A stretch of DNA of 64,000 nucleotides from Candidatus Saccharimonadota bacterium (lineage in GTDB: Bacteria; Patescibacteriota; Saccharimonadia; Saccharimonadales; JACDBH01), in contig JACDBH010000004.1 in assembly GCA_013694995.1 (NCBI GenBank), forward strand, positions 60,828 to 124,827, given 5' to 3'. This document shows, piece by piece, positions 1 through 64,000 of the stretch. The first letter of the stretch is position 1. Each line of letters begins with the position of its first letter. Under the pieces are notes generated by a model. That model was not told the DNA's origin and did not search any database. It saw nothing but the letters and a program-made list of their open reading frames with translations. The translations under genes and the position numbers were made by a program.

Positions 1-283
1 TTCCAAAGGTTCCAGTCGGCGCACTGCCACCAGTCAAACATGTAAAGGCAAAAGCTGCGGCGCTCATAGCGACGCTTGGGCTGGCAACTGTAACGCGGCT
101 GGCGTCTTTGATGTCTGTAGCCAATGTTCCGGCATTTATTGTCTGGGTAAGATTAGAGTTGCTGGCTGCATCAAGTGCCGGTGGATCTAAAGCCAAAATA
201 ACTGTGGTAGTAGCAATAAAAATAGCCGCGGCTATCAACCGCCATTGGCGAAACAACTGAAAAATCTGTTTATTTTTGTTCAT
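1..283 (-). CDS. Secreted hypothetical protein, N-terminal part only (3' end beyond window start)
   Basis: Reverse-complement ATG at 281-283 gives MNKNKQIFQLFRQWRLIAAAIFIATTTVILALDPPALDAASN..., a hydrophobic signal-like N-terminus. The reading frame stays open to position 1. Absent from the ORF track because it is incomplete. Confidence 0.45.
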   Translation of the reverse strand, partial: MNKNKQIFQLFRQWRLIAAAIFIATTTVILALDPPALDAASNSNLTQTINAGTLATDIKDASRVTVASPSVAMSAAAFAFTCLTGGSAPTGTFG

Positions 284-487
284 TTTGTTTTGAATGTTTT
301 TTTTGGTAGAACTCTGGTAGAAAATGTAACACACTTATGTTTTCAAGTGCAACCTTTTTTACCCAAGAAAAACAGATAGTTATGCACTGTTTTTTAAACC
401 GATATATCAAGTATGAGAGCAGAACTGGTATTTAACATCGGTGGAACCATAGAATTATCAATCGGTTGTATGTTACCCTGTACAGGC

Positions 488-1300
488 ATGAAACTACTTA
501 ATGGCTCGGAACTAGCTGGATTTATCAAAGCTCGGCAGGCTCAGCAAGTGCGGACACTGCGCCACTCTCACAATATAAATCCCAAATTGTCAATAATTGT
601 TACCATTGACCATCCAGTGATTGATGTTTATGTCCGGCTTAAGAAACAATACGGCAGCGAAATACAGGTAGACGTTGATGTCTACAAAGTAGATCAAGCT
701 GAAGTTCCGGAACTACTAGGGCGACTCAATAGCGACAACACGGTGCACGGCATAATTACCCAGCTGCCTTTAAAAGACCCCTCTAAAACCGATGAAATAG
801 TGAACATGGTTGTTGCTAGTAAAGATGTCGATGCTTTAGGGTCTGATGCAGACTTTGATCCGGCGACGCCGATGGCGATAATGTGGTTGCTTGCCGGTTA
901 CAATGTGGAGCTACGCGGCAAACATATCTTGCTGATTGGACGGGGCAAACTAGTGGGTGTACCACTTGAAAAGTTACTAAAAAACTCAGGCCTCGAAGTG
1001 GTTGTTGCTGACCGGAGCACACCGGACCTAAAAACCGAAGCCTTAAGGGCGGATATTATCATAACCGCTGCCGGCAGTCCGGCAATCCTGTTCTCTAATA
1101 TGGTAAAACAGGGAGCGGTTGTTGTTGATGCCGGGGTTGCAAGTGAAGATGGCAAAACAGTCGGTGATGTCGCACCAGAACTCTATGAGCGTGATGATTT
1201 GACGCTAACGCCGGCCAAAGGAGGGGTTGGACCACTGACCGTCTGCGCGCTTTTCGATAATGTAATTCGTGCTGCCCGTCAGAATGCAGGGGAAGTATGA
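488..1300 (+). CDS. folD: Bifunctional methylenetetrahydrofolate dehydrogenase/cyclohydrolase
   Basis: ORF 413-1300. The internal Met at 488 gives the typical FolD N-terminus MKLLNGSELAGFIK. GIITQLPL and DVDALG motifs and the Rossmann segment LLIGRGKLVG are present. Confidence 0.85.
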   Translation: MKLLNGSELAGFIKARQAQQVRTLRHSHNINPKLSIIVTIDHPVIDVYVRLKKQYGSEIQVDVDVYKVDQAEVPELLGRLNSDNTVHGIITQLPLKDPSKTDEIVNMVVASKDVDALGSDADFDPATPMAIMWLLAGYNVELRGKHILLIGRGKLVGVPLEKLLKNSGLEVVVADRSTPDLKTEALRADIIITAAGSPAILFSNMVKQGAVVVDAGVASEDGKTVGDVAPELYERDDLTLTPAKGGVGPLTVCALFDNVIRAARQNAGEV

Positions 1301-1944
1301 AAATCGGGGTGTTTGACTCCGGAGTAGGGGGCCTATCAGTTGCCGGGGCAATTCAGAAAGCCTTGCCTGAACATGAAATAGTTCTTCGGGAGGATAAGGC
1401 GAATCTTCCGTATGGGACAAAATCGCCTGAACAACTTCTCGTTTTAGTAATGCCGATCATGCAAGGGATGGCAGCAGAAGGCTGCAAGGTTATTGTCGTA
1501 GCTTGCAATACCGTTACGACCAGCATTATCGAAGAACTCCGCACGCATGTAGCCGTGCCATTACTGGGCATGGAACCTATGGTTCAACCGGCTTCCATGC
1601 TGACGAAAACGGGTACGATTGCCGTCTTTGCCACGCCTACAACTTTACGCAGCACACGTTATAATTGGCTTAAAAGTATTTATTGCGAAAACATCGCAGT
1701 TATTGAACCCGATTGTAGCACTTGGTCTAAAATGGTAGAGGACGCTGTAGTTGATAGAAAACAGATAGAGAAGAATGTCCAGGAAGCTTTAGACAGCAAT
1801 GCTGATGTCATTGTGCTTGGGTGCACGCACTATCACTGGATTGAGGACCTAATAAAGGAAATAGCAAATAATAAAGCTGAAGTTATCCAACCGGAGCAAC
1901 CAGTGATAGCAGAACTTAAACGAGTGCTTGCACAGCTAAGTTAA
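1297..1944 (+). CDS. murI: Glutamate racemase (short form, 215 aa)
   Basis: N-terminus MKIGVFDSGVGGLSV. Both catalytic Cys motifs are present (VVACNT and GCTHY). Overlaps the folD stop by 4 nt. Confidence 0.8.
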   Translation: MKIGVFDSGVGGLSVAGAIQKALPEHEIVLREDKANLPYGTKSPEQLLVLVMPIMQGMAAEGCKVIVVACNTVTTSIIEELRTHVAVPLLGMEPMVQPASMLTKTGTIAVFATPTTLRSTRYNWLKSIYCENIAVIEPDCSTWSKMVEDAVVDRKQIEKNVQEALDSNADVIVLGCTHYHWIEDLIKEIANNKAEVIQPEQPVIAELKRVLAQLS

Positions 1945-3244
1945 ACTGGTCACCGCGGTCTTTGTAATCTTTAAACATATCGAAACTGGCACAGCCGGTT
2001 GAAAGTAAAACTACATCACCAGGTTCAGAAAGGGCTTGTGCTTTATGAACGATTTTAGCCATTGAATCCAGATTATTGGTTGTTATAGGGGTAAGGCCTT
2101 TTTGGCGTATTAAATCTGAAATAACTGGACCCATCTGTCCGATAGCAAGTATATGTTTCACATTCGAATCAGCAATTATAGCGGCCAAATCATCGAACAC
2201 TATACCCTTATCGCTGCCGCCTACTATAACTATCTTGGGCTGCTCAAATGCTTGAATAGCCGCAATGGCAGTCTCGGGCGTAGTCGAAAACGAATCATTA
2301 TAATATTTTACATCGTTTAATTCACGGATTAACTCCATACGGTATGGAAGTCCGGCAAAACTACTAACGACAGAACGTATAGCCTTAATATTCCCGTCAA
2401 TTACATTCCAGGTAGCTGCTATGGCAGCGCAAACATTCTCCAAGTTATGCCTACCAAGCAGTTTGACTTCACTAGTCTTACAGATTTCCATCGCCCTGTA
2501 ATAGATTGTGTCGCCGTCAACATAAGCTGTAGATTGCTTAGTGGGATGAGTGCCAGCTGCCGGAACCTCATAAGAAAGCTTAGTCGCAGCAAGAGAGGCA
2601 GCCACTATTTCCTTACTTGAACTGCTCAGTGCATTAAATATTGCGAAATCGTCGCTATTTTGATATCTAAACATATTAGCTTTAGCTTGCTTGTAGTCCT
2701 CGTAATCGCTGTGCCAATTCAGGTGTTCTGGCACTACCATGAGACAGACGGTAATATGCGGAGAATGCTTTAAGTCGTAAAGCTGGAAACTGGATAACTC
2801 CAGCACTACAACATCATATGATTTAGATTCTTCTAGTATATCTAGTGCAGGTACACCTATATTGCCCGCAAGCAATGATTTTTTACCCGATGTCTCCAAA
2901 AACCTATGGATTAATGTACTAGTTGTACCTTTGCCCTTAGTGCCCGTGACACCAATTACCGGAGTCGAGCAGTTTTCGAAAAACAAATTAATGGCAGTCG
3001 TAATCCTGTCTTTCACAATAGGATTTTTTTCAAGGATAACTTTTGGATGCATGCCTACCGTTCGTACAATCAAATCAAAACCATCTAAATTATTGAGATA
3101 ATCTACTCCAAGCTGCGTATTCACCCCTTCGGGTACAGATACTGACTTATTTTCATCGCAGATAGTGATATCAGCTTTCTGATCAACGAAAAAACGGTAA
3201 ACAGCTTGGTTTTCCACCCCGTAGCCGACAATTGCAACCTTCAT
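1916..3244 (-). CDS. murD: UDP-N-acetylmuramoylalanine--D-glutamate ligase
   Basis: Mur ligase P-loop GVTGTKGKGTTSTLI and Mur ligase middle/C-terminal domains. N-terminus MKVAIVGYGVENQA. Converges on murI with a 29-nt overlap. Confidence 0.85.
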   Translation of the reverse strand: MKVAIVGYGVENQAVYRFFVDQKADITICDENKSVSVPEGVNTQLGVDYLNNLDGFDLIVRTVGMHPKVILEKNPIVKDRITTAINLFFENCSTPVIGVTGTKGKGTTSTLIHRFLETSGKKSLLAGNIGVPALDILEESKSYDVVVLELSSFQLYDLKHSPHITVCLMVVPEHLNWHSDYEDYKQAKANMFRYQNSDDFAIFNALSSSSKEIVAASLAATKLSYEVPAAGTHPTKQSTAYVDGDTIYYRAMEICKTSEVKLLGRHNLENVCAAIAATWNVIDGNIKAIRSVVSSFAGLPYRMELIRELNDVKYYNDSFSTTPETAIAAIQAFEQPKIVIVGGSDKGIVFDDLAAIIADSNVKHILAIGQMGPVISDLIRQKGLTPITTNNLDSMAKIVHKAQALSEPGDVVLLSTGCASFDMFKDYKDRGDQFNLAVQALV

Positions 3245-3245
3245 G

Positions 3246-3617
3246 CTACAAGGATAGCTGTTTTTTGACTAATTCCGCAACTTGTCGTGGAGTCATATCG
3301 GCCTTAACTATAAAAGCGCTGACAGAGAGTGTCTTAATTATTTCGGGTGCTTCTTGCTCGCCCATGTTAGTCAGAATTATGACTTTGAGGTTTTTGCCCC
3401 AATCTTTTTTGCGTAGTTCGGTAAGCATCACGTCGCCGTTCATCTGGGGCATCATGAGATCTAAAAGCACAATATCAGGTCGTATATTTTCTATCAGTTC
3501 CAAGCCGGTTAAGCCGTTATCAGCTGTTTCGACTATAAAACCTTCGGCTTCGAATTTAATACGATACATCTGTGAGATCGCAACATCGTCTTCAATAATC
3601 GCAATTTTTGTCGCCAT
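3246..3617 (-). CDS. Stand-alone response-regulator receiver protein (CheY-like)
   Basis: ORF 3246-3725. The likely start is the internal Met at 3617, giving MATKIAIIEDD..DIVLLDLMMP... with the phospho-acceptor Asp and a conserved Lys in the KVIILT context. Single receiver domain with no output domain. Confidence 0.75.
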   Translation of the reverse strand: MATKIAIIEDDVAISQMYRIKFEAEGFIVETADNGLTGLELIENIRPDIVLLDLMMPQMNGDVMLTELRKKDWGKNLKVIILTNMGEQEAPEIIKTLSVSAFIVKADMTPRQVAELVKKQLSL

Positions 3618-3676
3618 AATATTAAAATTATACATGTGAGCCAATGTATTTATACTATTTACAAAAATGAAAAAAA

Positions 3677-4675
3677 GTGTATAATAAAATAATAATGCCA
3701 GACCTTGGAACCGACAACTTTTCACATAATGAGTTATACTCTTCCTCTATTTCTAATTTCGTTAATCTAGAATCAGATCAAACTGAAGACTTGAATTGTG
3801 AAGAGATAACTAGGGCAGAAGTTTTATCAAAAGGTTTACTGGGCCGAGTCGGTGAAGACATGGCCACACTTTATAACGAAGGTACAGAAAAAGGACACCG
3901 TCTAAAGAGAATAAGCGCTTTTATGCTGGGAGCGGGTACACAGGGAATTGATAGGCTGCGTGGAGTCGTCATTGTATTACCTGCAGTTTTTGACGAAACT
4001 CTCGAATATGCTTACAACCATGCATATAACGGCTATGAAACGGCTGGCATATCCGGAGCGGCTGTAGGTGCAACCTTTGGAGCATGGAGTTGGGCCGTTG
4101 GTAAGTCATTTCACACATCAATAAATGCTTTTCCTGCCACTACAAAAAAAGTAACCGAAAACCACCCCCTTATGGTTGACGTTATAAAAGGTGCCGTTGG
4201 CGGATTTATGAGTGATGAGAAGTTAAAGACTAAGGATACGGGCCACACCGAGAACGATTACGAAGTTGGCCCATATGAAGCGCGTAGCAGCAAGCTGGGG
4301 AAGGCAGTGCTTGCTATAAGCCGAGGCTATAGAGCGGCGCTGCTCTACGGCACGACCGCATATGTAGGGGTAGCAAAAACCAAAGGATATTCCGATGAAT
4401 CGATTGAAAAATTGCGCCGTACAGTGACAACTGAATCGGCGGTGGCAATGGGTGGCATTGCTGTCGGTGTGAGCGCAGCAGTTACTAATAATTTCTTTGG
4501 GGTAGCAGAGAATATACGTGACACTCTAACTAACAAGCCTTTTTGGCTATTAGTTAGTGGTGCTTTAATAGGTATATCGACAGCGGGAAACTGGATATCA
4601 AGAAAAAATAAGCAAAAAGCACTGAATCTACAACAGGATGAGCAAATAGTAACAGAGAGTGCAATCACAGAATAA
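3677..4675 (+). CDS. Hypothetical Gly/Ala-rich polytopic membrane protein
   Basis: 332-aa ORF with several hydrophobic Gly/Ala-rich segments (GISGAAVGATFGAWSWAVG, AVAMGGIAVGVSAAV, FWLLVSGALIGISTAG). No recognisable family. Confidence 0.5.
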   Translation: MYNKIIMPDLGTDNFSHNELYSSSISNFVNLESDQTEDLNCEEITRAEVLSKGLLGRVGEDMATLYNEGTEKGHRLKRISAFMLGAGTQGIDRLRGVVIVLPAVFDETLEYAYNHAYNGYETAGISGAAVGATFGAWSWAVGKSFHTSINAFPATTKKVTENHPLMVDVIKGAVGGFMSDEKLKTKDTGHTENDYEVGPYEARSSKLGKAVLAISRGYRAALLYGTTAYVGVAKTKGYSDESIEKLRRTVTTESAVAMGGIAVGVSAAVTNNFFGVAENIRDTLTNKPFWLLVSGALIGISTAGNWISRKNKQKALNLQQDEQIVTESAITE

Positions 4676-4676
4676 A

Positions 4677-5048
4677 CTAAGTAAGAAGGCCATGAACTAT
4701 AGACGCGAGTTGCGTAGGGGTTGTGTGGGCCTTAAGCACGTAAGATTCTATGCGCATAAAGCGTAGTTCGTGAGGAGCCTCGGCTTTATTGACATTTGTA
4801 AGTACGACGATTGGCAAATGAGCAAACTTCTGCTCAGCCCTAAGTTTACTTATCAAAGCAACACCATCCATTACAGGCATAAAAAGGTCTACTAATATAA
4901 GATCTGGGGTAAGTTTGTAGCATTCATTTAGGCCTTCCTGGCCATTTTCGGCCGTTCTTACATCAAACCCTTTGGCACGCAATTTAAATGCATACAGGTA
5001 TAAAATGTCCTTGTCATCTTCTACGATTAATATATTTTTATTTTTCAT
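4677..5048 (-). CDS. Stand-alone response-regulator receiver protein (CheY-like)
   Basis: MKNKNILIVEDDKDIL...DLILVDLFMPVMDG...PIVVLTNV... is a canonical REC domain. 123 aa with no output domain. Confidence 0.8.
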   Translation of the reverse strand: MKNKNILIVEDDKDILYLYAFKLRAKGFDVRTAENGQEGLNECYKLTPDLILVDLFMPVMDGVALISKLRAEQKFAHLPIVVLTNVNKAEAPHELRFMRIESYVLKAHTTPTQLASIVHGLLT

Positions 5049-5211
5049 AAACGTGTTGACGTAGCTGTAACCTCTATACTACACTATTATTGTTATTGCA
5101 CTTTAGCTTATTAATAAACTCTTTCATGGGGCAGAAGTCATCGTGGAAGAGTTTTATTTTTATAAAAAGTACTTGATAAATAAACAAATAAATGTTATTA
5201 TAAAATAATCA

Positions 5212-6072
5212 ATGACAATGCAAGCGTTCAATTATAGTGAAAGTGATTCCAGGTACATTTCCGATCTGCTTATTAGTGGTGTCGATGGCCGTTATAATCT
5301 ATCTATAGATAATATGCTAGAACTTGAAAGTGATTTAATTGGTCGCTTTAAAGAAATTTTGCCAGAGCAAAAAGGTGTCGTTGTATTTTCAATAGGTCCC
5401 GAAAGCCAGTATGCTGATTTTGCACGTACTTCTGAGACCTTGGCTTTTCCGGGGTATGACTCTGCCGTTGCAATGGAGGCGCATGAAGATCGTTCAAGGT
5501 TTATTTATACTGTTAATCTTGATGAGAAGAAGATAGCCCATGCTAAGAGACTTGTAATTGCCCATAAGTACTCTCCTTTTTTGGTGGAAGCTCTAGGTAC
5601 TGGGATTGAAACAATTGATGATCGTTTAAGCAGCACAATAGGCCAGGAAGCGGGTACGCTTAGCCAAATCGCAGGGCAGCATGGTATAAAAGATTTTTCT
5701 AAATGTATGAACGTAACCTCTAATATAACTGTACCTGGGATGAACTCATCGATCAGAAATCCTTATACACTTATAAGCTATAAGGCGGTTTTTGAGATCG
5801 GTAATCAAAATAATATCACTCATCTCTTCGCATATCTCAATCAAGAAGCGACCCAATCACTGGGTAAACTGGGTGTAAGATTTGAGCCTTTAGCCGGCCA
5901 GGAGTTTCATTTGCCGAATCCGACTAAGAATGGTGAATATGATGAACACTACATCGCTGTTTGTCTACCTTACGACAAAGGGAATACTGAAGCTTTCACA
6001 TCTATTAATCCAGAGTTTCCATTACGAAAACTAATTGCGAATCGTGAAGTTCCTATTTTTGAAGTAGATTAG
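5212..6072 (+). CDS. Hypothetical protein
   Basis: 286-aa ORF lying between a response regulator and the histidine kinase. No recognisable motifs. Confidence 0.45.
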   Translation: MTMQAFNYSESDSRYISDLLISGVDGRYNLSIDNMLELESDLIGRFKEILPEQKGVVVFSIGPESQYADFARTSETLAFPGYDSAVAMEAHEDRSRFIYTVNLDEKKIAHAKRLVIAHKYSPFLVEALGTGIETIDDRLSSTIGQEAGTLSQIAGQHGIKDFSKCMNVTSNITVPGMNSSIRNPYTLISYKAVFEIGNQNNITHLFAYLNQEATQSLGKLGVRFEPLAGQEFHLPNPTKNGEYDEHYIAVCLPYDKGNTEAFTSINPEFPLRKLIANREVPIFEVD

Positions 6073-6131
6073 CACTGACTAATTATCAGTTGCCTTTGCC
6101 CAAGAAGCATAAGAAGTTTACAATCTAGTTT

Positions 6132-8309
6132 ATGAAGTATGCTGCACTGCTAATTCTTGCATTCCTGCAGGTCTTGTTAAGCATTACATTAAGTTATAAA
6201 AAACAATCCCGCACAAGTAGATGGTTTACTATTTTTACTATTACTCTAGGCGTTTGGACATTTTTTAACGTTTTATTGGACTATAACCAATATCAGGCTA
6301 GGAGCAGCGTCGAGCTACTTAGTTTATTAAATAATCTAGGATTCTTTACTGGCTCACTAGCTTTATTATGTGTTTACAGACTTACACTTATCTTTCCATT
6401 AGTTAGGAAACCCGATAAACAATCAAAGCTAATTACATTTGTAGGTTTACTACTACCCTTTGTAACACTAAATAGTGCCGTATCGGGTTCGTTTTCTTAC
6501 GACTCACCAGGCCAAACAGCAACTTATATATATGGAAAATACGTTTTTATAGTGGGACTATTTTCACTGATTGTTGTAGGCTTATGTTTAATAAATGTTT
6601 TCAGGGTTTATAAAAGAAGTGTCGATCTAAATACCAAACGACAAGCCACCACGTTATTTACGGGCATGCTAGCAACAGTGATATTTGCTATCATTTTTAT
6701 AACAATTATTCCTGCTCTAATTCCATCACAAGAGCAGTTGGTATTTATTGGTTACTTTGCACCATATATTTTTACGGGAGTTTTACTCTATAGTATATTC
6801 CGCCAAAGGTTTTTAAACTTTAGATCGATTGTCGCTCGTTCAGTCGCCTATATATCGTCATTAGGTATAATGAGCGCTTTATATGTATTTGTCGTTTTTT
6901 ATCTGATAAACAAAGTGTTCTTTCATGACGATCCAGTAAGTTTAAGACAGGGATTTGCTTTTGTACTAGTTGCAATGTTTCTGGCTCTTACTTTTTCCAA
7001 AATTCAGAAATTCTTTGATAAAGTTTCTAACAAATTATTTTTCCGAGATGCTTATGATTCTCAAGTTTTCATAGATAAACTAAATAGTATACTGGTCGGA
7101 ACAATTGACGTTGGAGCAATCGGTAAAAAATCAGCAGAACTGATAGAGAATACTCTTCAGGCCAGTTTTGTTCAGTTTTTATTAGCAGAAAAGGAAGGGG
7201 TAGTACATCGTTATATTGGCTCAAGTAAGAATTCCCTAGATAATGACATCAAGAGCGTTGTGATTGAAAATTTTAATTCTTCAAATATTAAGGTGAGTCT
7301 CATAGAAGAAGCTGCGCTTAATAATAAAAAGCTGTATACCCTACTTGATAAGAATGATATATCGGTAATTGTAAAACTAGTAACTAGGCAGCAGAAAATT
7401 GGGTTTTTATTGTTAGGTGGTAAAAAAAGCGGAAACGGATATAATGCTCAAGATTTACAGTTGTTTGGCATTATTGCTGATCAACTAGCTATAGCAATAC
7501 AAAATGCTTTGAGGTTTGAAGAGATTGCAACATTTAACATTACACTGCAACAAAAAGTCACGGATGCAACGAAAGAGTTACGTAAGACGAACGAGAAGCT
7601 GAAGGCTCTCGATGAAGCCAAGGACGAATTCATTAGCATGGCTTCGCACCAGCTACGGACGCCGCTGACGAGCGTTAAGGGCTATGTGAGCATGGTGCTC
7701 GAGGGCGATGCGGGTAAGCTTAACGAACAGCAGGAGAAGTTACTCAACCAGGCGTTTACAAGTTCGCAGCGTATGGTCTATTTAATAGCTGATCTTTTGA
7801 ATGTGTCGCGGCTGAGAACAGGCAAATTCGTAATCGAAGCCAAGCCGACGGACTTGCCGGAAGTCATAGAAGGCGAGATACAACAACTGAAAGAGACTGC
7901 CAAGGCCCGTGGACTTGAACTGACTTATAGTAAACCATCGTCATTCCCAATGCTCAAACTTGACGAAACTAAGATCCGTCAGGTAGTTATGAACTTTGTA
8001 GATAACGCCATTTATTACACCCCAACTGGCGGTCATATTGCAGTTAACCTTACGCATACCGATAAATCCGTTGAGTTTACCGTAGTTGATAACGGACTTG
8101 GCGTGCCTAAAGACGAACAGCATCATCTATTCAGTAAGTTTTACCGAGCCGATAATGCCAAGAAGGCCCGGCCGGACGGCACGGGGCTGGGGCTTTTTAT
8201 GGCACGCAAAGTCGTTATAGCCCAAGGCGGTGCAATTATCTTTGAGAGTCAAGAAGGCAAGGGCAGTACCTTTGGCTTTACATTTCCAAGGCATGGGCTT
8301 GAGGCATAA
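6132..8309 (+). CDS. Sensor histidine kinase with a multi-TM (about 7 helix) N-terminal sensor
   Basis: N-terminal ~280 aa contain about seven hydrophobic helices. A coiled-coil precedes the HisKA H-box EFISMASHQLRTPLTSVKGY. HATPase_c N/G boxes are present (VDNAIYYT, DNGLGV, GTGLGLFMARKVV). Confidence 0.85.
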   Translation: MKYAALLILAFLQVLLSITLSYKKQSRTSRWFTIFTITLGVWTFFNVLLDYNQYQARSSVELLSLLNNLGFFTGSLALLCVYRLTLIFPLVRKPDKQSKLITFVGLLLPFVTLNSAVSGSFSYDSPGQTATYIYGKYVFIVGLFSLIVVGLCLINVFRVYKRSVDLNTKRQATTLFTGMLATVIFAIIFITIIPALIPSQEQLVFIGYFAPYIFTGVLLYSIFRQRFLNFRSIVARSVAYISSLGIMSALYVFVVFYLINKVFFHDDPVSLRQGFAFVLVAMFLALTFSKIQKFFDKVSNKLFFRDAYDSQVFIDKLNSILVGTIDVGAIGKKSAELIENTLQASFVQFLLAEKEGVVHRYIGSSKNSLDNDIKSVVIENFNSSNIKVSLIEEAALNNKKLYTLLDKNDISVIVKLVTRQQKIGFLLLGGKKSGNGYNAQDLQLFGIIADQLAIAIQNALRFEEIATFNITLQQKVTDATKELRKTNEKLKALDEAKDEFISMASHQLRTPLTSVKGYVSMVLEGDAGKLNEQQEKLLNQAFTSSQRMVYLIADLLNVSRLRTGKFVIEAKPTDLPEVIEGEIQQLKETAKARGLELTYSKPSSFPMLKLDETKIRQVVMNFVDNAIYYTPTGGHIAVNLTHTDKSVEFTVVDNGLGVPKDEQHHLFSKFYRADNAKKARPDGTGLGLFMARKVVIAQGGAIIFESQEGKGSTFGFTFPRHGLEA

Positions 8310-8986
8310 AAATCTATCAAAAGAACTTGCAAACGTAAGCACAATTAGTGCATAATATATTGACTTTAATCCCCTGTTGTGGTAGAATAGGTACATCATC
8401 CTCCTGAGGTGGGAAATCCTTTAGGGCGAGAGGTGCGAACGGAGACAATGAGAGGCAACAGTCAGGCGCCATCAAAAGGCGTTCTTTGTGCTGTTTAAGA
8501 CCATATACTTGCAAAGCTCCTATTAACAAGTCGAATCATTACAGTTCATTATTTGTTCTTGGAACTGTATCAGTGCAGATTAATATTCCCATCTGTTAGC
8601 TAGCCATCTAATGCTAGCTAAAGCGGAGCAATTAGTTTCCGGTATGCTCTTATCATTACCAGCAGTACCAGCTAGCGCTCCACGGTAGTACGGGAGTAGT
8701 AATCTGCACCTGATGCAGCGTCGTAGTCCAATATTTTAGGCAGTAATGCCTGGGATACGGATTCCGCTTTCCAAGGCAGAATATGACTACACAAATTCTA
8801 TATATTTCAACACTATATTTTCTTCTTTTCTTATGTGGAATGGAATAGCATCATGCTGACAATTATTTGCCGGTATTGTGCTGTTCCAGTCCCGTGAGGG
8901 GTAACACTGTAACATGCCGCTTGTTCGCGTTTGCGATCAAGTGTCAGACCACAAACCCCTCACACGAGGGAAGGAGAGTTAGTACC

Positions 8987-9475
8987 ATGACAACCCCACA
9001 GTCCCGGATCCCTACGATTGCAGGCCAGCTGCGCGAAGAAGGCAAGCGAATGAAGCAGGCCAGCAAGCAGCGCGCTCAAATGCTTCGTGAATTGGACGAG
9101 GAGGAGGAGAGCATCATGCTCGCCACCGCGGCCATCATGCAGGAGCAGGAGGACAAGCGGCGGGAGATGCAGCAACAGCAGGCACGGCACGAAGAAGTGT
9201 TCGGCCGAGTGCGACAGCTGCGGACCCCCGCAACCCCGACGCCAACGCTGGCGGCTCAGCCTGACCCCGTCCCCGTGATGGTCGTCGAGCAGACGCCGCC
9301 CAACCAGCCCGCTCCCGCACCCGCGGCAGCGACGAGCCCAACACCAGCAACCGCTGACGCCACCACGGTCGTTCCGGCACAACCGGCAACGTCCCCGACG
9401 AGCACGTCCACATCCAAGGCCCCTCTGAGCAAGCGCATCGGCGCCAAACTCAAGGACATTTGGAGAGAAGACTGA
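8987..9475 (+). CDS. Hypothetical coiled-coil / Pro-Thr-Ala-rich protein within the high-GC island
   Basis: ATG at 8987 is preceded by the strong SD GGAAGGAGAG. N-terminal charged coiled-coil-like segment (EEEESIML..QEQEDKRREMQQQQ), then a P/T/A low-complexity tail. GC3-rich codons. Track ORF 8867-9475 trimmed to the RBS-supported start. Confidence 0.5.
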   Translation: MTTPQSRIPTIAGQLREEGKRMKQASKQRAQMLRELDEEEESIMLATAAIMQEQEDKRREMQQQQARHEEVFGRVRQLRTPATPTPTLAAQPDPVPVMVVEQTPPNQPAPAPAAATSPTPATADATTVVPAQPATSPTSTSTSKAPLSKRIGAKLKDIWRED

Positions 9476-9512
9476 ATAAGCCCACCACCAAAAGAAAAGG
9501 AGGTGATCCAGT

Positions 9513-10907
9513 TTGAACTGGTCACTTTGGTTTTTCATTTCCGTAGTGGTGGTGCTTGTTGCGCTGCTACTCATTACAAGAAAGAAGGTGTTCCTCATTC
9601 CGTTGGCAGTAGCCATCTGGCTTGCGTTCGACTTCAACGTCTGGATCTGGGTCAAGTGGTTGTTTTGGATCCTCGTGATCCTTGCCTTGGTTTTCTGGCT
9701 TGCCAGAAAACGACGGAAGATGAGAGGTTCTGCCGCACTGGCGTTGGTCATCGCGATCATTGCAGCCAGCTGGTCCGGTGTTTCGGCGGTTGATTGGTTT
9801 GACGACAAAGACGTCGATGACGTTGAGGAAGTGGTTTCGACCATGGACTCAGTCGATGACGTAGTTGTCACCACGTCTACAACCGACGAAGCAACGACGA
9901 CAACGGAGAAGGAAACAACTCCCACAACGACGTCGAAGCCGACCACTACCACGTCGACGACCACGACGACCACTACCACGACATTAGTCGTGGCGGCAGT
10001 CGAGTGCGAGACGTGGAGTGTCAGCCAGTCCGACCCGACCACAACCAAGTGGCTCGAGAATGGATTGACTCCAAATGATCCTGCAAAGGCACAGATGGAG
10101 TTGCTGACGGCGCTGCACGACCACCACGATTTGTTGGGTGGAGCAGCGATGGTGTTTGCCGATGCTCTGCATATTGATCCGGAAACGGTGAAATGGCAGG
10201 AGTTTGCAGAGTCGGGTTGTTTGACGCAGGAAGGCCGTGACATTTTCGTCAAGGTCGAAACCCTGTTGCTTGCTCAGAAATGGGTGTGGCAGCAGCCCTG
10301 TGAGGTTGGGAACGGTACAGGAATCTCGGCTGACGGCAACGTCGTCCGCCGCGATGGCCTTGGCCGGGTAGCCGAATTTGGCTGCTACGTCTTTGCGTCG
10401 GTCGTGATGGGCGAAAACCCTCAGAATCCGGCTGCCGAAGAAACGAGCATCATAATCGGCTCGGTGTCGAAGTTCTGTGGGAATATCAACCCCCCAGGAG
10501 ACACGCCGCACATCCCGCTTGGTCCGACGCCGCAGCCTCCTGCAGAGGAGCCGACGCCGACCACGCAGCCACCGCCAGGGACAACGACGCCAACGCCGAC
10601 GACGCAGCCGCCTTCAACAAGCAGCTCAGTCCCAAGCAAGGCAGTGCCTGCAACGACGGTTCCACCACCCCCGACGACGACGCCGACGGCAACGACAGTG
10701 CAGCCAGCACCGCCACCGCCATCGACGGCCCCGTCGGATACGACACCCGGCAACGTACCTCCGACTACGGTTAATACCGTACCACCGGACAACACGTACA
10801 CCCCCCCGGGTGCTGTCGTCGGTACCACTACACCACCAACCACGGTGGCACTAGCTCCGGCTCCGCCGACCACAACACCTTCGGGTGGGTCGACGCCCTC
10901 GCCGTAA
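9513..10907 (+). CDS. Hypothetical membrane protein with poly-Thr linker, Cys-containing globular domain and Pro/Thr-rich C-terminal tail (high-GC island)
   Basis: TTG start at 9513, 8 nt after the SD AAAGGAGGTGA. Three N-terminal TM helices, a TTTSTTTTTTTTT linker, a ~180-aa domain with six Cys, then a PT-rich tail typical of high-GC actinobacterial secreted proteins. Confidence 0.5.
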   Translation: MNWSLWFFISVVVVLVALLLITRKKVFLIPLAVAIWLAFDFNVWIWVKWLFWILVILALVFWLARKRRKMRGSAALALVIAIIAASWSGVSAVDWFDDKDVDDVEEVVSTMDSVDDVVVTTSTTDEATTTTEKETTPTTTSKPTTTTSTTTTTTTTTLVVAAVECETWSVSQSDPTTTKWLENGLTPNDPAKAQMELLTALHDHHDLLGGAAMVFADALHIDPETVKWQEFAESGCLTQEGRDIFVKVETLLLAQKWVWQQPCEVGNGTGISADGNVVRRDGLGRVAEFGCYVFASVVMGENPQNPAAEETSIIIGSVSKFCGNINPPGDTPHIPLGPTPQPPAEEPTPTTQPPPGTTTPTPTTQPPSTSSSVPSKAVPATTVPPPPTTTPTATTVQPAPPPPSTAPSDTTPGNVPPTTVNTVPPDNTYTPPGAVVGTTTPPTTVALAPAPPTTTPSGGSTPSP

Positions 10908-11106
10908 AGTTGTAGTGGTACATAAGCACCCATCAGTGCTTGGTTGCAGCAATGCAGTCTACTAAATCTGAATGGCCAGGTTATTGGTTGAACCGCTCGT
11001 GTAAGACGAGAAAAACCAAGAAGTGTTGGAATATGACGTTTGGTCTTAATTAGTGCTGGCATTGTCACACTTCCCAAACATGTGTAGTTACAAAAATCAT
11101 AACGAT

Positions 11107-11210
11107 GTCCGAGCTTTACTGCTCCATCTTATGTTGTACATTACGTCCGAGCTTTACTGCTCCGTTTTGTATAGGTACAAGTATGTCCGAGCTTTACTGC
11201 TCCATCTTGT
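11107..11210. repeat. Three tandem direct repeats (38-40 bp period) with a conserved core GTCCGAGCTTTACTGCTCC(A/G)T(C/T)TTGT
   Basis: Core copies begin at 11107, 11145 and 11185. Intervening 14-16 bp segments are related (ttgtaca-like). Followed at 11217-11259 by an imperfect 11-bp-stem hairpin GCGGGGCTGAT...ATCAGCCCCCGC. Confidence 0.7.
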
Positions 11211-11364
11211 ACCGTAGCGGGGCTGATAACCGACCTTTTGGTCAACCATCAGCCCCCGCAGTACCCCCTACATAAACGAATTGTAATGATTTGACTTATC
11301 CCGTTTGCGTTAGCAGACGGTAGAAGTAAAGTCGTTCCTTAACAAAATAAGCATATACATAATA

Positions 11365-11393
11365 TTGACAATTAGAAACTGTTATGCTATAAT
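11365..11393 (+). promoter_or_regulatory. Sigma-70 type promoter (TTGACA-17-TATAAT) upstream of the first LPXTG gene
   Basis: Perfect -35 TTGACA (11365-11370) and -10 TATAAT (11388-11393) with a 17-bp spacer, about 128 bp upstream of the ATG at 11522. Confidence 0.55.
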
Positions 11394-11521
11394 GAGAGTA
11401 TACGATGATGATATCCATGTGAGGTGGAGAATATTCATCCTAAAGCTTTTTAACAATTAGCCATAATCCAAATGATGAATTAAGTATTTTAAGTTCTGTT
11501 TTCACTTTTTTAGGAGGTGAT

Positions 11522-13039
11522 ATGAAACGTTATATTAAGCTTTTAAGCAAGCAATTATTTGTTGCTGCCGCAACCGTCGCGATTGTCGCTGGCGTTGCCG
11601 CAAACACATTTGCTGCTTTTGGTCCAAGCCGGGAAACCCGTGCCTGGACTTCAAATGAAAATGGTTTCGACCATGTTACATTTAACTCGTTTACCGGCGT
11701 ACCAAATGGTATCGGTGACGAGCGTGATTTCCTACGCGGCGTACAAGTTGGACGTGATAGTGTCTGGAGTGATCCAGTTACTAGCGTTAACAACGACACT
11801 GAAGTAGAGATGAAGATCTACATTCATAACAATGCAGATTCTGCCCTAAATGATCAACCGGGTAATCCTGGTGTTGCCAAGAACGTTACAGTTCGTACTG
11901 CATTGCCAACAGGCGCTGCACAGGCACAACAGGTTACAAGTTACATCAAGGCTGACAATGCTCGACCTGGTGAAATTTTCGACACACTAGACCTTACCGG
12001 TAGCAACAGCGGGTTCTTTGAACTCAGCTATATCCCTGGTTCTGCCAAGTTACATACCGGTACACAAGTTAGCGCATTAAGCGACACACTTGTTACGACC
12101 GGCGTGAACATTGGTGACCAGAAGGGTTGCTTCGAATACGTCCGTGAAATTACCTTCCGTGTGAAGGTAAAGATGCCTAGCTACGCTACTCAGAAGACTG
12201 TCCGTAACCACGGCGAAGATTCTACAAAGTGGCGCGAAGTAGCAAATACAAAGATCGGCGACAAAGTCGATTGGCGGATTTGGTTCAAAAACAGCGGCAC
12301 AACCCAACTGAACGCGGTTAAGGTTGTTGACAACCTGCCACCACACGTTCGGGTTGTTCCTGGTAGCGTGAAGCTCTATAACGGCAACTACCCAGTTGCT
12401 AACGGCGGCTACACTTACCCAGCTAGTGCTGTTCAGAATGATGGCAAGCAAGTAAACGTAGATATCGGTGCATATCTTCCTGGCGGTGATGCTTATGTCG
12501 TCTTTACGACCGAAGTTCTCAACGACAAGGAAATTGCCTGTGGCTACCAACAGCTTGCAAACGTTGCTTACACTACGCCTGAAGGCTATGGTGCACTCAA
12601 CGACAGTGCACGTATCAATGTCATCAATGACAAAGAATGTGCAGGCCCTAGCTATATTTGTGAATCATTGACCGTCGACAAAATCGGCGGCCGCAAGGTT
12701 CGCGCTACAGTTAAGGCTCCTGTCAGCGGTAACGCTAAGGTTAAGACTGTCACCTATAATTATGGTGACGCTTCAACCGCTAAAGTTACTGACAAACTTG
12801 TAGACGAATACGAATACAAGGCTGATGGTACTTACAAGATCACTGCTACCGTAACATTTACTGTTAACGGTGCAGACAAAGTCGTTACAAGCGATAACTG
12901 TGCAAAGATGGTTACTTTCACTACTACCCCAACTAAGGAACTTCCTAAGACGGGTGCTGGTAGTATCGTAGGTTTGTTTGCTGCTACCTCATTAGTCGGT
13001 GCAGCTGCTCACAACGTGATCAGCCGCCGCCGTGCTTAA
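11522..13039 (+). CDS. LPXTG-anchored cell-surface protein with DUF11-like repeat domains
   Basis: Strong SD AGGAGGTGA. Signal peptide MKRYIKLLSKQLFVAAATVAIVAGVAANTFA. DUF11-like segments (VKVVDNLPPHVRVVPGSVKLYNG). C-terminal sorting signal LPKTGAGSIVGLFAATSLVGAAAHNVISRRRA (LPXTG + hydrophobic + basic tail). Confidence 0.85.
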   Translation: MKRYIKLLSKQLFVAAATVAIVAGVAANTFAAFGPSRETRAWTSNENGFDHVTFNSFTGVPNGIGDERDFLRGVQVGRDSVWSDPVTSVNNDTEVEMKIYIHNNADSALNDQPGNPGVAKNVTVRTALPTGAAQAQQVTSYIKADNARPGEIFDTLDLTGSNSGFFELSYIPGSAKLHTGTQVSALSDTLVTTGVNIGDQKGCFEYVREITFRVKVKMPSYATQKTVRNHGEDSTKWREVANTKIGDKVDWRIWFKNSGTTQLNAVKVVDNLPPHVRVVPGSVKLYNGNYPVANGGYTYPASAVQNDGKQVNVDIGAYLPGGDAYVVFTTEVLNDKEIACGYQQLANVAYTTPEGYGALNDSARINVINDKECAGPSYICESLTVDKIGGRKVRATVKAPVSGNAKVKTVTYNYGDASTAKVTDKLVDEYEYKADGTYKITATVTFTVNGADKVVTSDNCAKMVTFTTTPTKELPKTGAGSIVGLFAATSLVGAAAHNVISRRRA

Positions 13040-13087
13040 ACTAAGCAGACATAGATACCATTAGAGTACTGACCGCTTAATGAGAAA

Positions 13088-13120
13088 GGCTCCCTTAATT
13101 AATTTAGGGAGCCTTTTCTT
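13088..13120 (+). terminator. Rho-independent terminator after the first LPXTG gene
   Basis: GGCTCCCT (13088-13095), loop taattaattt, AGGGAGCC (13106-13113), followed by TTTTCTT. Confidence 0.7.
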
Positions 13121-13173
13121 ATTCCTAACCCTTTGCCATAAACTAATAAACATATTACACCACATAATTCTAT

Positions 13174-13205
13174 TTTCCGAGGTCCGTCCTCGGAAATTTT
13201 TTTTC
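13174..13205 (+). terminator. Second hairpin plus T-tract (TTTCCGAGGtccgtCCTCGGAAA followed by TTTTTTTT). Copy of a motif repeated at 59961.
   Basis: Perfect 9-bp inverted repeat followed by a T-run. The same 22-nt motif with one mismatch recurs downstream of obg. Confidence 0.55.
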
Positions 13206-13353
13206 GAAAGTCCTTTAATTATGTTAATAATCAATTAAAGCATAAGCAGTGCTGGCTCATATAATTGACAAGTAAAGTAAAGAGCAGTTTAATACTTAAT
13301 GTATAGATGTGAGTATAGCTAGAGGGTGGTAAGGGTAACTAAAGGGGGTTTAT

Positions 13354-14814
13354 ATGAATCAACCTATGTCTTTTATCAAAAAAATAATGCTCTCTGGCAC
13401 TGTGCTTGGGCTGCTTGGTATTTCGAGCATCGCGCTTTTAGGTAAAGGAAGTGCAGCCATATTGCCGCGTGATTGTGATGCAAATGCAATTTTTTACTGT
13501 GGTTCCCTGACGGTAGAAGAGCTGAAGAATGATTACAATACGAATGACGAGAACCGCTACGGCGATATCCCGGCTATTTTTGACCACTTTGGCATTAGCA
13601 AGACTGAAATAAACAGCATCAGCAGCAAGCGGGGAATAGTGAAAGCCGACAATACGGTGTGGATTGACGGCAAGCTTGTCGGAGTCAATGCAAAGACAGC
13701 AGGGCGTACCTATAAGTCAGGTAGCACGGCAATCCCTGGTGCATATGCATATGAACGTTCCCCTTCGGCATCTTTCTCAACTCCATCAACTACTATTGAC
13801 GCTATGATCGGCTATGAAAACGACGTACCGACCTTTGCGGTCTTAAGCGCCTGTGGCAACCCGGTTACCTGGGAGCATCCTCCGGCACCAGCCATAGAAA
13901 TGGAAAAGACTGTCCGTTCCGCCGACAATACCAAGTGGGTAGAGAGCGATACTTTTGCAAATAACAGCACGCTTACTTACCGGATAGTAGTACGAAGTAC
14001 AGGCAAGGCAGCGGATACGAATGTAGTCGTGAGGGACACTTTGCCTTCTTACCAGACGATTGTAGCCGGTTCAGTAAAAGTCAACGGCCAAGATGCAGGC
14101 GCAGCTGGCAACAGCATTGTTGGTGGAGGCTATACACTGTCTAAAGTTGATGCGGGTGCAACTGTAGAAGTTACCTTCCAAGTAAAAGTCTCAGCCCCAG
14201 CCGATAAATGCGGCGAAACTGCGTTCGTCAACAAAGCCAAGGTGGACGGTGACAGCACACCGCTAAAAGAAGATACTGCAAGCGGAAAAGTCAGAGTAGT
14301 ATGCGCCTCTATTAAATGTGAATCACTGACAGCTTCGAATCTGGCAATTAAAGTAGGTGAAGCCAGTACATTAACAGCAAAAGCGGCGCTAGAAAACGCA
14401 GTACTAAACAGCTACGAATTCCGTGTGAACGGCCAGGTTGTTCAGAATACGAGCAGCAATGTCTACACTTATACTGCCACTAAAGAAGGCACCTTCGCTG
14501 TTAAAGTAGTCGTCAAGACAGATAAAGGAGACGCTACAAGCTTAAGCTGTGAAGTAATAATCGGTGTAAGTAAAACTCCCGTTTGCCCATACAACCCACA
14601 GCTGCCTCCGAACAGTTCGGAATGTAAGAGGCCAGAAGTCTGTCCTTACAACTCCAGTCTTCCTCTGAACAGCCCCGACTGCAAGAGGCCTGAAGTTTTA
14701 GGTACAACGACTATCCTGCCTAAAACCGGTGCCGGTAACCTAGCTGCAATATTTACTATTACTAGTGTTGTTGGAGCAGCAGGACATAACCTAATAACCC
14801 GCCGCCGTAGCTAA
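13354..14814 (+). CDS. LPXTG-anchored cell-surface protein with DUF11-like domain and Cys-containing tandem repeats
   Basis: SD AAGGGGG. Signal peptide. DUF11-like segment VVVRDTLPSYQTIVAGSVKVNG. Two tandem 20-aa Cys repeats (CPYNPQLPPNSSECKRPEV / CPYNSSLPLNSPDCKRPEV). Sorting signal LPKTGAGNLAAIFTITSVVGAAGHNLITRRRS. Confidence 0.85.
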   Translation: MNQPMSFIKKIMLSGTVLGLLGISSIALLGKGSAAILPRDCDANAIFYCGSLTVEELKNDYNTNDENRYGDIPAIFDHFGISKTEINSISSKRGIVKADNTVWIDGKLVGVNAKTAGRTYKSGSTAIPGAYAYERSPSASFSTPSTTIDAMIGYENDVPTFAVLSACGNPVTWEHPPAPAIEMEKTVRSADNTKWVESDTFANNSTLTYRIVVRSTGKAADTNVVVRDTLPSYQTIVAGSVKVNGQDAGAAGNSIVGGGYTLSKVDAGATVEVTFQVKVSAPADKCGETAFVNKAKVDGDSTPLKEDTASGKVRVVCASIKCESLTASNLAIKVGEASTLTAKAALENAVLNSYEFRVNGQVVQNTSSNVYTYTATKEGTFAVKVVVKTDKGDATSLSCEVIIGVSKTPVCPYNPQLPPNSSECKRPEVCPYNSSLPLNSPDCKRPEVLGTTTILPKTGAGNLAAIFTITSVVGAAGHNLITRRRS

Positions 14815-15181
14815 AATTGTGGATAAGCGCTGGCTTTAATAGCTGTTTTATGCTACGGTTATGGTGTTCAAGGGCATCGTGACTGACCGCTCCAAAAATT
14901 AAAACCAGTAAATGAGTCGTTGAAAGCTATAGACGGATTCTATCTGTTATGGTAGGATTTTATAGTTCAGTTTTATCGTCTTTTAGCACTATCTAATTCA
15001 AGCCAACCTTATAACCGGCAGTATGAATTTGAAATGCGGCAACTTGCTGTTTGTAGTTTAATAATCGATCAAACCAGGCAGCAAACTTGCCGTTTGAGCG
15101 ATTGAGAGGAGCGACCGGCCAAAAAATAAATTTTAGAGACGGTTTTGTGTCAATAAAAACTAAAAAGTCGCGTTGCAACGT

Positions 15182-15257
15182 GGTCCCTTCGTCTATCGGT
15201 TAGGACACTGGCCAGCTCGGGTTTACCCGAGCAAAGTAATCAGGTCATCCCAGCAAC
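15182..15257 (+). pseudogene. tRNA-Glu 5' fragment (positions 1-30 identical to the intact gene) interrupted by a 33-nt hairpin insertion, lacking T-arm and 3' acceptor
   Basis: 15182-15211 is identical to 15309-15338. The 33-nt insert is 15212-15244 and contains the hairpin GCTCGGGtttaCCCGAGC. 15245-15256 (TCATCCCAGCAA) matches tRNA positions 35-46. Downstream sequence diverges. Confidence 0.45.
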
Positions 15258-15308
15258 TGGGATGAAAAAGGCAGGAATGATTAAATTTTCCTTTACAATA
15301 CGAACTAT

Positions 15309-15383
15309 GGTCCCTTCGTCTATCGGTTAGGACACTGGGTTTTCATCCCAGCAAGAGGAGTTCGACTCTCCTAGGGATCACCA
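15309..15383 (+). tRNA. tRNA-Glu (anticodon UUC), CCA encoded
   Basis: Manual cloverleaf fold. Acceptor GGTCCCT/AGGGATC with one G-U pair. Anticodon stem CTGGG/CCCAG with loop TTTTCAT, anticodon TTC. T-arm GGAGTTCGACTCTCC. 3' CCA at 15381-15383. Confidence 0.85.
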
Positions 15384-15486
15384 TATCGCCCGTTGGTTGT
15401 TAACTATCTAACAGACTTTCCGACTAGGTTTCTCTAAACTGGATTTATCCAAGATAATTTACCTAGGGTATTAAGGAGACTGTTTT

Positions 15487-16266
15487 ATGACTAAAGTTTT
15501 AGAAGGTAAAACGGCTTTAATCACTGGTTCGGATTCTGGAATCGGGCAGGCCACAGCCATTGAGTTTGCTAAGGAGGGCGCCAACGTCGTGATAACCTGG
15601 CATACCGATAAGATTGGAGCTAATAAAACCAAAAAACAAGTTGAGGCCGCCGGTCAAAAAGCTCTGGTAGTTGAGGTTGACTTACGTGATGAAAAAAGTG
15701 TTGAGAAGATGTTCGACCAAGCACTAAAAGAGTTTAAGACGCTAGATATTCTTATGAATAATGCCGGTGTTGACTCTTCGGGGATTGAAGTAGCTGATTT
15801 AGACACCAAGACTTGGGATAATGCGATTAGAACCAATATATATGGCTATTTTTTCTGTTGCCGTCGTTTCATTAATATTCGCAAGAAAGCTGGTGGTGGC
15901 GGGAAGATCATCCAGACTACTTCGGTTCACGCCGAACAGCCGCGGGCTGGCGCTGCCGATTATGACTGTAGCAAAGGTGCTGAGCGTAATTTAACGACCA
16001 CCTTGGCGTTAGAGCTAGCCAAACACAAGATTAACATTAATAGTATTGCACCCGGAATGGTGCTTACCCCTTTTAACCAAGCCGCCATAGATGACCCCAG
16101 AGTTCTGAAGGTGGCCGAAAAGACTATACCCTGGAAGCGGGCAGCCCAACCAAATGAGATTGCCCGAGTAGCGGTATTTTTAGCCTCCGAAGCAGCCGAC
16201 TATATGACCGGTTCTACCGTAACTATGGACGGTGGCCTCATGCAGAATTCCGGCCAAGGCGCCTAA
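15487..16266 (+). CDS. Short-chain dehydrogenase/reductase, glucose 1-dehydrogenase-like
   Basis: TGSDSGIGQATA (NAD(P) binding), NNAG, catalytic YDCSKGA (YxxxK). Overall resemblance to Bacillus-type glucose 1-dehydrogenase SDRs. Confidence 0.75.
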   Translation: MTKVLEGKTALITGSDSGIGQATAIEFAKEGANVVITWHTDKIGANKTKKQVEAAGQKALVVEVDLRDEKSVEKMFDQALKEFKTLDILMNNAGVDSSGIEVADLDTKTWDNAIRTNIYGYFFCCRRFINIRKKAGGGGKIIQTTSVHAEQPRAGAADYDCSKGAERNLTTTLALELAKHKININSIAPGMVLTPFNQAAIDDPRVLKVAEKTIPWKRAAQPNEIARVAVFLASEAADYMTGSTVTMDGGLMQNSGQGA

Positions 16267-16310
16267 GATGCGCTATCGGCACCAAACATTAGATAGTAGA
16301 ATGGCTGACA

Positions 16311-17567
16311 ATGACCGATCAAGATATTAGAGACGAAGTAAAAAAGCAGCTTTTAAGTAACGTCGTTAGGGGCTATTCCAAGCACTTTAAAACTGAATAT
16401 TGTACGCTACAGCCGTCACCCGATACTTATCCTTTTCAATATTTCTGGGATTCTTGCTTTCATATCTTTATTCTTACAGCCGTTGGCGAGCACTCGTTGG
16501 CCACTAGCATTATCAGAAGTCTTTTCAGCATGCAAAAAGATAACGGTTTTGTAGGCCATATTCTTTTCTGGGATAGACTTAGGCCAGCCAAACTAACCGA
16601 TATATTCCAAAACCATCTTAGCGAATCGTTTAGACCCCATATGAGTGCGCTTATCCAACCACCTTTGGCCGCTCAGGCCCTAGAGCGCATTTATTATCAC
16701 ACCAAGGACAAAAAGTTATTAGAAGAAATGGTGCCCAAATTAAAAAAATACTATGACTGGTTAGGTCACAACAGAGATTTAGATGGTGACGGCTTGCTAA
16801 GCATTGTAACTATGTTCGAGACCGGAATGGATTGGAAACCAACTATGGATTCACTGGTAGGTCACAGTGGTAAATCCAGCAGAAGTTTATTTTGGAGGGG
16901 AGTGTCGGTTGACTTTCGTAATTTTAGACTTGGATACGACATTAAAAAAATACATAAGGCTAATAAATTCTTACTCAAAGAGGTGGCCTTTAATACAATC
17001 TATGCTCAAAATTTAGCAGTACTTTCTGAACTGTGCACGCAAATTGACGATAAACAGGCGTCTAAGTACAAGCGATTATCCGATAAAGTCTCAACCTTAA
17101 TTATGAGCAAAATGTACGATTCTGAGGCGGTCGCCTTTTGGGACATAAAGGCCGGCTCTAATGAGCCAATCAAGGTGCTTACACCGACCATATTCTTTCC
17201 CATGGTCCTGCCTATTGTCTCTAAACAAATGGCTCAAGAGCTAATTAAAAGGCATCTTAATAATAAACAGGAATTTGCTACAAACTATCCAATTCCATCG
17301 GTGGCCATTAACGAGGCTTCTTTTAATCAGTTTGAATCAGAGTTTTTGTGGCGCGGACCAACTTGGGTGCTATATAACTGGTTCGTTTACCAGTGTCTGT
17401 TTTGTAAGGGGTTTAAAAAAGAGGCCAAAGCCCTCAGCGGTTCTATCCGGGCCTTAATTAATAAAAGCGGGCTTAGGGAATATTACAATCCATTTACCGG
17501 CGAAGGTTATGGCGCGAAGCATTTCACTTGGTCGGGAGTAGTGGTTGATATGCTCAATTTAAAATAA
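16311..17567 (+). CDS. Glycoside hydrolase, (alpha/alpha)6-barrel catalytic domain (GH37/GH63/GH15-like, trehalase-related)
   Basis: YPFQYFWDSCFHIF resembles trehalase signature 1 (YYWDSY). 418 aa and no signal peptide. Confidence 0.55.
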   Translation: MTDQDIRDEVKKQLLSNVVRGYSKHFKTEYCTLQPSPDTYPFQYFWDSCFHIFILTAVGEHSLATSIIRSLFSMQKDNGFVGHILFWDRLRPAKLTDIFQNHLSESFRPHMSALIQPPLAAQALERIYYHTKDKKLLEEMVPKLKKYYDWLGHNRDLDGDGLLSIVTMFETGMDWKPTMDSLVGHSGKSSRSLFWRGVSVDFRNFRLGYDIKKIHKANKFLLKEVAFNTIYAQNLAVLSELCTQIDDKQASKYKRLSDKVSTLIMSKMYDSEAVAFWDIKAGSNEPIKVLTPTIFFPMVLPIVSKQMAQELIKRHLNNKQEFATNYPIPSVAINEASFNQFESEFLWRGPTWVLYNWFVYQCLFCKGFKKEAKALSGSIRALINKSGLREYYNPFTGEGYGAKHFTWSGVVVDMLNLK

Positions 17568-17811
17568 AAATTACATTTTGTAAAAGCTACTACGTACCAG
17601 GCGCCTAAATCTTGCTAGTATAAGGAGGTGAAAATGCTTAATTGACTGTGGCTAAGCTGGATATCATTCAATAACTCATTCCACTCGATAATTTCTGCTA
17701 CGATTACCCTATAAATCGATAGGGGGAGGGTAACCAAATGAGCTTTATAACTTCTCGCCTCGTACGAATTTATTTTAAAAACAAAGCATAAGCAGTTAAA
17801 CTATAGTTAAT

Positions 17812-19251
17812 ATGAACACGACGCACAAGGTGCCGGTTGTGCCGTTGGATAGGTATAAGCGGACTAAAATAATTGCTACTGTTGGGCCAGCAACAGATAG
17901 CTACGAAGCAATATTAGAAATGATAAAGTCGGGCGCAAATGGACTAAGGCTCAACTTCAGCCACGGCGATCATGCCGAACATGAGCAGCGTATCAAATGG
18001 ATTAGAAAAGCCAGCCGCGAATACAGCAAGCCAGTCGCTATTATTCAAGACTTACAGGGGCCAAAGATCCGATTAGGGGACTTCGAAGGAATTATAAACG
18101 TGCTGGAAGGCCAGGCTATCCGATTGGGTTACAAGGCCGATTATGAAAAAGACGGAGTCATACCTATCCAGTATGACTTGAGCAAAAAGGTTAAGCGCGG
18201 AGAGCGGTTGTATATTTACGATGGCAAGGTCCTCACAACAGTAACTAGTATCAACGACGGCCTGGTCCATGTGCGGGTAGAAAATGATGGCATTCTAATA
18301 AAACGCAAAGGCATCAACTTGCCTGATACCGATTTTGGCGGTGACGTAATTACTAAAAAAGACCGCGCAGACTTAGCCTTTGGCTCATCTAACGAGATTG
18401 ATTATGTTGCGCAAAGCTTTGTGCAGACGCCAGACGATATCCGTAATCTGCGCAAGATCATGAAGAATCTGGGCATGAAGTCGCGGATCATAGTCAAGTT
18501 CGAGACACGTTCGGCAGTAATGCATATGGAGGAAATTGTCCAGGAGTCGGATGCTGTAATGATTGCTCGTGGTGATTTGGCCGTTGAAACTCCGACTGAA
18601 AGCGTGCCAATAATTCAGCGGCAAATAATTGGCTTGGGAATAAAGTATGCCAAGCCGACGATTGTAGCCACTCAAATGCTCTTCAGTATGACCGAGATGC
18701 CCGAGCCAACCCGTGCCGAAGTATCCGATGTCGCCACTGCTGTTTTGGTTGGAGCGGACTGCGTAATGTTGAGCGACGAGACGGCTAACGGCCGCTATCC
18801 AATCAAGGCAATCGAGGTTATGAAGCGGGTCATTTTATATACCGAACAAAACGCTCCACTTAAACCAATATTCATAGACGAGCAACAACCACGCAAATCG
18901 AGTCAACAGGCGATATCACGGGCAGTTATTCGATTAGCTAAAGAAATCCAGGCGACTGCAATCGTAGCAGAAACCAAATCCGGTGCAACTGCCCTCCAGA
19001 TAGCGGCCCAGCGTTCAGAACTTCCGATGATTGCTGTAACTTCCGATGAACGTGTTGCCCAGCAGCTTGCCATCGTTTACAGTTGCAAAAGTTATATCCG
19101 GCCGGATGACAAGAATGCGGCCCGCAAATTGACTGACTGGCTTCGTACAAACAAGGTGTTGAGCACAGGAGACGTCATAATCAGCTGTTCGGGTCAGTAT
19201 CCGGGGGTGGTTGGAACGACCGATACGATAAAGGTACGGGTGTTGGAATAA
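17812..19251 (+). CDS. pyk: Pyruvate kinase
   Basis: RTKIIATVGPAT, NFSHGD, MIARGDLAVE, SDETANG motifs. Confidence 0.9.
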   Translation: MNTTHKVPVVPLDRYKRTKIIATVGPATDSYEAILEMIKSGANGLRLNFSHGDHAEHEQRIKWIRKASREYSKPVAIIQDLQGPKIRLGDFEGIINVLEGQAIRLGYKADYEKDGVIPIQYDLSKKVKRGERLYIYDGKVLTTVTSINDGLVHVRVENDGILIKRKGINLPDTDFGGDVITKKDRADLAFGSSNEIDYVAQSFVQTPDDIRNLRKIMKNLGMKSRIIVKFETRSAVMHMEEIVQESDAVMIARGDLAVETPTESVPIIQRQIIGLGIKYAKPTIVATQMLFSMTEMPEPTRAEVSDVATAVLVGADCVMLSDETANGRYPIKAIEVMKRVILYTEQNAPLKPIFIDEQQPRKSSQQAISRAVIRLAKEIQATAIVAETKSGATALQIAAQRSELPMIAVTSDERVAQQLAIVYSCKSYIRPDDKNAARKLTDWLRTNKVLSTGDVIISCSGQYPGVVGTTDTIKVRVLE

Positions 19252-19264
19252 GCAAGGAGGTGGG

Positions 19265-20569
19265 ATGAGTTTTTCGAAACAAACGGTCCGTGATATCGAG
19301 CTGAGCGGCAAACGTGTCCTTTTGCGTGTCGATTACAACTTGCCGATGAAAAACGGAAAAATTACCAGTGATTTTCGGATTGAGCAGTCTTTGCCCACTA
19401 TCAAATATCTGCTTGATAAGCACTGCTCCATCGTTATCATGTCACATCTCGGTCGTCCTGAGGGCAAAAAGAACAAAGAATTTAGCCTCAGGTCTGCTGC
19501 CGAACGTTTAAGTAAGTTACTGGGCCAAAATGTTGAATTTGTTGAGGACTGTATCGGCAGCGAAGTTGAAAAGGCCGTAAGTTCGCTTAAGCCAAAACAA
19601 GTACTAATGCTCGAGAACGTCCGATTTTATCCTGAAGAAGAAGCAAATGACCTTAGCTTTGCTGAAAAGTTGTCCAAATGGGGCTATGTTTTTGTGCAGG
19701 ACTGTTTTGGAGTCGCGCACCGCGCCCATGCTTCAGTTGTCGGTGTTACAAAATATCTGCCAAGCGTCGCAGGGTTGCTACTGGAAAAAGAAGTCGACAC
19801 GATCACTAAAGTTATGAGTGATCCTGAGCGGCCATTAATGGCAATAGTCGGCGGTGCTAAGATTTCTGATAAGATTATAGTACTTAAAAAGTTTATTGAA
19901 ATCGCTGATTTTGTGGCTATAGGCGGCGCTATGGCTAATACGTTCTTGCTAGCAGAGGGCATAGAAACCGGTAATAGCTTAACCGAACCGGACGATGTGC
20001 CGCTAGCCAAAGAGATTATCGCTTTGGCGCGGGCAAGAGCGGAAAAAAGCAAATTTGTATTCTACCTGCCGCAAGACGGGGTTGTAGCGACCGATATTGA
20101 AAACCCAAGCAGTACCCGGATCGTTGACTGGAACGCCCAGGTTATCGCCGATATTGAAGCCTATCCGAGACAACCAAAGCATGAAGCAAGCCATGTCAAA
20201 GATGACGAGCGGATTTTGGATATCGGTCCCTTTTCCGCCTCTTTTATTGCCGGTGGATTACAGATGGTTCAGACAGTCGTTTGGAATGGCACGCTTGGGG
20301 TTGCCGAGGTTGAAGGCAAGAACAACGACCCTATCGGGCCGTTCGCTCATGGCACCGAGCTTATAGTAGAAGCTTTGCTTGGCCACTACGGCCACCGGCC
20401 ATTTACGATTGTTGGTGGCGGTGACACTGCGGGATACGTTGAAGAACGCAACCTGACTAAGGCCTTCAACCATGTCTCAACCGGCGGCGGCGCCTCCTTG
20501 GAGCTGATGGAAGGCAAAAAACTACCAGGCGTAGAAGCACTACCTGATAAAGAACCTAATAACTTATAA
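19265..20569 (+). CDS. pgk: Phosphoglycerate kinase
   Basis: SD AAGGAGGTG. RVDYNLPM, MSHLGRPEG, GGGDT and GGGASLE motifs. Confidence 0.9.
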   Translation: MSFSKQTVRDIELSGKRVLLRVDYNLPMKNGKITSDFRIEQSLPTIKYLLDKHCSIVIMSHLGRPEGKKNKEFSLRSAAERLSKLLGQNVEFVEDCIGSEVEKAVSSLKPKQVLMLENVRFYPEEEANDLSFAEKLSKWGYVFVQDCFGVAHRAHASVVGVTKYLPSVAGLLLEKEVDTITKVMSDPERPLMAIVGGAKISDKIIVLKKFIEIADFVAIGGAMANTFLLAEGIETGNSLTEPDDVPLAKEIIALARARAEKSKFVFYLPQDGVVATDIENPSSTRIVDWNAQVIADIEAYPRQPKHEASHVKDDERILDIGPFSASFIAGGLQMVQTVVWNGTLGVAEVEGKNNDPIGPFAHGTELIVEALLGHYGHRPFTIVGGGDTAGYVEERNLTKAFNHVSTGGGASLELMEGKKLPGVEALPDKEPNNL

Positions 20570-20748
20570 CACATCTGTTCTCCGGCCAAAATGAACGACA
20601 AAGCTACCGGACTTTTGCTTCGCTTCGTATCTTATCTAACACGCTTTGTCCGTAAGAAGTCCGAAATCTTTCTCACTCATTTTATCCTCGTTTCAGAGAA
20701 AGATATGCAATAAGTTATGGAATTCATAGTACAATAAGCTTAAGAATT

Positions 20749-21537
20749 ATGCGTAAAACATTAATAGTGGGCAACTGGAAAATGCATCTTAATACGATGC
20801 AGGCCAGTATCCTCCTCCACCGTTTACAGGAACGGATCCGGATTCACCGCGACATAGAAGTCGTACTGGCACCAAGTATGCTTGTGCTGCAGCCATTGTC
20901 TTTACAGATAGATCGCCGGAAATTCCGCTTAGCTGCCCAAAATGCTTATCATAAAGACATGGGTGCATTTACGGGGGAAGTCAGTTTTACGATGCTTCGC
21001 GATCTTGTTCACTATGCAATTATCGGACATTCGGAACGCCGTTTAATTTTCGGCGAAACCTTAACGGATATTTCCGAAAAAGTGGCTGCTGCTGTGCGGA
21101 ACGGAATAACTCCTATCTTATGCGTTGGTGAAACCAAAACAGACCGCCTGGCCAAGCATACTAAACGGGTCCTTCATGACCAAGTTGTTACAGCCCTAAA
21201 AAATCTTACTTCTGAAGACGTCGAAGAGATAGTGATCGCTTATGAGCCAATCTGGGCAATAAGTACATTCGGCGGTGAACTAGCCACACCAAATCTGGTA
21301 AAAGAGGCTATGGATTATATTCGCCATCAAATCTCAGAATTATATGGAAAAAAAACTGCCGAAAAAGTCCGGGTATTATATGGCGGCAGCGTAGACGACC
21401 AGATTGCCCGCGGTTACATGGAGATAGATGGCTGCGATGGGGTTTTGGTCGGCGGGGCAAGTACTAGTTATCACAAATTCTCAGGCATCGTGGACGCCGC
21501 GTATCGCATGCAGCGTGAATTAGGAGAGGAAACCTGA
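20749..21537 (+). CDS. tpiA: Triosephosphate isomerase
   Basis: VGNWKMH, IGHSERR, AYEPIWAI and YGGSV motifs. Confidence 0.9.
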   Translation: MRKTLIVGNWKMHLNTMQASILLHRLQERIRIHRDIEVVLAPSMLVLQPLSLQIDRRKFRLAAQNAYHKDMGAFTGEVSFTMLRDLVHYAIIGHSERRLIFGETLTDISEKVAAAVRNGITPILCVGETKTDRLAKHTKRVLHDQVVTALKNLTSEDVEEIVIAYEPIWAISTFGGELATPNLVKEAMDYIRHQISELYGKKTAEKVRVLYGGSVDDQIARGYMEIDGCDGVLVGGASTSYHKFSGIVDAAYRMQRELGEET

Positions 21538-21538
21538 T

Positions 21539-22291
21539 ATGGGAAAGCGCTTGAATGAAGATGATAAGGTGTTCGACGTAAGTAAGCCGGGCAAAGGCAA
21601 GATAGTCCCCACATCCCGGCCGGTTATCACTTCACAGGAAGTTACAAAAGATATAATGGTCAATGAGCCTGAAGCCCAAGGAATGAAATCGCCCTCCGAA
21701 TCGCGCCGGGTAATACAGCCGCTCAGTTCGATTGCTGTCCAGTCTGAGGACGGCATTGATGCCGCCGAAGCCATTCCTGTATCAGTCATGCAAGGAAAAA
21801 CTAAAACTGAAGAAGCGTCTGCTGAGACAACCACCCCCACAATAGTTCCTGCGGAACCACTGACTAATCAAACGGAGAAAACTTCAGAAGCAGAAAAACC
21901 AGAAGTCGTCGAAGTTGAGGCAAAACCGGAGCCACCTAAGGAACCTGAAAAGCCTTCTATGGAGCAGAAGGAAGCAAATCCTGCTGCCAGTTCAGAATCG
22001 GCTACCGTAGACGCTGTCGCTGAAGCAGTCGGATCAAAAAAGCAGGCTGCAAAAGAAGCCGAGGAACAAGAAAAACGAGATGCGGCCGTACAAGAACTTA
22101 TTGATAACAAGAAGTATTACGTCCAGCTCGGCCATGATAGCCGTCCTAAAAAAGGCGCAACTTATCACCATCAGGTACTTACAGTCTTGCTCATTCTGAC
22201 TATGGTGCTGGTGGTGGGCGCCTACTTAGCAATTGATGCCGGAATCATCGAGTCTGACTTTGTCGTGCCATACGAATTCATAAAAGAATAA
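21539..22291 (+). CDS. Hypothetical acidic Glu/Lys/Pro-rich protein with a single C-terminal TM helix (tail-anchored)
   Basis: Begins 2 nt after the tpiA stop. Low-complexity EKPE repeats. C-terminal TM VLTVLLILTMVLVVGAYLAI. Confidence 0.5.
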   Translation: MGKRLNEDDKVFDVSKPGKGKIVPTSRPVITSQEVTKDIMVNEPEAQGMKSPSESRRVIQPLSSIAVQSEDGIDAAEAIPVSVMQGKTKTEEASAETTTPTIVPAEPLTNQTEKTSEAEKPEVVEVEAKPEPPKEPEKPSMEQKEANPAASSESATVDAVAEAVGSKKQAAKEAEEQEKRDAAVQELIDNKKYYVQLGHDSRPKKGATYHHQVLTVLLILTMVLVVGAYLAIDAGIIESDFVVPYEFIKE

Positions 22292-22315
22292 CTTCTCATT
22301 TGTTACAATTAAACG

Positions 22316-24508
22316 ATGCTTGAATCGGTGGACAACCAGATTATAGACCCATGGGCCGCAGAATCTCCTCAAATTCCAGTGGACCATTTATTGCATGGGC
22401 TTAATCCTGAACAGCAACGGGCGGTGCTGACTACCGACGGCCCGATGCTTATTCAAGCCGGGGCCGGTAGTGGTAAGACCAAAACGCTGACACATCGTAT
22501 TGCCTATTTAGTGGCGACGCATAAAGCCACTCCCTACAATATATTGTCGGTGACATTCACAAATAAAGCGGCTAAAGAAATGCGCGAGCGTATTGCCGGA
22601 CTACTGAGTGAGCGTGCCGATAATCGCAGTTTTATGCCTTTTATGGGCACTTTCCACTCCATATGTGTGCGACTTTTGCGTCAAGACGGCGAGCACATTG
22701 GCGTACCACGTAACTTTATTATTTTTGATGAAAGCGACCGTCTCAGTGCCGTTAAACAAGCTTCAAAACGACTCAATATTGATGAAAAAGCCTTTCCTCC
22801 ACGTGCTATCGCAAACCTTATAAGCAGTGCTAAGAATGACTTGGTGAATCCGACAGAATACGCAACACTTGCTAATTCACCGACCCAAGCCGTAGCGGCC
22901 AAAGTCTATCCGTTATATGAACAAGCATTAAAAAATGCTGGAGCCTTGGATTTTGACGACCTAATATTAAAAGCCGTAACGATGCTTGATAGTTCAGTGG
23001 AAGTGCGTAATAAATGGCAACAGCAATTCAGCTATATTCTAATTGACGAGTACCAGGACACTAACACCGCCCAATATAAGCTTGTTAATTTGTTAACAAG
23101 TGAAAAGCATAATATTGCGGTCGTTGGAGACGACTGGCAGAGCATATATAGTTGGCGTGGAGCTGACTTCCGCAATATTCTGAATTTTGAGCGCGACTAT
23201 CCTAAGACCACAGTTATCAAACTAGAGCAAAATTACCGAAGCACTAAATCAATACTAGATGCCGCCCACGCGGTAATTACAAAAAACCAGCAACGTTCGG
23301 ACAAAAAACTATGGACCGAAGTTGGTGACGGCTTGCCAGTTCAGGTTTTACAGGCAGCCAACGAGCGGGCCGAGTCAGAGGCAATTATCCGCCGGATTAA
23401 AAACTCAGTCGATAGTGGAAGCCGCCGCTACAATCACTTTGCAGTTTTATACCGCACTAACGCCCAAAGCAGGGCGGTCGAGGAAATGTTTGTACGCTTC
23501 GGTGTGCCGTACCGCGTGGTTGGAGGTGTAAGATTTTATGATCGCAAAGAAATCAAAGACATCATTGCCTACCTAAGGATTATTTTCCAGCCAGAGGATA
23601 ATGTAAGTTTTGAGCGAATTGCAAATGTCCCAAGTAGAGGTCTGGGGGCAAAATCGATGGTAGCATTCCGCGACTGGGCACAAAACAGCGGAGGATTATT
23701 AAAAGGCTTGCAGACGGTAAGCGACTGCCCGGGACTGAGTACAAAAGCCAGGGCGGCACTGTTGGAACTTAGCGATATCATAGTAAGTTACCGCGTACTT
23801 GCCGATACTACCCCAGTCGCCGGCATCATCGATAGCTTATTGAGAAGGTTGGATTATAACTCTTTCCTTGACGATGGGACACTGCAGGGCGAATCCCGCC
23901 TGGAAAACGTCCGCGAACTTATTTCCGTTGCCAAAGCCTATCAGGATGTAGGGCTTGATGGGTTCTTGGAAGAAGTTAGTCTAGTGAGCGACCTTGATAC
24001 GGCTGACATGGAATCAAACGCAGTCACGTTAATGACCCTGCATGCAGCCAAGGGTCTGGAATTCCCAGTGGTGTTTATAGTTGGGTTGGAAGAAGCTATT
24101 TTACCCCACAGCCGAGCGCTATATAGTATTGGCGAAATGGAAGAAGAACGTCGGTTGATGTATGTAGGCATGACCCGGGCGCGTGAGGAACTGTATCTGT
24201 TGTACGCTACCAGCCGGGTACTATACGGCGGCGTACAGTATAATCCACCATCGCGCTTTTTAAGCGAAATTGATGTTGATATATCAGCTGTCCAGCCATC
24301 AAGTTTTGTTTTCACACCTACGGGACTTCTTAGTAGCGACATCGAACCGCGCTACGTGATTGAACTGAACGAGGGCGATAGCGTCCGCCATCAAATATTC
24401 GGTAATGGCACTGTACTTGAAATTGACGGTGATAATGTCGCTGTCCACTTTAAAACTGCCGGCACAAAACGGCTAAATATTGCCTTTGCACCGTTGGAAA
24501 AACTGTAA
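22316..24508 (+). CDS. pcrA: ATP-dependent DNA helicase, UvrD/PcrA family
   Basis: Walker A AGAGSGKT, VTFTNKAA, DEYQDTN (motif II), UvrD helicase C-terminal motifs. Confidence 0.85.
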   Translation: MLESVDNQIIDPWAAESPQIPVDHLLHGLNPEQQRAVLTTDGPMLIQAGAGSGKTKTLTHRIAYLVATHKATPYNILSVTFTNKAAKEMRERIAGLLSERADNRSFMPFMGTFHSICVRLLRQDGEHIGVPRNFIIFDESDRLSAVKQASKRLNIDEKAFPPRAIANLISSAKNDLVNPTEYATLANSPTQAVAAKVYPLYEQALKNAGALDFDDLILKAVTMLDSSVEVRNKWQQQFSYILIDEYQDTNTAQYKLVNLLTSEKHNIAVVGDDWQSIYSWRGADFRNILNFERDYPKTTVIKLEQNYRSTKSILDAAHAVITKNQQRSDKKLWTEVGDGLPVQVLQAANERAESEAIIRRIKNSVDSGSRRYNHFAVLYRTNAQSRAVEEMFVRFGVPYRVVGGVRFYDRKEIKDIIAYLRIIFQPEDNVSFERIANVPSRGLGAKSMVAFRDWAQNSGGLLKGLQTVSDCPGLSTKARAALLELSDIIVSYRVLADTTPVAGIIDSLLRRLDYNSFLDDGTLQGESRLENVRELISVAKAYQDVGLDGFLEEVSLVSDLDTADMESNAVTLMTLHAAKGLEFPVVFIVGLEEAILPHSRALYSIGEMEEERRLMYVGMTRAREELYLLYATSRVLYGGVQYNPPSRFLSEIDVDISAVQPSSFVFTPTGLLSSDIEPRYVIELNEGDSVRHQIFGNGTVLEIDGDNVAVHFKTAGTKRLNIAFAPLEKL

Positions 24509-24988
24509 ATGTATACAGCAAAATGGTTTGAGCTGAGCGGTCGGGTACTTTTTTGGCTGACGTGGCCTATATGGTTTTTCTACTTGCGTCTGGGCGGCGT
24601 CAGAAGCCGGGTTCTAGTCGTATTGGGCAACGAAATATTATTGCTGAAAGGATGGATAAATCCAGGCAGGTTAATGCTGCCCGGCGGCGGTGCAAAAGCC
24701 GGTGAACTAATCAAAGATGCAGCTATCCGTGAACTGGCTGAAGAAACAGGCATAACGGCTTCTAAATACGAGTTGGTTTCTATCCCAGGACGCACACGTT
24801 CAGAGTTTGGACTATGTTATAAAGCAGCATATTTTTACCTTGAGCTTTCTTCAAAACCAGAATTAAAAATTGGTTATCCTGAAATAATCCATGCCGGTTG
24901 GTACGATGCGGGCACATCATCGGACATTAGACTTGATAAAGATGCACAGTATGCCCTGGAACAATATATGCGGCGTAGCAGAACATAG
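24509..24988 (+). CDS. NUDIX hydrolase
   Basis: Nudix box GGGAKAGELIKDAAIRELAEETGI (GX5EX7REUXEEXGU). Start immediately after the pcrA stop. Confidence 0.75.
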   Translation: MYTAKWFELSGRVLFWLTWPIWFFYLRLGGVRSRVLVVLGNEILLLKGWINPGRLMLPGGGAKAGELIKDAAIRELAEETGITASKYELVSIPGRTRSEFGLCYKAAYFYLELSSKPELKIGYPEIIHAGWYDAGTSSDIRLDKDAQYALEQYMRRSRT

Positions 24989-25077
24989 CGCCTTCCCTGA
25001 TCTTTATGATGTTATAATACTCCGGTCAGACGTGAGTTGATTATAGGTTTTATAGTACACGCCGTCATTAAGAATAT

Positions 25078-26385
25078 ATGAGATACAGGCTAAAAAAGTT
25101 TCAACTGAGGACGCGGCGCTGGTGGCGTAGCTTTGAAAAGCGTTATCGCGATCATCCCCGATTGTTGCCAGTCGTTGCTGCCCTAATGGTTGTTTTGATT
25201 GCCATAATATTGGTCTTTTCACTACGCGATAGTGGGATTACTGCCAAACTGACCGATGCCAATATTGTAATCCTGCATGTGGACAACAGTAGTCAGGTCC
25301 TGCCGACTCGCGAGGAAACCGTAGGGGCATTCTTAGAAAAAGCAAATATTATCCTCAATGAAGGCGATGTCGTTGAACCTGGTCTCGATACTCCGATCAA
25401 AGAGGACGATTTCCGTATAAATGTCTACCGCGGTCAGCCGGTTGTCGTAGTTGACGGCTATAAGCGGACCTATGCTTTAAGCGCCGCGCGTACGCCGCGC
25501 AGTGTCGTCGAACAAGTGGGTCTGGAAGTATTCCCCGAGGATTTGATTGAAACAAATCCGAGTGATGATTTCTTACGGGACGGGATTGGCGCTAAGGTTA
25601 GTATCAAGCGCTCGACACCAGCCAACCTAAACTTGTACGGCACGGCTTTGTCGCTAAGGACACATGCTAAAACTGTCGGCGAACTATTAAAAGAAAAGAA
25701 CATACAACTGGCAACTGACGATACGGTTTTACCCTCGCTAGACACTACGCTTACTTCGCAGGTGCAGGTATTCGTGACGCGAGTTGGTACTCAAGTTGTC
25801 ACCGAGGAACAGACTATACCGATGCCAACTGAAACGGTCCAGGACAACAGTTTGTCTTTCGGCGCTATCGCCACTCGTCAAAAAGGTGCTGCAGGCAAGA
25901 AATCCGTTACCTTCCAGTTAGAACTGCGCAATGGTGTCGAAGTGAGCAGAGTAAAAATTCAAGAAGTAGTAACGCTAGAGCCAGTCAAACAAATTATAGC
26001 TCGCGGCCAGGCAGTTTCAATTCCTTCAGACAGAGAATCTATCATGCGTGCCGCCGGTATTTCTGCCTCAGACTTTCCTTACGTTAATTACATAATCAAC
26101 CACGAAAATGGACTGTGGTGTGCGACTCGCTGGCAGGGACAGAATTCTTGCCCTCCATATTACCAAGAAAAGTACCCGGGAGCCGAAACCGACACAAGTT
26201 TAGGTTATGGACTCTGCCAGTCTACTCCGGCTATTAAAATGGCTGCAAATGGAGCCGACTGGCGAACTAATCCGGTTACGCAGCTCAAATGGTGCAGTGG
26301 CTATGCAACATCTCGCTACGGCAGCTGGAAAGGTGCCTACGATGCTTGGACAGCCCGCGAGGCCCAAGGCCGTGGCTGGTGGTAG
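25078..26385 (+). CDS. RpfB-like cell-wall protein: N-terminal TM, DUF348 repeats, G5 domain, C-terminal Cys-rich lysozyme/transglycosylase-like domain
   Basis: TM PVVAALMVVLIAIILVF. DUF348-like motif THAKTVGELLKEKNIQL. G5-like segment KKSVTFQLELRNGVEVSRVKIQEVVTLEPVKQIIARG. C-terminal ~100 aa with four Cys and a YGLCQS segment loosely resembling the SLT GLMQ motif. Confidence 0.55.
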   Translation: MRYRLKKFQLRTRRWWRSFEKRYRDHPRLLPVVAALMVVLIAIILVFSLRDSGITAKLTDANIVILHVDNSSQVLPTREETVGAFLEKANIILNEGDVVEPGLDTPIKEDDFRINVYRGQPVVVVDGYKRTYALSAARTPRSVVEQVGLEVFPEDLIETNPSDDFLRDGIGAKVSIKRSTPANLNLYGTALSLRTHAKTVGELLKEKNIQLATDDTVLPSLDTTLTSQVQVFVTRVGTQVVTEEQTIPMPTETVQDNSLSFGAIATRQKGAAGKKSVTFQLELRNGVEVSRVKIQEVVTLEPVKQIIARGQAVSIPSDRESIMRAAGISASDFPYVNYIINHENGLWCATRWQGQNSCPPYYQEKYPGAETDTSLGYGLCQSTPAIKMAANGADWRTNPVTQLKWCSGYATSRYGSWKGAYDAWTAREAQGRGWW

Positions 26386-26513
26386 CCCTCAACTCATCCA
26401 CATGTCAGTAAACCTGCTGGCTAGCGTAGCTAGCCGCCTGTTTGTTGCAGGTGAACAGGTGTGGTGCTTGGCTCCGGCTGATCTCCCCTAAAATTACATC
26501 AAACTGTTAAAAT

Positions 26514-27311
26514 ATGGGAATGACTGAGAAGACTAAAAAATCGTTGGGACAGCACTGGCTATATGATGACGCTTCTTTGGAAGCTATGTGTGATGCCGCC
26601 GATATTCAGCCGGAAGATAATGTGCTAGAAATTGGTCCAGGCTTAGGGACGTTAACCGAAAAGTTATTAGCGCACGGGGCATTAGTACGAGCTGTGGAGT
26701 TTGATCCGGTACTTATCCCAAGACTTAAGAAAAAATTCAAAGCTAGTCAGAATTTTCAAATAGAACATGCAGACATTCTAAAATATGACCTGGATAAGCT
26801 GCCTGTTGGTTACAAGATAGTGGCCAATATACCGTATTATCTGACGAGCAACCTGTTACGTCGACTTAGCGAGGTACCGAATCATTTCTCTACTGCTGCT
26901 CTGCTAGTGCAAAAAGAGGTGGCGGAACGGGTCGCTGCCGAGGCAGGAGATATGAACTTACTGAGCGTTAGCGTTCAACTCTACTGCGACGTAAAGTTAG
27001 GTATCACAGTGTCGAAAGAATTATTTACTCCTCCACCCAAAGTAAATTCGCAAATCCTCAAATTAACCCACCGTGGCAGCATACTATTCCCTAGCATAGA
27101 CACGAAGCTATTTTTCCAGTTAGTGAAGGCGGGGTTTTCCGCACGGCGTAAAAAACTTCGGAGTTCATTAAGTGGGGGGCTTCAAATCACCAAGCCACAA
27201 GCTGAAATATTGCTTACAAAAGCGGATATCGATCCCAACCTACGTTCCCAGGCCCTTTCGCTTGAAGATTGGCAAAGGCTGTATGTAGCATATAACGACT
27301 ACATTCACTAG
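26514..27311 (+). CDS. rsmA: 16S rRNA (adenine1518/1519-N6)-dimethyltransferase
   Basis: LGQHWL (GQNFL-like), SAM motif EIGPGLGTLTEKL, NIPY motif. Confidence 0.85.
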   Translation: MGMTEKTKKSLGQHWLYDDASLEAMCDAADIQPEDNVLEIGPGLGTLTEKLLAHGALVRAVEFDPVLIPRLKKKFKASQNFQIEHADILKYDLDKLPVGYKIVANIPYYLTSNLLRRLSEVPNHFSTAALLVQKEVAERVAAEAGDMNLLSVSVQLYCDVKLGITVSKELFTPPPKVNSQILKLTHRGSILFPSIDTKLFFQLVKAGFSARRKKLRSSLSGGLQITKPQAEILLTKADIDPNLRSQALSLEDWQRLYVAYNDYIH

Positions 27312-27320
27312 ACATAAGCA

Positions 27321-27329
27321 CTATTTACG
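27321..27329 (+). promoter_or_regulatory. Extended -10 promoter element (TGgTATAAT) for tmRNA
   Basis: TGGTATAAT lies 37 nt upstream of the mature tmRNA 5' end. The CATAAGCA motif sits 10 nt upstream of it. Confidence 0.5.
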
Positions 27330-27365
27330 TGGTATAATACTGTTTACCGCACAGTGCGGAAATAT

Positions 27366-27754
27366 GGGGCTGTAAGCTTCGACATTTGGACATTTACAAG
27401 TTGGTTTTGCAGGTCGCTTGTCAGCGTTATAGGCACATCTGAATAGATGCAAAAGATTCACTTACTGCAATGGTAAATCGTGTGCAAAACATGCGGTTTG
27501 CTGGCGCATTACAAGCAGCTTAATTGTCGCTTGGGCTGTCGGTTCGACATCAGATAGAACCAACCAGTCTCATATTCATCTGATTGCTTAAATACTGTGA
27601 TCCATAGTATTTACTAAGAATTCAGGATTGCAGCACATAATGTTTTTGTCCGTTTTCATCATCATGGGCTAAAGAAACCATCCAAACAGACTATACCTGT
27701 AGACCGCCAACTAGTAACCGAATGGACGCGGGATCAAACCCGCCAGCTCCACCA
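27366..27754 (+). ncRNA. ssrA: tmRNA (ssrA)
   Basis: 5' end GGGGCTGTAAGCTTCGAC (compare E. coli GGGGCUGAUUCUGGAUUCGAC). 3' end GGACGCGGGATCAAACCCGCCAGCTCCACCA (compare E. coli GGACGGGGGUUCAAAUCCCCCCGGCUCCACCA). 7-bp acceptor with a G3-U pair. Internal tag reading frame ...MRFAGALQAA-stop (stop at 27521-27523). Confidence 0.8.
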
Positions 27755-27850
27755 ATGAAAGTGCCCAACTAAAATGTTGGGCTTTTTCATTGGTGAAAAT
27801 TGTATGATGTCGTACAGTAATGAAATTTAAAAGCAGTTAAAATATATTGA

Positions 27851-28420
27851 ATGAACAACAAAGTTTTGATTATTTTACTGGTTTTATTAGTGGTTTTTGG
27901 CGGCGGATATTTTATTAGCCAGAAAACGCCTAACGAGAAGCCAGCAAGTAGTTCATCATCTGAGGCAGTAAATAGTTCGATAGCAACTCTTGATTTGAGT
28001 GGGCAGCAACTAACCGAGTTACCTGTAACGGTTTTAGATAGAACGGATATTAGGATACTTAACTTATCCAACAACCAGCTTACTAGCTTGCCTTCCGGCA
28101 TAGGTAGGCTAACTAATCTGGAAGTCTTAAATATAGAAAATAACCGCCTGGAAGGAAAACTGCCCGAAGAAATAGGGAATCTTAGCAATTTGCGAGAGAT
28201 ACTTGCCAATAATAATCGTATGACGGGCATACCGGCCGCAATCGGCAACTTAGGCAGTTTAGAAATCGCTGATTTTTCTAACAATCGGCTTGAGAGTTTA
28301 CCACTAGAACTAGGAAACCTAACTCAACTTAAACTTTTAGACCTTTCCGGCTACAATTCCTCGGCAAGTGATTTAAACGAGATTAAAAGATTGCTAACTA
28401 GCACGCAGGTTAAGACTTAA
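27851..28420 (+). CDS. Leucine-rich-repeat (LRR) protein with N-terminal signal/anchor
   Basis: N-terminal hydrophobic helix VLIILLVLLVVFGGGYFI. Six or more LRR units (LxxLxLSNNQLTSLPSGIGRLTNLEVLNIENNRL...). Confidence 0.75.
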   Translation: MNNKVLIILLVLLVVFGGGYFISQKTPNEKPASSSSSEAVNSSIATLDLSGQQLTELPVTVLDRTDIRILNLSNNQLTSLPSGIGRLTNLEVLNIENNRLEGKLPEEIGNLSNLREILANNNRMTGIPAAIGNLGSLEIADFSNNRLESLPLELGNLTQLKLLDLSGYNSSASDLNEIKRLLTSTQVKT

Positions 28421-28435
28421 TATTTAGGAGTAATT

Positions 28436-29035
28436 ATGAATCCAGATTATGATAACAAGCAAAGTGGGATGAAGAAGCTAGCACCGCTGGTAGTAGTATT
28501 GATTATTGTCGTAGGTCTGCTCGGTTGGTGGCTCGGACGCTCCGACAAGCCTTCTGATACAGCGTCAAATGACCTAGTTCCAGTATCTACTGCTAGTGAG
28601 GACGATGCCGAAGCCGTTAAATCTTTAGTTAGTTATGCGCTTCCGGACGGTTGGCAAGAAGAGTCATGTAAAGCTGCAGCTGGTTCAGTATATGTTAGGC
28701 CTGCAGGAGCTGATGATGTCGATTGTAATGCCAATCCTAGTTCAGATGTTAAAATCTCCATTGATCCAGAGAGTACCAAAGATTGTAATGAGCTGCAAAG
28801 TGTCCAGAACGTTAAGAAACACGTTTGTATCTCGCTTTATATTAATGGGCTTAGAAGTCTAAAAGCTACTACGGAGTATCTTGCATCGTCATCTTACGGC
28901 AGAGATACGACAGTAGAATCTTATTATGTGGATACAGGGAAAGGCGTTATTAAGGCAGAGTATTTCTATAATTCAGAAAACCGGTTCCAAACAAGCTTTG
29001 ATCAGTTAGCCAACAGCATCAACGTTAAAAACTAG
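28436..29035 (+). CDS. Hypothetical membrane-anchored/secreted protein
   Basis: SD AGGAG 7 nt upstream. N-terminal TM LAPLVVVLIIVVGLLGWWLG, then a soluble domain with several Cys. Confidence 0.5.
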   Translation: MNPDYDNKQSGMKKLAPLVVVLIIVVGLLGWWLGRSDKPSDTASNDLVPVSTASEDDAEAVKSLVSYALPDGWQEESCKAAAGSVYVRPAGADDVDCNANPSSDVKISIDPESTKDCNELQSVQNVKKHVCISLYINGLRSLKATTEYLASSSYGRDTTVESYYVDTGKGVIKAEYFYNSENRFQTSFDQLANSINVKN

Positions 29036-29230
29036 ACCAGGTCAATGTCTTGCCTAAATTTTGCATAAGCCCTACTCATAAAAGATATAATATAGATCTC
29101 ACTTATAACTGCACTACTCTTTCAGCGACTAACTAATGCACCAAAAAATTCAGCTTTTTATATTAAAGGTAGTATTTTAAACTGCTAGTGCTATTATAGT
29201 TTTAATACAACATAAAAAAGGCATAATCTT

Positions 29231-29449
29231 ATGCGTGAAGCTCTTTTAGAACAAACAAGTAACAACGAGGCTGTTGCCAATGGTGACATCGGTGTAGTAG
29301 CTGCAATCTACAAATACTTAAAAAACGTACCGGATCGAAATGTCTTTAGTGCAGGTGAAGTCACCGATATGCTTTTAGACATGCTTAATGAAGCCACAGG
29401 TCCGACACTAGAAGCTGAAAGCCAAGATCAACTAGTTAGCGTTTCTTAA
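29231..29449 (+). CDS. Small hypothetical protein (72 aa)
   Basis: ORF only. No motifs. Confidence 0.3.
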   Translation: MREALLEQTSNNEAVANGDIGVVAAIYKYLKNVPDRNVFSAGEVTDMLLDMLNEATGPTLEAESQDQLVSVS

Positions 29450-29590
29450 TACAAAAGCGACTTTGAATTCTTGCTGTAGATTTCAAAGTTAATTAAAGGC
29501 GTTCAAAATTCCATATATTTTGTCTGTTTTATTACTGCATTGCAGTTGCATATGCATGTAACCTGTATGAACAACTAAGGAGGATATATT

Positions 29591-29881
29591 ATGGATGACG
29601 AAGATTTACAAAAAGATGCTCAGTCGCCACTTGAAGAAGACAATGATACGCCGTTTTCAGAACCCGATGATACAAAAGACGATCTTACAGAGGATGAACT
29701 AAAAGATCTTGATAGCGGCGAGCTGGATGATACGCACCCTAATTCAGACAGTGGCATACAGCCGGAAGAAAAATATGACGAAGGGTTAAGCGGGGCTGCA
29801 GAAGCAGAAGAGCCTAACGGCGATAGTGCAGTTGTAGACATGGACGTTGATAATGAAGAAGACGAAGACGACAACGTATAG
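29591..29881 (+). CDS. Highly acidic (about 40% Asp/Glu) small protein
   Basis: SD AAGGAGGAT 7 nt upstream of the ATG. Sequence MDDEDLQKDAQSPLEEDNDTPFSEPDD...NEEDEDDNV. Confidence 0.5.
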   Translation: MDDEDLQKDAQSPLEEDNDTPFSEPDDTKDDLTEDELKDLDSGELDDTHPNSDSGIQPEEKYDEGLSGAAEAEEPNGDSAVVDMDVDNEEDEDDNV

Positions 29882-29898
29882 TCAGCTACAATGACTTC

Positions 29899-30069
29899 AT
29901 GGATGAGATCCAAACTCAGCTACCTTGTGCCGATAAACTAGTGTTCGATACCATAAATCAAGCCCAGGCAACCGCCACGACCGCGCAATACCAGCACGGT
30001 GCCAAAGTTAAGCCCTATAAGTGCCAGCACTGCAAACTATGGCATTTAAGCAGTGTATTGATGGAATAA
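29899..30069 (+). CDS. Possible small Cys/His-containing protein (56 aa), below the ORF-track cut-off
   Basis: MDEIQTQLPCADKLVFD...KPYKCQHCKLWHLSSVLME with a C...C-x2-C + H arrangement (possible Zn ribbon). No RBS seen. Confidence 0.25.
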   Translation: MDEIQTQLPCADKLVFDTINQAQATATTAQYQHGAKVKPYKCQHCKLWHLSSVLME

Positions 30070-30072
30070 TAT

Positions 30073-30276
30073 TTAGCGGTTTTTATAATGGTGCCGTCGG
30101 CGACGGAAACTACGCACTAGTACCAGTAAAAGGCTGAAAACTGTAACTACGCCTGCAATTATGTACCACAGTAAGGGCTCGTCTTTAGTCCCAGGCAATA
30201 GCAGAGGACCTTTGTTTTCCGGGACGATTTGGGCAACGTCTAGTATTGCCACTAAGTAGTCCGATGTGATATTCAT
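30073..30276 (-). CDS. Small membrane protein (67 aa) with C-terminal TM helix and Arg-rich tail
   Basis: LLWYIIAGVVTVFSLLLVLV followed by RSFRRRRHH. Resembles a sorting-signal-like tail but has no LPXTG. Confidence 0.35.
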   Translation of the reverse strand: MNITSDYLVAILDVAQIVPENKGPLLLPGTKDEPLLWYIIAGVVTVFSLLLVLVRSFRRRRHHYKNR

Positions 30277-30376
30277 AAGTATTACCTTGCGGTCTTAAAG
30301 TTCAGTATGCTCGAACCACTTTTAAACGTCAAGCAGTATGGCTTGACCCTGCGATACACTAAGCAGTACATTACAG

Positions 30377-31648
30377 GTGATGGATTTACCCCAAATAAAA
30401 CTACAGTTACCTAAGAGACCGATCACGATCGATCAAGACTTATTAAACAAGGCGCTGAAGTACGTCGACAGCTACTGGAAGAAATTAGAACGCCACCATA
30501 ACGAAGATTCAGGTACTCTTGTGGGCCTGCCATACCCTTACGTCGTACCTGCTGCCGATCCTAATGCCCAGTTCCGCTTTGAGGAACAATATTACTGGGA
30601 TAGTTACTTTACCGCTCTGGGAATGACAGGTGCAAAGCACCAAATACTTGTAGAAGGTATGCTTGAGAATCTGCTTTTCTTATTCCGCCGCTTCGGAATG
30701 ATTCCCAATGCTTCGCGCATGTACTTCACTAGCCGATCGCAACCGCCAATACTAACCAGTTTTATATTTCATGTTTACGAGACTTTTACAAAGGACTCAG
30801 AGTGGCTGCGCCAGAAAATTGATGTGGCAAAAGACGAATACGAAAAAGTATGGATGAGTAAAGGGCACCCGCAGTGGCACAACGTGCACAGGGGGCTAAG
30901 CCGCTATTACGATATCAATATGCTTCACGACTTGGCCGAAGCGGAAAGCGGCTGGGATATGACGCCGCGTTTTGAGCGCAAATGTTTGGATTTCTTACCG
31001 GTTGATTTAAATGCTCTATTGTACAAATATGAGACAGATTTTGCTCGTGCCGCAGAAATCTTGGGCGATACGGCGCAGTCGGCTGATTGGTCACGAAAAG
31101 CCCGTTCCCGTATGAATGCCATGGATGACCTAATGTGGGGAAAGCTTAGGGGCTTTTATTTTGATTACAACTATCAGCGCGGAGTCTTAGGTGATATATG
31201 GTCGTTAGCCGGCTTTTATCCGATGTGGGCGGGAATGGTAACGCCCGAACAAGCTAAAAAAATGGTCTTTAACCTCGACAAGTTTGAACGTAGAGGCGGA
31301 TTGACAGCCACTACCAGACCGTTAATTGATTATAGTGTATTATTTGGATCGCTCAAGGCACAGTGGGCTTACCCAAACGGCTGGGCACCGCTGCACTACA
31401 TCGTAATAGAAGGTCTAAAGCGTTATGGCTATCACGAGCATGCCAAACGCATAGCAACTGAATGGGTAGCTACCAATCTTAAATGGTTTGATAAAAACGG
31501 CGTATTTTTAGAGAAGTATAATGTTGTGAACAATAAAAAATCGCCTGTTGAAGGTCTGTACCCGTCTCAAACTGGTTTCGGTTGGTCAAACGCCATACTG
31601 GTTAATTTCGTCAAGGAGTTTAACCTTAAAGAAGGCTTATCCGACTAA
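30377..31648 (+). CDS. treF: Trehalase (GH37), cytoplasmic TreF-like
   Basis: Trehalase signature 1 FRFEEQYYWDSYF and signature 2 QWAYPNGWAPL. No signal peptide. Confidence 0.8.
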   Translation: MMDLPQIKLQLPKRPITIDQDLLNKALKYVDSYWKKLERHHNEDSGTLVGLPYPYVVPAADPNAQFRFEEQYYWDSYFTALGMTGAKHQILVEGMLENLLFLFRRFGMIPNASRMYFTSRSQPPILTSFIFHVYETFTKDSEWLRQKIDVAKDEYEKVWMSKGHPQWHNVHRGLSRYYDINMLHDLAEAESGWDMTPRFERKCLDFLPVDLNALLYKYETDFARAAEILGDTAQSADWSRKARSRMNAMDDLMWGKLRGFYFDYNYQRGVLGDIWSLAGFYPMWAGMVTPEQAKKMVFNLDKFERRGGLTATTRPLIDYSVLFGSLKAQWAYPNGWAPLHYIVIEGLKRYGYHEHAKRIATEWVATNLKWFDKNGVFLEKYNVVNNKKSPVEGLYPSQTGFGWSNAILVNFVKEFNLKEGLSD

Positions 31649-31825
31649 AACTAGGCAGAGTCGGTAACAGCCGTAAATATTTTGGATTACTAGATTCCTT
31701 AAGTGTAATATTAGAATATGACCATAACAGCAGCCTGTAATACAGTTATGATGATGCCCTCGTAAGGGCTTTTACTCTTTCTGAGGAACTTTTTATCAAT
31801 TTCATAAACAGGTACACTACTTACA

Positions 31826-33283
31826 ATGTCTAATTTTTATATAACTACATCTATACCTTATATCAATGGCGAGCCGCACCTAGGGCATGCAATGGAGTTT
31901 GTAATTGCCGATGCTTTGGCGCGCTATGCTAGAACGCAGGGTCTTACTACTCTCTACGCTACGGGCACCGATGAGCACGGTAGTAAAGTTGCTGAAAAAG
32001 CTGCTGAATTAAAACTTGCCCCGAAAGCTTTGGCTGATAAAAATGTTAAAAAATTCCAAGAGCTGTTACAACTACTGGAGGTCAGCAATGACCGCTTTAT
32101 ACGAACTACTGACAAGGGACACGAACAGCGTTCCCAAGTTATCTGGAAAAACATTAAAGATGATATTTACAAAGGCACTTATATCGGCTGGTACTGTACG
32201 GGCTGCGAGGAATTTGTTACCGAAACGGCCGCTAAAGAAAACAAGAATATCTGCCCGATCCACAAAAAACCTTATGAGAAAATCGAGGAAGACAATTATT
32301 TTTTCAAATTGAGCAAATATGCTTCTCAAATCCGTTCGGCAATCGAGTCTGGCAGCTTTGCGGTTATCCCTGAAAGCCGTAAAAACGAAATCCTTGGCAT
32401 TCTAAACGAAGGTCTGGAAGATATAAGTATCTCCCGACCAAAAGATAAGATTAGCTGGGGAGTGCCGGTGCCCGGCGACACTCATCAAGTCATTTATGTA
32501 TGGTTCGAAGCGCTGATGAATTACATTACAGTCTTAGGTTATCCGGAACATCAGGATTTTAAAACTTTTTGGCCAGCAGATTACCAAGTAATTGGTAAAG
32601 ATATATTACGCTTCCATGCTGCTATCTGGCCAGGCACGTTATTAGCGCTCGGATTACCGTTGCCTAAAAACCTTTATGTACATGGATTCGTGACCCTAAA
32701 CGGTCAGAAAATGAGCAAAAGCACCGGCAATGTCGTTGACCCAAAAGAAATTATCAGTCAGTACGGTGCCGATGCTTTCCGCTATTACTTCCTACGCAAG
32801 ATCCCTAGTTATGGCGACGGTGACTTTACCTGGGAGCATTTTGAGGCCAGCTATAATAACGAACTAGGCAACGAGCTTGGCAATGCCGTCCAGCGGACGG
32901 TTGTCATGATAGAAAAATTTCAGCAAGGACTTATAGGCGATATTCCTTCGGCTGAGCATGACTCGGCTGCCTACCATGAAGCCATGCGCCTATGCCGCTT
33001 CGACCGTGCGCTGGACGTTGTATGGGACCAGGTCAGGGGCCTGAATCAGTACATCGACGAACAAAAACCATGGCAAATAGCTAAAGAAAAAGATGAGGAG
33101 CACTTGCGGGAAGTCCTTGCTTATATGGTCAGCTGCTTACTAGAAATCGCTGAACTTTTAGAGCCGTTTCTGCCAAATAGCTCACAAGCTATAAAAAATA
33201 TTTTTGCTGAAGGTTTACTGCAAGCCCCAAAGACAGTACTTTTCCCTAAAATTGAAAACTACCCGTCTAAAAAAGCAGAATAA
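31826..33283 (+). CDS. metG: Methionyl-tRNA synthetase (core form without C-terminal tRNA-binding extension)
   Basis: HLGH motif (PHLGHAMEF), KMSKS (QKMSKSTGN), Zn knuckle CTGCEEF...CPIH. Confidence 0.9.
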   Translation: MSNFYITTSIPYINGEPHLGHAMEFVIADALARYARTQGLTTLYATGTDEHGSKVAEKAAELKLAPKALADKNVKKFQELLQLLEVSNDRFIRTTDKGHEQRSQVIWKNIKDDIYKGTYIGWYCTGCEEFVTETAAKENKNICPIHKKPYEKIEEDNYFFKLSKYASQIRSAIESGSFAVIPESRKNEILGILNEGLEDISISRPKDKISWGVPVPGDTHQVIYVWFEALMNYITVLGYPEHQDFKTFWPADYQVIGKDILRFHAAIWPGTLLALGLPLPKNLYVHGFVTLNGQKMSKSTGNVVDPKEIISQYGADAFRYYFLRKIPSYGDGDFTWEHFEASYNNELGNELGNAVQRTVVMIEKFQQGLIGDIPSAEHDSAAYHEAMRLCRFDRALDVVWDQVRGLNQYIDEQKPWQIAKEKDEEHLREVLAYMVSCLLEIAELLEPFLPNSSQAIKNIFAEGLLQAPKTVLFPKIENYPSKKAE

Positions 33284-34053
33284 TGGATTTTGTTGATACT
33301 CATTGCCATATTCAATTTGCGGATTATCCGTTGGATGCCGATGTGGTGCTAAAAAGCGCTAATCAGGAATTAGTTAGTAGGGTAATAGTTGTCGGCTGTA
33401 CGCTTCCTGATAGCCATGCAGGGGTAGAGTTTGTTAGTAGCCGGCCTAATACTTGGGCAAGTATCGGCCTACATCCGCACGAAGCTACGAGCTATGTTCA
33501 TAACCACCGTGCTCTACAGCAATTCCGCGATTTAGTCGCAAAAAACAAAGTCGTAGCCATAGGGGAAACAGGACTTGACTATCACTATAAACACTCGCCA
33601 AAAGCTGACCAAATTAAGCTGCTGCGCTTCCAGTTAGATTTGGCTCTAGAGCAAGATTTGCCACTTATTTTCCACGTCCGTGATGCTTTTTCTGACTTTT
33701 GGCCTATTTTTGACAACTATAAAGGTCTAAGAGGGGTAGTCCACAGTTTTACGTCTGATATACGGGATTTGGACCAAATCCTGACCCGCGGCTTGCATAT
33801 CGGCTTGAACGGCATTATGACTTTTACTAAGAAAGAAGAACAACTATTAGCCGCAAAAGTTGTCCCGATTGACAAATTGCTTTTAGAAACAGATGCTCCC
33901 TTCTTGACCCCTGTTCCATTTCGTGGTACAATAGGAGAGCCGAAATATGTGCGGGTTGTTGCAGAGTTCTTAGCTAATTTAAGGGGTGAAAGCCTCGAGG
34001 AACTAGCAAATGCTACTACGGATAATGCCATAAGGCTATTTAAACTATTATGA
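33283..34053 (+). CDS. tatD: TatD-family metal-dependent DNase/hydrolase
   Basis: FVDTHCHI, GETGLDYHY, and conserved His/Asp/Glu positions of TatD. The start ATG overlaps the metG stop. Confidence 0.85.
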   Translation: MDFVDTHCHIQFADYPLDADVVLKSANQELVSRVIVVGCTLPDSHAGVEFVSSRPNTWASIGLHPHEATSYVHNHRALQQFRDLVAKNKVVAIGETGLDYHYKHSPKADQIKLLRFQLDLALEQDLPLIFHVRDAFSDFWPIFDNYKGLRGVVHSFTSDIRDLDQILTRGLHIGLNGIMTFTKKEEQLLAAKVVPIDKLLLETDAPFLTPVPFRGTIGEPKYVRVVAEFLANLRGESLEELANATTDNAIRLFKLL

Positions 34054-34433
34054 AGACAATAAATCCATCACCATCAAATGAACATGAAAGCAATACCACC
34101 TACGAAGGTGCGTTGGGTTACATACAGCGCAGGTTGGTGGTTGTCCGAACAGCCCTTAATTTAGCTGATGTAAGTGTTATAAATGCTCGTAGAATAGAAA
34201 CCGAATCCATGGACAAAGAAAATATGTTTAGGCCCAATCAGGCAGGCCAGCTCGCAATGCGCGGTAAAGTACAAACTCAGCCCCAACCTGAATCTAAATC
34301 ACAGACCGTGCTTACTGAACAACCTGTTGAAGTTGATGACACTATGGATCCAATCATGATACAAGCTAACGTCGACAAATTGGCGGCTTATTCTAAGGAA
34401 ACTCAAGATGACATTTTTAAACAAGCTACTTAA
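34050..34433 (+). CDS. Hypothetical protein
   Basis: 127-aa ORF overlapping the tatD stop. No motifs. Confidence 0.35.
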   Translation: MKTINPSPSNEHESNTTYEGALGYIQRRLVVVRTALNLADVSVINARRIETESMDKENMFRPNQAGQLAMRGKVQTQPQPESKSQTVLTEQPVEVDDTMDPIMIQANVDKLAAYSKETQDDIFKQAT

Positions 34434-34785
34434 GGGTACTATTGCCCAGAGGCATCAAGACCGGGAAGCCGAACTTTACCGCAGCCTAATCCGCCGCGAA
34501 GCAAAGCTTGGCGGCGAAATTTTCGGACCTTTACCAGAAGGTGTGCGCCGGGAATTCTTCTGCCTAGACGAACACACATGGGTATGGCACGAAGAGTGGC
34601 TTGATGAAAAAAATCAGCGCCAGATACGTACTACTAGGTATGATATTCGACCAGGCGGTATATTAAAGGCCCAAGATGGTCAGAATTACCAGCGCATAAG
34701 CCAGTCAGAGTCCGAACGGCTGCTACAAGCAATAAGAACTTACGATCACCGGATCCGTACTGAGCTATACGCTGCCTATATTTAA
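34408..34785 (+). CDS. Hypothetical protein
   Basis: 125-aa ORF. No motifs. Confidence 0.35.
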   Translation: MTFLNKLLKGTIAQRHQDREAELYRSLIRREAKLGGEIFGPLPEGVRREFFCLDEHTWVWHEEWLDEKNQRQIRTTRYDIRPGGILKAQDGQNYQRISQSESERLLQAIRTYDHRIRTELYAAYI

Positions 34786-34853
34786 ATAAGGGTTGTATGG
34801 GTGTAGGGTTGAGGGTCTAGTAACTTCACCCCACACCTTATACCCTATACCTT

Positions 34854-35993
34854 ATGAAGCAACTATATTTTGATTACGCGGCTGCTACACCGGTGAGTAC
34901 GGTCGTTCAAGCGGCTATGGCCCCTTACTTAACAGACAATTTTTATAACCCCTCAGCGCTCTACTTAAACGCCTTAAATGTAAAAAAATTATTGGATGCA
35001 GCCCGGCAGGACGTAGCTGGAATTTTAGGCGCCAAAGCCTCAGAAATTATATTTACCGCCGGTGGCACTGAGGCAAATAATCTGGCAATTCAGGGTATTA
35101 TGCGTAACTATTCGGACTCAAATTGCATTGTAAGCAGCATAGAACACGAATCAGTATTGTTGCCGGCAGATTTGTTCTATTCAAAACAAGCGCCTGTTAA
35201 GCCCGATGGCCGCATAGACGTCAATCAACTAGTTAAGTTGATTGACAGTAAGACAGTTCTTATAAGCGTAATGTACGCCAGTAACGAAATCGGTACTGTC
35301 CAACCGCTGAGTGAAATAAGTAAACGGATAAAAGAAATCCGCCGGTCTCGTCAAAAGTCCGGTAACCACCTACCACTGGTTTTGCATACTGATGCCTGTC
35401 AGGCGCCCAACTACTTGCCTCTGATTGTTAATACCTTGGGCGTAGATATGATGACGCTGAACGGCAGTAAGATTTACGGGCCCAAACAATCAGGAGTTTT
35501 ATTTGTTCATAGCGGCATCGGCTTGCAGCCCTTCATCCTAGGCGGCGGTCAGGAGCGGAACTTACGCAGTGGTACCCAGAACGTTGCTGGCAGTATTGGC
35601 TTTGCGGCTGCATTAGTAGAAGCCCAGGGTTTACGCGAGGCCGAAAGTATCCGTCTCAAGGAATTACAGCAAGAATTTATAATAAAACTATCTAAGCAAC
35701 TGCCAAAAGCTGTAGTTAACGGCTCGCTGCAATACCGGTTGCCTAACAACCTGCACTTAACGATAGCGGGGATGGATAATGAGTGGTTAATGATGAGCTT
35801 GGACGAACGCGGCTGTATGGTTGCAACTGGTTCAGCCTGCAGCGCATCAAGCGACGAGCCGTCGCATGTACTTAAAGCTATCGGTTTATCCGATACTCTA
35901 GCCCACAGCAGCCTGCGTATTAGCATGGGCCGCAAAACAAACCGTAAAGCCGTAAACACGCTGTTACAGCATCTCGTTGACTTAGCTGGCTAA
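34854..35993 (+). CDS. Cysteine desulfurase (class V aminotransferase, NifS/IscS-like)
   Basis: FTAGGTEANN, SSIEHESVL, HTDACQA, and the PLP-Lys region LNGSKIYGPKQSGVLF. Confidence 0.8.
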   Translation: MKQLYFDYAAATPVSTVVQAAMAPYLTDNFYNPSALYLNALNVKKLLDAARQDVAGILGAKASEIIFTAGGTEANNLAIQGIMRNYSDSNCIVSSIEHESVLLPADLFYSKQAPVKPDGRIDVNQLVKLIDSKTVLISVMYASNEIGTVQPLSEISKRIKEIRRSRQKSGNHLPLVLHTDACQAPNYLPLIVNTLGVDMMTLNGSKIYGPKQSGVLFVHSGIGLQPFILGGGQERNLRSGTQNVAGSIGFAAALVEAQGLREAESIRLKELQQEFIIKLSKQLPKAVVNGSLQYRLPNNLHLTIAGMDNEWLMMSLDERGCMVATGSACSASSDEPSHVLKAIGLSDTLAHSSLRISMGRKTNRKAVNTLLQHLVDLAG

Positions 35994-36037
35994 TCAGTTG
36001 CTTGTTTCATAAAAGAGCGCTACTATAATGCATAAGC

Positions 36038-36886
36038 ATGTTCGTTGCAAAAATCAAACATCTGCTAACATTCAAACGCTGCGCATCTTTCCTGATGCTG
36101 TCGGCGCTTGTTGCGTTGCGTTTGACGGGAGGGATATACGCCCAGTCCGTAACTCAAGGCTATGGTAGTGACGAGACCCTGCAGCGAGGAATGATTGTCG
36201 GTACTAAAAAAGACGACCCGACCAAAGTTGAAGCCCTCAACGTAGATCAACTGGAACAGATGTTAGGCATTGTTGTCAGCCCGAACGACTCGCCAATTAC
36301 CCTATCCGGTGATGACGAGAAGGTCTTCGTAGCAACGGTGGGCCGTTATGAAGTCCTTGTGTCTGACCAGGAAGGCGCTATAAATCCAGGAGACTATATT
36401 ACCGCTTCATCTTTAGATGGAATAGGTATGCATGCTACTTTTGATCAGAGTGAAATAATTGGCCGTGCGCTAACAGCTTTTGATGGAACAGGCGGCAATA
36501 TTGTTGGCCAAAGCGACCTAATTGATACCAATGGCAATGCCCGCTCGGTCAAAATTGGCCGAATAGAGCTGGATATAGCTATCAGCAAGAACCCGCTGGC
36601 CAAAAGCGCGGCAGTTACACCTGAATGGCTGGGCAAAATTGGTCAGGCGATCGCTGGCAAAAGTCTAAGTCCGGCCAGGATTTACATTAGTGCCGGCATA
36701 TTTATCATTGGTTCTGTAATCGCCGGGTCCATTCTTTATGCAGGCATCAGAAGCAGTATTATTGCCGTCGGCCGCAACCCTCTAAGCAAGCGCAGTATCT
36801 TAAGGGGCCTAGTAGAAGTAATTTTTACGGCCTTAATTGTTTTCATTATCAGCGTAGTTGGGGTATATTTACTACTAAGAGCATAA
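36038..36886 (+). CDS. ATP synthase F0 c-subunit-like hairpin fused to a ~200-aa N-terminal signal-peptide-bearing domain
   Basis: C-terminal ~75 aa (IYISAGIFIIGSVIAGSILYAGIRSSIIAVGRNPLSKRSILRGLVEVIFTALIVFIISVVGVYLL) fit c-subunit helix-1 / ARxP loop / helix-2 with the conserved carboxylate. No in-frame ATG directly precedes this part. N-terminal part: signal-like helix plus a soluble domain. Confidence 0.5.
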   Translation: MFVAKIKHLLTFKRCASFLMLSALVALRLTGGIYAQSVTQGYGSDETLQRGMIVGTKKDDPTKVEALNVDQLEQMLGIVVSPNDSPITLSGDDEKVFVATVGRYEVLVSDQEGAINPGDYITASSLDGIGMHATFDQSEIIGRALTAFDGTGGNIVGQSDLIDTNGNARSVKIGRIELDIAISKNPLAKSAAVTPEWLGKIGQAIAGKSLSPARIYISAGIFIIGSVIAGSILYAGIRSSIIAVGRNPLSKRSILRGLVEVIFTALIVFIISVVGVYLLLRA

Positions 36887-36913
36887 GCAATTTCATAAGG
36901 TGGGTTAGTATAT

Positions 36914-37546
36914 ATGAACGCATGGGGGTTGGGACTTGTTATCGGGGCGTTAGGAGCCACGGCGCTGGCCTTTGTCTGGGTAGCGCTTAAACTCGGAAAT
37001 TCTCCGGGCGGCAAGAAAAAAGCCTACAAAGATGGCAAAGAGATGGTCACCGAAGCGGCAGAGGCTGACGTCGAGCATATTTTTAATGAAGAATTCCGCG
37101 AAGAGCTGCGTAACCGGGGACGGCTACATTTTGAAAAAATCATTGGCGAGAATGCCATGTTCTTGCAACAAGACTTGCGGCTAACGACTTCGCAGATTAA
37201 TGAATACATGAAGCAGGAGATTACCAAAACCCTGAATGAGGAGTTTGCCAAGTACGAGCAGTCAATAGATGACGCTAAGCGTTTGGCCGTCGAATCTATC
37301 CAGAAGACACAGGTTGCACTCGAACAAGAGCGACAAGTCTTGCACGAAAAGTTGGAAGGCGAAGTTAATAATGAGCGCGATCGCCTTATCAAACGTTTTG
37401 AAGAAAACATGGGCGAAATTGTGAATCATTACGTACTGGATGCCATCGGCAACGAAATTGATCTGAGTGACCAGCTTGAGTACATCTTAGGCGAACTCCA
37501 GGCAAACAAGAACGTAATGCTGGAGGACATCCGGAGTGGCGCCTAA
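36914..37546 (+). CDS. atpF: ATP synthase F0 b-subunit-like (N-terminal TM plus long charged helix)
   Basis: SD AGGTGGG. TM LGLVIGALGATALAFVWVAL followed by a ~180-aa coiled-coil-like region. Sits at the b position of the operon. Confidence 0.5.
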   Translation: MNAWGLGLVIGALGATALAFVWVALKLGNSPGGKKKAYKDGKEMVTEAAEADVEHIFNEEFREELRNRGRLHFEKIIGENAMFLQQDLRLTTSQINEYMKQEITKTLNEEFAKYEQSIDDAKRLAVESIQKTQVALEQERQVLHEKLEGEVNNERDRLIKRFEENMGEIVNHYVLDAIGNEIDLSDQLEYILGELQANKNVMLEDIRSGA

Positions 37547-38126
37547 AGCACCCCTACAGGAACCCCAGCCTCAGCCCGGCACGCCACCACCGGCGGCTGC
37601 AGTTCCTAGTGTACCGCAGCAACCCGTACCTGCCGCAGCGCCGGCTGCTAGCGATAATTTGGTACTACCTCTTAGTGTTGTTTCCAGGAGTGATATTGCC
37701 CGCAGCCTACGCGAAGTTCTTACAATCGATGATTTTTTTCATCAAGCAACTATCCGAGGCAGCAAAGAATTAACATTGCCCCGCCAAAGCCAAGTACTCG
37801 AAAGTTTAGCCAGCGCCAATCAACTCAATCTCATACATGCTGAAGACCGCCAGAAACTCGAGAAGTTCCTAACTCGGCTAAAGACTAGGGCGCCAGTTGT
37901 ACATATGAGCTTCGCTTCGGATCCTAACGGTGATTTTGTTATGAAACTTGTGGAGTGGTTTCGGCGGGAAATTCATCCCCATACTGTGCTGCATATCGGG
38001 CTGCAGCCGGCTTTGGCCGCAGGCTGCGTTGTTCGTACCACCAACAAAGTTTTTGATTTTAGCTTCCGAAAGCGTTTCGAGAAAAGCAAAGAGAAGCTGA
38101 TTGCAGCCCTAGAGGCCAGCGTATGA
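37536..38126 (+). CDS. atpH: ATP synthase delta (OSCP)-like subunit
   Basis: C-terminal LAAGCVVRTTNKVFDFSFRKRFEKSKEKL matches the delta motif (GGlivrvGdkviDgSvr.rL..L). Pro-rich N-terminus. Overlaps b by 11 nt and alpha by 4 nt. Confidence 0.5.
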   Translation: MAPKAPLQEPQPQPGTPPPAAAVPSVPQQPVPAAAPAASDNLVLPLSVVSRSDIARSLREVLTIDDFFHQATIRGSKELTLPRQSQVLESLASANQLNLIHAEDRQKLEKFLTRLKTRAPVVHMSFASDPNGDFVMKLVEWFRREIHPHTVLHIGLQPALAAGCVVRTTNKVFDFSFRKRFEKSKEKLIAALEASV

Positions 38127-39867
38127 GCTCGTCGAAGGAGGGAGTTAGCCTCCATTTTCAAAAATTAATTGAGCAGGGCAACCCAGTCGGTGAGGTCATT
38201 GGTGTAAATAAGTTCATTGTCTCGGTTAAAGGTCTTCATCCTGCTAATGCCCACGCCCTAGTTATGTTCGAGGATGGCAGCAAAGGATTCATAGAGCATG
38301 TGTTGGCCGATTCGGTCCTAATACTGCATTTGGGTACCGAAATGCTCAAAATCGGCATGGTAGCCGTTACACAACACGATAAACTGGTAACCAAAGTCGG
38401 CAAGGATCTCGTTGGCCGTGTGATTAACGTATTGGGAGAGCCACTGGACGGCAAGGGGCCAATAGCTCCTGATTCGGTTTGGCCGGTCTTTAACTCAGCG
38501 CCGCCGATTTACGAACGTGAACTGCTTGATTTGCAACTGGAAACGGGCGTGACGTCTGTTGACGGTTTATTCCCTATTGTCCGCGGGCAGCGCCTGGCAA
38601 TTTTGGGCGATAACAAGTCAGGCAAGACAACCCTTGCCACCCAGCTGACCATCAATCAGAAAAACACTGATATCAAAGTCGTTTACGTTCTGATTGGCAA
38701 GCGAAGAGCCGATATCGACGAGCTGCTGACTCGGCTCAACGAGACCGATTCACTCAAGAATGCAGTTGTTATTGTCTCAACGTTGTTCGAATCACTGATT
38801 ATGACTTATCTTGCGCCTTATGTCGGCTGCGCTATAGCTGAGTACTTTTGGCAAGCCTGCGACCAAGACACAATGATAGTCTATGACGATCTAACCTCCC
38901 ATGCCCAGGCTTATAGGGAAGTTGCACTGTTAAGTAATATTAGCCCTGGCCGCGACTCTTACCCGGGCGATATGTTTTATGCCCACTCCAGTTTGCTGGA
39001 GCGCGCTGGCAAGCTGATGCGTAATCATAAGACTTTAACTAGCCTGCCGATAGTACTAACGCCGAATAACGACATAACCGCTTACTTACCTACCAACATT
39101 ATGTCTATTACTGACGGCCAGTGGATTATGGATATGGAAGTCTTCTTAGCGGGTCACCGCCCAGCTTTATCAACAGGCCTTAGTGTAACTCGTGTTGGAG
39201 GCGTCGGCCAGAACAAGCGTCAAAAGGGCCATACAGTCGCCACACTTAAGGCTTTGGCTACTTTCCGCCAGGCCGAGGAGTACGCCCACTTCGGTTCGGA
39301 ACTTGCTTTATCTGCTCATAAAGACTTGGCTCGTGGCAAGACGATTTATGAAGTCTTCAGCCAGTCACCCACGGAGACATACAGTTTCATGGAACAACAG
39401 CTTATGCTCGATATAGTCATAAATTTGGATGACACGTCTAATTTAGACGTCAAGAAGATGAAAGAAAACCTGCGGGAGATTGCCAAACAAGTCAAAGATG
39501 ACGGTGATTTCGAAAAATGGCGGGATGAACTGCAAAACAAGAGCATGATCAGCGGTACTCCGATAGCGTCTACTAAACCTCCCGAAGGCGAACTTTCGCA
39601 CGCGGCAGTGGCAGAAGCTAAAAGAACTGAGCCTAAACCAGTTGAGGAACCGCCACTACAGCCTGCCGCCAAGGCGGGTGACGAGTTTAAGCCAACAGAA
39701 TCGACTAAGCCTATCGAGGGTGAGGTTCCTCAAGCTGAACCTGCCAAAGAAACTGTTCACGAAGAGCCGGTAGAAGCAGCGACCCAGCAGGAAGCCGAGC
39801 TTATTCATATAGACAAAGAGGGCACCGTCCATAAGCAAGAAGAAAAAGAAACTGAAGAGGTGGAGAA

Positions 39868-39871
<4 letters not shown>
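38123..39871 (+). CDS. atpA: ATP synthase F1 alpha subunit with ~130-aa Glu/Lys/Pro-rich C-terminal extension
   Basis: GQRLAILGDNKSGKTTLA (P-loop), LAPYVGCAIAEYF, YDDLTSHAQAYREVALL, PGRDSYPGDMFYAHSSLLERAGKL all align to F1-alpha. Residues ~450-582 are low-complexity and absent from typical alpha. Confidence 0.85.
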
Positions 39872-42070
<2,199 letters not shown>

Positions 42071-42112
42071 TGCAAAATTTGCAGGGATCAGCTACATTAA
42101 AAGGAAATATGT

Positions 42113-42445
42113 ATGGCGTTTGGTAAAAAGAAGGCAGCTGTTGCGCCCAAAGAAGAGGCTAAGCCACAAAAAAAAGAGGAACTCAAGGACGAAAAGGGCA
42201 AGCCGCTGATGCACGTCAAAGTTTACGCGCCATTTAAAAATTATTTTGATGAGCCGGCCTATAGCATTAGCGCCGAGAACCATACGGGCCCGTTTGATAT
42301 TTTACCGCGACATCATAATTTTATGACCTTAATGAGCGCCTGTGAGATGAAAATTGTCGCACCAACAGGTGACAAAACGATTCGCATCACCCGGGCGGTC
42401 ATGCATGTCAAGGCCGATCAAGTTGTAGTTTTTCTTGACGTGTAA
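42113..42445 (+). CDS. atpC: ATP synthase F1 epsilon-like subunit (beta-sandwich domain only) with Lys-rich N-terminal extension
   Basis: GPFDILPRHHNFMTL resembles the epsilon G.fGILPGH.P motif. No C-terminal helical hairpin. The 32-aa K/E-rich N-extension precedes an internal Met at 42209. Confidence 0.55.
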   Translation: MAFGKKKAAVAPKEEAKPQKKEELKDEKGKPLMHVKVYAPFKNYFDEPAYSISAENHTGPFDILPRHHNFMTLMSACEMKIVAPTGDKTIRITRAVMHVKADQVVVFLDV

Positions 42446-42697
42446 GTAGGCGTATACTATTGCTTAAATGGCAAATATTTACCCTAGTATCAAGCTATCA
42501 TCTATTCATGAAGACATAACAACTCGTCCGGTGGATACAGGTCTCAATTGAGTGTTGCGCGTTGGTGGAGGAGTAACTACTTGTGTACTTCAAGTAAATT
42601 ATGAAGATCCACAGGAAACTGTCGATGCACTAATTGCTCTAAGGCAAGCAAGAAAAGTTGTTCAGTTCCCATTCGATATAGCCGAAGGACTTGAAGA

Positions 42698-43825
42698 TTA
42701 GTTTATGACTAGGTAGTTGAAACGGCAGAGAGTGCCGGCTGGTGGCGCAGTTGAGGATGCTATCGAAAAGGCCGTTGCACTTATGTTCGTAACATAATAA
42801 GCAATCGCTGAGCACCCTGTACCGTTTGGAGTTAGAACCGCATGAGGGTTAGAGGTTGTATAGGCGGTACTAAAAGTAATGGTTGCCAATGTTCCCGTGC
42901 CGGTCCCCCCGCCAGTATTTATAGTCGCCGTACCGGCCGTGTCGCTGCCGCTGATGGAAGCGGTTGCCCCACCGCCGGCTGCGCCACCGACAATAATACT
43001 GGGTGTAGTACCACTGATATTAATGCGGTTTAATGTTATTTGATCAAAATTAATACCTTCAGCAGATACGATGCCCTTAACATTTAAATTACCATTAATG
43101 GTGGCTGCACCGCCGATATCAAGCTTGCCCCCGCCATTGATATCACCAGCTACAGTAAGGTTTTCTCCTAATGTGGTCCTCCCTACTACATCTAGGAAGC
43201 CGCCGACCGCCATATTGCCCGCGGCCTGGATGTCATTCGTAGTTAGGGAACTAAAACTACCTGAACCACTTATACTTATGGACGGGACACTTAAGACACC
43301 TCCGACTCGAAGTGCACCGGCAATATCTAGCGTGTCGCGCAAAACAACTTTACCAGTAATGACTGCATTAGACTCTATCGTAAGTATCTGTTTTGGATCA
43401 CCGACTATTGCATCCGAAGTTTTTAAAATCTCTAAATCTTCTTCGGTTAGTTCTGATGTCGCAAGTTTAACTTCGCTTTCTTTCTTATTCATATAATAAG
43501 TAACGACAAAAACCGCGCCGGAGGCAATAATCAGCAACAAGAAAAGCAGCAGGTATACATTAAAAGCACCAACAAAACGTTTAGCACCGGTGGCTCTAGG
43601 CCTAGACACGGCTTTTGGAGCCGAGGCTTCGCCGGTTGATTCGTCTGCCATCGCATCAACTGAGGATTTTTTCTGGGAGGGTTCTAAAGACTCCGACTCC
43701 TGGTTGACTTGCGCCATAAGCTCCTCAGGAGTTTTATCCGATTTTTGGTTTACCGAAGGCGTTAACCCTGCATCGTCCTCAGTAGTACCGGCCGGAACCT
43801 CGGTTGTTTTGTCTTTATCTTCCAT
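42698..43825 (-). CDS. Membrane-anchored beta-helical repeat protein (bactofilin/polymer-forming-like Gly-rich repeats)
   Basis: Acidic N-terminus, TM VYLLLFLLLIIASGAVFVVTYYM, then ~200 aa of short repeats such as GxLxVxGxxTxxG (LDVVGRTTLGENLTVAGDINGGGKLDIGGAATINGNLNVKG...). Confidence 0.5.
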   Translation of the reverse strand: MEDKDKTTEVPAGTTEDDAGLTPSVNQKSDKTPEELMAQVNQESESLEPSQKKSSVDAMADESTGEASAPKAVSRPRATGAKRFVGAFNVYLLLFLLLIIASGAVFVVTYYMNKKESEVKLATSELTEEDLEILKTSDAIVGDPKQILTIESNAVITGKVVLRDTLDIAGALRVGGVLSVPSISISGSGSFSSLTTNDIQAAGNMAVGGFLDVVGRTTLGENLTVAGDINGGGKLDIGGAATINGNLNVKGIVSAEGINFDQITLNRINISGTTPSIIVGGAAGGGATASISGSDTAGTATINTGGGTGTGTLATITFSTAYTTSNPHAVLTPNGTGCSAIAYYVTNISATAFSIASSTAPPAGTLCRFNYLVIN

Positions 43826-43913
43826 AATATATCGCTTAACCCTAATGATACTACAATCTGTATCAAATCATAAGCAGGTTGAAGGTTAGAGCGAATCATG
43901 GCAGAATAGAACC

Positions 43914-44657
43914 ATGTATTCTCGCGTTCTTCGAGCAGGGATGATGCTCGCCTTGGCAATTCTTATACTGCCGGTCATCGCACACGCCCAATATACTTCG
44001 CCAAGCTATGAAATAAACGAGATTTTTATCGGTGGTGGCGGCGAACTGGAGGCCTGTTCTAGTAGTTTCTGTTCACGCCAGTCTATAGGCGAAACTGCCG
44101 TTGGTGCCACTGGAAGCGGCAACTTTAGCGCCCAGGCTGGATTTAATACAACTGACGTAGAGGTATTAGCCGTATCCGTTAGTAACGGGAATATAGATCT
44201 CGGGGTACTCAATACCTCGGGAACTGCCGCTGCTAGTGCTAATTTCAGCATCAAGAACTATTTAACTAACGGTTACGTGGTCAAAATTTATGGGGATGCT
44301 CCTACTAATAGGACTGGGCCGGGCACAATTGCCTTAACGGCGCTTAATTCACCCAGCGTGTCTCAAGCCGGTACGGAACAGTTCGGCATTAATCTGGTGG
44401 CTAACGCGACACCAGGCATTGGAGTCAACCCCCAGCAAATTCCTAATGATTCGCCGGCATTTTCTTACGGGCAAGCAGCGGCAGGCTATAATACAGCCGA
44501 TTATTTCAAATATGTAAATGGTGATACGGTTGCGCTAAGCAACAGCAGTACTGGTCAAACAGACTTTACTGTATCAATTATAGCCAATATTGCTTCTAGC
44601 ACACGAGGCGGCCAATATCGGACGACGTTGGTAGTGTTGGTTATATCCACTTTCTAA
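43914..44657 (+). CDS. Secreted SCPU/Csu-pilin-like protein, single-domain paralog (candidate major subunit)
   Basis: Signal peptide ...LPVIAHA|QY. Cys pair CSSSFC near the N-terminus. C-terminus GGQYRTTLVVLVISTF compares with the CsuA/B terminus GDYKDTLLVTVNF as I recall it. The shared segment TEQFGINLVAN also occurs in the next two genes. Confidence 0.5.
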   Translation: MYSRVLRAGMMLALAILILPVIAHAQYTSPSYEINEIFIGGGGELEACSSSFCSRQSIGETAVGATGSGNFSAQAGFNTTDVEVLAVSVSNGNIDLGVLNTSGTAAASANFSIKNYLTNGYVVKIYGDAPTNRTGPGTIALTALNSPSVSQAGTEQFGINLVANATPGIGVNPQQIPNDSPAFSYGQAAAGYNTADYFKYVNGDTVALSNSSTGQTDFTVSIIANIASSTRGGQYRTTLVVLVISTF

Positions 44658-44760
44658 AGCTGTGGATAACTAAGTAATAAGCTATTGCATTGACATAAGG
44701 GTTTTGCTAGAGTAGGGTCAGTTAACAACTAAAATAAAAATATTATAGAAGGAGAAATGC

Positions 44761-45984
44761 ATGAGCGATTATGCAATTTCGCTGAAGCGTAGCAGTCTGC
44801 TGTTGGCCGCACTAGCCTTTACGGCTGTGCTTACCATTGCGAACCTCAACGTCTTTGGCGTCGGTAAAGTAGAAGCAGGTCAGTTCCAGAGCAGGAAAGT
44901 TGTACTCAGCAGCTCCTTAGCCGGAACAGAAACTGGGGACAACGTAGCTGGTAGCGCCACAAACGGTTCGGCTGCAGTCCATACATTCACGTTCACAACG
45001 CCAACAGGCAGCTCAACGACAATTGACGCGTTTGAGTTTACTTATTGTTTAGAAGCAATAGGAACATGTACGGCTCCTCCGGGGCTTAATGCAGACACGG
45101 CCGTACTAGTGAGTGCGACGGACGACGGTGGTGCATTTACGACAGTATTTGCGCTTGATGCAACCCAAACGACAGTAAGTCGTATTGGTATTGACGTTAA
45201 TGCAGGTGCTACAAACACTATTACCGCCGCAAGCGTTATAGTCATTCAATTTTCAACAATTGTTAACCCGTCTATTAATGACGATATATATGTTCGCATG
45301 GTTAGCTATTCGGTTGAAAACTATACAAGTGCAGTTGATGACGGTACGGTTGCATTCTCAATTGTTACACCCATCAACATCACAGCCCGTGTCAAGGAAA
45401 CGCTTGGCTTCTCAACGACTGCTGACACCGCAGGTGGTGTCCCTGCCGAAACTTCGGCCTGTGTACCACTTACAGGCAGTGGTGCCATCGCTCTAGGTGA
45501 TGCCAACAACACCTTGAGTATTGCCCAAGCTTACGATGACACTTCATACTTCCGTGTCTATACCAACGCGGCCAATGGTATAGCAGTCCAATATGCTGGT
45601 ATTACCCTTACTAAAGGTACGGATGATATCAATGCAATTGGCGGCACTGCTGCATCAAGTACTGTAGGTTCCGAACAATTTGGCTTCGGTATATATGCGG
45701 CTAACCCACCAACAGCCAATGTTGACAACGGTGGTTGGGGCGCCGCAGGACGTTTGACACTGAACGCTCAGTACGATGGTGGCGAAGGAACGATTACTAA
45801 CGGTGGTACGGCGACGTTCGCATACGATTCGGCAGCTCCTAACACTCCCAAATCAATTGCCACAGCTGGTTCATATGTTACTTGCGATACCGCAGAGGTC
45901 CGTTACATAGCTAACATCTCACCTCTGACACCCGCTGGTACATACCGAACAACGGTTGTCTACTACGCAGTACCAACGTACTAA
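44761..45984 (+). CDS. Secreted two-domain protein: N-terminal Cys-pair domain plus C-terminal SCPU/Csu-like domain
   Basis: SD AGGAGA. Signal peptide. N-domain (YCLEAIGTCTAPPG) is homologous to the N-domain of the next gene. C-domain contains GSEQFGFGIYAAN and ends AGTYRTTVVYYAVPTY. Confidence 0.5.
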   Translation: MSDYAISLKRSSLLLAALAFTAVLTIANLNVFGVGKVEAGQFQSRKVVLSSSLAGTETGDNVAGSATNGSAAVHTFTFTTPTGSSTTIDAFEFTYCLEAIGTCTAPPGLNADTAVLVSATDDGGAFTTVFALDATQTTVSRIGIDVNAGATNTITAASVIVIQFSTIVNPSINDDIYVRMVSYSVENYTSAVDDGTVAFSIVTPINITARVKETLGFSTTADTAGGVPAETSACVPLTGSGAIALGDANNTLSIAQAYDDTSYFRVYTNAANGIAVQYAGITLTKGTDDINAIGGTAASSTVGSEQFGFGIYAANPPTANVDNGGWGAAGRLTLNAQYDGGEGTITNGGTATFAYDSAAPNTPKSIATAGSYVTCDTAEVRYIANISPLTPAGTYRTTVVYYAVPTY

Positions 45985-45998
45985 TGTAGAATAAGACT

Positions 45999-47063
45999 AT
46001 GAAGATCCGGCCTGCTAAGCATATATATACGCGAGCAGGCCGGTTTCTATTTGCAGCCATGCTGGTATTACTACCAATTGCTACAGTATTAACGGATAAG
46101 ATAAGCGCCTTTGATTATGTCAGGTTGCCTAACCGAAGCCTGACTATAGGGGATACCACGCCAGCGGCTACAACGAGCTACGTATTTAGCTGGCAGTATC
46201 CTACCGCCACGACCTTAGGTTCTATCAAGTTACTTTTATGTACAGACCCCTATGTACTTGATACCTGTACTCTTACGAGTGGTGATTTTTCGGCCGCGAC
46301 CTTAACAGGCCAGAGCGGTGTTACCGGATTTAGTATTTTAAGCCAATCGGCAGGTGAGATTATTCTCAGCCGCGCTCCAAGTGGGGGTTCTAATATTCAG
46401 TCAACATACTCTTTCGCAAATATAGATAATCCAGGCGGATTGCCGGATGTATTCTATGTACGAATCTGGACTTATCCTACAGCAGATGCTACTGGTCCGC
46501 CGAATGAAATATCGAGCGTCGCCACTGCCACGACTGAAGTCATTAACATAACGACTATAGTTCCGCCGATTTTATTCTTTTGCACCGGCCTTACCGTTGA
46601 TAATTATTGCCAAAACGTCGTAGGAAACCAGATAGATTACGGTGACTTATCTTCAACGTCGACAGATTTCGCGACATCGCAGTTTGGCGTTGCTACCAAT
46701 GCTGTCAGTGGATATGTTGTTACTATCAATGGCAACACTATGACGTCTGGAAACAAGGCTATCACTGCCCTAAATGCACCGGCCGCAGCTGCCGTTGGTG
46801 TTGGCCAATTCGGGTTAAATTTGCGGGCAAATACAGCTCCGCCCGTAGGCCAAGATACCACTGGAGCGGGAACTGGTGTAGTTGATGCAAACTATAACAA
46901 TCCTGACCAATACCAGTTTAATGACGGGGATTTGGTAGCTAATGCGGCAACTGGCACACTTTTTAATACATTTACTTCTAGCTACATTGTCAATGTTCCG
47001 CCTGACCAGCCTGCTGGCGTATATAGCACAACAATTGTCTATATTTGCACAGCAAGTTTTTGA
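45999..47063 (+). CDS. Secreted two-domain protein: N-terminal Cys-pair domain plus C-terminal SCPU/Csu-like domain
   Basis: Signal/anchor helix. N-domain LLCTDPYVLDTCTLTSG. C-domain contains FFCTGLTVDNYCQ and GVGQFGLNLRAN, and ends AGVYSTTIVYICTASF. Confidence 0.5.
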   Translation: MKIRPAKHIYTRAGRFLFAAMLVLLPIATVLTDKISAFDYVRLPNRSLTIGDTTPAATTSYVFSWQYPTATTLGSIKLLLCTDPYVLDTCTLTSGDFSAATLTGQSGVTGFSILSQSAGEIILSRAPSGGSNIQSTYSFANIDNPGGLPDVFYVRIWTYPTADATGPPNEISSVATATTEVINITTIVPPILFFCTGLTVDNYCQNVVGNQIDYGDLSSTSTDFATSQFGVATNAVSGYVVTINGNTMTSGNKAITALNAPAAAAVGVGQFGLNLRANTAPPVGQDTTGAGTGVVDANYNNPDQYQFNDGDLVANAATGTLFNTFTSSYIVNVPPDQPAGVYSTTIVYICTASF

Positions 47064-47113
47064 TGTTACACTATTGCTAACTTGCTAATGTTTCGTAAAA
47101 AATAGGGGAGATC

Positions 47114-48160
47114 ATGAAGAAACTTGTCCGAACAATATCCTTACTTGCTGTAACTGCCGGTTTTTTATTACCCCAAATTGGCCAGCTAAATGCTCAGTCC
47201 AATGCGCTTAGTATTACGCCGCGCAAAGACTATACACTAAGAGCAGGTGAAGTTGTAAATGATACGCTGACTATAACCAATACTAACCGCGACTCACCTC
47301 TGCAACTAAGGCTTAGTGTAGTAGATTTTACCGCCCAGGATGAAACTGGTACTCCCCAGTTACTTAGGGGTGAAACGACACAAAAGACTGCTTGGTCGCT
47401 TAGAGACTTCATTGAAATGCCCGAACAAGTGGTGGTTGACGCTGGAGCAACGGTGCAAGTGCCAGTCGTTGTACGTATGGGCACTGAAGTTGGTGCCGGA
47501 AGCTACTATAGTGCGATTGAGTACGCAGCTGTTAATGATATAAGGGACGATCAAGTTAATATTTCGGCCTCTGGCGTTACCCTGATGTTTGTCAAAGTAC
47601 CAGGTCAAGCTCGGGAGCAATTGAATTTCCTACAATTTGGCGCATTCATTCCAGACCCAGGCGGCACAGGAGGAGCATTTACAGGCCTATTCTTTAATGA
47701 TCGTCCCAAAGTCCTCGCTTATAGACTTAAGAATGAAGGTAATATTGCTGAGCAGCCCAAGGCCGTTATTGTCGTAAAAAACTCCGGCGGCAAGGAAATG
47801 TATGTCATCCAAAACGCCAATCCGAAGAGTCAGATTGCCCTCTTGGGCCAGGCTCGCCGGTTCGATGCTTGTATTAGCCCCGAAACAGTTCAGCAAACAA
47901 CAGACAATGGGGTCGAGATTGACGCTGTAATCTGCGGCGATACGAATTTCAAACCAGGCCGCTATACAGCTGAGCTGTCTGTCTTATATGGGGAGAACGG
48001 CAACGAAACACGCGAAATCACTGCCAAAGCAACATTTTGGTATCTTCCTTGGTGGTTTGTCGGCTTAGTAGTAGCGGGAATTGGCCTAGCCGTAGGTGTC
48101 GGCTTCTACATTGTTAGTCGAGTTAAGAATTATCGCGGTCGTAAAACCCGCCGCCGCTAA
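47114..48160 (+). CDS. Membrane-anchored secreted protein with PapD-like (pilus chaperone) N-terminal pattern and C-terminal TM plus basic tail
   Basis: SD GGGGAG. Signal peptide. LSITPRKDYTLRAGEVVNDTLTITNTNRDSPLQLRLSVVDF resembles the PapD-like chaperone N-terminal strand pattern. C-terminal TM WWFVGLVVAGIGLAVGVGFYIV followed by SRVKNYRGRKTRRR. Confidence 0.45.
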   Translation: MKKLVRTISLLAVTAGFLLPQIGQLNAQSNALSITPRKDYTLRAGEVVNDTLTITNTNRDSPLQLRLSVVDFTAQDETGTPQLLRGETTQKTAWSLRDFIEMPEQVVVDAGATVQVPVVVRMGTEVGAGSYYSAIEYAAVNDIRDDQVNISASGVTLMFVKVPGQAREQLNFLQFGAFIPDPGGTGGAFTGLFFNDRPKVLAYRLKNEGNIAEQPKAVIVVKNSGGKEMYVIQNANPKSQIALLGQARRFDACISPETVQQTTDNGVEIDAVICGDTNFKPGRYTAELSVLYGENGNETREITAKATFWYLPWWFVGLVVAGIGLAVGVGFYIVSRVKNYRGRKTRRR

Positions 48161-48243
48161 TATCTAGCAAAAAATAATTTAAGCTGCTCTACACTAACCT
48201 GGTATACAGACATATCAGATGATATGATGGTTATGGTTTCATA

Positions 48244-49161
48244 ATGAAAAACATACAAAAAGCACTAACCTTAGTGGTTTTAGCTCTAAGTTTACTTATA
48301 AACTTGCCTACGTCCGTGTCGGGCCAATCCTCCCCGCCGCTTGTTAATCCAAATGACCAAGGCATAGGTATGCAAGGCAAACTTATCCAGCCGCCGCCTA
48401 GCGATGCCCCTACGATTACACTGCCATCAAACGGGCAGGTTTTTACTGAATTACCGGTGATTGTGACCGGCCTTTGTACTGACGGACTTTTTTTGCGTGT
48501 ATTTAAAAACAATGTCTTCGGTGGATCGACAGTGTGCGACGGTGGCAGCTATAGCGTCCAGATTGACTTGTTTCCAGGGCAGAACCAGATCACAGCTCGA
48601 GTTTATGACAATCTCGACCAATCTAGTCCAGTGTCCAATATAGTAACCGTGACTTATGCCATTGACGATCCATTAATACCCGGCTTGCCGGACGATGTCA
48701 GCCAACGAATAACTTTAACTAGTACGTTTGCCCGTAAAGGTGCGGACCCTGGTGAAGAGCTGGTTTGGCCCATAACACTTAGTGGTGGCCGCCCGCCTTA
48801 CGCCATTAGTGTTAATTGGGGAGATGGCAAGGAGGATTTATTGTCACAGGATTCGGCCAGTACCTTTGACATCAAACATATTTATCAGAACCCCGGTGTA
48901 TATAAAGTCATAATTAAGGGGACTGATGCAGATGGTGTTAGTGCGTTCCTTCAATTAGTCGGAATTGCCAATGGCGCTGTGACAGTGGGTACGGGGGCAC
49001 AGGGCAATGACCAGCCAGTCGTAACCAGAACCAGGGTCTTATGGCAGCCAGCACTTATTATGTTCCCGTTAGTGCTGGCTGCGTTTTGGCTTGGTAAGCG
49101 CTACCAACTGAAGCGTGTTAGATACCGCATTAAAAACCGCATTTTACCTATTGATAAGTAA
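48244..49161 (+). CDS. Secreted PKD-domain protein with C-terminal TM anchor
   Basis: Signal peptide. PKD signature VNWGDGKED...HIYQNPGVYKVIIKGTDADG. C-terminal TM LIMFPLVLAAFWLG followed by a KR-rich tail. Confidence 0.6.
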   Translation: MKNIQKALTLVVLALSLLINLPTSVSGQSSPPLVNPNDQGIGMQGKLIQPPPSDAPTITLPSNGQVFTELPVIVTGLCTDGLFLRVFKNNVFGGSTVCDGGSYSVQIDLFPGQNQITARVYDNLDQSSPVSNIVTVTYAIDDPLIPGLPDDVSQRITLTSTFARKGADPGEELVWPITLSGGRPPYAISVNWGDGKEDLLSQDSASTFDIKHIYQNPGVYKVIIKGTDADGVSAFLQLVGIANGAVTVGTGAQGNDQPVVTRTRVLWQPALIMFPLVLAAFWLGKRYQLKRVRYRIKNRILPIDK

Positions 49162-49226
49162 ACAATCTTATTACATTAGGATAACGAGTTTAAGGACGGG
49201 ATAAATTTTGCTAAAATAGTTTAGTT

Positions 49227-50312
49227 ATGTCAAAAAAAGTTTACGTCGGCCTCTCGGGAGGTGTTGATTCAAGTGTTACTGCGGCTTTGCTACTAGAGCA
49301 GGGTTATGAAGTGACTGGCGTATACATGAAAAATTGGAGCCGGGATCTGCCAGGCTTCGAATGCCCCTGGAAACAAGACTTTACTGATGCGAAAAGAGTA
49401 GCTGTGCAACTGGGAATTCCGTTCAAAATGTATGACTTTGAAAAGCAATACCGGCAAAAGGTTGTCGATTACATGGTTGAAGGTTACAAGGCTGGGCGGA
49501 CACCGAATCCTGACATCATGTGCAACCAAGAAATTAAATTTAAACTATTTCTAGATACAGCATTAAGCGATGGTGCAGATTTTGTGGCCACTGGCCATTA
49601 TGCCCGTGTGACAAAAAAGGAGGACATTAAGGTTAGGGTGGAAATGAAAACCGCTAGGGATGAAAATAAGGACCAGACTTATTTTTTATACCGAATTACT
49701 AAAGAAGCACTAGATAAGACTTTATTTCCACTGGGAGAGTATACGAAGCCGGAAGTTCGGAACCTGGCAAAAAAGTTTGGACTTATAACTGCCAGTAAAA
49801 CAGAAAGCATGGGAATTTGTTTTGTCGGCAAGGTGGGCATCAAAGAATTCTTACTTCACGAACTTGGTGAGCAGCCACATGGCAAGATTATAGACCAGGA
49901 GGGCAAAAACATTGGCGAACACGACGGCGCAATTTATTACACCATAGGCCAGCGCCACGGCCTCGATGTAGGGGGTGGTTTGCCCTATTACGTCACAAAT
50001 AAAGATATGAATAAGAATGAAGTTTATGTAACTAACGATTTGGGCGCTAAACAACTTTGGAGCAAATCCCTAAGTTTAACCAATGTGCACTGGATTAATG
50101 GGGCAGCAAAGAACGGCAAAACTATCCAAGTACGTACCCGCCATCGTGCACCACTCATTGAAGGCACACCACAGGTAGTGTCTGACGGCACCACCGGTAG
50201 CGTACCGGCGCTACAGGTAGAGTTATTTAATGAAATTCGCGCCGTTACGCCTGGCCAGTCAGCCGTACTATATGAAGGCGATAAGGTATTGGGCGGCGGA
50301 ATAATAATCTGA
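49227..50312 (+). CDS. mnmA: tRNA-specific 2-thiouridylase
   Basis: PP-loop VGLSGGVDSSV, catalytic Cys region MCNQEIKF, GHYAR motif. Confidence 0.85.
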   Translation: MSKKVYVGLSGGVDSSVTAALLLEQGYEVTGVYMKNWSRDLPGFECPWKQDFTDAKRVAVQLGIPFKMYDFEKQYRQKVVDYMVEGYKAGRTPNPDIMCNQEIKFKLFLDTALSDGADFVATGHYARVTKKEDIKVRVEMKTARDENKDQTYFLYRITKEALDKTLFPLGEYTKPEVRNLAKKFGLITASKTESMGICFVGKVGIKEFLLHELGEQPHGKIIDQEGKNIGEHDGAIYYTIGQRHGLDVGGGLPYYVTNKDMNKNEVYVTNDLGAKQLWSKSLSLTNVHWINGAAKNGKTIQVRTRHRAPLIEGTPQVVSDGTTGSVPALQVELFNEIRAVTPGQSAVLYEGDKVLGGGIII

Positions 50313-50355
50313 ATAGGTTTACCAGAGTAATCACCTCTGTTATGATAGTTTTGAC

Positions 50356-52242
50356 ATGACTGCACAAGACATCCGTAATGCGTATTTGAAGTTTTTCGAG
50401 GAACGTGGCCACCAGGTTATTCCGCGGGCTTTGCTGGTACCGCAGAATGACCCAACGACATTATTCACCGGTTCCGGCATGCAGCCATTAATCCCATATT
50501 TATTAGGTGAGCCGCACCCGAAAGGTACGCGGCTGGTAGACTCTCAGACATGTTTGCGCGCCCAAGATATAGAAGAGGTCGGTGACAACCGGCATACGAC
50601 ATTTTTTGAGATGCTTGGCAACTGGAGTTTGGGCGATTATTTTAAAAAAGAACAGTTGTCATGGTTTTTTGAATTTTTAACGGACACTGTTGGACTCGAT
50701 CCTAACCGTCTATACGTGACGACATTTATTGGTGATGAAGCAAATGGCATCCCACGAGATGACGAATCAGCCGATATCTGGGAAGAATTGTTTGCGAGTA
50801 AAGGTATTGACGCAAATACAGTCGAGATTGGCTCTGAGGATGATGGTTACAAAAAAGGTATGCAAGATGGACGGATTTTTTACTACGACGCAAGTAAAAA
50901 CTGGTGGTGCCGTGCCGGAAAAATCGACCAGATGCCAGCTGGAGAACCGGGCGGTCCAGACTCGGAAGTATTTTACGAATTCGAGCACATTGAACATGAC
51001 ACTAAATGGGGAGAATTATGCCATCCTAACTGCGACTGTGGCCGGTTTATGGAAATTGGCAACTCGGTATTTATGGAGTACATCAAAACTAAAAATGGCT
51101 TTGATAAATTACCAAAACAAAACGTTGATTTTGGCGGCGGGCTGGAGCGGATTGCAGCTGCATCATTGAATAGCTCAGATGTATTTAGAATTTCGCTGCT
51201 AGGGCCAATAATAGAAGCTTTGCAGAAATTATCTGGCAAAGATTACGAATCGAATACCAACGCAATGCGGGTTATAGCCGATCATCTGCGTGCTGCCACT
51301 TTTCTAGCTGTCGACGGAGTAGTTCCAAGTAATAAAGAGCAAGGTTATGTCATGCGCCGGCTGGTGAGACGAGCTATACGGTTTGCCTTTGATCTCGGCA
51401 TCGAACAAAATTTTTTGGAACACATTGTACCCGTTATTGCAGATCTTTATAAAGATGATTTTCCAGAAGTTGCTGAAAACCGCGACAAAGTAATTGCGGT
51501 GCTGATGAGGGAGGAAAAAGTCTTCCGTCAGACTCTTCGTGCTGGTGTCAAAGAGCTTTCGAAACTTTCCGAAGGTGGTCTTACCGGTGCTGAGGTATTC
51601 AAATTGTACGATACCTACGGTTTCCCAGTTGAGCTTAGTGTCGAAGAAGCATACAAGCAAGACATTACAGTTTCTCTGTCGTGGCGTGAGGAATTTGATA
51701 CGCTCATGAAAGAACAGCGCGAGCGATCGCAAACAGCAGCTAAAGGTACCTTCAAAGGCGGGCTTGGCGGCCAAACTATGCAACACAAAAAATACCACAC
51801 GGCGACGCATTTAATGTACCAAGCGCTTCGTGATGTATTAGGCAGTCATGTCATCCAACGTGGCAGTAATATAACCGAAGAACGCCTACGTTTTGACTTT
51901 AGTCACCCCGAAAAGGTTAACCCTGAGCAACTGCAAGAAGTTGAAGAGATTGTCAACAAGCAAATTAGCAAGGATCTGAAAGTCAGTTATGAGGAATTCC
52001 CTACTCGTGTTGCAGTAGATGAAAAGGGCGCCCTTGGGCAGTTTGGCGACCGTTACGGTGACACTGTAAAAGTCTATAAAATGATTGCCGATAACGAAGA
52101 CCAGCCTTTTAGTTTTGAAATTTGCGGCGGCCCGCATGTCGAACATACACTGCAATTATTTGAAGACAACAAAAAGTTTAAGATAATAAAAGAAGAAGCC
52201 AGTTCGGCAGGCATCCGCCGAATCAAAGCTGTGCTTATATAG
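50356..52242 (+). CDS. alaS: Alanyl-tRNA synthetase, truncated form (catalytic + tRNA-recognition + editing domains, no C-Ala domain)
   Basis: N-terminus FLKFFEERGHQVIPRALLVPQNDPTTLFTGSGM. Editing-domain HTATHLM...H and CGGPHV motifs. 628 aa, versus ~870 for typical bacterial AlaRS. Confidence 0.85.
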   Translation: MTAQDIRNAYLKFFEERGHQVIPRALLVPQNDPTTLFTGSGMQPLIPYLLGEPHPKGTRLVDSQTCLRAQDIEEVGDNRHTTFFEMLGNWSLGDYFKKEQLSWFFEFLTDTVGLDPNRLYVTTFIGDEANGIPRDDESADIWEELFASKGIDANTVEIGSEDDGYKKGMQDGRIFYYDASKNWWCRAGKIDQMPAGEPGGPDSEVFYEFEHIEHDTKWGELCHPNCDCGRFMEIGNSVFMEYIKTKNGFDKLPKQNVDFGGGLERIAAASLNSSDVFRISLLGPIIEALQKLSGKDYESNTNAMRVIADHLRAATFLAVDGVVPSNKEQGYVMRRLVRRAIRFAFDLGIEQNFLEHIVPVIADLYKDDFPEVAENRDKVIAVLMREEKVFRQTLRAGVKELSKLSEGGLTGAEVFKLYDTYGFPVELSVEEAYKQDITVSLSWREEFDTLMKEQRERSQTAAKGTFKGGLGGQTMQHKKYHTATHLMYQALRDVLGSHVIQRGSNITEERLRFDFSHPEKVNPEQLQEVEEIVNKQISKDLKVSYEEFPTRVAVDEKGALGQFGDRYGDTVKVYKMIADNEDQPFSFEICGGPHVEHTLQLFEDNKKFKIIKEEASSAGIRRIKAVLI

Positions 52243-52245
52243 TTT

Positions 52246-52554
52246 ATGGAGCTAGACCATTATTTTATCGATGATTATGCACCTTATCCCCGCATGCAGC
52301 GGACCGAAGTAATTTTTGACCCGGAAAGTGAAGCTCATTTGATGCAACTTGTAAGTAATGCTGCACGTAACGTGTTAATACGCACAGTTTCTAGTGACTC
52401 CAAAGCTTTGCCGAAACACGATTACAGCATTGTTCTAATGGGGAAAGTAGAAGAAGAATCAGTAAGACGAGCAGCTACCATGCAATTTCGCAATCAAAGG
52501 CTGAGGCAAGCTCATTTTGCTAAAAAAGTTCAGGCCAATCCCCGCTACCTCTAA
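52246..52554 (+). CDS. Hypothetical protein (102 aa)
   Basis: ORF starting 4 nt after the alaS stop. No motifs. Confidence 0.35.
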   Translation: MELDHYFIDDYAPYPRMQRTEVIFDPESEAHLMQLVSNAARNVLIRTVSSDSKALPKHDYSIVLMGKVEEESVRRAATMQFRNQRLRQAHFAKKVQANPRYL

Positions 52555-52743
52555 TATTACCGTGGTACAATAATACGGATATGCACAAGCATTATTTCTT
52601 GACCTCTTTGGTCTGTACGCGGGTTTCGCGGCAGCCTGAATCTTTTTCATTCCTCACCGTAGGCAGCGCTACACTTCGGCCTGAGAAAACATACATGCTA
52701 TCCACGAAACAAGCGTTCGGACAATCAGAGGAGCCAAGAAGCA

Positions 52744-54033
52744 ATGCTTAAGAAGTTTAAACGCCCAAGTTTTGGCCGCACAAAAAAGTCGGAACCAGCC
52801 CAACCAGACCACATCATCGGACTGGATATAGGCACCGAAAACGTTAAGGCACTGATTGGTAGGATTAAAGGTGATGAAATAGAAATTATTGGTGTAGGAA
52901 GGGCGCACCAGCACCTGGCTGATATGCAGGCCGGGGCAATTGCAGATATTGCCGGTGTAGTCACTAATTGTGATGAAGCCCTAGACGCAGCCGAAAAAAT
53001 GGCCGGGGTATCAGTCCGAGGCACTGTTATTGGTATTGCCGGCGAGCTAGTTAAAGGCACTACAACTACAGTTAAATTTACACGCAAAGACCCCAGCAAG
53101 CCGCTAGATATACCTGAAATTGAAAAGATTATAGGTATGGTACAAGCCAAGGCTCTGGGAAAAGCCAAGCAGCAGCTGGCGTGGGAACTGGGTGGCAAGG
53201 AAGTAGAAATCAGATTGGTTAACAGCGCACTAGTAAGTATAACGATTGACGGTTATGTCGTTAGTAGCCCAATGGGATTCCAGGGCCGCGATGTCATGAT
53301 CCAGCTTTATACGGCCTTTGCACCGCTTATACACATAGGTGCTTTGGAACGCACAGCGCACGAACTTGATCTCGATTTATTAGCCGTTGCGGCTGAGCCG
53401 TTCGCTGTAGCCAGAAGCATAGTTGGAAATGATCCAAACGCCAACATGAGCGCAATTCTTATGGATGTCGGTGGTGGTACGACCGATATTGCCATATTAA
53501 ACGAAGGCGGAGTCGAAGGAACTAAAATGTTCGGTATCGGCGGCCGGGCTTTTACCCGCTCGATTGAGCGCGATCTATCAACTGATTTCGACCAAGCTGA
53601 AATACTAAAGCTGGCGATTGATTCCAACAAGATCCCCCAGCACAAGCGTGGCCAAATTACAGATGCCTTGAATAAAACACTTGAGGTTTGGACTTCCGGT
53701 GTCGAGCTGGCCTTGGGCGAATTTACCAAGCTCGACCATCTTCCGCACCGTATTTTGTTATGCGGCGGCGGCTCATCTTTAGGAATGCTGATGGATACTT
53801 TGGCCGAGACCCGGTGGTATGGCGGCTTGCCATTTACCCGCAAACCTGTCGTAGAGCACATTGAGCCGATCCAGGTTACAGGTATTGTTGACAAAACCGG
53901 CGTTGTAACCGACCATACTTACATAACCGCGATGGGGTTGCTGCGAGTTGGGCTTGATACAATAAACCAGCAAAATCCTGATCATAATGCCGGATCAATT
54001 AAGGAACGAATAAATCGACTACTAAGCGTATGA
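52744..54033 (+). CDS. ftsA: Cell-division actin-like ATPase FtsA
   Basis: IIGLDIGTENVKALIG (phosphate-1), MDVGGGTTDIAIL (phosphate-2), and the region aligning to E. coli FtsA VVDIGGGTMDIAVYTGGAL. 429 aa. Confidence 0.7.
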   Translation: MLKKFKRPSFGRTKKSEPAQPDHIIGLDIGTENVKALIGRIKGDEIEIIGVGRAHQHLADMQAGAIADIAGVVTNCDEALDAAEKMAGVSVRGTVIGIAGELVKGTTTTVKFTRKDPSKPLDIPEIEKIIGMVQAKALGKAKQQLAWELGGKEVEIRLVNSALVSITIDGYVVSSPMGFQGRDVMIQLYTAFAPLIHIGALERTAHELDLDLLAVAAEPFAVARSIVGNDPNANMSAILMDVGGGTTDIAILNEGGVEGTKMFGIGGRAFTRSIERDLSTDFDQAEILKLAIDSNKIPQHKRGQITDALNKTLEVWTSGVELALGEFTKLDHLPHRILLCGGGSSLGMLMDTLAETRWYGGLPFTRKPVVEHIEPIQVTGIVDKTGVVTDHTYITAMGLLRVGLDTINQQNPDHNAGSIKERINRLLSV

Positions 54034-55724
54034 CACCCCCGAAGAACAAAGAGAGCGTATATATTGATGTCGATGATGAGATAACAAACATCATCGAGAA
54101 AGTTAAAACCAGCGAAAGCAAGATTGTCGCTCTGGTGCTGCCTAAACGCGCCACTGTACTTCAAAGCGTTGTGAACATGAAGCTGCTTAAAAAAGCTGCG
54201 CTCAGCTCCAAGAAAAGTATCGTTTTGATTACCTCCGAAGTTGGCCTGCTACCACTGGCCGGTGCTGCCGGTTTACATGTAGCTAAAAGTTTGCAGAGTA
54301 AGCCGGTTATTCCACCCATGCCGAAAACCGTAGCTGACGATGACGAAGTGACCGAAGATATAGGGGACGAAGTGCCAATTGATGCAACCACTTCGGTTGG
54401 TACCTTGGCAGCGGCTGCTGCAATAGCTGACGATGACGATACCGAGACGATTGAGCTGGATAACATTGATTTAGATGGAACAGAAGCCGGGGCGGTTAAA
54501 AAAGGTATGGCCGAGCGTCTAAAACACCTTAAAGTGCCTAACTTTGAGAGATTTCGGCTTGTTTTCTTTTTAGCAGGCTTAGGCCTGCTACTCTTAGTTG
54601 GTGGACTGATAATGGCATTTATCATCATGCCCAAGGCCCATATAACTATCAAGACCGATACGACCAGTGTAGTAAGTTCATTTGATTTTATAGCCAGTGC
54701 AAATGTTGCCGAACTAAATATCGATGAGAAGAAAATACCGGCGGTATATAAAGAAGTTATTAAAAAAGATAGTGAAAAAGCCCCTGCAACAGGACAAAAA
54801 GATACCGGTACTAAAGCCACTGGCACTATGACACTTAAGAACTGCGCAGCAACCGAAGGTAGTGTCGTCGTACCGGTCGGAACCAGGTTTACTAATAGCG
54901 GGCTAAGTTTTGCAAGCGACGAGGCAGTGACATTGCCGGAGAGTTCGTTTAGCAGCGGTGGTACGTGTAAGACTGACACCCGTAGTGTTGACGTAACTGC
55001 CGAGAGTCCTGGGGACAACTACAATCTTAGTAGCCGGACATATACATCTAATCTGGGTAGCGTAACGGCTTCTGGCTCGGCAATGAGTGGTGGTACAACC
55101 AATATCATCAAGATTGTCAGTCAGGGAGATATTGATGCCGCAGTCGCCAAGATGAAAAGCCGTTTGGACAAGCAAGCCGTAGACGAGTTAAAGGCGCTAA
55201 TGGATACAGAACAGTTATTTACATTGAACGAAAGTAAATTCTCGACCGAACCAAAGATTGCCTCTACTCCCGCTCTAGACCACGAAGCCACCGAATTTAC
55301 TGTAACTTCCGAAACAACATACTCCACGCTGGGTATTAAGCGTGAATATTTAAGCCAGGTTATTGCATCAGATGTTGAGGATAAGATAGACACTCAGAAA
55401 CAGGCAATTACCAATGATGGCATTGATACGGCTATATTCCGGCTTAATAATCTTGCAAATCCGAAAGAGGCCTTTATCAGTTTTCGAACATCTGTTGTTG
55501 CCGGTCCGGAGTTAGATGAAGTAGCAATTAAGGAAGCGGTGCGGGGCAAAAAACGAGGACAGGTCGAAAGTTATATAAGTAGCCAGCCAGGTGTCAAAGA
55601 GGTAATTGTTGAGTATAGCCCATTCTGGATTTACTCTACACCCAAATCTACTAAGAAGATTCAAATAACAATAGAAAAAACCGCTGAAACACAGGCAGAA
55701 CAAGCAGCTGATGGATCGGAATAA
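54030..55724 (+). CDS. Hypothetical bitopic membrane protein (cytoplasmic acidic N-domain, one TM, large extracytoplasmic domain); not FtsZ
   Basis: TM FRLVFFLAGLGLLLLVGGLIMAFIIMP at ~aa 175-200. No tubulin GGGTGSG motif. Overlaps the ftsA stop. Confidence 0.5.
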   Translation: MTPPKNKESVYIDVDDEITNIIEKVKTSESKIVALVLPKRATVLQSVVNMKLLKKAALSSKKSIVLITSEVGLLPLAGAAGLHVAKSLQSKPVIPPMPKTVADDDEVTEDIGDEVPIDATTSVGTLAAAAAIADDDDTETIELDNIDLDGTEAGAVKKGMAERLKHLKVPNFERFRLVFFLAGLGLLLLVGGLIMAFIIMPKAHITIKTDTTSVVSSFDFIASANVAELNIDEKKIPAVYKEVIKKDSEKAPATGQKDTGTKATGTMTLKNCAATEGSVVVPVGTRFTNSGLSFASDEAVTLPESSFSSGGTCKTDTRSVDVTAESPGDNYNLSSRTYTSNLGSVTASGSAMSGGTTNIIKIVSQGDIDAAVAKMKSRLDKQAVDELKALMDTEQLFTLNESKFSTEPKIASTPALDHEATEFTVTSETTYSTLGIKREYLSQVIASDVEDKIDTQKQAITNDGIDTAIFRLNNLANPKEAFISFRTSVVAGPELDEVAIKEAVRGKKRGQVESYISSQPGVKEVIVEYSPFWIYSTPKSTKKIQITIEKTAETQAEQAADGSE

Positions 55725-56136
55725 TGTCATGGCGTTGGACGTGGGAGCGCGGCGGATTGGCGTCGCTGTTGCAAGTACTTTATCTAGGCTAGCTAGCCCC
55801 GTCGAGTTTATAGATCTTAAAAAAACACCTGAAGCTGTGTATGAAATTAAGAAACTGATTGAAAAACACAAGATCTCTACTGTGGTAGTGGGTTTACCGC
55901 GCGGCCTGGACGGACAGGAAACTGCTCAAACGTCAACTTCCCGCCAGTTTGCTACATATTTATCAAAAAATGTTAGCCAGCCAGTAGTAATGCAAGACGA
56001 AGCCGGTACGTCCAAAGAAGCTGTGGCGTTACTGGAATTGAGGCGAAAACCTTACAGCAAAGGCGATATAGACTCAGAAGCCGCGGCTCTTATTTTACGC
56101 GATTGGCTAGAAAACTCTCTGGAGAGAACGGCATGA
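55711..56136 (+). CDS. ruvX: Holliday-junction resolvase-like YqgF/RuvX
   Basis: ALDVGARRIGVAVAS (RNase H-like DxG motif) and the VVGLP segment. Confidence 0.8.
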   Translation: MDRNNVMALDVGARRIGVAVASTLSRLASPVEFIDLKKTPEAVYEIKKLIEKHKISTVVVGLPRGLDGQETAQTSTSRQFATYLSKNVSQPVVMQDEAGTSKEAVALLELRRKPYSKGDIDSEAAALILRDWLENSLERTA

Positions 56137-57200
56137 GAGCATATAAACACGGCCATGGGTCGGGCAAGCGTTGGCATAAAATACTTTTTTTTGCCGGGCT
56201 AGCTTTCTTACTATTAACTGTTGCCGGTGCAGTCGGCGTGCGCAGCCTGTATACCCGCAATCTGCAGCCAATCAACATTAATGCCAAAGAAGATGTAATA
56301 TTTGTCGTAGTCAGTGGAGCCTCGGTTGATGAAATAGCCGAGGAGCTTCGGGATAAACAACTTATTCGTTCAACATGGGCCTTTTCACGATATATTAAAA
56401 GCAACGAGCTGGCTGATTTGCTTAAAGCCGGTACTTACCGATTGCAACAGTCTCAGGACGTACCGGCAATTGCCACCATATTAACTGAAGGGAGAGTAGC
56501 AGTGGACCTGTTTACAATTTTGCCGGCCCGACGGCTTGATCAGCTACGCCAGGCTTTTATCGATGCCGGATATAGCGTGGAGCAAGTAGATGCAGCCCTA
56601 AAGCCAGAAAACTATGCCGATCATCCGGCACTGGTCGATAAGCCCAAAGAAGCCAACTTGGAGGGATACCTTTATCCTGACTCGTTCCATAAAATTGCCG
56701 AAACAACACCAGAGACACTAATTGCTGCTTCGCTCGATGAGATGGCCGAGGCGCTGACGCCGGAAATAAGGGCGGGAATTGCTAAACAAGGACTGAGCAT
56801 CCACCAGGGAATAATCATCGCATCAATCGTTGAACAGGAAATACCGTCGCCGCCGAAGGCGCCAAAAGAGGACCGCCAAAAGGCTGCCCAGGTATTCTTG
56901 ACTCGTATCAAATCTAATATGCAGCTGGGATCTGACGTCACGGCTTTTTATGGCGCCTACCTGGCCAATAAAAAGCCTGCTGTTAGCTTTGATTCTCCGT
57001 ATAACACTAGGATATATAATGGCTTGCCACCGGGGCCGATAAGCAATGTCAGCCGTAACAGTCTGGAAGCGGTTGCTTTCCCAGCCATAACCGACTTCCT
57101 GTACTTCGTGGCGGGCGACGATGGTATAACTTACTTCTCAAAAACGATTGAAGAACACGAAGCTTTAACGGCTCAGCACTGTATAGAATTGTGTCGCTAG
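56103..57200 (+). CDS. mltG: Endolytic murein transglycosylase MltG (YceG-like)
   Basis: N-terminal TM. YceG-like motifs including ASIVEQE and TYRL. Conserved ruvX-mltG adjacency. Confidence 0.8.
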   Translation: MARKLSGENGMRAYKHGHGSGKRWHKILFFAGLAFLLLTVAGAVGVRSLYTRNLQPININAKEDVIFVVVSGASVDEIAEELRDKQLIRSTWAFSRYIKSNELADLLKAGTYRLQQSQDVPAIATILTEGRVAVDLFTILPARRLDQLRQAFIDAGYSVEQVDAALKPENYADHPALVDKPKEANLEGYLYPDSFHKIAETTPETLIAASLDEMAEALTPEIRAGIAKQGLSIHQGIIIASIVEQEIPSPPKAPKEDRQKAAQVFLTRIKSNMQLGSDVTAFYGAYLANKKPAVSFDSPYNTRIYNGLPPGPISNVSRNSLEAVAFPAITDFLYFVAGDDGITYFSKTIEEHEALTAQHCIELCR

Positions 57201-57365
57201 AACCTAATATTGCTAAAATTAGTAATATATTATACAACTTTACACTTTAACAGAGGTAGAGCAATAGCATGCAAAGATTGACTCTAATAGTACCATCTAG
57301 TACAATGAGTGGGCAAAATACCGTTTTATGGCTGATTTGTTCATAGAACGTTCGTAATTTGCCTA

Positions 57366-58577
57366 TTGTACAGCTTTTCCGCTTTCTTCTATAGCATAAT
57401 AAGGGAACACCCCTTGGAGTTAACTATTCGTAGTCTACCCCAAATAACTGAGCACTCGATTGCCATTGCCGGCTCAGTGAAGTCAACAGTCAGTATCAAG
57501 CCAACCAAGGGCTTGGCAAAATTCGCCAGGCGTAACCGCAAACGGCTTATTAGGTATGGCCTTTTGGCTGGTAATCTTGCTATTGTCGTTGTGGCTGTTA
57601 TTATGATTGCTCGACATTCCGGTGGCAATGCGGCAAGCTTCAGCGCTTTCAATACCGCCAGCGAAACCCAAGTTTCTAATCCGCTTGACACTGTTTCGGC
57701 CGCTGATATTGCTGTTAGCGTGGCTATCATGGCCCAGCTACCCGAGACAGGGTTGATTATTAACTATGCCGACTCAGTCAGTGCTGAACTTACTAAACCA
57801 ATTACGTCTAAAGACACGGTAACCAAGTCCCAGATCTTAAGTTCGGCTATTAAAACTAAGTTTGATGTCCAGGAATATGTTGTGGCCCAGGGCGACACCC
57901 TATCTTCGCTAGCTACTAAATTTGGTGTCACGTCAGAAAGTATCAAATGGTCAAATAGCCTGGGCAGTAATACGGTCAACCCTGGCATTAAGTTGCTTAT
58001 TCCACCGGTCAACGGCATTGTTTATACTGTAAAGTCTGGCGATAACGCTGAGACGTTGGCTCAGAAATTCTATGTCAGCAAGGAACAGATTGTGCAATTT
58101 AACGATGCCGAAATTGCTGGACTTACAGCTGGTGAGCGCATTGTGATTCCCGGCGGCACAATTAAGGCAGCAACATCTAAAGCCAAGCCTTTTTATGCTG
58201 GCTTTGCATTTGGCAACTCCGCTATCTATGGCTATAACGGCTATGTCCCCGGCTACTGCACCTGGTATGTCGCTAACAAGCGTATTCAAATTGGCCGGCC
58301 GCTGCCCGCCAATCTAGGTGATGCCTTTACTTGGGATGATTACGCTGCCCGTGCAGGTATTCGTGTTGATCGCAATCCCGAAGCTGGCGCCGCTGTAGTA
58401 ACGGGTACGTCACGTCGTCCTGGCCATGTCGCCTATGTAGAAGAAGTTTACTATAACGAAGACGGTTCGGTGAACAGCGTAAAGATATCAGAAATGAACG
58501 CTCGCAATATTCGCTATGAGATACGCAGCCGAGTTATGGTTGGCAGTGAAGCTCTTGGCTATAATTACGTACACTAA
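57366..58577 (+). CDS. Peptidoglycan hydrolase with two LysM domains and a C-terminal CHAP domain
   Basis: LysM repeats YVVAQGDTLSSLATKFGV and YTVKSGDNAETLAQKFYV. CHAP Cys region GYCTWYVANKR and His region RPGHVAYVEEV. N-terminal TM. Confidence 0.8.
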   Translation: MYSFSAFFYSIIREHPLELTIRSLPQITEHSIAIAGSVKSTVSIKPTKGLAKFARRNRKRLIRYGLLAGNLAIVVVAVIMIARHSGGNAASFSAFNTASETQVSNPLDTVSAADIAVSVAIMAQLPETGLIINYADSVSAELTKPITSKDTVTKSQILSSAIKTKFDVQEYVVAQGDTLSSLATKFGVTSESIKWSNSLGSNTVNPGIKLLIPPVNGIVYTVKSGDNAETLAQKFYVSKEQIVQFNDAEIAGLTAGERIVIPGGTIKAATSKAKPFYAGFAFGNSAIYGYNGYVPGYCTWYVANKRIQIGRPLPANLGDAFTWDDYAARAGIRVDRNPEAGAAVVTGTSRRPGHVAYVEEVYYNEDGSVNSVKISEMNARNIRYEIRSRVMVGSEALGYNYVH

Positions 58578-58664
58578 ATCGTCGTATGGAGTGGTGAAGT
58601 GCTGCAATCTAGAGCTAGGACCCACTAAAAGGTAGACTCGTATCTGTTAATGTTGTATAATTAA

Positions 58665-59999
<1,335 letters not shown>

Positions 60000-60065
60000 T
60001 TAGCGTTAATTGGACTAATAGTATGACAAAAGTGTTCGGGTAGCTTTATTAAAAAAGCTCAGGAA

Positions 60066-61523
60066 GTGTACACTGGTTCTTACATGCAACAGACATTTTA
60101 TTTTTATGATTTGGAAACCAGTGGAGTTATACCTAAAACGAGCCGTGTTTTGCAGTTCGCTGGGCAGCGGACGGATATGCAGCTCAAACCTGTATCGCCG
60201 CCAGACAATATTTTTATACGCCTGAGCGAGGACATCCTGCCGGAGCCGGATGCCATTCTTATAAATGGGATTACACCGCAAAAGACTCGTACAGACGGCA
60301 TTAGCGAGGCTGAATTCCTTAGATATTTCCAGAAAAACATCAGCCTACCTGGTACGATTTTCACCGGCTTTAATAGTATTCGTTTTGATGATGAGTTTAT
60401 GCGTTATATGCACTACCGTAATTTTTATGATCCTTACGAATGGTCATGGAAAGACGGACGTAGCCGCTGGGATATTTTAGATGTAGTAAGAATGACGCGT
60501 GCACTACGGCCGGAGGGTATTGAATGGCCGGTAGATAGCTCGGGCAAGCCGACGAACCGTCTGGAATATTTGACTCGCTTAAATAAGCTCGAACATGAAG
60601 ATGCCCACGATGCTCTAAGTGATGTTAACGCCACCATCGCTGTCGCTAGAATGATTTATAACAAACAACCTAAATTGTTTAATTTTTTGCTGGAGTACAG
60701 AGATAAGAAAAAAATCGCAGAACTAGCTGCTAACGGCCAGTCTTTTGTCTATAGTAGCGGCAAATATCCCAGTTTGTATCATAAAACTACAGTTGTAACG
60801 GTACTAGGCCCGCATCCCGGCAAGCAAGGAGTGTTAGTCTATGATTTGCGGACCGATCCGGAAATACTAAAGGCTATGATACCGGCTGAGATGGCAAAAG
60901 TATGGATGGAGCGGGTGGAGGACGAAACCAAACGCTTCCCTGTTAAGACTCTGCAGTTCAACCGCTGTCCGGCAGTCGCGCCACTTTCTGTATTGGACAA
61001 AGCTAGCAGGGAACGTATATCCATAGATCCAAGCATAATAACTAATCATAAGAATGCATTAACTAAGCACCCTGACTTATATGAGCGGCTGCTTTCGGCA
61101 CTTACCATTATGGACAAGCAGCAGCAAGGCAAGTTTTTGGTTGATGAGCAAGATGTAGACTGCCAGCTGTACGAAGGTTTCTTTGATGAGCGAGATAAAA
61201 CCGGAATGTCGGTTGTCCGCGCCGCTGAAGCTGAGGAAGTAAACTCTTTGGATATGCAGTTTACCGATGAACGGCTCAATAAACTCCTTCCGCTCTATAA
61301 AGCACGCAATTTCCCGGATTCTATGACGCACGACGAACGCATCTCCTGGGAGGCTTTTCGATACCATAAACTTATGGGAGGTGGCGCAAAAAGCCTGGCT
61401 AGCCACTACTTTATGCGTCTAAGTGAGCTCGCAAAACGCCAACGGCTTAGTTCTGAGCAGCAGTACTTATTAGAAGAACTGCAGTTATACGGAGAAAGTA
61501 TACTACCCGAACCAGACCTTTAA
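60066..61523 (+). CDS. sbcB: Exodeoxyribonuclease I
   Basis: DEDDh motifs FYFYDLETSG (Exo I) and HDALSDV (Exo III). Exonuclease I SH3-like/C-terminal region. An alternative ATG start at 60084 (MQQTFYF) is possible. Confidence 0.8.
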   Translation: MYTGSYMQQTFYFYDLETSGVIPKTSRVLQFAGQRTDMQLKPVSPPDNIFIRLSEDILPEPDAILINGITPQKTRTDGISEAEFLRYFQKNISLPGTIFTGFNSIRFDDEFMRYMHYRNFYDPYEWSWKDGRSRWDILDVVRMTRALRPEGIEWPVDSSGKPTNRLEYLTRLNKLEHEDAHDALSDVNATIAVARMIYNKQPKLFNFLLEYRDKKKIAELAANGQSFVYSSGKYPSLYHKTTVVTVLGPHPGKQGVLVYDLRTDPEILKAMIPAEMAKVWMERVEDETKRFPVKTLQFNRCPAVAPLSVLDKASRERISIDPSIITNHKNALTKHPDLYERLLSALTIMDKQQQGKFLVDEQDVDCQLYEGFFDERDKTGMSVVRAAEAEEVNSLDMQFTDERLNKLLPLYKARNFPDSMTHDERISWEAFRYHKLMGGGAKSLASHYFMRLSELAKRQRLSSEQQYLLEELQLYGESILPEPDL

Positions 61524-61540
61524 TTTTTTTACCGACTAAT

Positions 61541-61726
61541 TTACAGTGCGTGGAAAGTAGCTAGTGAAGTAATAAGTTTCTGTACCTGACGGCGAGCTGC
61601 CCAAGTAATAATGCTTTCAACTAAAAATATGAGCAACACGAAACCTGAGCTCAACAGCAGGATGTCTCTAAAAGTAAGTTGAACCGAAGTGCCAGGCACA
61701 AGGCCTAGTACAATTAAGTCGAGCAT
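61541..61726 (-). CDS. Possible small membrane protein (61 aa)
   Basis: Two hydrophobic helices in the ORF. No other support. Confidence 0.25.
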   Translation of the reverse strand: MLDLIVLGLVPGTSVQLTFRDILLLSSGFVLLIFLVESIITWAARRQVQKLITSLATFHAL

Positions 61727-61799
61727 TATTAGCCACCTATTTAATTTAGTACATTATAATAAATAATAGTACTTATGTCAATAGTATTATATAAAAAGC

Positions 61800-62222
61800 T
61801 TATGGTTTAGATTTGGACTTAAATAGGGCTGCGATTTTATCAAACCGGTCACGGTTGAATAAAAATATTACAAGTCCGAAAGTTATCATGATAGTACCAA
61901 CTGCCGACAACAATCGTTTATCGGAATTCAGTAGTACATATATCCCGCCAAGTATGATAACAACCGACCCAAAGTCGTAGAATAAACGTACCCATGGACT
62001 ACTAGGAAACAAGTATTTCTTGAGGGTAGTACCTTTATATTTAACCGTTTCCATCCAGCGTTCGGCCCAATCATGGTTGACCGCAAGTAAGCTTAATCCA
62101 AGGATAAGCAAAGGTATGCCGCCAGGTCCTGGTAGCCACCCAAACAGTGCCACGCCGATAAAACATAGCCCCGCTAAAGTATCGAATAGTATAACTTTAC
62201 CGTATTTTTTTAGCTTATTCAT
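61800..62222 (-). CDS. Membrane protein with PGPGG(W) motif (about 4 TM)
   Basis: GWLPGPGGIPLLILGLSLLAVNHDWAERW. Hydrophobic profile consistent with 3-4 helices. Confidence 0.5.
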   Translation of the reverse strand: MNKLKKYGKVILFDTLAGLCFIGVALFGWLPGPGGIPLLILGLSLLAVNHDWAERWMETVKYKGTTLKKYLFPSSPWVRLFYDFGSVVIILGGIYVLLNSDKRLLSAVGTIMITFGLVIFLFNRDRFDKIAALFKSKSKP

Positions 62223-62322
62223 GAAATTAGTATAACAGCTTACAACTGAGCATATTTCACAACATAAACGGTTTGCTTTAACAAAAAGCTTATTGCTACA
62301 CTGACATGTAAGTGAAGGTCAT

Positions 62323-62988
62323 ATGAGGCATAGGCATAACCAACGTTCACAGTTGCCTGCTAACCGCGAACTTAGGCAGGGTATAAATCATCGAGCTATT
62401 ACCCGATCGTTTGGTATCAGACGCTTATTGGATGAAGAATCAGCGTCTAGGATTAGAGTTGTTTGGGACGACCTTCAGGAGGACAACGACATACCTGGGG
62501 ACATGGTAGCGAGACCTGAGCCAGGTGTTACGCTGCTGCCAATGTGGCATTTAGGCAACCAAATGAAACGTGGGATAGTGCTGGGCTACAAGCTAGGAAA
62601 GGCAAATGCCGACTTTGAGCACGATGAAAAGCTTAGTACAACGACCTCGGAATCAGTAGAGGCTACCCTTGGTAAAATATTAGTTCATAAACGCCGCGCA
62701 ATTTACGTTGAAGTAGAAAGTGCGCACTTAGACGAAGAAGAAAGAAGCATGTATCGAATACTCGGCAATATTGGATATAAGGGAGCGAACAGAAGAATAG
62801 GTAAGCCGCATCATATAACTATCGGTGATGCTGCTCCCGGATTCAAATTAAGCTTGACTGAAGAGAAACATATCAAAGGGTTGTCGCCAGATGTATTTCA
62901 GGGCGAGACTGTGATGCTCGAACAATGGAATATCTATCCAGACCAAAGCCAAACCAAGCAGTTTGTTGAAATAGTTGATGATTTTTAA
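62323..62988 (+). CDS. Hypothetical protein
   Basis: 221-aa ORF. The start may be at an internal Met. No motifs. Confidence 0.4.
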   Translation: MRHRHNQRSQLPANRELRQGINHRAITRSFGIRRLLDEESASRIRVVWDDLQEDNDIPGDMVARPEPGVTLLPMWHLGNQMKRGIVLGYKLGKANADFEHDEKLSTTTSESVEATLGKILVHKRRAIYVEVESAHLDEEERSMYRILGNIGYKGANRRIGKPHHITIGDAAPGFKLSLTEEKHIKGLSPDVFQGETVMLEQWNIYPDQSQTKQFVEIVDDF

Positions 62989-63060
62989 TGTAGCCATATG
63001 CCGGTACATGCAGTAAGGGTCTAGAATTTATCTCTGTTTTCATGTATAATCCTCCCGTTT

Positions 63061-64000
63061 ATGGCGGACTATATAGAGATTAAGGGAGCGAGGGAACATA
63101 ACCTCCGTAACGTGGATTTGACAATACCGCGTGGTAAGCTCGTGGTCATAACCGGCTTAAGTGGCTCGGGCAAATCGTCACTAGCATTCGATACAATCTA
63201 CGCCGAGGGCCAGCGCCGCTATGTGGAGTCTTTAAGTAGCTATGCCCGTCAGTTTTTGGGCATCATGGAAAAACCAGATGTTGATCAAATTGATGGCTTG
63301 AGCCCGGCGATATCAATTGATCAAAAATCTACATCGCGTAACCCGCGCAGCACGGTCGCTACTGTAACAGAAATATATGACTATCTTCGTCTTTTGTATG
63401 CGCGTATCGGTATACCGCACTGTCCGATATGCAATAAAGCTGTTACTCGTCAAACTACCCAGAATATAATTGACCAGATATCTAGATTACCCACTGACGC
63501 CAAGTTAATAGTGCTTGCACCAGTAGTAATAGATAAAAAAGGCGCCTTCGAACATATTCCAGAACAATTCATGCGCCTTGGTTTTGCCCGCGCCCGGGTT
63601 GACCAGGTAATTTATGCCTTGGATGAATTCCCTGAATTAGATAAGAATTATAAACATACGATTGAAATCGTTGTCGATCGGCTCGTTAATGAAGAGACCA
63701 GCCGCACCCGTCTGGCGCAAAGCGTCGAGACTGCGCTTGAGCTGGCGGACGGCAAACTAAAGGTTCATCATGCCGACACCAATCAGGATACGATTTATTC
63801 GTTGCGTTATGCGTGCGTCGACCATCCGGATGTAGCGATACCTGAGCTCGAACCGCGGACGTTTAGTTTTAATTCGCCGCATGGTGCCTGCCCGGTATGC
63901 ACAGGCCTAGGGAACCGCATGGAGGTTGATCCGGAGCTGGTTATCCCCAATGGGCGGCTGACTATCTCGGAAGGAGCCATCAGGCCCTTCAATCGTATAA
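63061..64000 (+). CDS. uvrA: Excinuclease ABC subunit A, N-terminal part (continues beyond window end)
   Basis: [67 protein letters not shown] matches the UvrA N-terminus nearly residue-by-residue, with Walker [10 protein letters not shown]. The frame is open to position 64000. Confidence 0.85.

What the first reader, a model, noticed from the sequence alone, without database searches (positions are those of the whole stretch)
43914..49161. Five-gene surface-fibre locus: three SCPU/Csu-pilin-like paralogs, a membrane-anchored PapD-like protein and a PKD membrane protein, with no usher, in an apparently monoderm genome
Directly visible in the sequence:
- Three consecutive secreted paralogs share internal segments (TEQFGINLVAN / SEQFGFGIYAAN / VGQFGLNLRAN).
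- All three end in a near-identical C-terminal strand: GGQYRTTLVVLVISTF, AGTYRTTVVYYAVPTY and AGVYSTTIVYICTASF.
- The second and third carry an extra, mutually homologous N-terminal Cys-pair domain, consistent with tip/adaptor subunits.

From established knowledge:
- The C-terminal motif and the N-terminal Cys pair resemble Spore-Coat-Protein-U (SCPU) / Csu-type archaic chaperone-usher pilins. The CsuA/B terminus, as I recall it, is GDYKDTLLVTVNF.
- The fourth gene has a PapD-like N-terminal strand pattern but carries a C-terminal TM helix with a basic tail. A membrane tether would be the expected monoderm adaptation of a periplasmic chaperone.
- Classical SCPU/Csu systems require an outer-membrane usher. 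None is present here, and the rest of the window (LPXTG proteins, no OM biogenesis genes) indicates a monoderm.

The locus is divergently transcribed from a membrane-anchored beta-helical protein gene only 88 bp away. This could be an undescribed usher-independent pilus/fibre assembly pathway. If the lineage is an epibiont, it is a candidate host-attachment organelle.
Basis: partly seen in the sequence, partly recalled or inferred. Interest (0 to 1): 0.8.

Follow-up and report, generated by a model that had tools for sequence, protein, structure and literature searches.

The report
Pam pilus operon of Saccharibacteria

Summary
Five co-directional genes sit at 43914-49161: three secreted paralogs sharing a C-terminal domain, a two-beta-domain protein with a C-terminal TM helix, and a second TM-anchored protein. 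The window is a Candidatus Saccharibacteria MAG contig (GCA_020063845.1).

NCBIfam names the locus. Gene 1 is PamT (308.7 bits, cutoff 240). Genes 1-3 carry the Pam pilin C-domain. Gene 5 is PamR (398.3 bits, cutoff 300). These models match the Pam pilus of Ca. Mycosynbacter amalyticus (bioRxiv 10.64898/2026.03.03.709456). That study used cryo-EM to show donor-strand-exchange filaments of two-domain pilins, and inferred TM-anchored PapD/FimC-like chaperones, a PamR anchor and no usher.

Three details are not:
- SCPU/Csu membership fails the HMM test.
- The subunit roles are reversed: the single-domain protein is the proposed tip, and the two-domain proteins form the shaft.
- The system is no longer undescribed.

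One addition is not in the preprint. The chaperone's closest relative outside CPR is the Firmicutes WxL-interacting protein (DUF916/WxLIP). It is the top PDB fold hit (9i1y/9i25). hhalign gives 98% probability full-length and 92-95% for the N domain without signal peptide and TM helix. Homology of the pilin C-domain to the WxL domain is only hinted (E 0.003).

The parts
43914..44657 (+). pamT: single-domain secreted pilin, the proposed tip subunit. NCBI calls the start at 43941 (238 aa).
   Evidence: NF058579 CPR_pilus_PamT scores 308.7 bits (cutoff 240) and NF058581 scores 157 bits. It is a paralog of gene 3's C-domain. Orthologs sit at the same position in L001-L003 and L007. The tip role is inferred from the AlphaFold models in the preprint.
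44761..45984 (+). Two-domain Pam pilin: signal peptide, N-terminal beta-sandwich with Cys96/Cys103, linker, and Pam C-domain. It occupies the position that pamA holds in M. amalyticus.
   Evidence: NF058581 scores 93.1 bits on residues 240-407. It is 31% identical to gene 3 over 240 aa. The N-terminal domains align. The pamA-position assignment is an inference from the accession order given.
45349..45414 (+). Gene 2 inter-domain linker (VAFSIVTPINITARVKETLGFS), the candidate donor strand.
   Evidence: A conserved alternating-hydrophobic segment lies between the two domains in 7 orthologs. The donor-strand role is inferred from the PamA/PamB cryo-EM structures.
45999..47063 (+). Two-domain Pam pilin: N-terminal beta-sandwich with Cys81/Cys90, linker, and C-domain with Cys195/Cys204. 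It occupies the position that pamE holds in M. amalyticus.
   Evidence: NF058581 scores 175.6 bits on residues 208-354. The AF2 model has pLDDT 92.9: N-domain strands 47-177, a low-confidence linker at 183-188, and C-domain 192-352. There are 708 relatives at E<=1e-3.
46518..46583 (+). Gene 3 inter-domain linker (VATATTEVINITTIVPPILFFC), the candidate donor strand.
   Evidence: V188, P189, P190, L192, F194 and C195 are invariant or nearly invariant in 76 relatives. The segment is conserved in the loci. Part of it is low-pLDDT in the monomer model. The role is inferred.
47114..48160 (+). Membrane-anchored two-Ig-domain assembly chaperone (PamC/PamD-like; N domain homologous to WxLIP/DUF916).
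   Evidence: The AF2 model has pLDDT 86.7 and pTM 0.76. Foldseek PDB top hits are WxLIP 9i1y/9i25 (E 5e-10), followed by the CU chaperones CfaA, Caf1M, FaeE, FimC, SafB, CsuC and DraB (E 4e-8 to 1e-6). 68 of 70 relatives hit PF06030. hhalign against WxLIP gives 98.1% full-length, and 91.6-94.8% without signal peptide and TM.
47492..47605 (+). Gene 4 N-domain beta-hairpin with a disordered tip (residues 127-164), the candidate strand donated to the pilin groove.
   Evidence: Strands 129-139 and 154-162 flank a loop with pLDDT below 50 at 144-151. G129, Y132, A134 and Y137 are invariant. The hairpin's first strand falls within the region that hhalign aligns to WxLIP. The WxLIP hairpin is predicted to order on binding and complete the WxL sandwich. 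The role here is inferred.
48044..48115 (+). Gene 4 C-terminal transmembrane helix, followed by a basic tail (RGRKTRRR).
   Evidence: The model shows a helix at 313-341. There is a hydrophobic stretch at 308-337.
48244..49161 (+). pamR: RbmA-like two-domain protein with a C-terminal TM helix, the proposed terminator and membrane anchor of the pilus.
   Evidence: NF058578 CPR_pilus_PamR scores 398.3 bits (cutoff 300). Sub-threshold Glucodextran_B and PKD hits appear. The TM helix is at residues 267-284. A conserved N-terminal segment NDQGIGMQGKLIQPPP is present. The role is inferred.
42698..43825 (-). Divergent conserved neighbour: a membrane-anchored repeat (beta-helix-like) protein, called 'tail fibre-like' in the preprint. 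Its role in the pilus is unknown.
   Evidence: It is conserved beside the operon in L001-L003 and L007. It has one TM segment at 81-113 and a weak bactofilin hit (E 0.013). The preprint reports it as central to the conserved neighbourhood.

Best explanation
This is a compact pam operon (pamT, two two-domain pilins, one chaperone, pamR) of a Saccharibacteria (CPR) bacterium. It encodes an usher-independent donor-strand-exchange pilus.

Proposed mechanism:
1. All five proteins are exported by Sec.
2. The gene-4 protein stays tethered in the cytoplasmic membrane by its C-terminal helix. It caps the open groove of each pilin's incomplete Ig-like C-domain with a strand from its N-domain hairpin.
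3. That strand is then exchanged for the inter-domain linker strand of the next pilin, so the fibre grows from its base.
4. PamT, which has only the acceptor domain, sits at the distal tip. The two-domain pilins form the shaft. PamR inserts its N-terminal strand into the last pilin and anchors the fibre through its own TM helix.

What is shown and what is inferred:
- Shown elsewhere by cryo-EM: the filament architecture and donor-strand exchange of PamA and PamB.
- Shown here: family membership, domain architecture, TM anchors, the chaperone fold, conserved synteny and the host lineage.
- Inferred: the order of subunits, the identity of the donor strands, the chaperone mechanism, and a role in contacting the host.
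For: - NCBIfam equivalogs score above their curated cutoffs for PamT and PamR. The Pam pilin C-domain is present in genes 1-3.
- The preprint describes the same parts list and the same neighbourhood of ATP synthase and a tail-fibre-like gene.
- The gene order T / pilin / pilin / chaperone / R equals the order implied by the M. amalyticus accession numbers 289-287-285-284-282.
- The gene-3 model shows N-domain, linker and C-domain.
- The gene-4 model shows two beta domains plus a TM helix, and its fold hits include WxLIP and chaperone-usher chaperones.
- Synteny atpAGDC / divergent gene / five genes / mnmA-alaS is conserved, wholly or in part (three contigs are short), in six Saccharimonadales MAG loci.
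- The window is a Candidatus Saccharibacteria MAG contig.
- LPKTG sortase substrates elsewhere in the window fit a monoderm envelope.
Against: - No direct sequence comparison with M. amalyticus PamA, B, C, D or E was possible, so the orthology of genes 2-4 rests on domain models, fold and gene order.
- Gene 4 has no NCBIfam hit.
- No complex (multimer) prediction could be run, so donor-strand exchange in these particular proteins is untested.
- The locus lacks the pamB-pamC pair of M. amalyticus within the window.
- Fold searches with the pilin model gave only generic Ig-like hits.
- The assembly model in the preprint is itself based on AlphaFold.
Confidence: 0.9

Rival explanations
1. The locus is a WxL-cluster-like cell-surface complex rather than a long pilus. 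The membrane-anchored WxLIP-like protein would stably bind and display the secreted proteins by strand complementation, as proposed for Firmicutes WxL/WxLIP, without polymerisation.
For: - The gene-4 family is most similar to WxLIP: PF06030 hits in 68 of 70 members, top PDB fold hits 9i1y/9i25, and hhalign 98% full-length or 92-95% for the N domain.
- The cluster logic is the same: a small single-domain protein, larger proteins sharing its C-terminal domain, and a TM-anchored two-Ig protein.
- AF2 predicts that a WxLIP strand completes the WxL sandwich.
Against: - The PamT and PamR equivalog hits tie the locus to a system whose pilins were seen as filaments by cryo-EM.
- The pilins have a conserved inter-domain linker suited to donation.
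- No WxL Pfam hit and no W-x-L motifs are present.
- The hhalign comparison of the pilin C-domain with WxL is not significant (Prob 9.8%, E 0.003).
- No small LPXTG protein is in the locus.
Confidence: 0.06
2. The locus is an archaic (SCPU/Csu-type) chaperone-usher pilus whose usher is encoded elsewhere in the genome.
For: - The fold hits of gene 4 include CsuC, FimC, Caf1M and other CU chaperones.
- The C-terminal strand pattern G-x-Y-x-T-T-h-x-h resembles the F strands of CU pilins.
Against: - No SCPU or Fimbrial hit appears for the window pilins at E<=1 or among the 76 gene-3 relatives. No PapD_N or PapD_C hit appears for the window chaperone, and PapD is absent from the 25 most-hit families of its 70 relatives.
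- The chaperone is membrane-anchored.
- The host is a Saccharibacterium. By established knowledge these are monoderm, and sortase substrates are present in the window.
- No usher-sized beta-barrel gene is in the locus or within 10 kb either side.
- The preprint found no trans-envelope machinery.
Confidence: 0.02
3. The locus is a sortase-assembled Gram-positive-type pilus or covalently wall-anchored adhesins.
For: The genome has LPKTG proteins, so a sortase is probably present somewhere. The gene-3 fold hits include sortase pilins and MSCRAMMs.
Against: - None of the five proteins carries an LPXTG motif.
- No sortase lies within 10 kb.
- The fold hits are generic Ig-like matches to the N-terminal domain with low TM-scores.
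- The three pilins end in a free C-terminal beta-strand (...STF, ...PTY, ...ASF).
Confidence: 0.02

Closest known systems
Pam pili of Candidatus Mycosynbacter amalyticus (PamA/B/E/T pilins, PamC/D chaperones, PamR). Source: bioRxiv 10.64898/2026.03.03.709456; NCBIfam NF058578, NF058579, NF058581.
   Same: - PamT and PamR match at equivalog level, and the Pam pilin C-domain is present in three paralogs.
- The pilins have the same N-domain / linker / C-domain architecture.
- The chaperone is a TM-anchored two-Ig protein.
- There is no usher.
- The ATP-synthase and tail-fibre-like neighbourhood is the same.
- The host is a Saccharimonadia lineage.
   Different: - The operon is compact: one chaperone and two two-domain pilins in the window, with no pamB-pamC pair.
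- The pilin in the pamA position is 407 aa, against about 55 kDa for PamA, so it probably lacks the roughly 100-aa insert.
- Orthology of genes 2-4 to named M. amalyticus genes was not tested directly.
- No structural or proteomic data exist for this organism.
WxL clusters of Firmicutes (short WxL, long WxL, and WxLIP = DUF916 + DUF3324 + TM helix). Sources: Hassan et al. 2023, PMC10599100; PDB 9i1y and 9i25.
   Same: - The chaperone-like protein has the same architecture and size: signal peptide, two Ig-like domains, a C-terminal TM helix and a basic tail, about 330-365 aa.
- Its N domain is detectably homologous to DUF916.
- A disordered hairpin is predicted to complete the partner's beta-sandwich.
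- The partners are one single-domain protein plus larger proteins that share its C-terminal domain.
- The host is monoderm.
   Different: - There is no WxL Pfam hit and no Trp-x-Leu motif in the pilins.
- The profile match of the pilin C-domain to WxL is not significant.
- The chaperone C domain is not detectably DUF3324.
- There is no small LPXTG protein in the locus.
- WxL proteins are described as peptidoglycan-bound surface proteins, not as polymers.
- PamR has no counterpart in the WxL loci I fetched (L011-L020).
Classical and archaic chaperone-usher pili of diderm bacteria (Pap/Fim, Caf1, CFA/I, Csu/SCPU).
   Same: - The pilin domain is an incomplete Ig-like fold completed by a donated strand.
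- The chaperone is a two-Ig-domain protein, and fold hits to CfaA, Caf1M, FaeE, FimC, SafB, CsuC and DraB were found.
- Tip, shaft and terminator subunits are encoded in one operon.
   Different: - There is no usher and no outer membrane.
- The chaperone is membrane-tethered.
- The donor strand is an internal linker between two domains rather than an N-terminal extension.
- The filament is extended rather than coiled.
- There is no HMM-level similarity to the SCPU, Fimbrial or PapD families.
Chaperone-free donor-strand fibres of monoderms and archaea: TasA, archaeal bundling pili and threads, and cannulae. TasA and bundling pili are from my own knowledge. Threads and cannulae appear in the papers listed.
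   Same: They are fibres held together by donor-strand complementation, without an usher, in cells lacking an outer membrane.
   Different: Those systems are described as having no dedicated PapD-like chaperone. Their subunit folds and families are different, and no sequence relation was seen here.

Membership tests
Pam pilus system (CPR) | PamT single-domain pilin (NF058579 equivalog) | tested here: met
   Gene 1 scores 308.7 bits against a cutoff of 240, E 2.4e-92, covering residues 10-247.
Pam pilus system (CPR) | Pam pilin C-terminal domain (NF058581) in the pilin paralogs | tested here: met
   Genes 1, 2 and 3 score 157, 93.1 and 175.6 bits against a cutoff of 55.
Pam pilus system (CPR) | PamR RbmA-like TM-anchored protein (NF058578 equivalog) | tested here: met
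   Gene 5 scores 398.3 bits against a cutoff of 300, E 1.5e-119. Its C-terminal TM helix is at residues 267-284.
Pam pilus system (CPR) | Shaft pilins with N-terminal beta-sandwich, single linker strand and truncated Ig-like C-domain | tested here: met
   The gene-3 AF2 model (pLDDT 92.9) has strands 47-177, a linker at 183-197 and a C-domain to 352. The gene-2 N-domain and linker align with those of gene 3.
Pam pilus system (CPR) | PapD/FimC-like two-domain chaperone with a C-terminal TM helix (PamC/PamD) | tested here: met
   The gene-4 model has two beta domains and a helix at 313-341. Foldseek hits CU chaperones at E 4e-8 to 1e-6. Direct comparison with WP_260763277.1 and WP_260763284.1 was not possible.
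Pam pilus system (CPR) | Polymerisation by donor-strand exchange of the linker into the neighbouring C-domain | not testable with these tools
   No multimer prediction is available. Only a conserved linker motif was seen. Cryo-EM evidence exists for PamA and PamB only.
Pam pilus system (CPR) | CPR host and conserved ATP-synthase / tail-fibre-like neighbourhood | tested here: met
   The source is a Candidatus Saccharibacteria MAG. atpAGDC and the divergent gene lie upstream here and in L001, L003 and L007; the short contig L002 shows only the divergent gene.
SCPU / archaic (Csu) chaperone-usher pilus | SCPU domain (PF05229) or Fimbrial domain in the subunits | tested here: not met
   There are no Pfam hits at E<=1 for genes 1-3. 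None of the 25 families hit by 76 gene-3 relatives is SCPU or Fimbrial. The fold searches returned no Csu or SCPU pilin among the listed hits.
SCPU / archaic (Csu) chaperone-usher pilus | Soluble periplasmic PapD_N + PapD_C chaperone | tested here: not met
   Gene 4 has no PapD Pfam hit. PapD is absent from the 25 most-hit families of 70 relatives. The protein carries a TM anchor. The similarity is at fold level only.
SCPU / archaic (Csu) chaperone-usher pilus | Outer-membrane usher encoded with the pilins | tested here: not met
   No usher-sized gene is in the locus or within 10 kb either side. The neighbours are ATP synthase, mnmA, alaS and an ftsA-like gene. The rest of the genome was not searched.
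WxL cluster (Firmicutes) | WxLIP N-terminal domain (PF06030 / DUF916) in a TM-anchored protein | tested here: inconclusive
   The window protein scores 13.4 bits, below the 27.3 cutoff. However, 68 of 70 relatives hit PF06030, best E 1.5e-7. hhalign N domain vs N domain gives 94.8%, E 5e-8. The top PDB fold hit is WxLIP. This indicates homology at superfamily level, not family membership.
WxL cluster (Firmicutes) | WxLIP C-terminal domain (DUF3324) | tested here: not met
   hhalign C domain vs C domain gives Prob 7.2%, E 0.005. DUF3324 is not among the 25 most-hit Pfam families of the 70 relatives.
WxL cluster (Firmicutes) | WxL domain with two Trp-x-Leu motifs in the secreted partners | tested here: not met
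   There is no WxL Pfam hit. The equivalent positions read G-Y-x-V and Y-x-T-T-h-x-Y. hhalign gives Prob 9.8%, E 0.0033.
Sortase-dependent pilus | LPXTG sorting signal on the pilins and an adjacent pilin sortase | tested here: not met
   No LPXTG motif is in the five proteins. The only LPKTG proteins are at 11.5-14.8 kb. No sortase lies within 10 kb.

The most novel reading that the evidence does not exclude
The Pam pili of CPR bacteria and the WxL/WxLIP clusters of Firmicutes may be two branches of one ancient monoderm system. In both, a membrane-tethered two-Ig chaperone completes the incomplete beta-sandwich of secreted partners by strand donation. If so, Pam pilins would not be strictly CPR-exclusive in origin. 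WxL proteins might also undergo donor-strand exchange or oligomerise, or Pam pili might have evolved from a non-polymerising WxL-like display complex.

The chaperone half of this claim is fairly well supported here. The pilin/WxL half is only hinted, by a collinear match of G-Y-x-V to G-W-x-L and of VPPxQPxGVYxTTxxY to VPGSTxKxAxxYxTTLTWxL. The Pam preprint does not mention WxL, DUF916, SCPU, Csu or TasA. I could not see any publication attached to PDB 9i1y/9i25, so the link may already have been noted elsewhere.
Probability: 0.45. Interest if true: 0.6.

Novelty: already known. Interest (0 to 1): 0.3.

Why it matters
Pam pili are among the most abundant proteins of a cultured CPR parasite, and they are the proposed first contact with its host. 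Recognising the operon in other Saccharibacteria therefore marks candidate host-attachment genes in uncultured epibionts. This window adds little beyond that, because current NCBI models already name three of the five genes. The useful increment is the relation of the chaperone to Firmicutes WxLIP. It offers solved structures (9i1y, 9i25) as templates for the Pam chaperone-pilin interaction, and it suggests that usher-free, chaperone-assisted strand complementation is older and wider among monoderm bacteria than the CPR-only picture implies.

Tried and rejected
- **PDB sequence searches.** The five proteins and the two family profiles gave nothing significant. The best result was EfmWxLIP1 at E 0.1 for the chaperone profile. 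The Pam cryo-EM chains are either not in that copy or too distant.
- **afdb50 library.** It was unavailable, so Firmicutes WxL and WxLIP AlphaFold models could not be compared.
- **Protein-database search with an EfmWxLIP1 fragment.** It returned only 7 fragments. I obtained full WxLIP and WxL genes from Firmicutes plasmids instead.
- **Promoter and terminator scans.** They gave no more sites than shuffled sequence, so the operon structure rests on spacing and co-orientation only.
- **Other pilus types.** Sortase pilus and classical CU pilus readings were rejected on the tests listed under membership. A type IV pilus reading was also considered; none of the Pfam or NCBIfam scans of the five proteins returned a type IV pilin family, and no secretion ATPase lies within 10 kb.

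Full report
**What is there**

The interval 43914-49161 holds five co-directional ORFs of 247, 407, 354, 348 and 305 aa, separated by 103, 14, 50 and 83 bp. A 375-aa gene lies on the other strand, with its start 88 bp upstream of gene 1.

The three secreted proteins are true paralogs:
- Gene 1 vs gene 3: 34% identity over 154 aa, E 4e-14 to 6e-18.
- Gene 2 vs gene 3: 31% over 240 aa, E 3e-9 to 2e-11.
- No further paralog exists in the 64-kb window.

Genes 2 and 3 share an extra N-terminal domain with an aligned Cys pair (C96/C103 and C81/C90). Genes 4 and 5 end in a hydrophobic helix plus a basic tail.

The window belongs to contig JAITZI010000001.1 (340,519 bp) of assembly GCA_020063845.1, annotated as Candidatus Saccharibacteria bacterium. 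Two LPKTG sortase-substrate proteins lie at 11.5-14.8 kb. This fits the monoderm envelope expected of Saccharibacteria, which is established knowledge.

**Identification**

Pfam gives no SCPU, Fimbrial, PapD or WxL hit at E<=1 for any of the proteins. It gives only sub-threshold WxLIP_PGBD for gene 4 (E 0.082) and Glucodextran_B/PKD for gene 5.

NCBIfam release 20 identifies the system:

| Gene | Model | Bits | Cutoff |
|---|---|---|---|
| 1 | NF058579 'CPR-type pilus protein PamT' | 308.7 | 240 |
| 1, 2, 3 | NF058581 'Pam pilus system pilin subunit' C-domain | 157, 93.1, 175.6 | 55 |
| 5 | NF058578 'pilus system RbmA-like protein PamR' | 398.3 | 300 |

The source of those names is a 2026 preprint (bioRxiv 10.64898/2026.03.03.709456). 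Its main points are:
- Cryo-EM at 2.8 and 3.6 A of filaments from Ca. Mycosynbacter amalyticus showed two pilins, PamA and PamB. Each has a nine-strand N-terminal sandwich, a single linker strand and a truncated Ig-like C-domain.
- That C-domain accepts the linker of the neighbouring subunit.
- From AlphaFold and Foldseek, the operon also encodes PamE (another pilin), PamT (a single-domain tip), PamC and PamD (FimC/PapD-like chaperones with a C-terminal TM helix), and PamR (RbmA-like, TM-anchored, a proposed terminator and anchor).
- No trans-envelope machinery was found.

**How the window compares**

atpA-G-D-C lies immediately upstream, and the divergent membrane-anchored repeat protein lies between it and pamT.

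The order here is pamT, pilin, pilin, chaperone, pamR. The M. amalyticus accession numbers (289 T, 287 A, 285 E, 284 D, 282 R, 280 B, 277 C) imply the same order. This is an inference from numbering, not a tested alignment.

The pamB-pamC pair is absent from the window.

The same arrangement, flanked by mnmA and alaS, recurs in six other Saccharimonadales MAG loci at 24-68% protein identity. Three of those contigs are short and show only part of it. The gene-4 and gene-3 families have 725 and 708 cluster representatives at E<=1e-3.

**Structure tests run here**

*Gene 3.* The model (76-sequence alignment, pLDDT 92.9) has an N-terminal sandwich at 47-177, a low-confidence linker at 183-188, and a C-domain at 192-352. 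The pTM of 0.52 fits two loosely coupled domains. The linker region V188-P189-P190-x-L192-x-F194-C195 is invariant or nearly so. An alternating-hydrophobic I-x-I motif precedes it in the orthologs of both gene 2 and gene 3. This is what a donor strand would look like.

*Gene 4.* The model (70 sequences, pLDDT 86.7, pTM 0.76) has two beta domains and a helix at 313-341. A hairpin at 129-162 has a disordered tip at 144-151. Foldseek against the PDB returns:
- first, the E. faecium WxL-interacting protein (9i1y_A at E 5.3e-10; 9i25_C, 'bound to long WxL', at 1.5e-9);
- further down, interleaved with other proteins, chaperone-usher chaperones: CfaA 3.8e-8, Caf1M 2.4e-7, FaeE 3.1e-7, FimC 4.9e-7, SafB 5.4e-7, CsuC 8.1e-7 and DraB 1.3e-6.

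Other tandem-Ig proteins (RbmA, transglutaminase, CEP192) score in the same range as the chaperones. So 'PapD-like' is a fold-level statement and not family membership.

*Gene-3 fold searches.* These gave only generic Ig-like hits driven by the N-domain.

**The WxLIP connection**

68 of the 70 gene-4 relatives hit Pfam PF06030 (WxLIP_PGBD, formerly DUF916), with a best E of 1.5e-7. PapD is not among the 25 most-hit families.

The family profile's best match among all PDB sequences is EfmWxLIP1, although only at E 0.1.

I took eleven full-length WxLIP genes and their WxL neighbours from Firmicutes plasmids and ran hhalign:

| Comparison | Prob | E-value | Aligned columns |
|---|---|---|---|
| Pam chaperone vs WxLIP, full length | 98.1% | 6.9e-14 | 293 |
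| Ectodomains, signal peptide and TM removed | 91.6% | 8e-7 | 102 |
| N domain vs N domain | 94.8% | 5e-8 | 102 |
| C domain vs C domain | 7.2% | 0.005 | 72 |
| Cross-domain and cross-family controls | 0.2-2.2% | 0.02-0.33 | |

Hassan et al. 2023 (PMC10599100) describe WxL clusters as a short WxL protein, a long WxL protein with the same C-terminal domain, and a WxLIP of 337-365 aa with two Ig-like domains and a TM helix. [quoted passage not shown] That is the same logic as the Pam operon.

For the pilins the link is weak. There are no WxL Pfam hits. hhalign of a broad Pam C-domain profile against WxL cores gives Prob 9.8% and E 0.0033, against E 0.66 for the reversed control. Only the C-terminal strand is confidently aligned (VPPxQPxGVYxTTxxY against VPGSTxKxAxxYxTTLTWxL). 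G-Y-x-V and G-W-x-L pair collinearly only in the relaxed alignment.

I treat homology of the chaperone N domain as likely, and homology of the whole system as an open possibility. The Pam preprint does not mention WxL, DUF916, SCPU, Csu or TasA.

The mechanistic reading is right: an usher-independent donor-strand fibre with a membrane-tethered PapD-like chaperone, in a monoderm and possibly epibiotic lineage. It matches what has since been published.

Four parts are not supported:
- SCPU/Csu family membership, which fails the HMM tests.
- The assignment of the two-domain proteins as tip or adaptor subunits. In the solved filaments they form the shaft, and the single-domain PamT is the proposed tip.
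- The label 'PKD membrane protein' for PamR. PKD-like similarity is only sub-threshold.
- The claim of being undescribed.

**Novelty and score**

The system is already known, and three of the five genes pass curated equivalog or domain cutoffs. The locus is a compact one-chaperone form, common among Saccharimonadales MAGs. I score interest at 0.3. The residual value lies in the relation of the chaperone to WxLIP and in the open question of whether Pam pilins and WxL domains share ancestry.

**Limits**

- No multimer prediction was possible.
- The AlphaFold DB fold library was unavailable.
- Only the window and 10 kb either side of gene 4 were inspected for an usher or sortase, not the whole genome.

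Noticed in passing
window 11522-13039 and 13354-14814 (+): Two paralogous secreted proteins with DUF11 domains end in LPKTG, a hydrophobic stretch and RRR(S/A). They are sortase substrates, which supports a monoderm envelope.
   Followed up: partly
window 42698-43825 (-): The divergent neighbour is conserved beside the pam operon in L001-L003 and L007. It has a long N-terminal cytoplasmic part, one TM segment and Gly/Thr-rich repeats, with only a weak bactofilin-like hit (E 0.013). This is the 'tail fibre-like' protein of the preprint, and its function is unknown.
   Followed up: partly
window 43914 vs 43941: NCBI calls PamT at 238 aa, starting 27 nt downstream of the first ATG. The NCBIfam match also starts at residue 10.
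   Followed up: no
window 43998-44057 and 48352-48426: PamT has a conserved N-terminal segment, SPxYE(I/M)xE(I/V)F(I/L)GxGGELDxC. It loosely resembles the I-N-I-T linker motif of the two-domain pilins, although the preprint describes PamT as lacking a linker strand. PamR orthologs conserve GIGM(Q/E)G(K/R)(L/I)xQPPP near the mature N-terminus, which is a candidate for the strand proposed to insert into the last pilin.
   Followed up: partly
L001:4730-6082 (-), and L001:2502-3605: In one related MAG a 450-aa secreted repeat protein is inserted on the opposite strand between pamT and the next pilin. In the same MAG the tail-fibre-like gene has the same orientation as the operon instead of being divergent.
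   Followed up: partly
window 8001-12000: GC content rises to about 0.51, against about 0.45 elsewhere. The 464-aa ORF at 9513-10907 has no Pfam hit, and long antisense ORFs overlap it. This may be foreign DNA or a compositionally odd surface-protein gene.
   Followed up: no
window 30377-31648 (+): This is a trehalase-family glycoside hydrolase (E 9.5e-95) in a reduced Saccharibacteria genome. It may be relevant if the host is a trehalose-mycolate-bearing actinobacterium.
   Followed up: no
window 27366-27754 and 15309-15383: A tmRNA gene (80.8 bits) and a tRNA-Glu(UUC) gene are the only RNA genes found in the window.
   Followed up: no
window 54030-55724 (+): A 564-aa ORF directly after an FtsA/PilM-like gene has no Pfam hit at E<=1e-3 in my scan. 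A weak Baseplate_J hit is on record in the precomputed tables.
   Followed up: no
L011 and L015 (Enterococcus plasmids): In two Firmicutes WxL loci a lytic polysaccharide monooxygenase gene lies next to the WxLIP gene. Several loci also carry BspA-like or pectate-lyase-like adhesin genes with the cluster.
   Followed up: no
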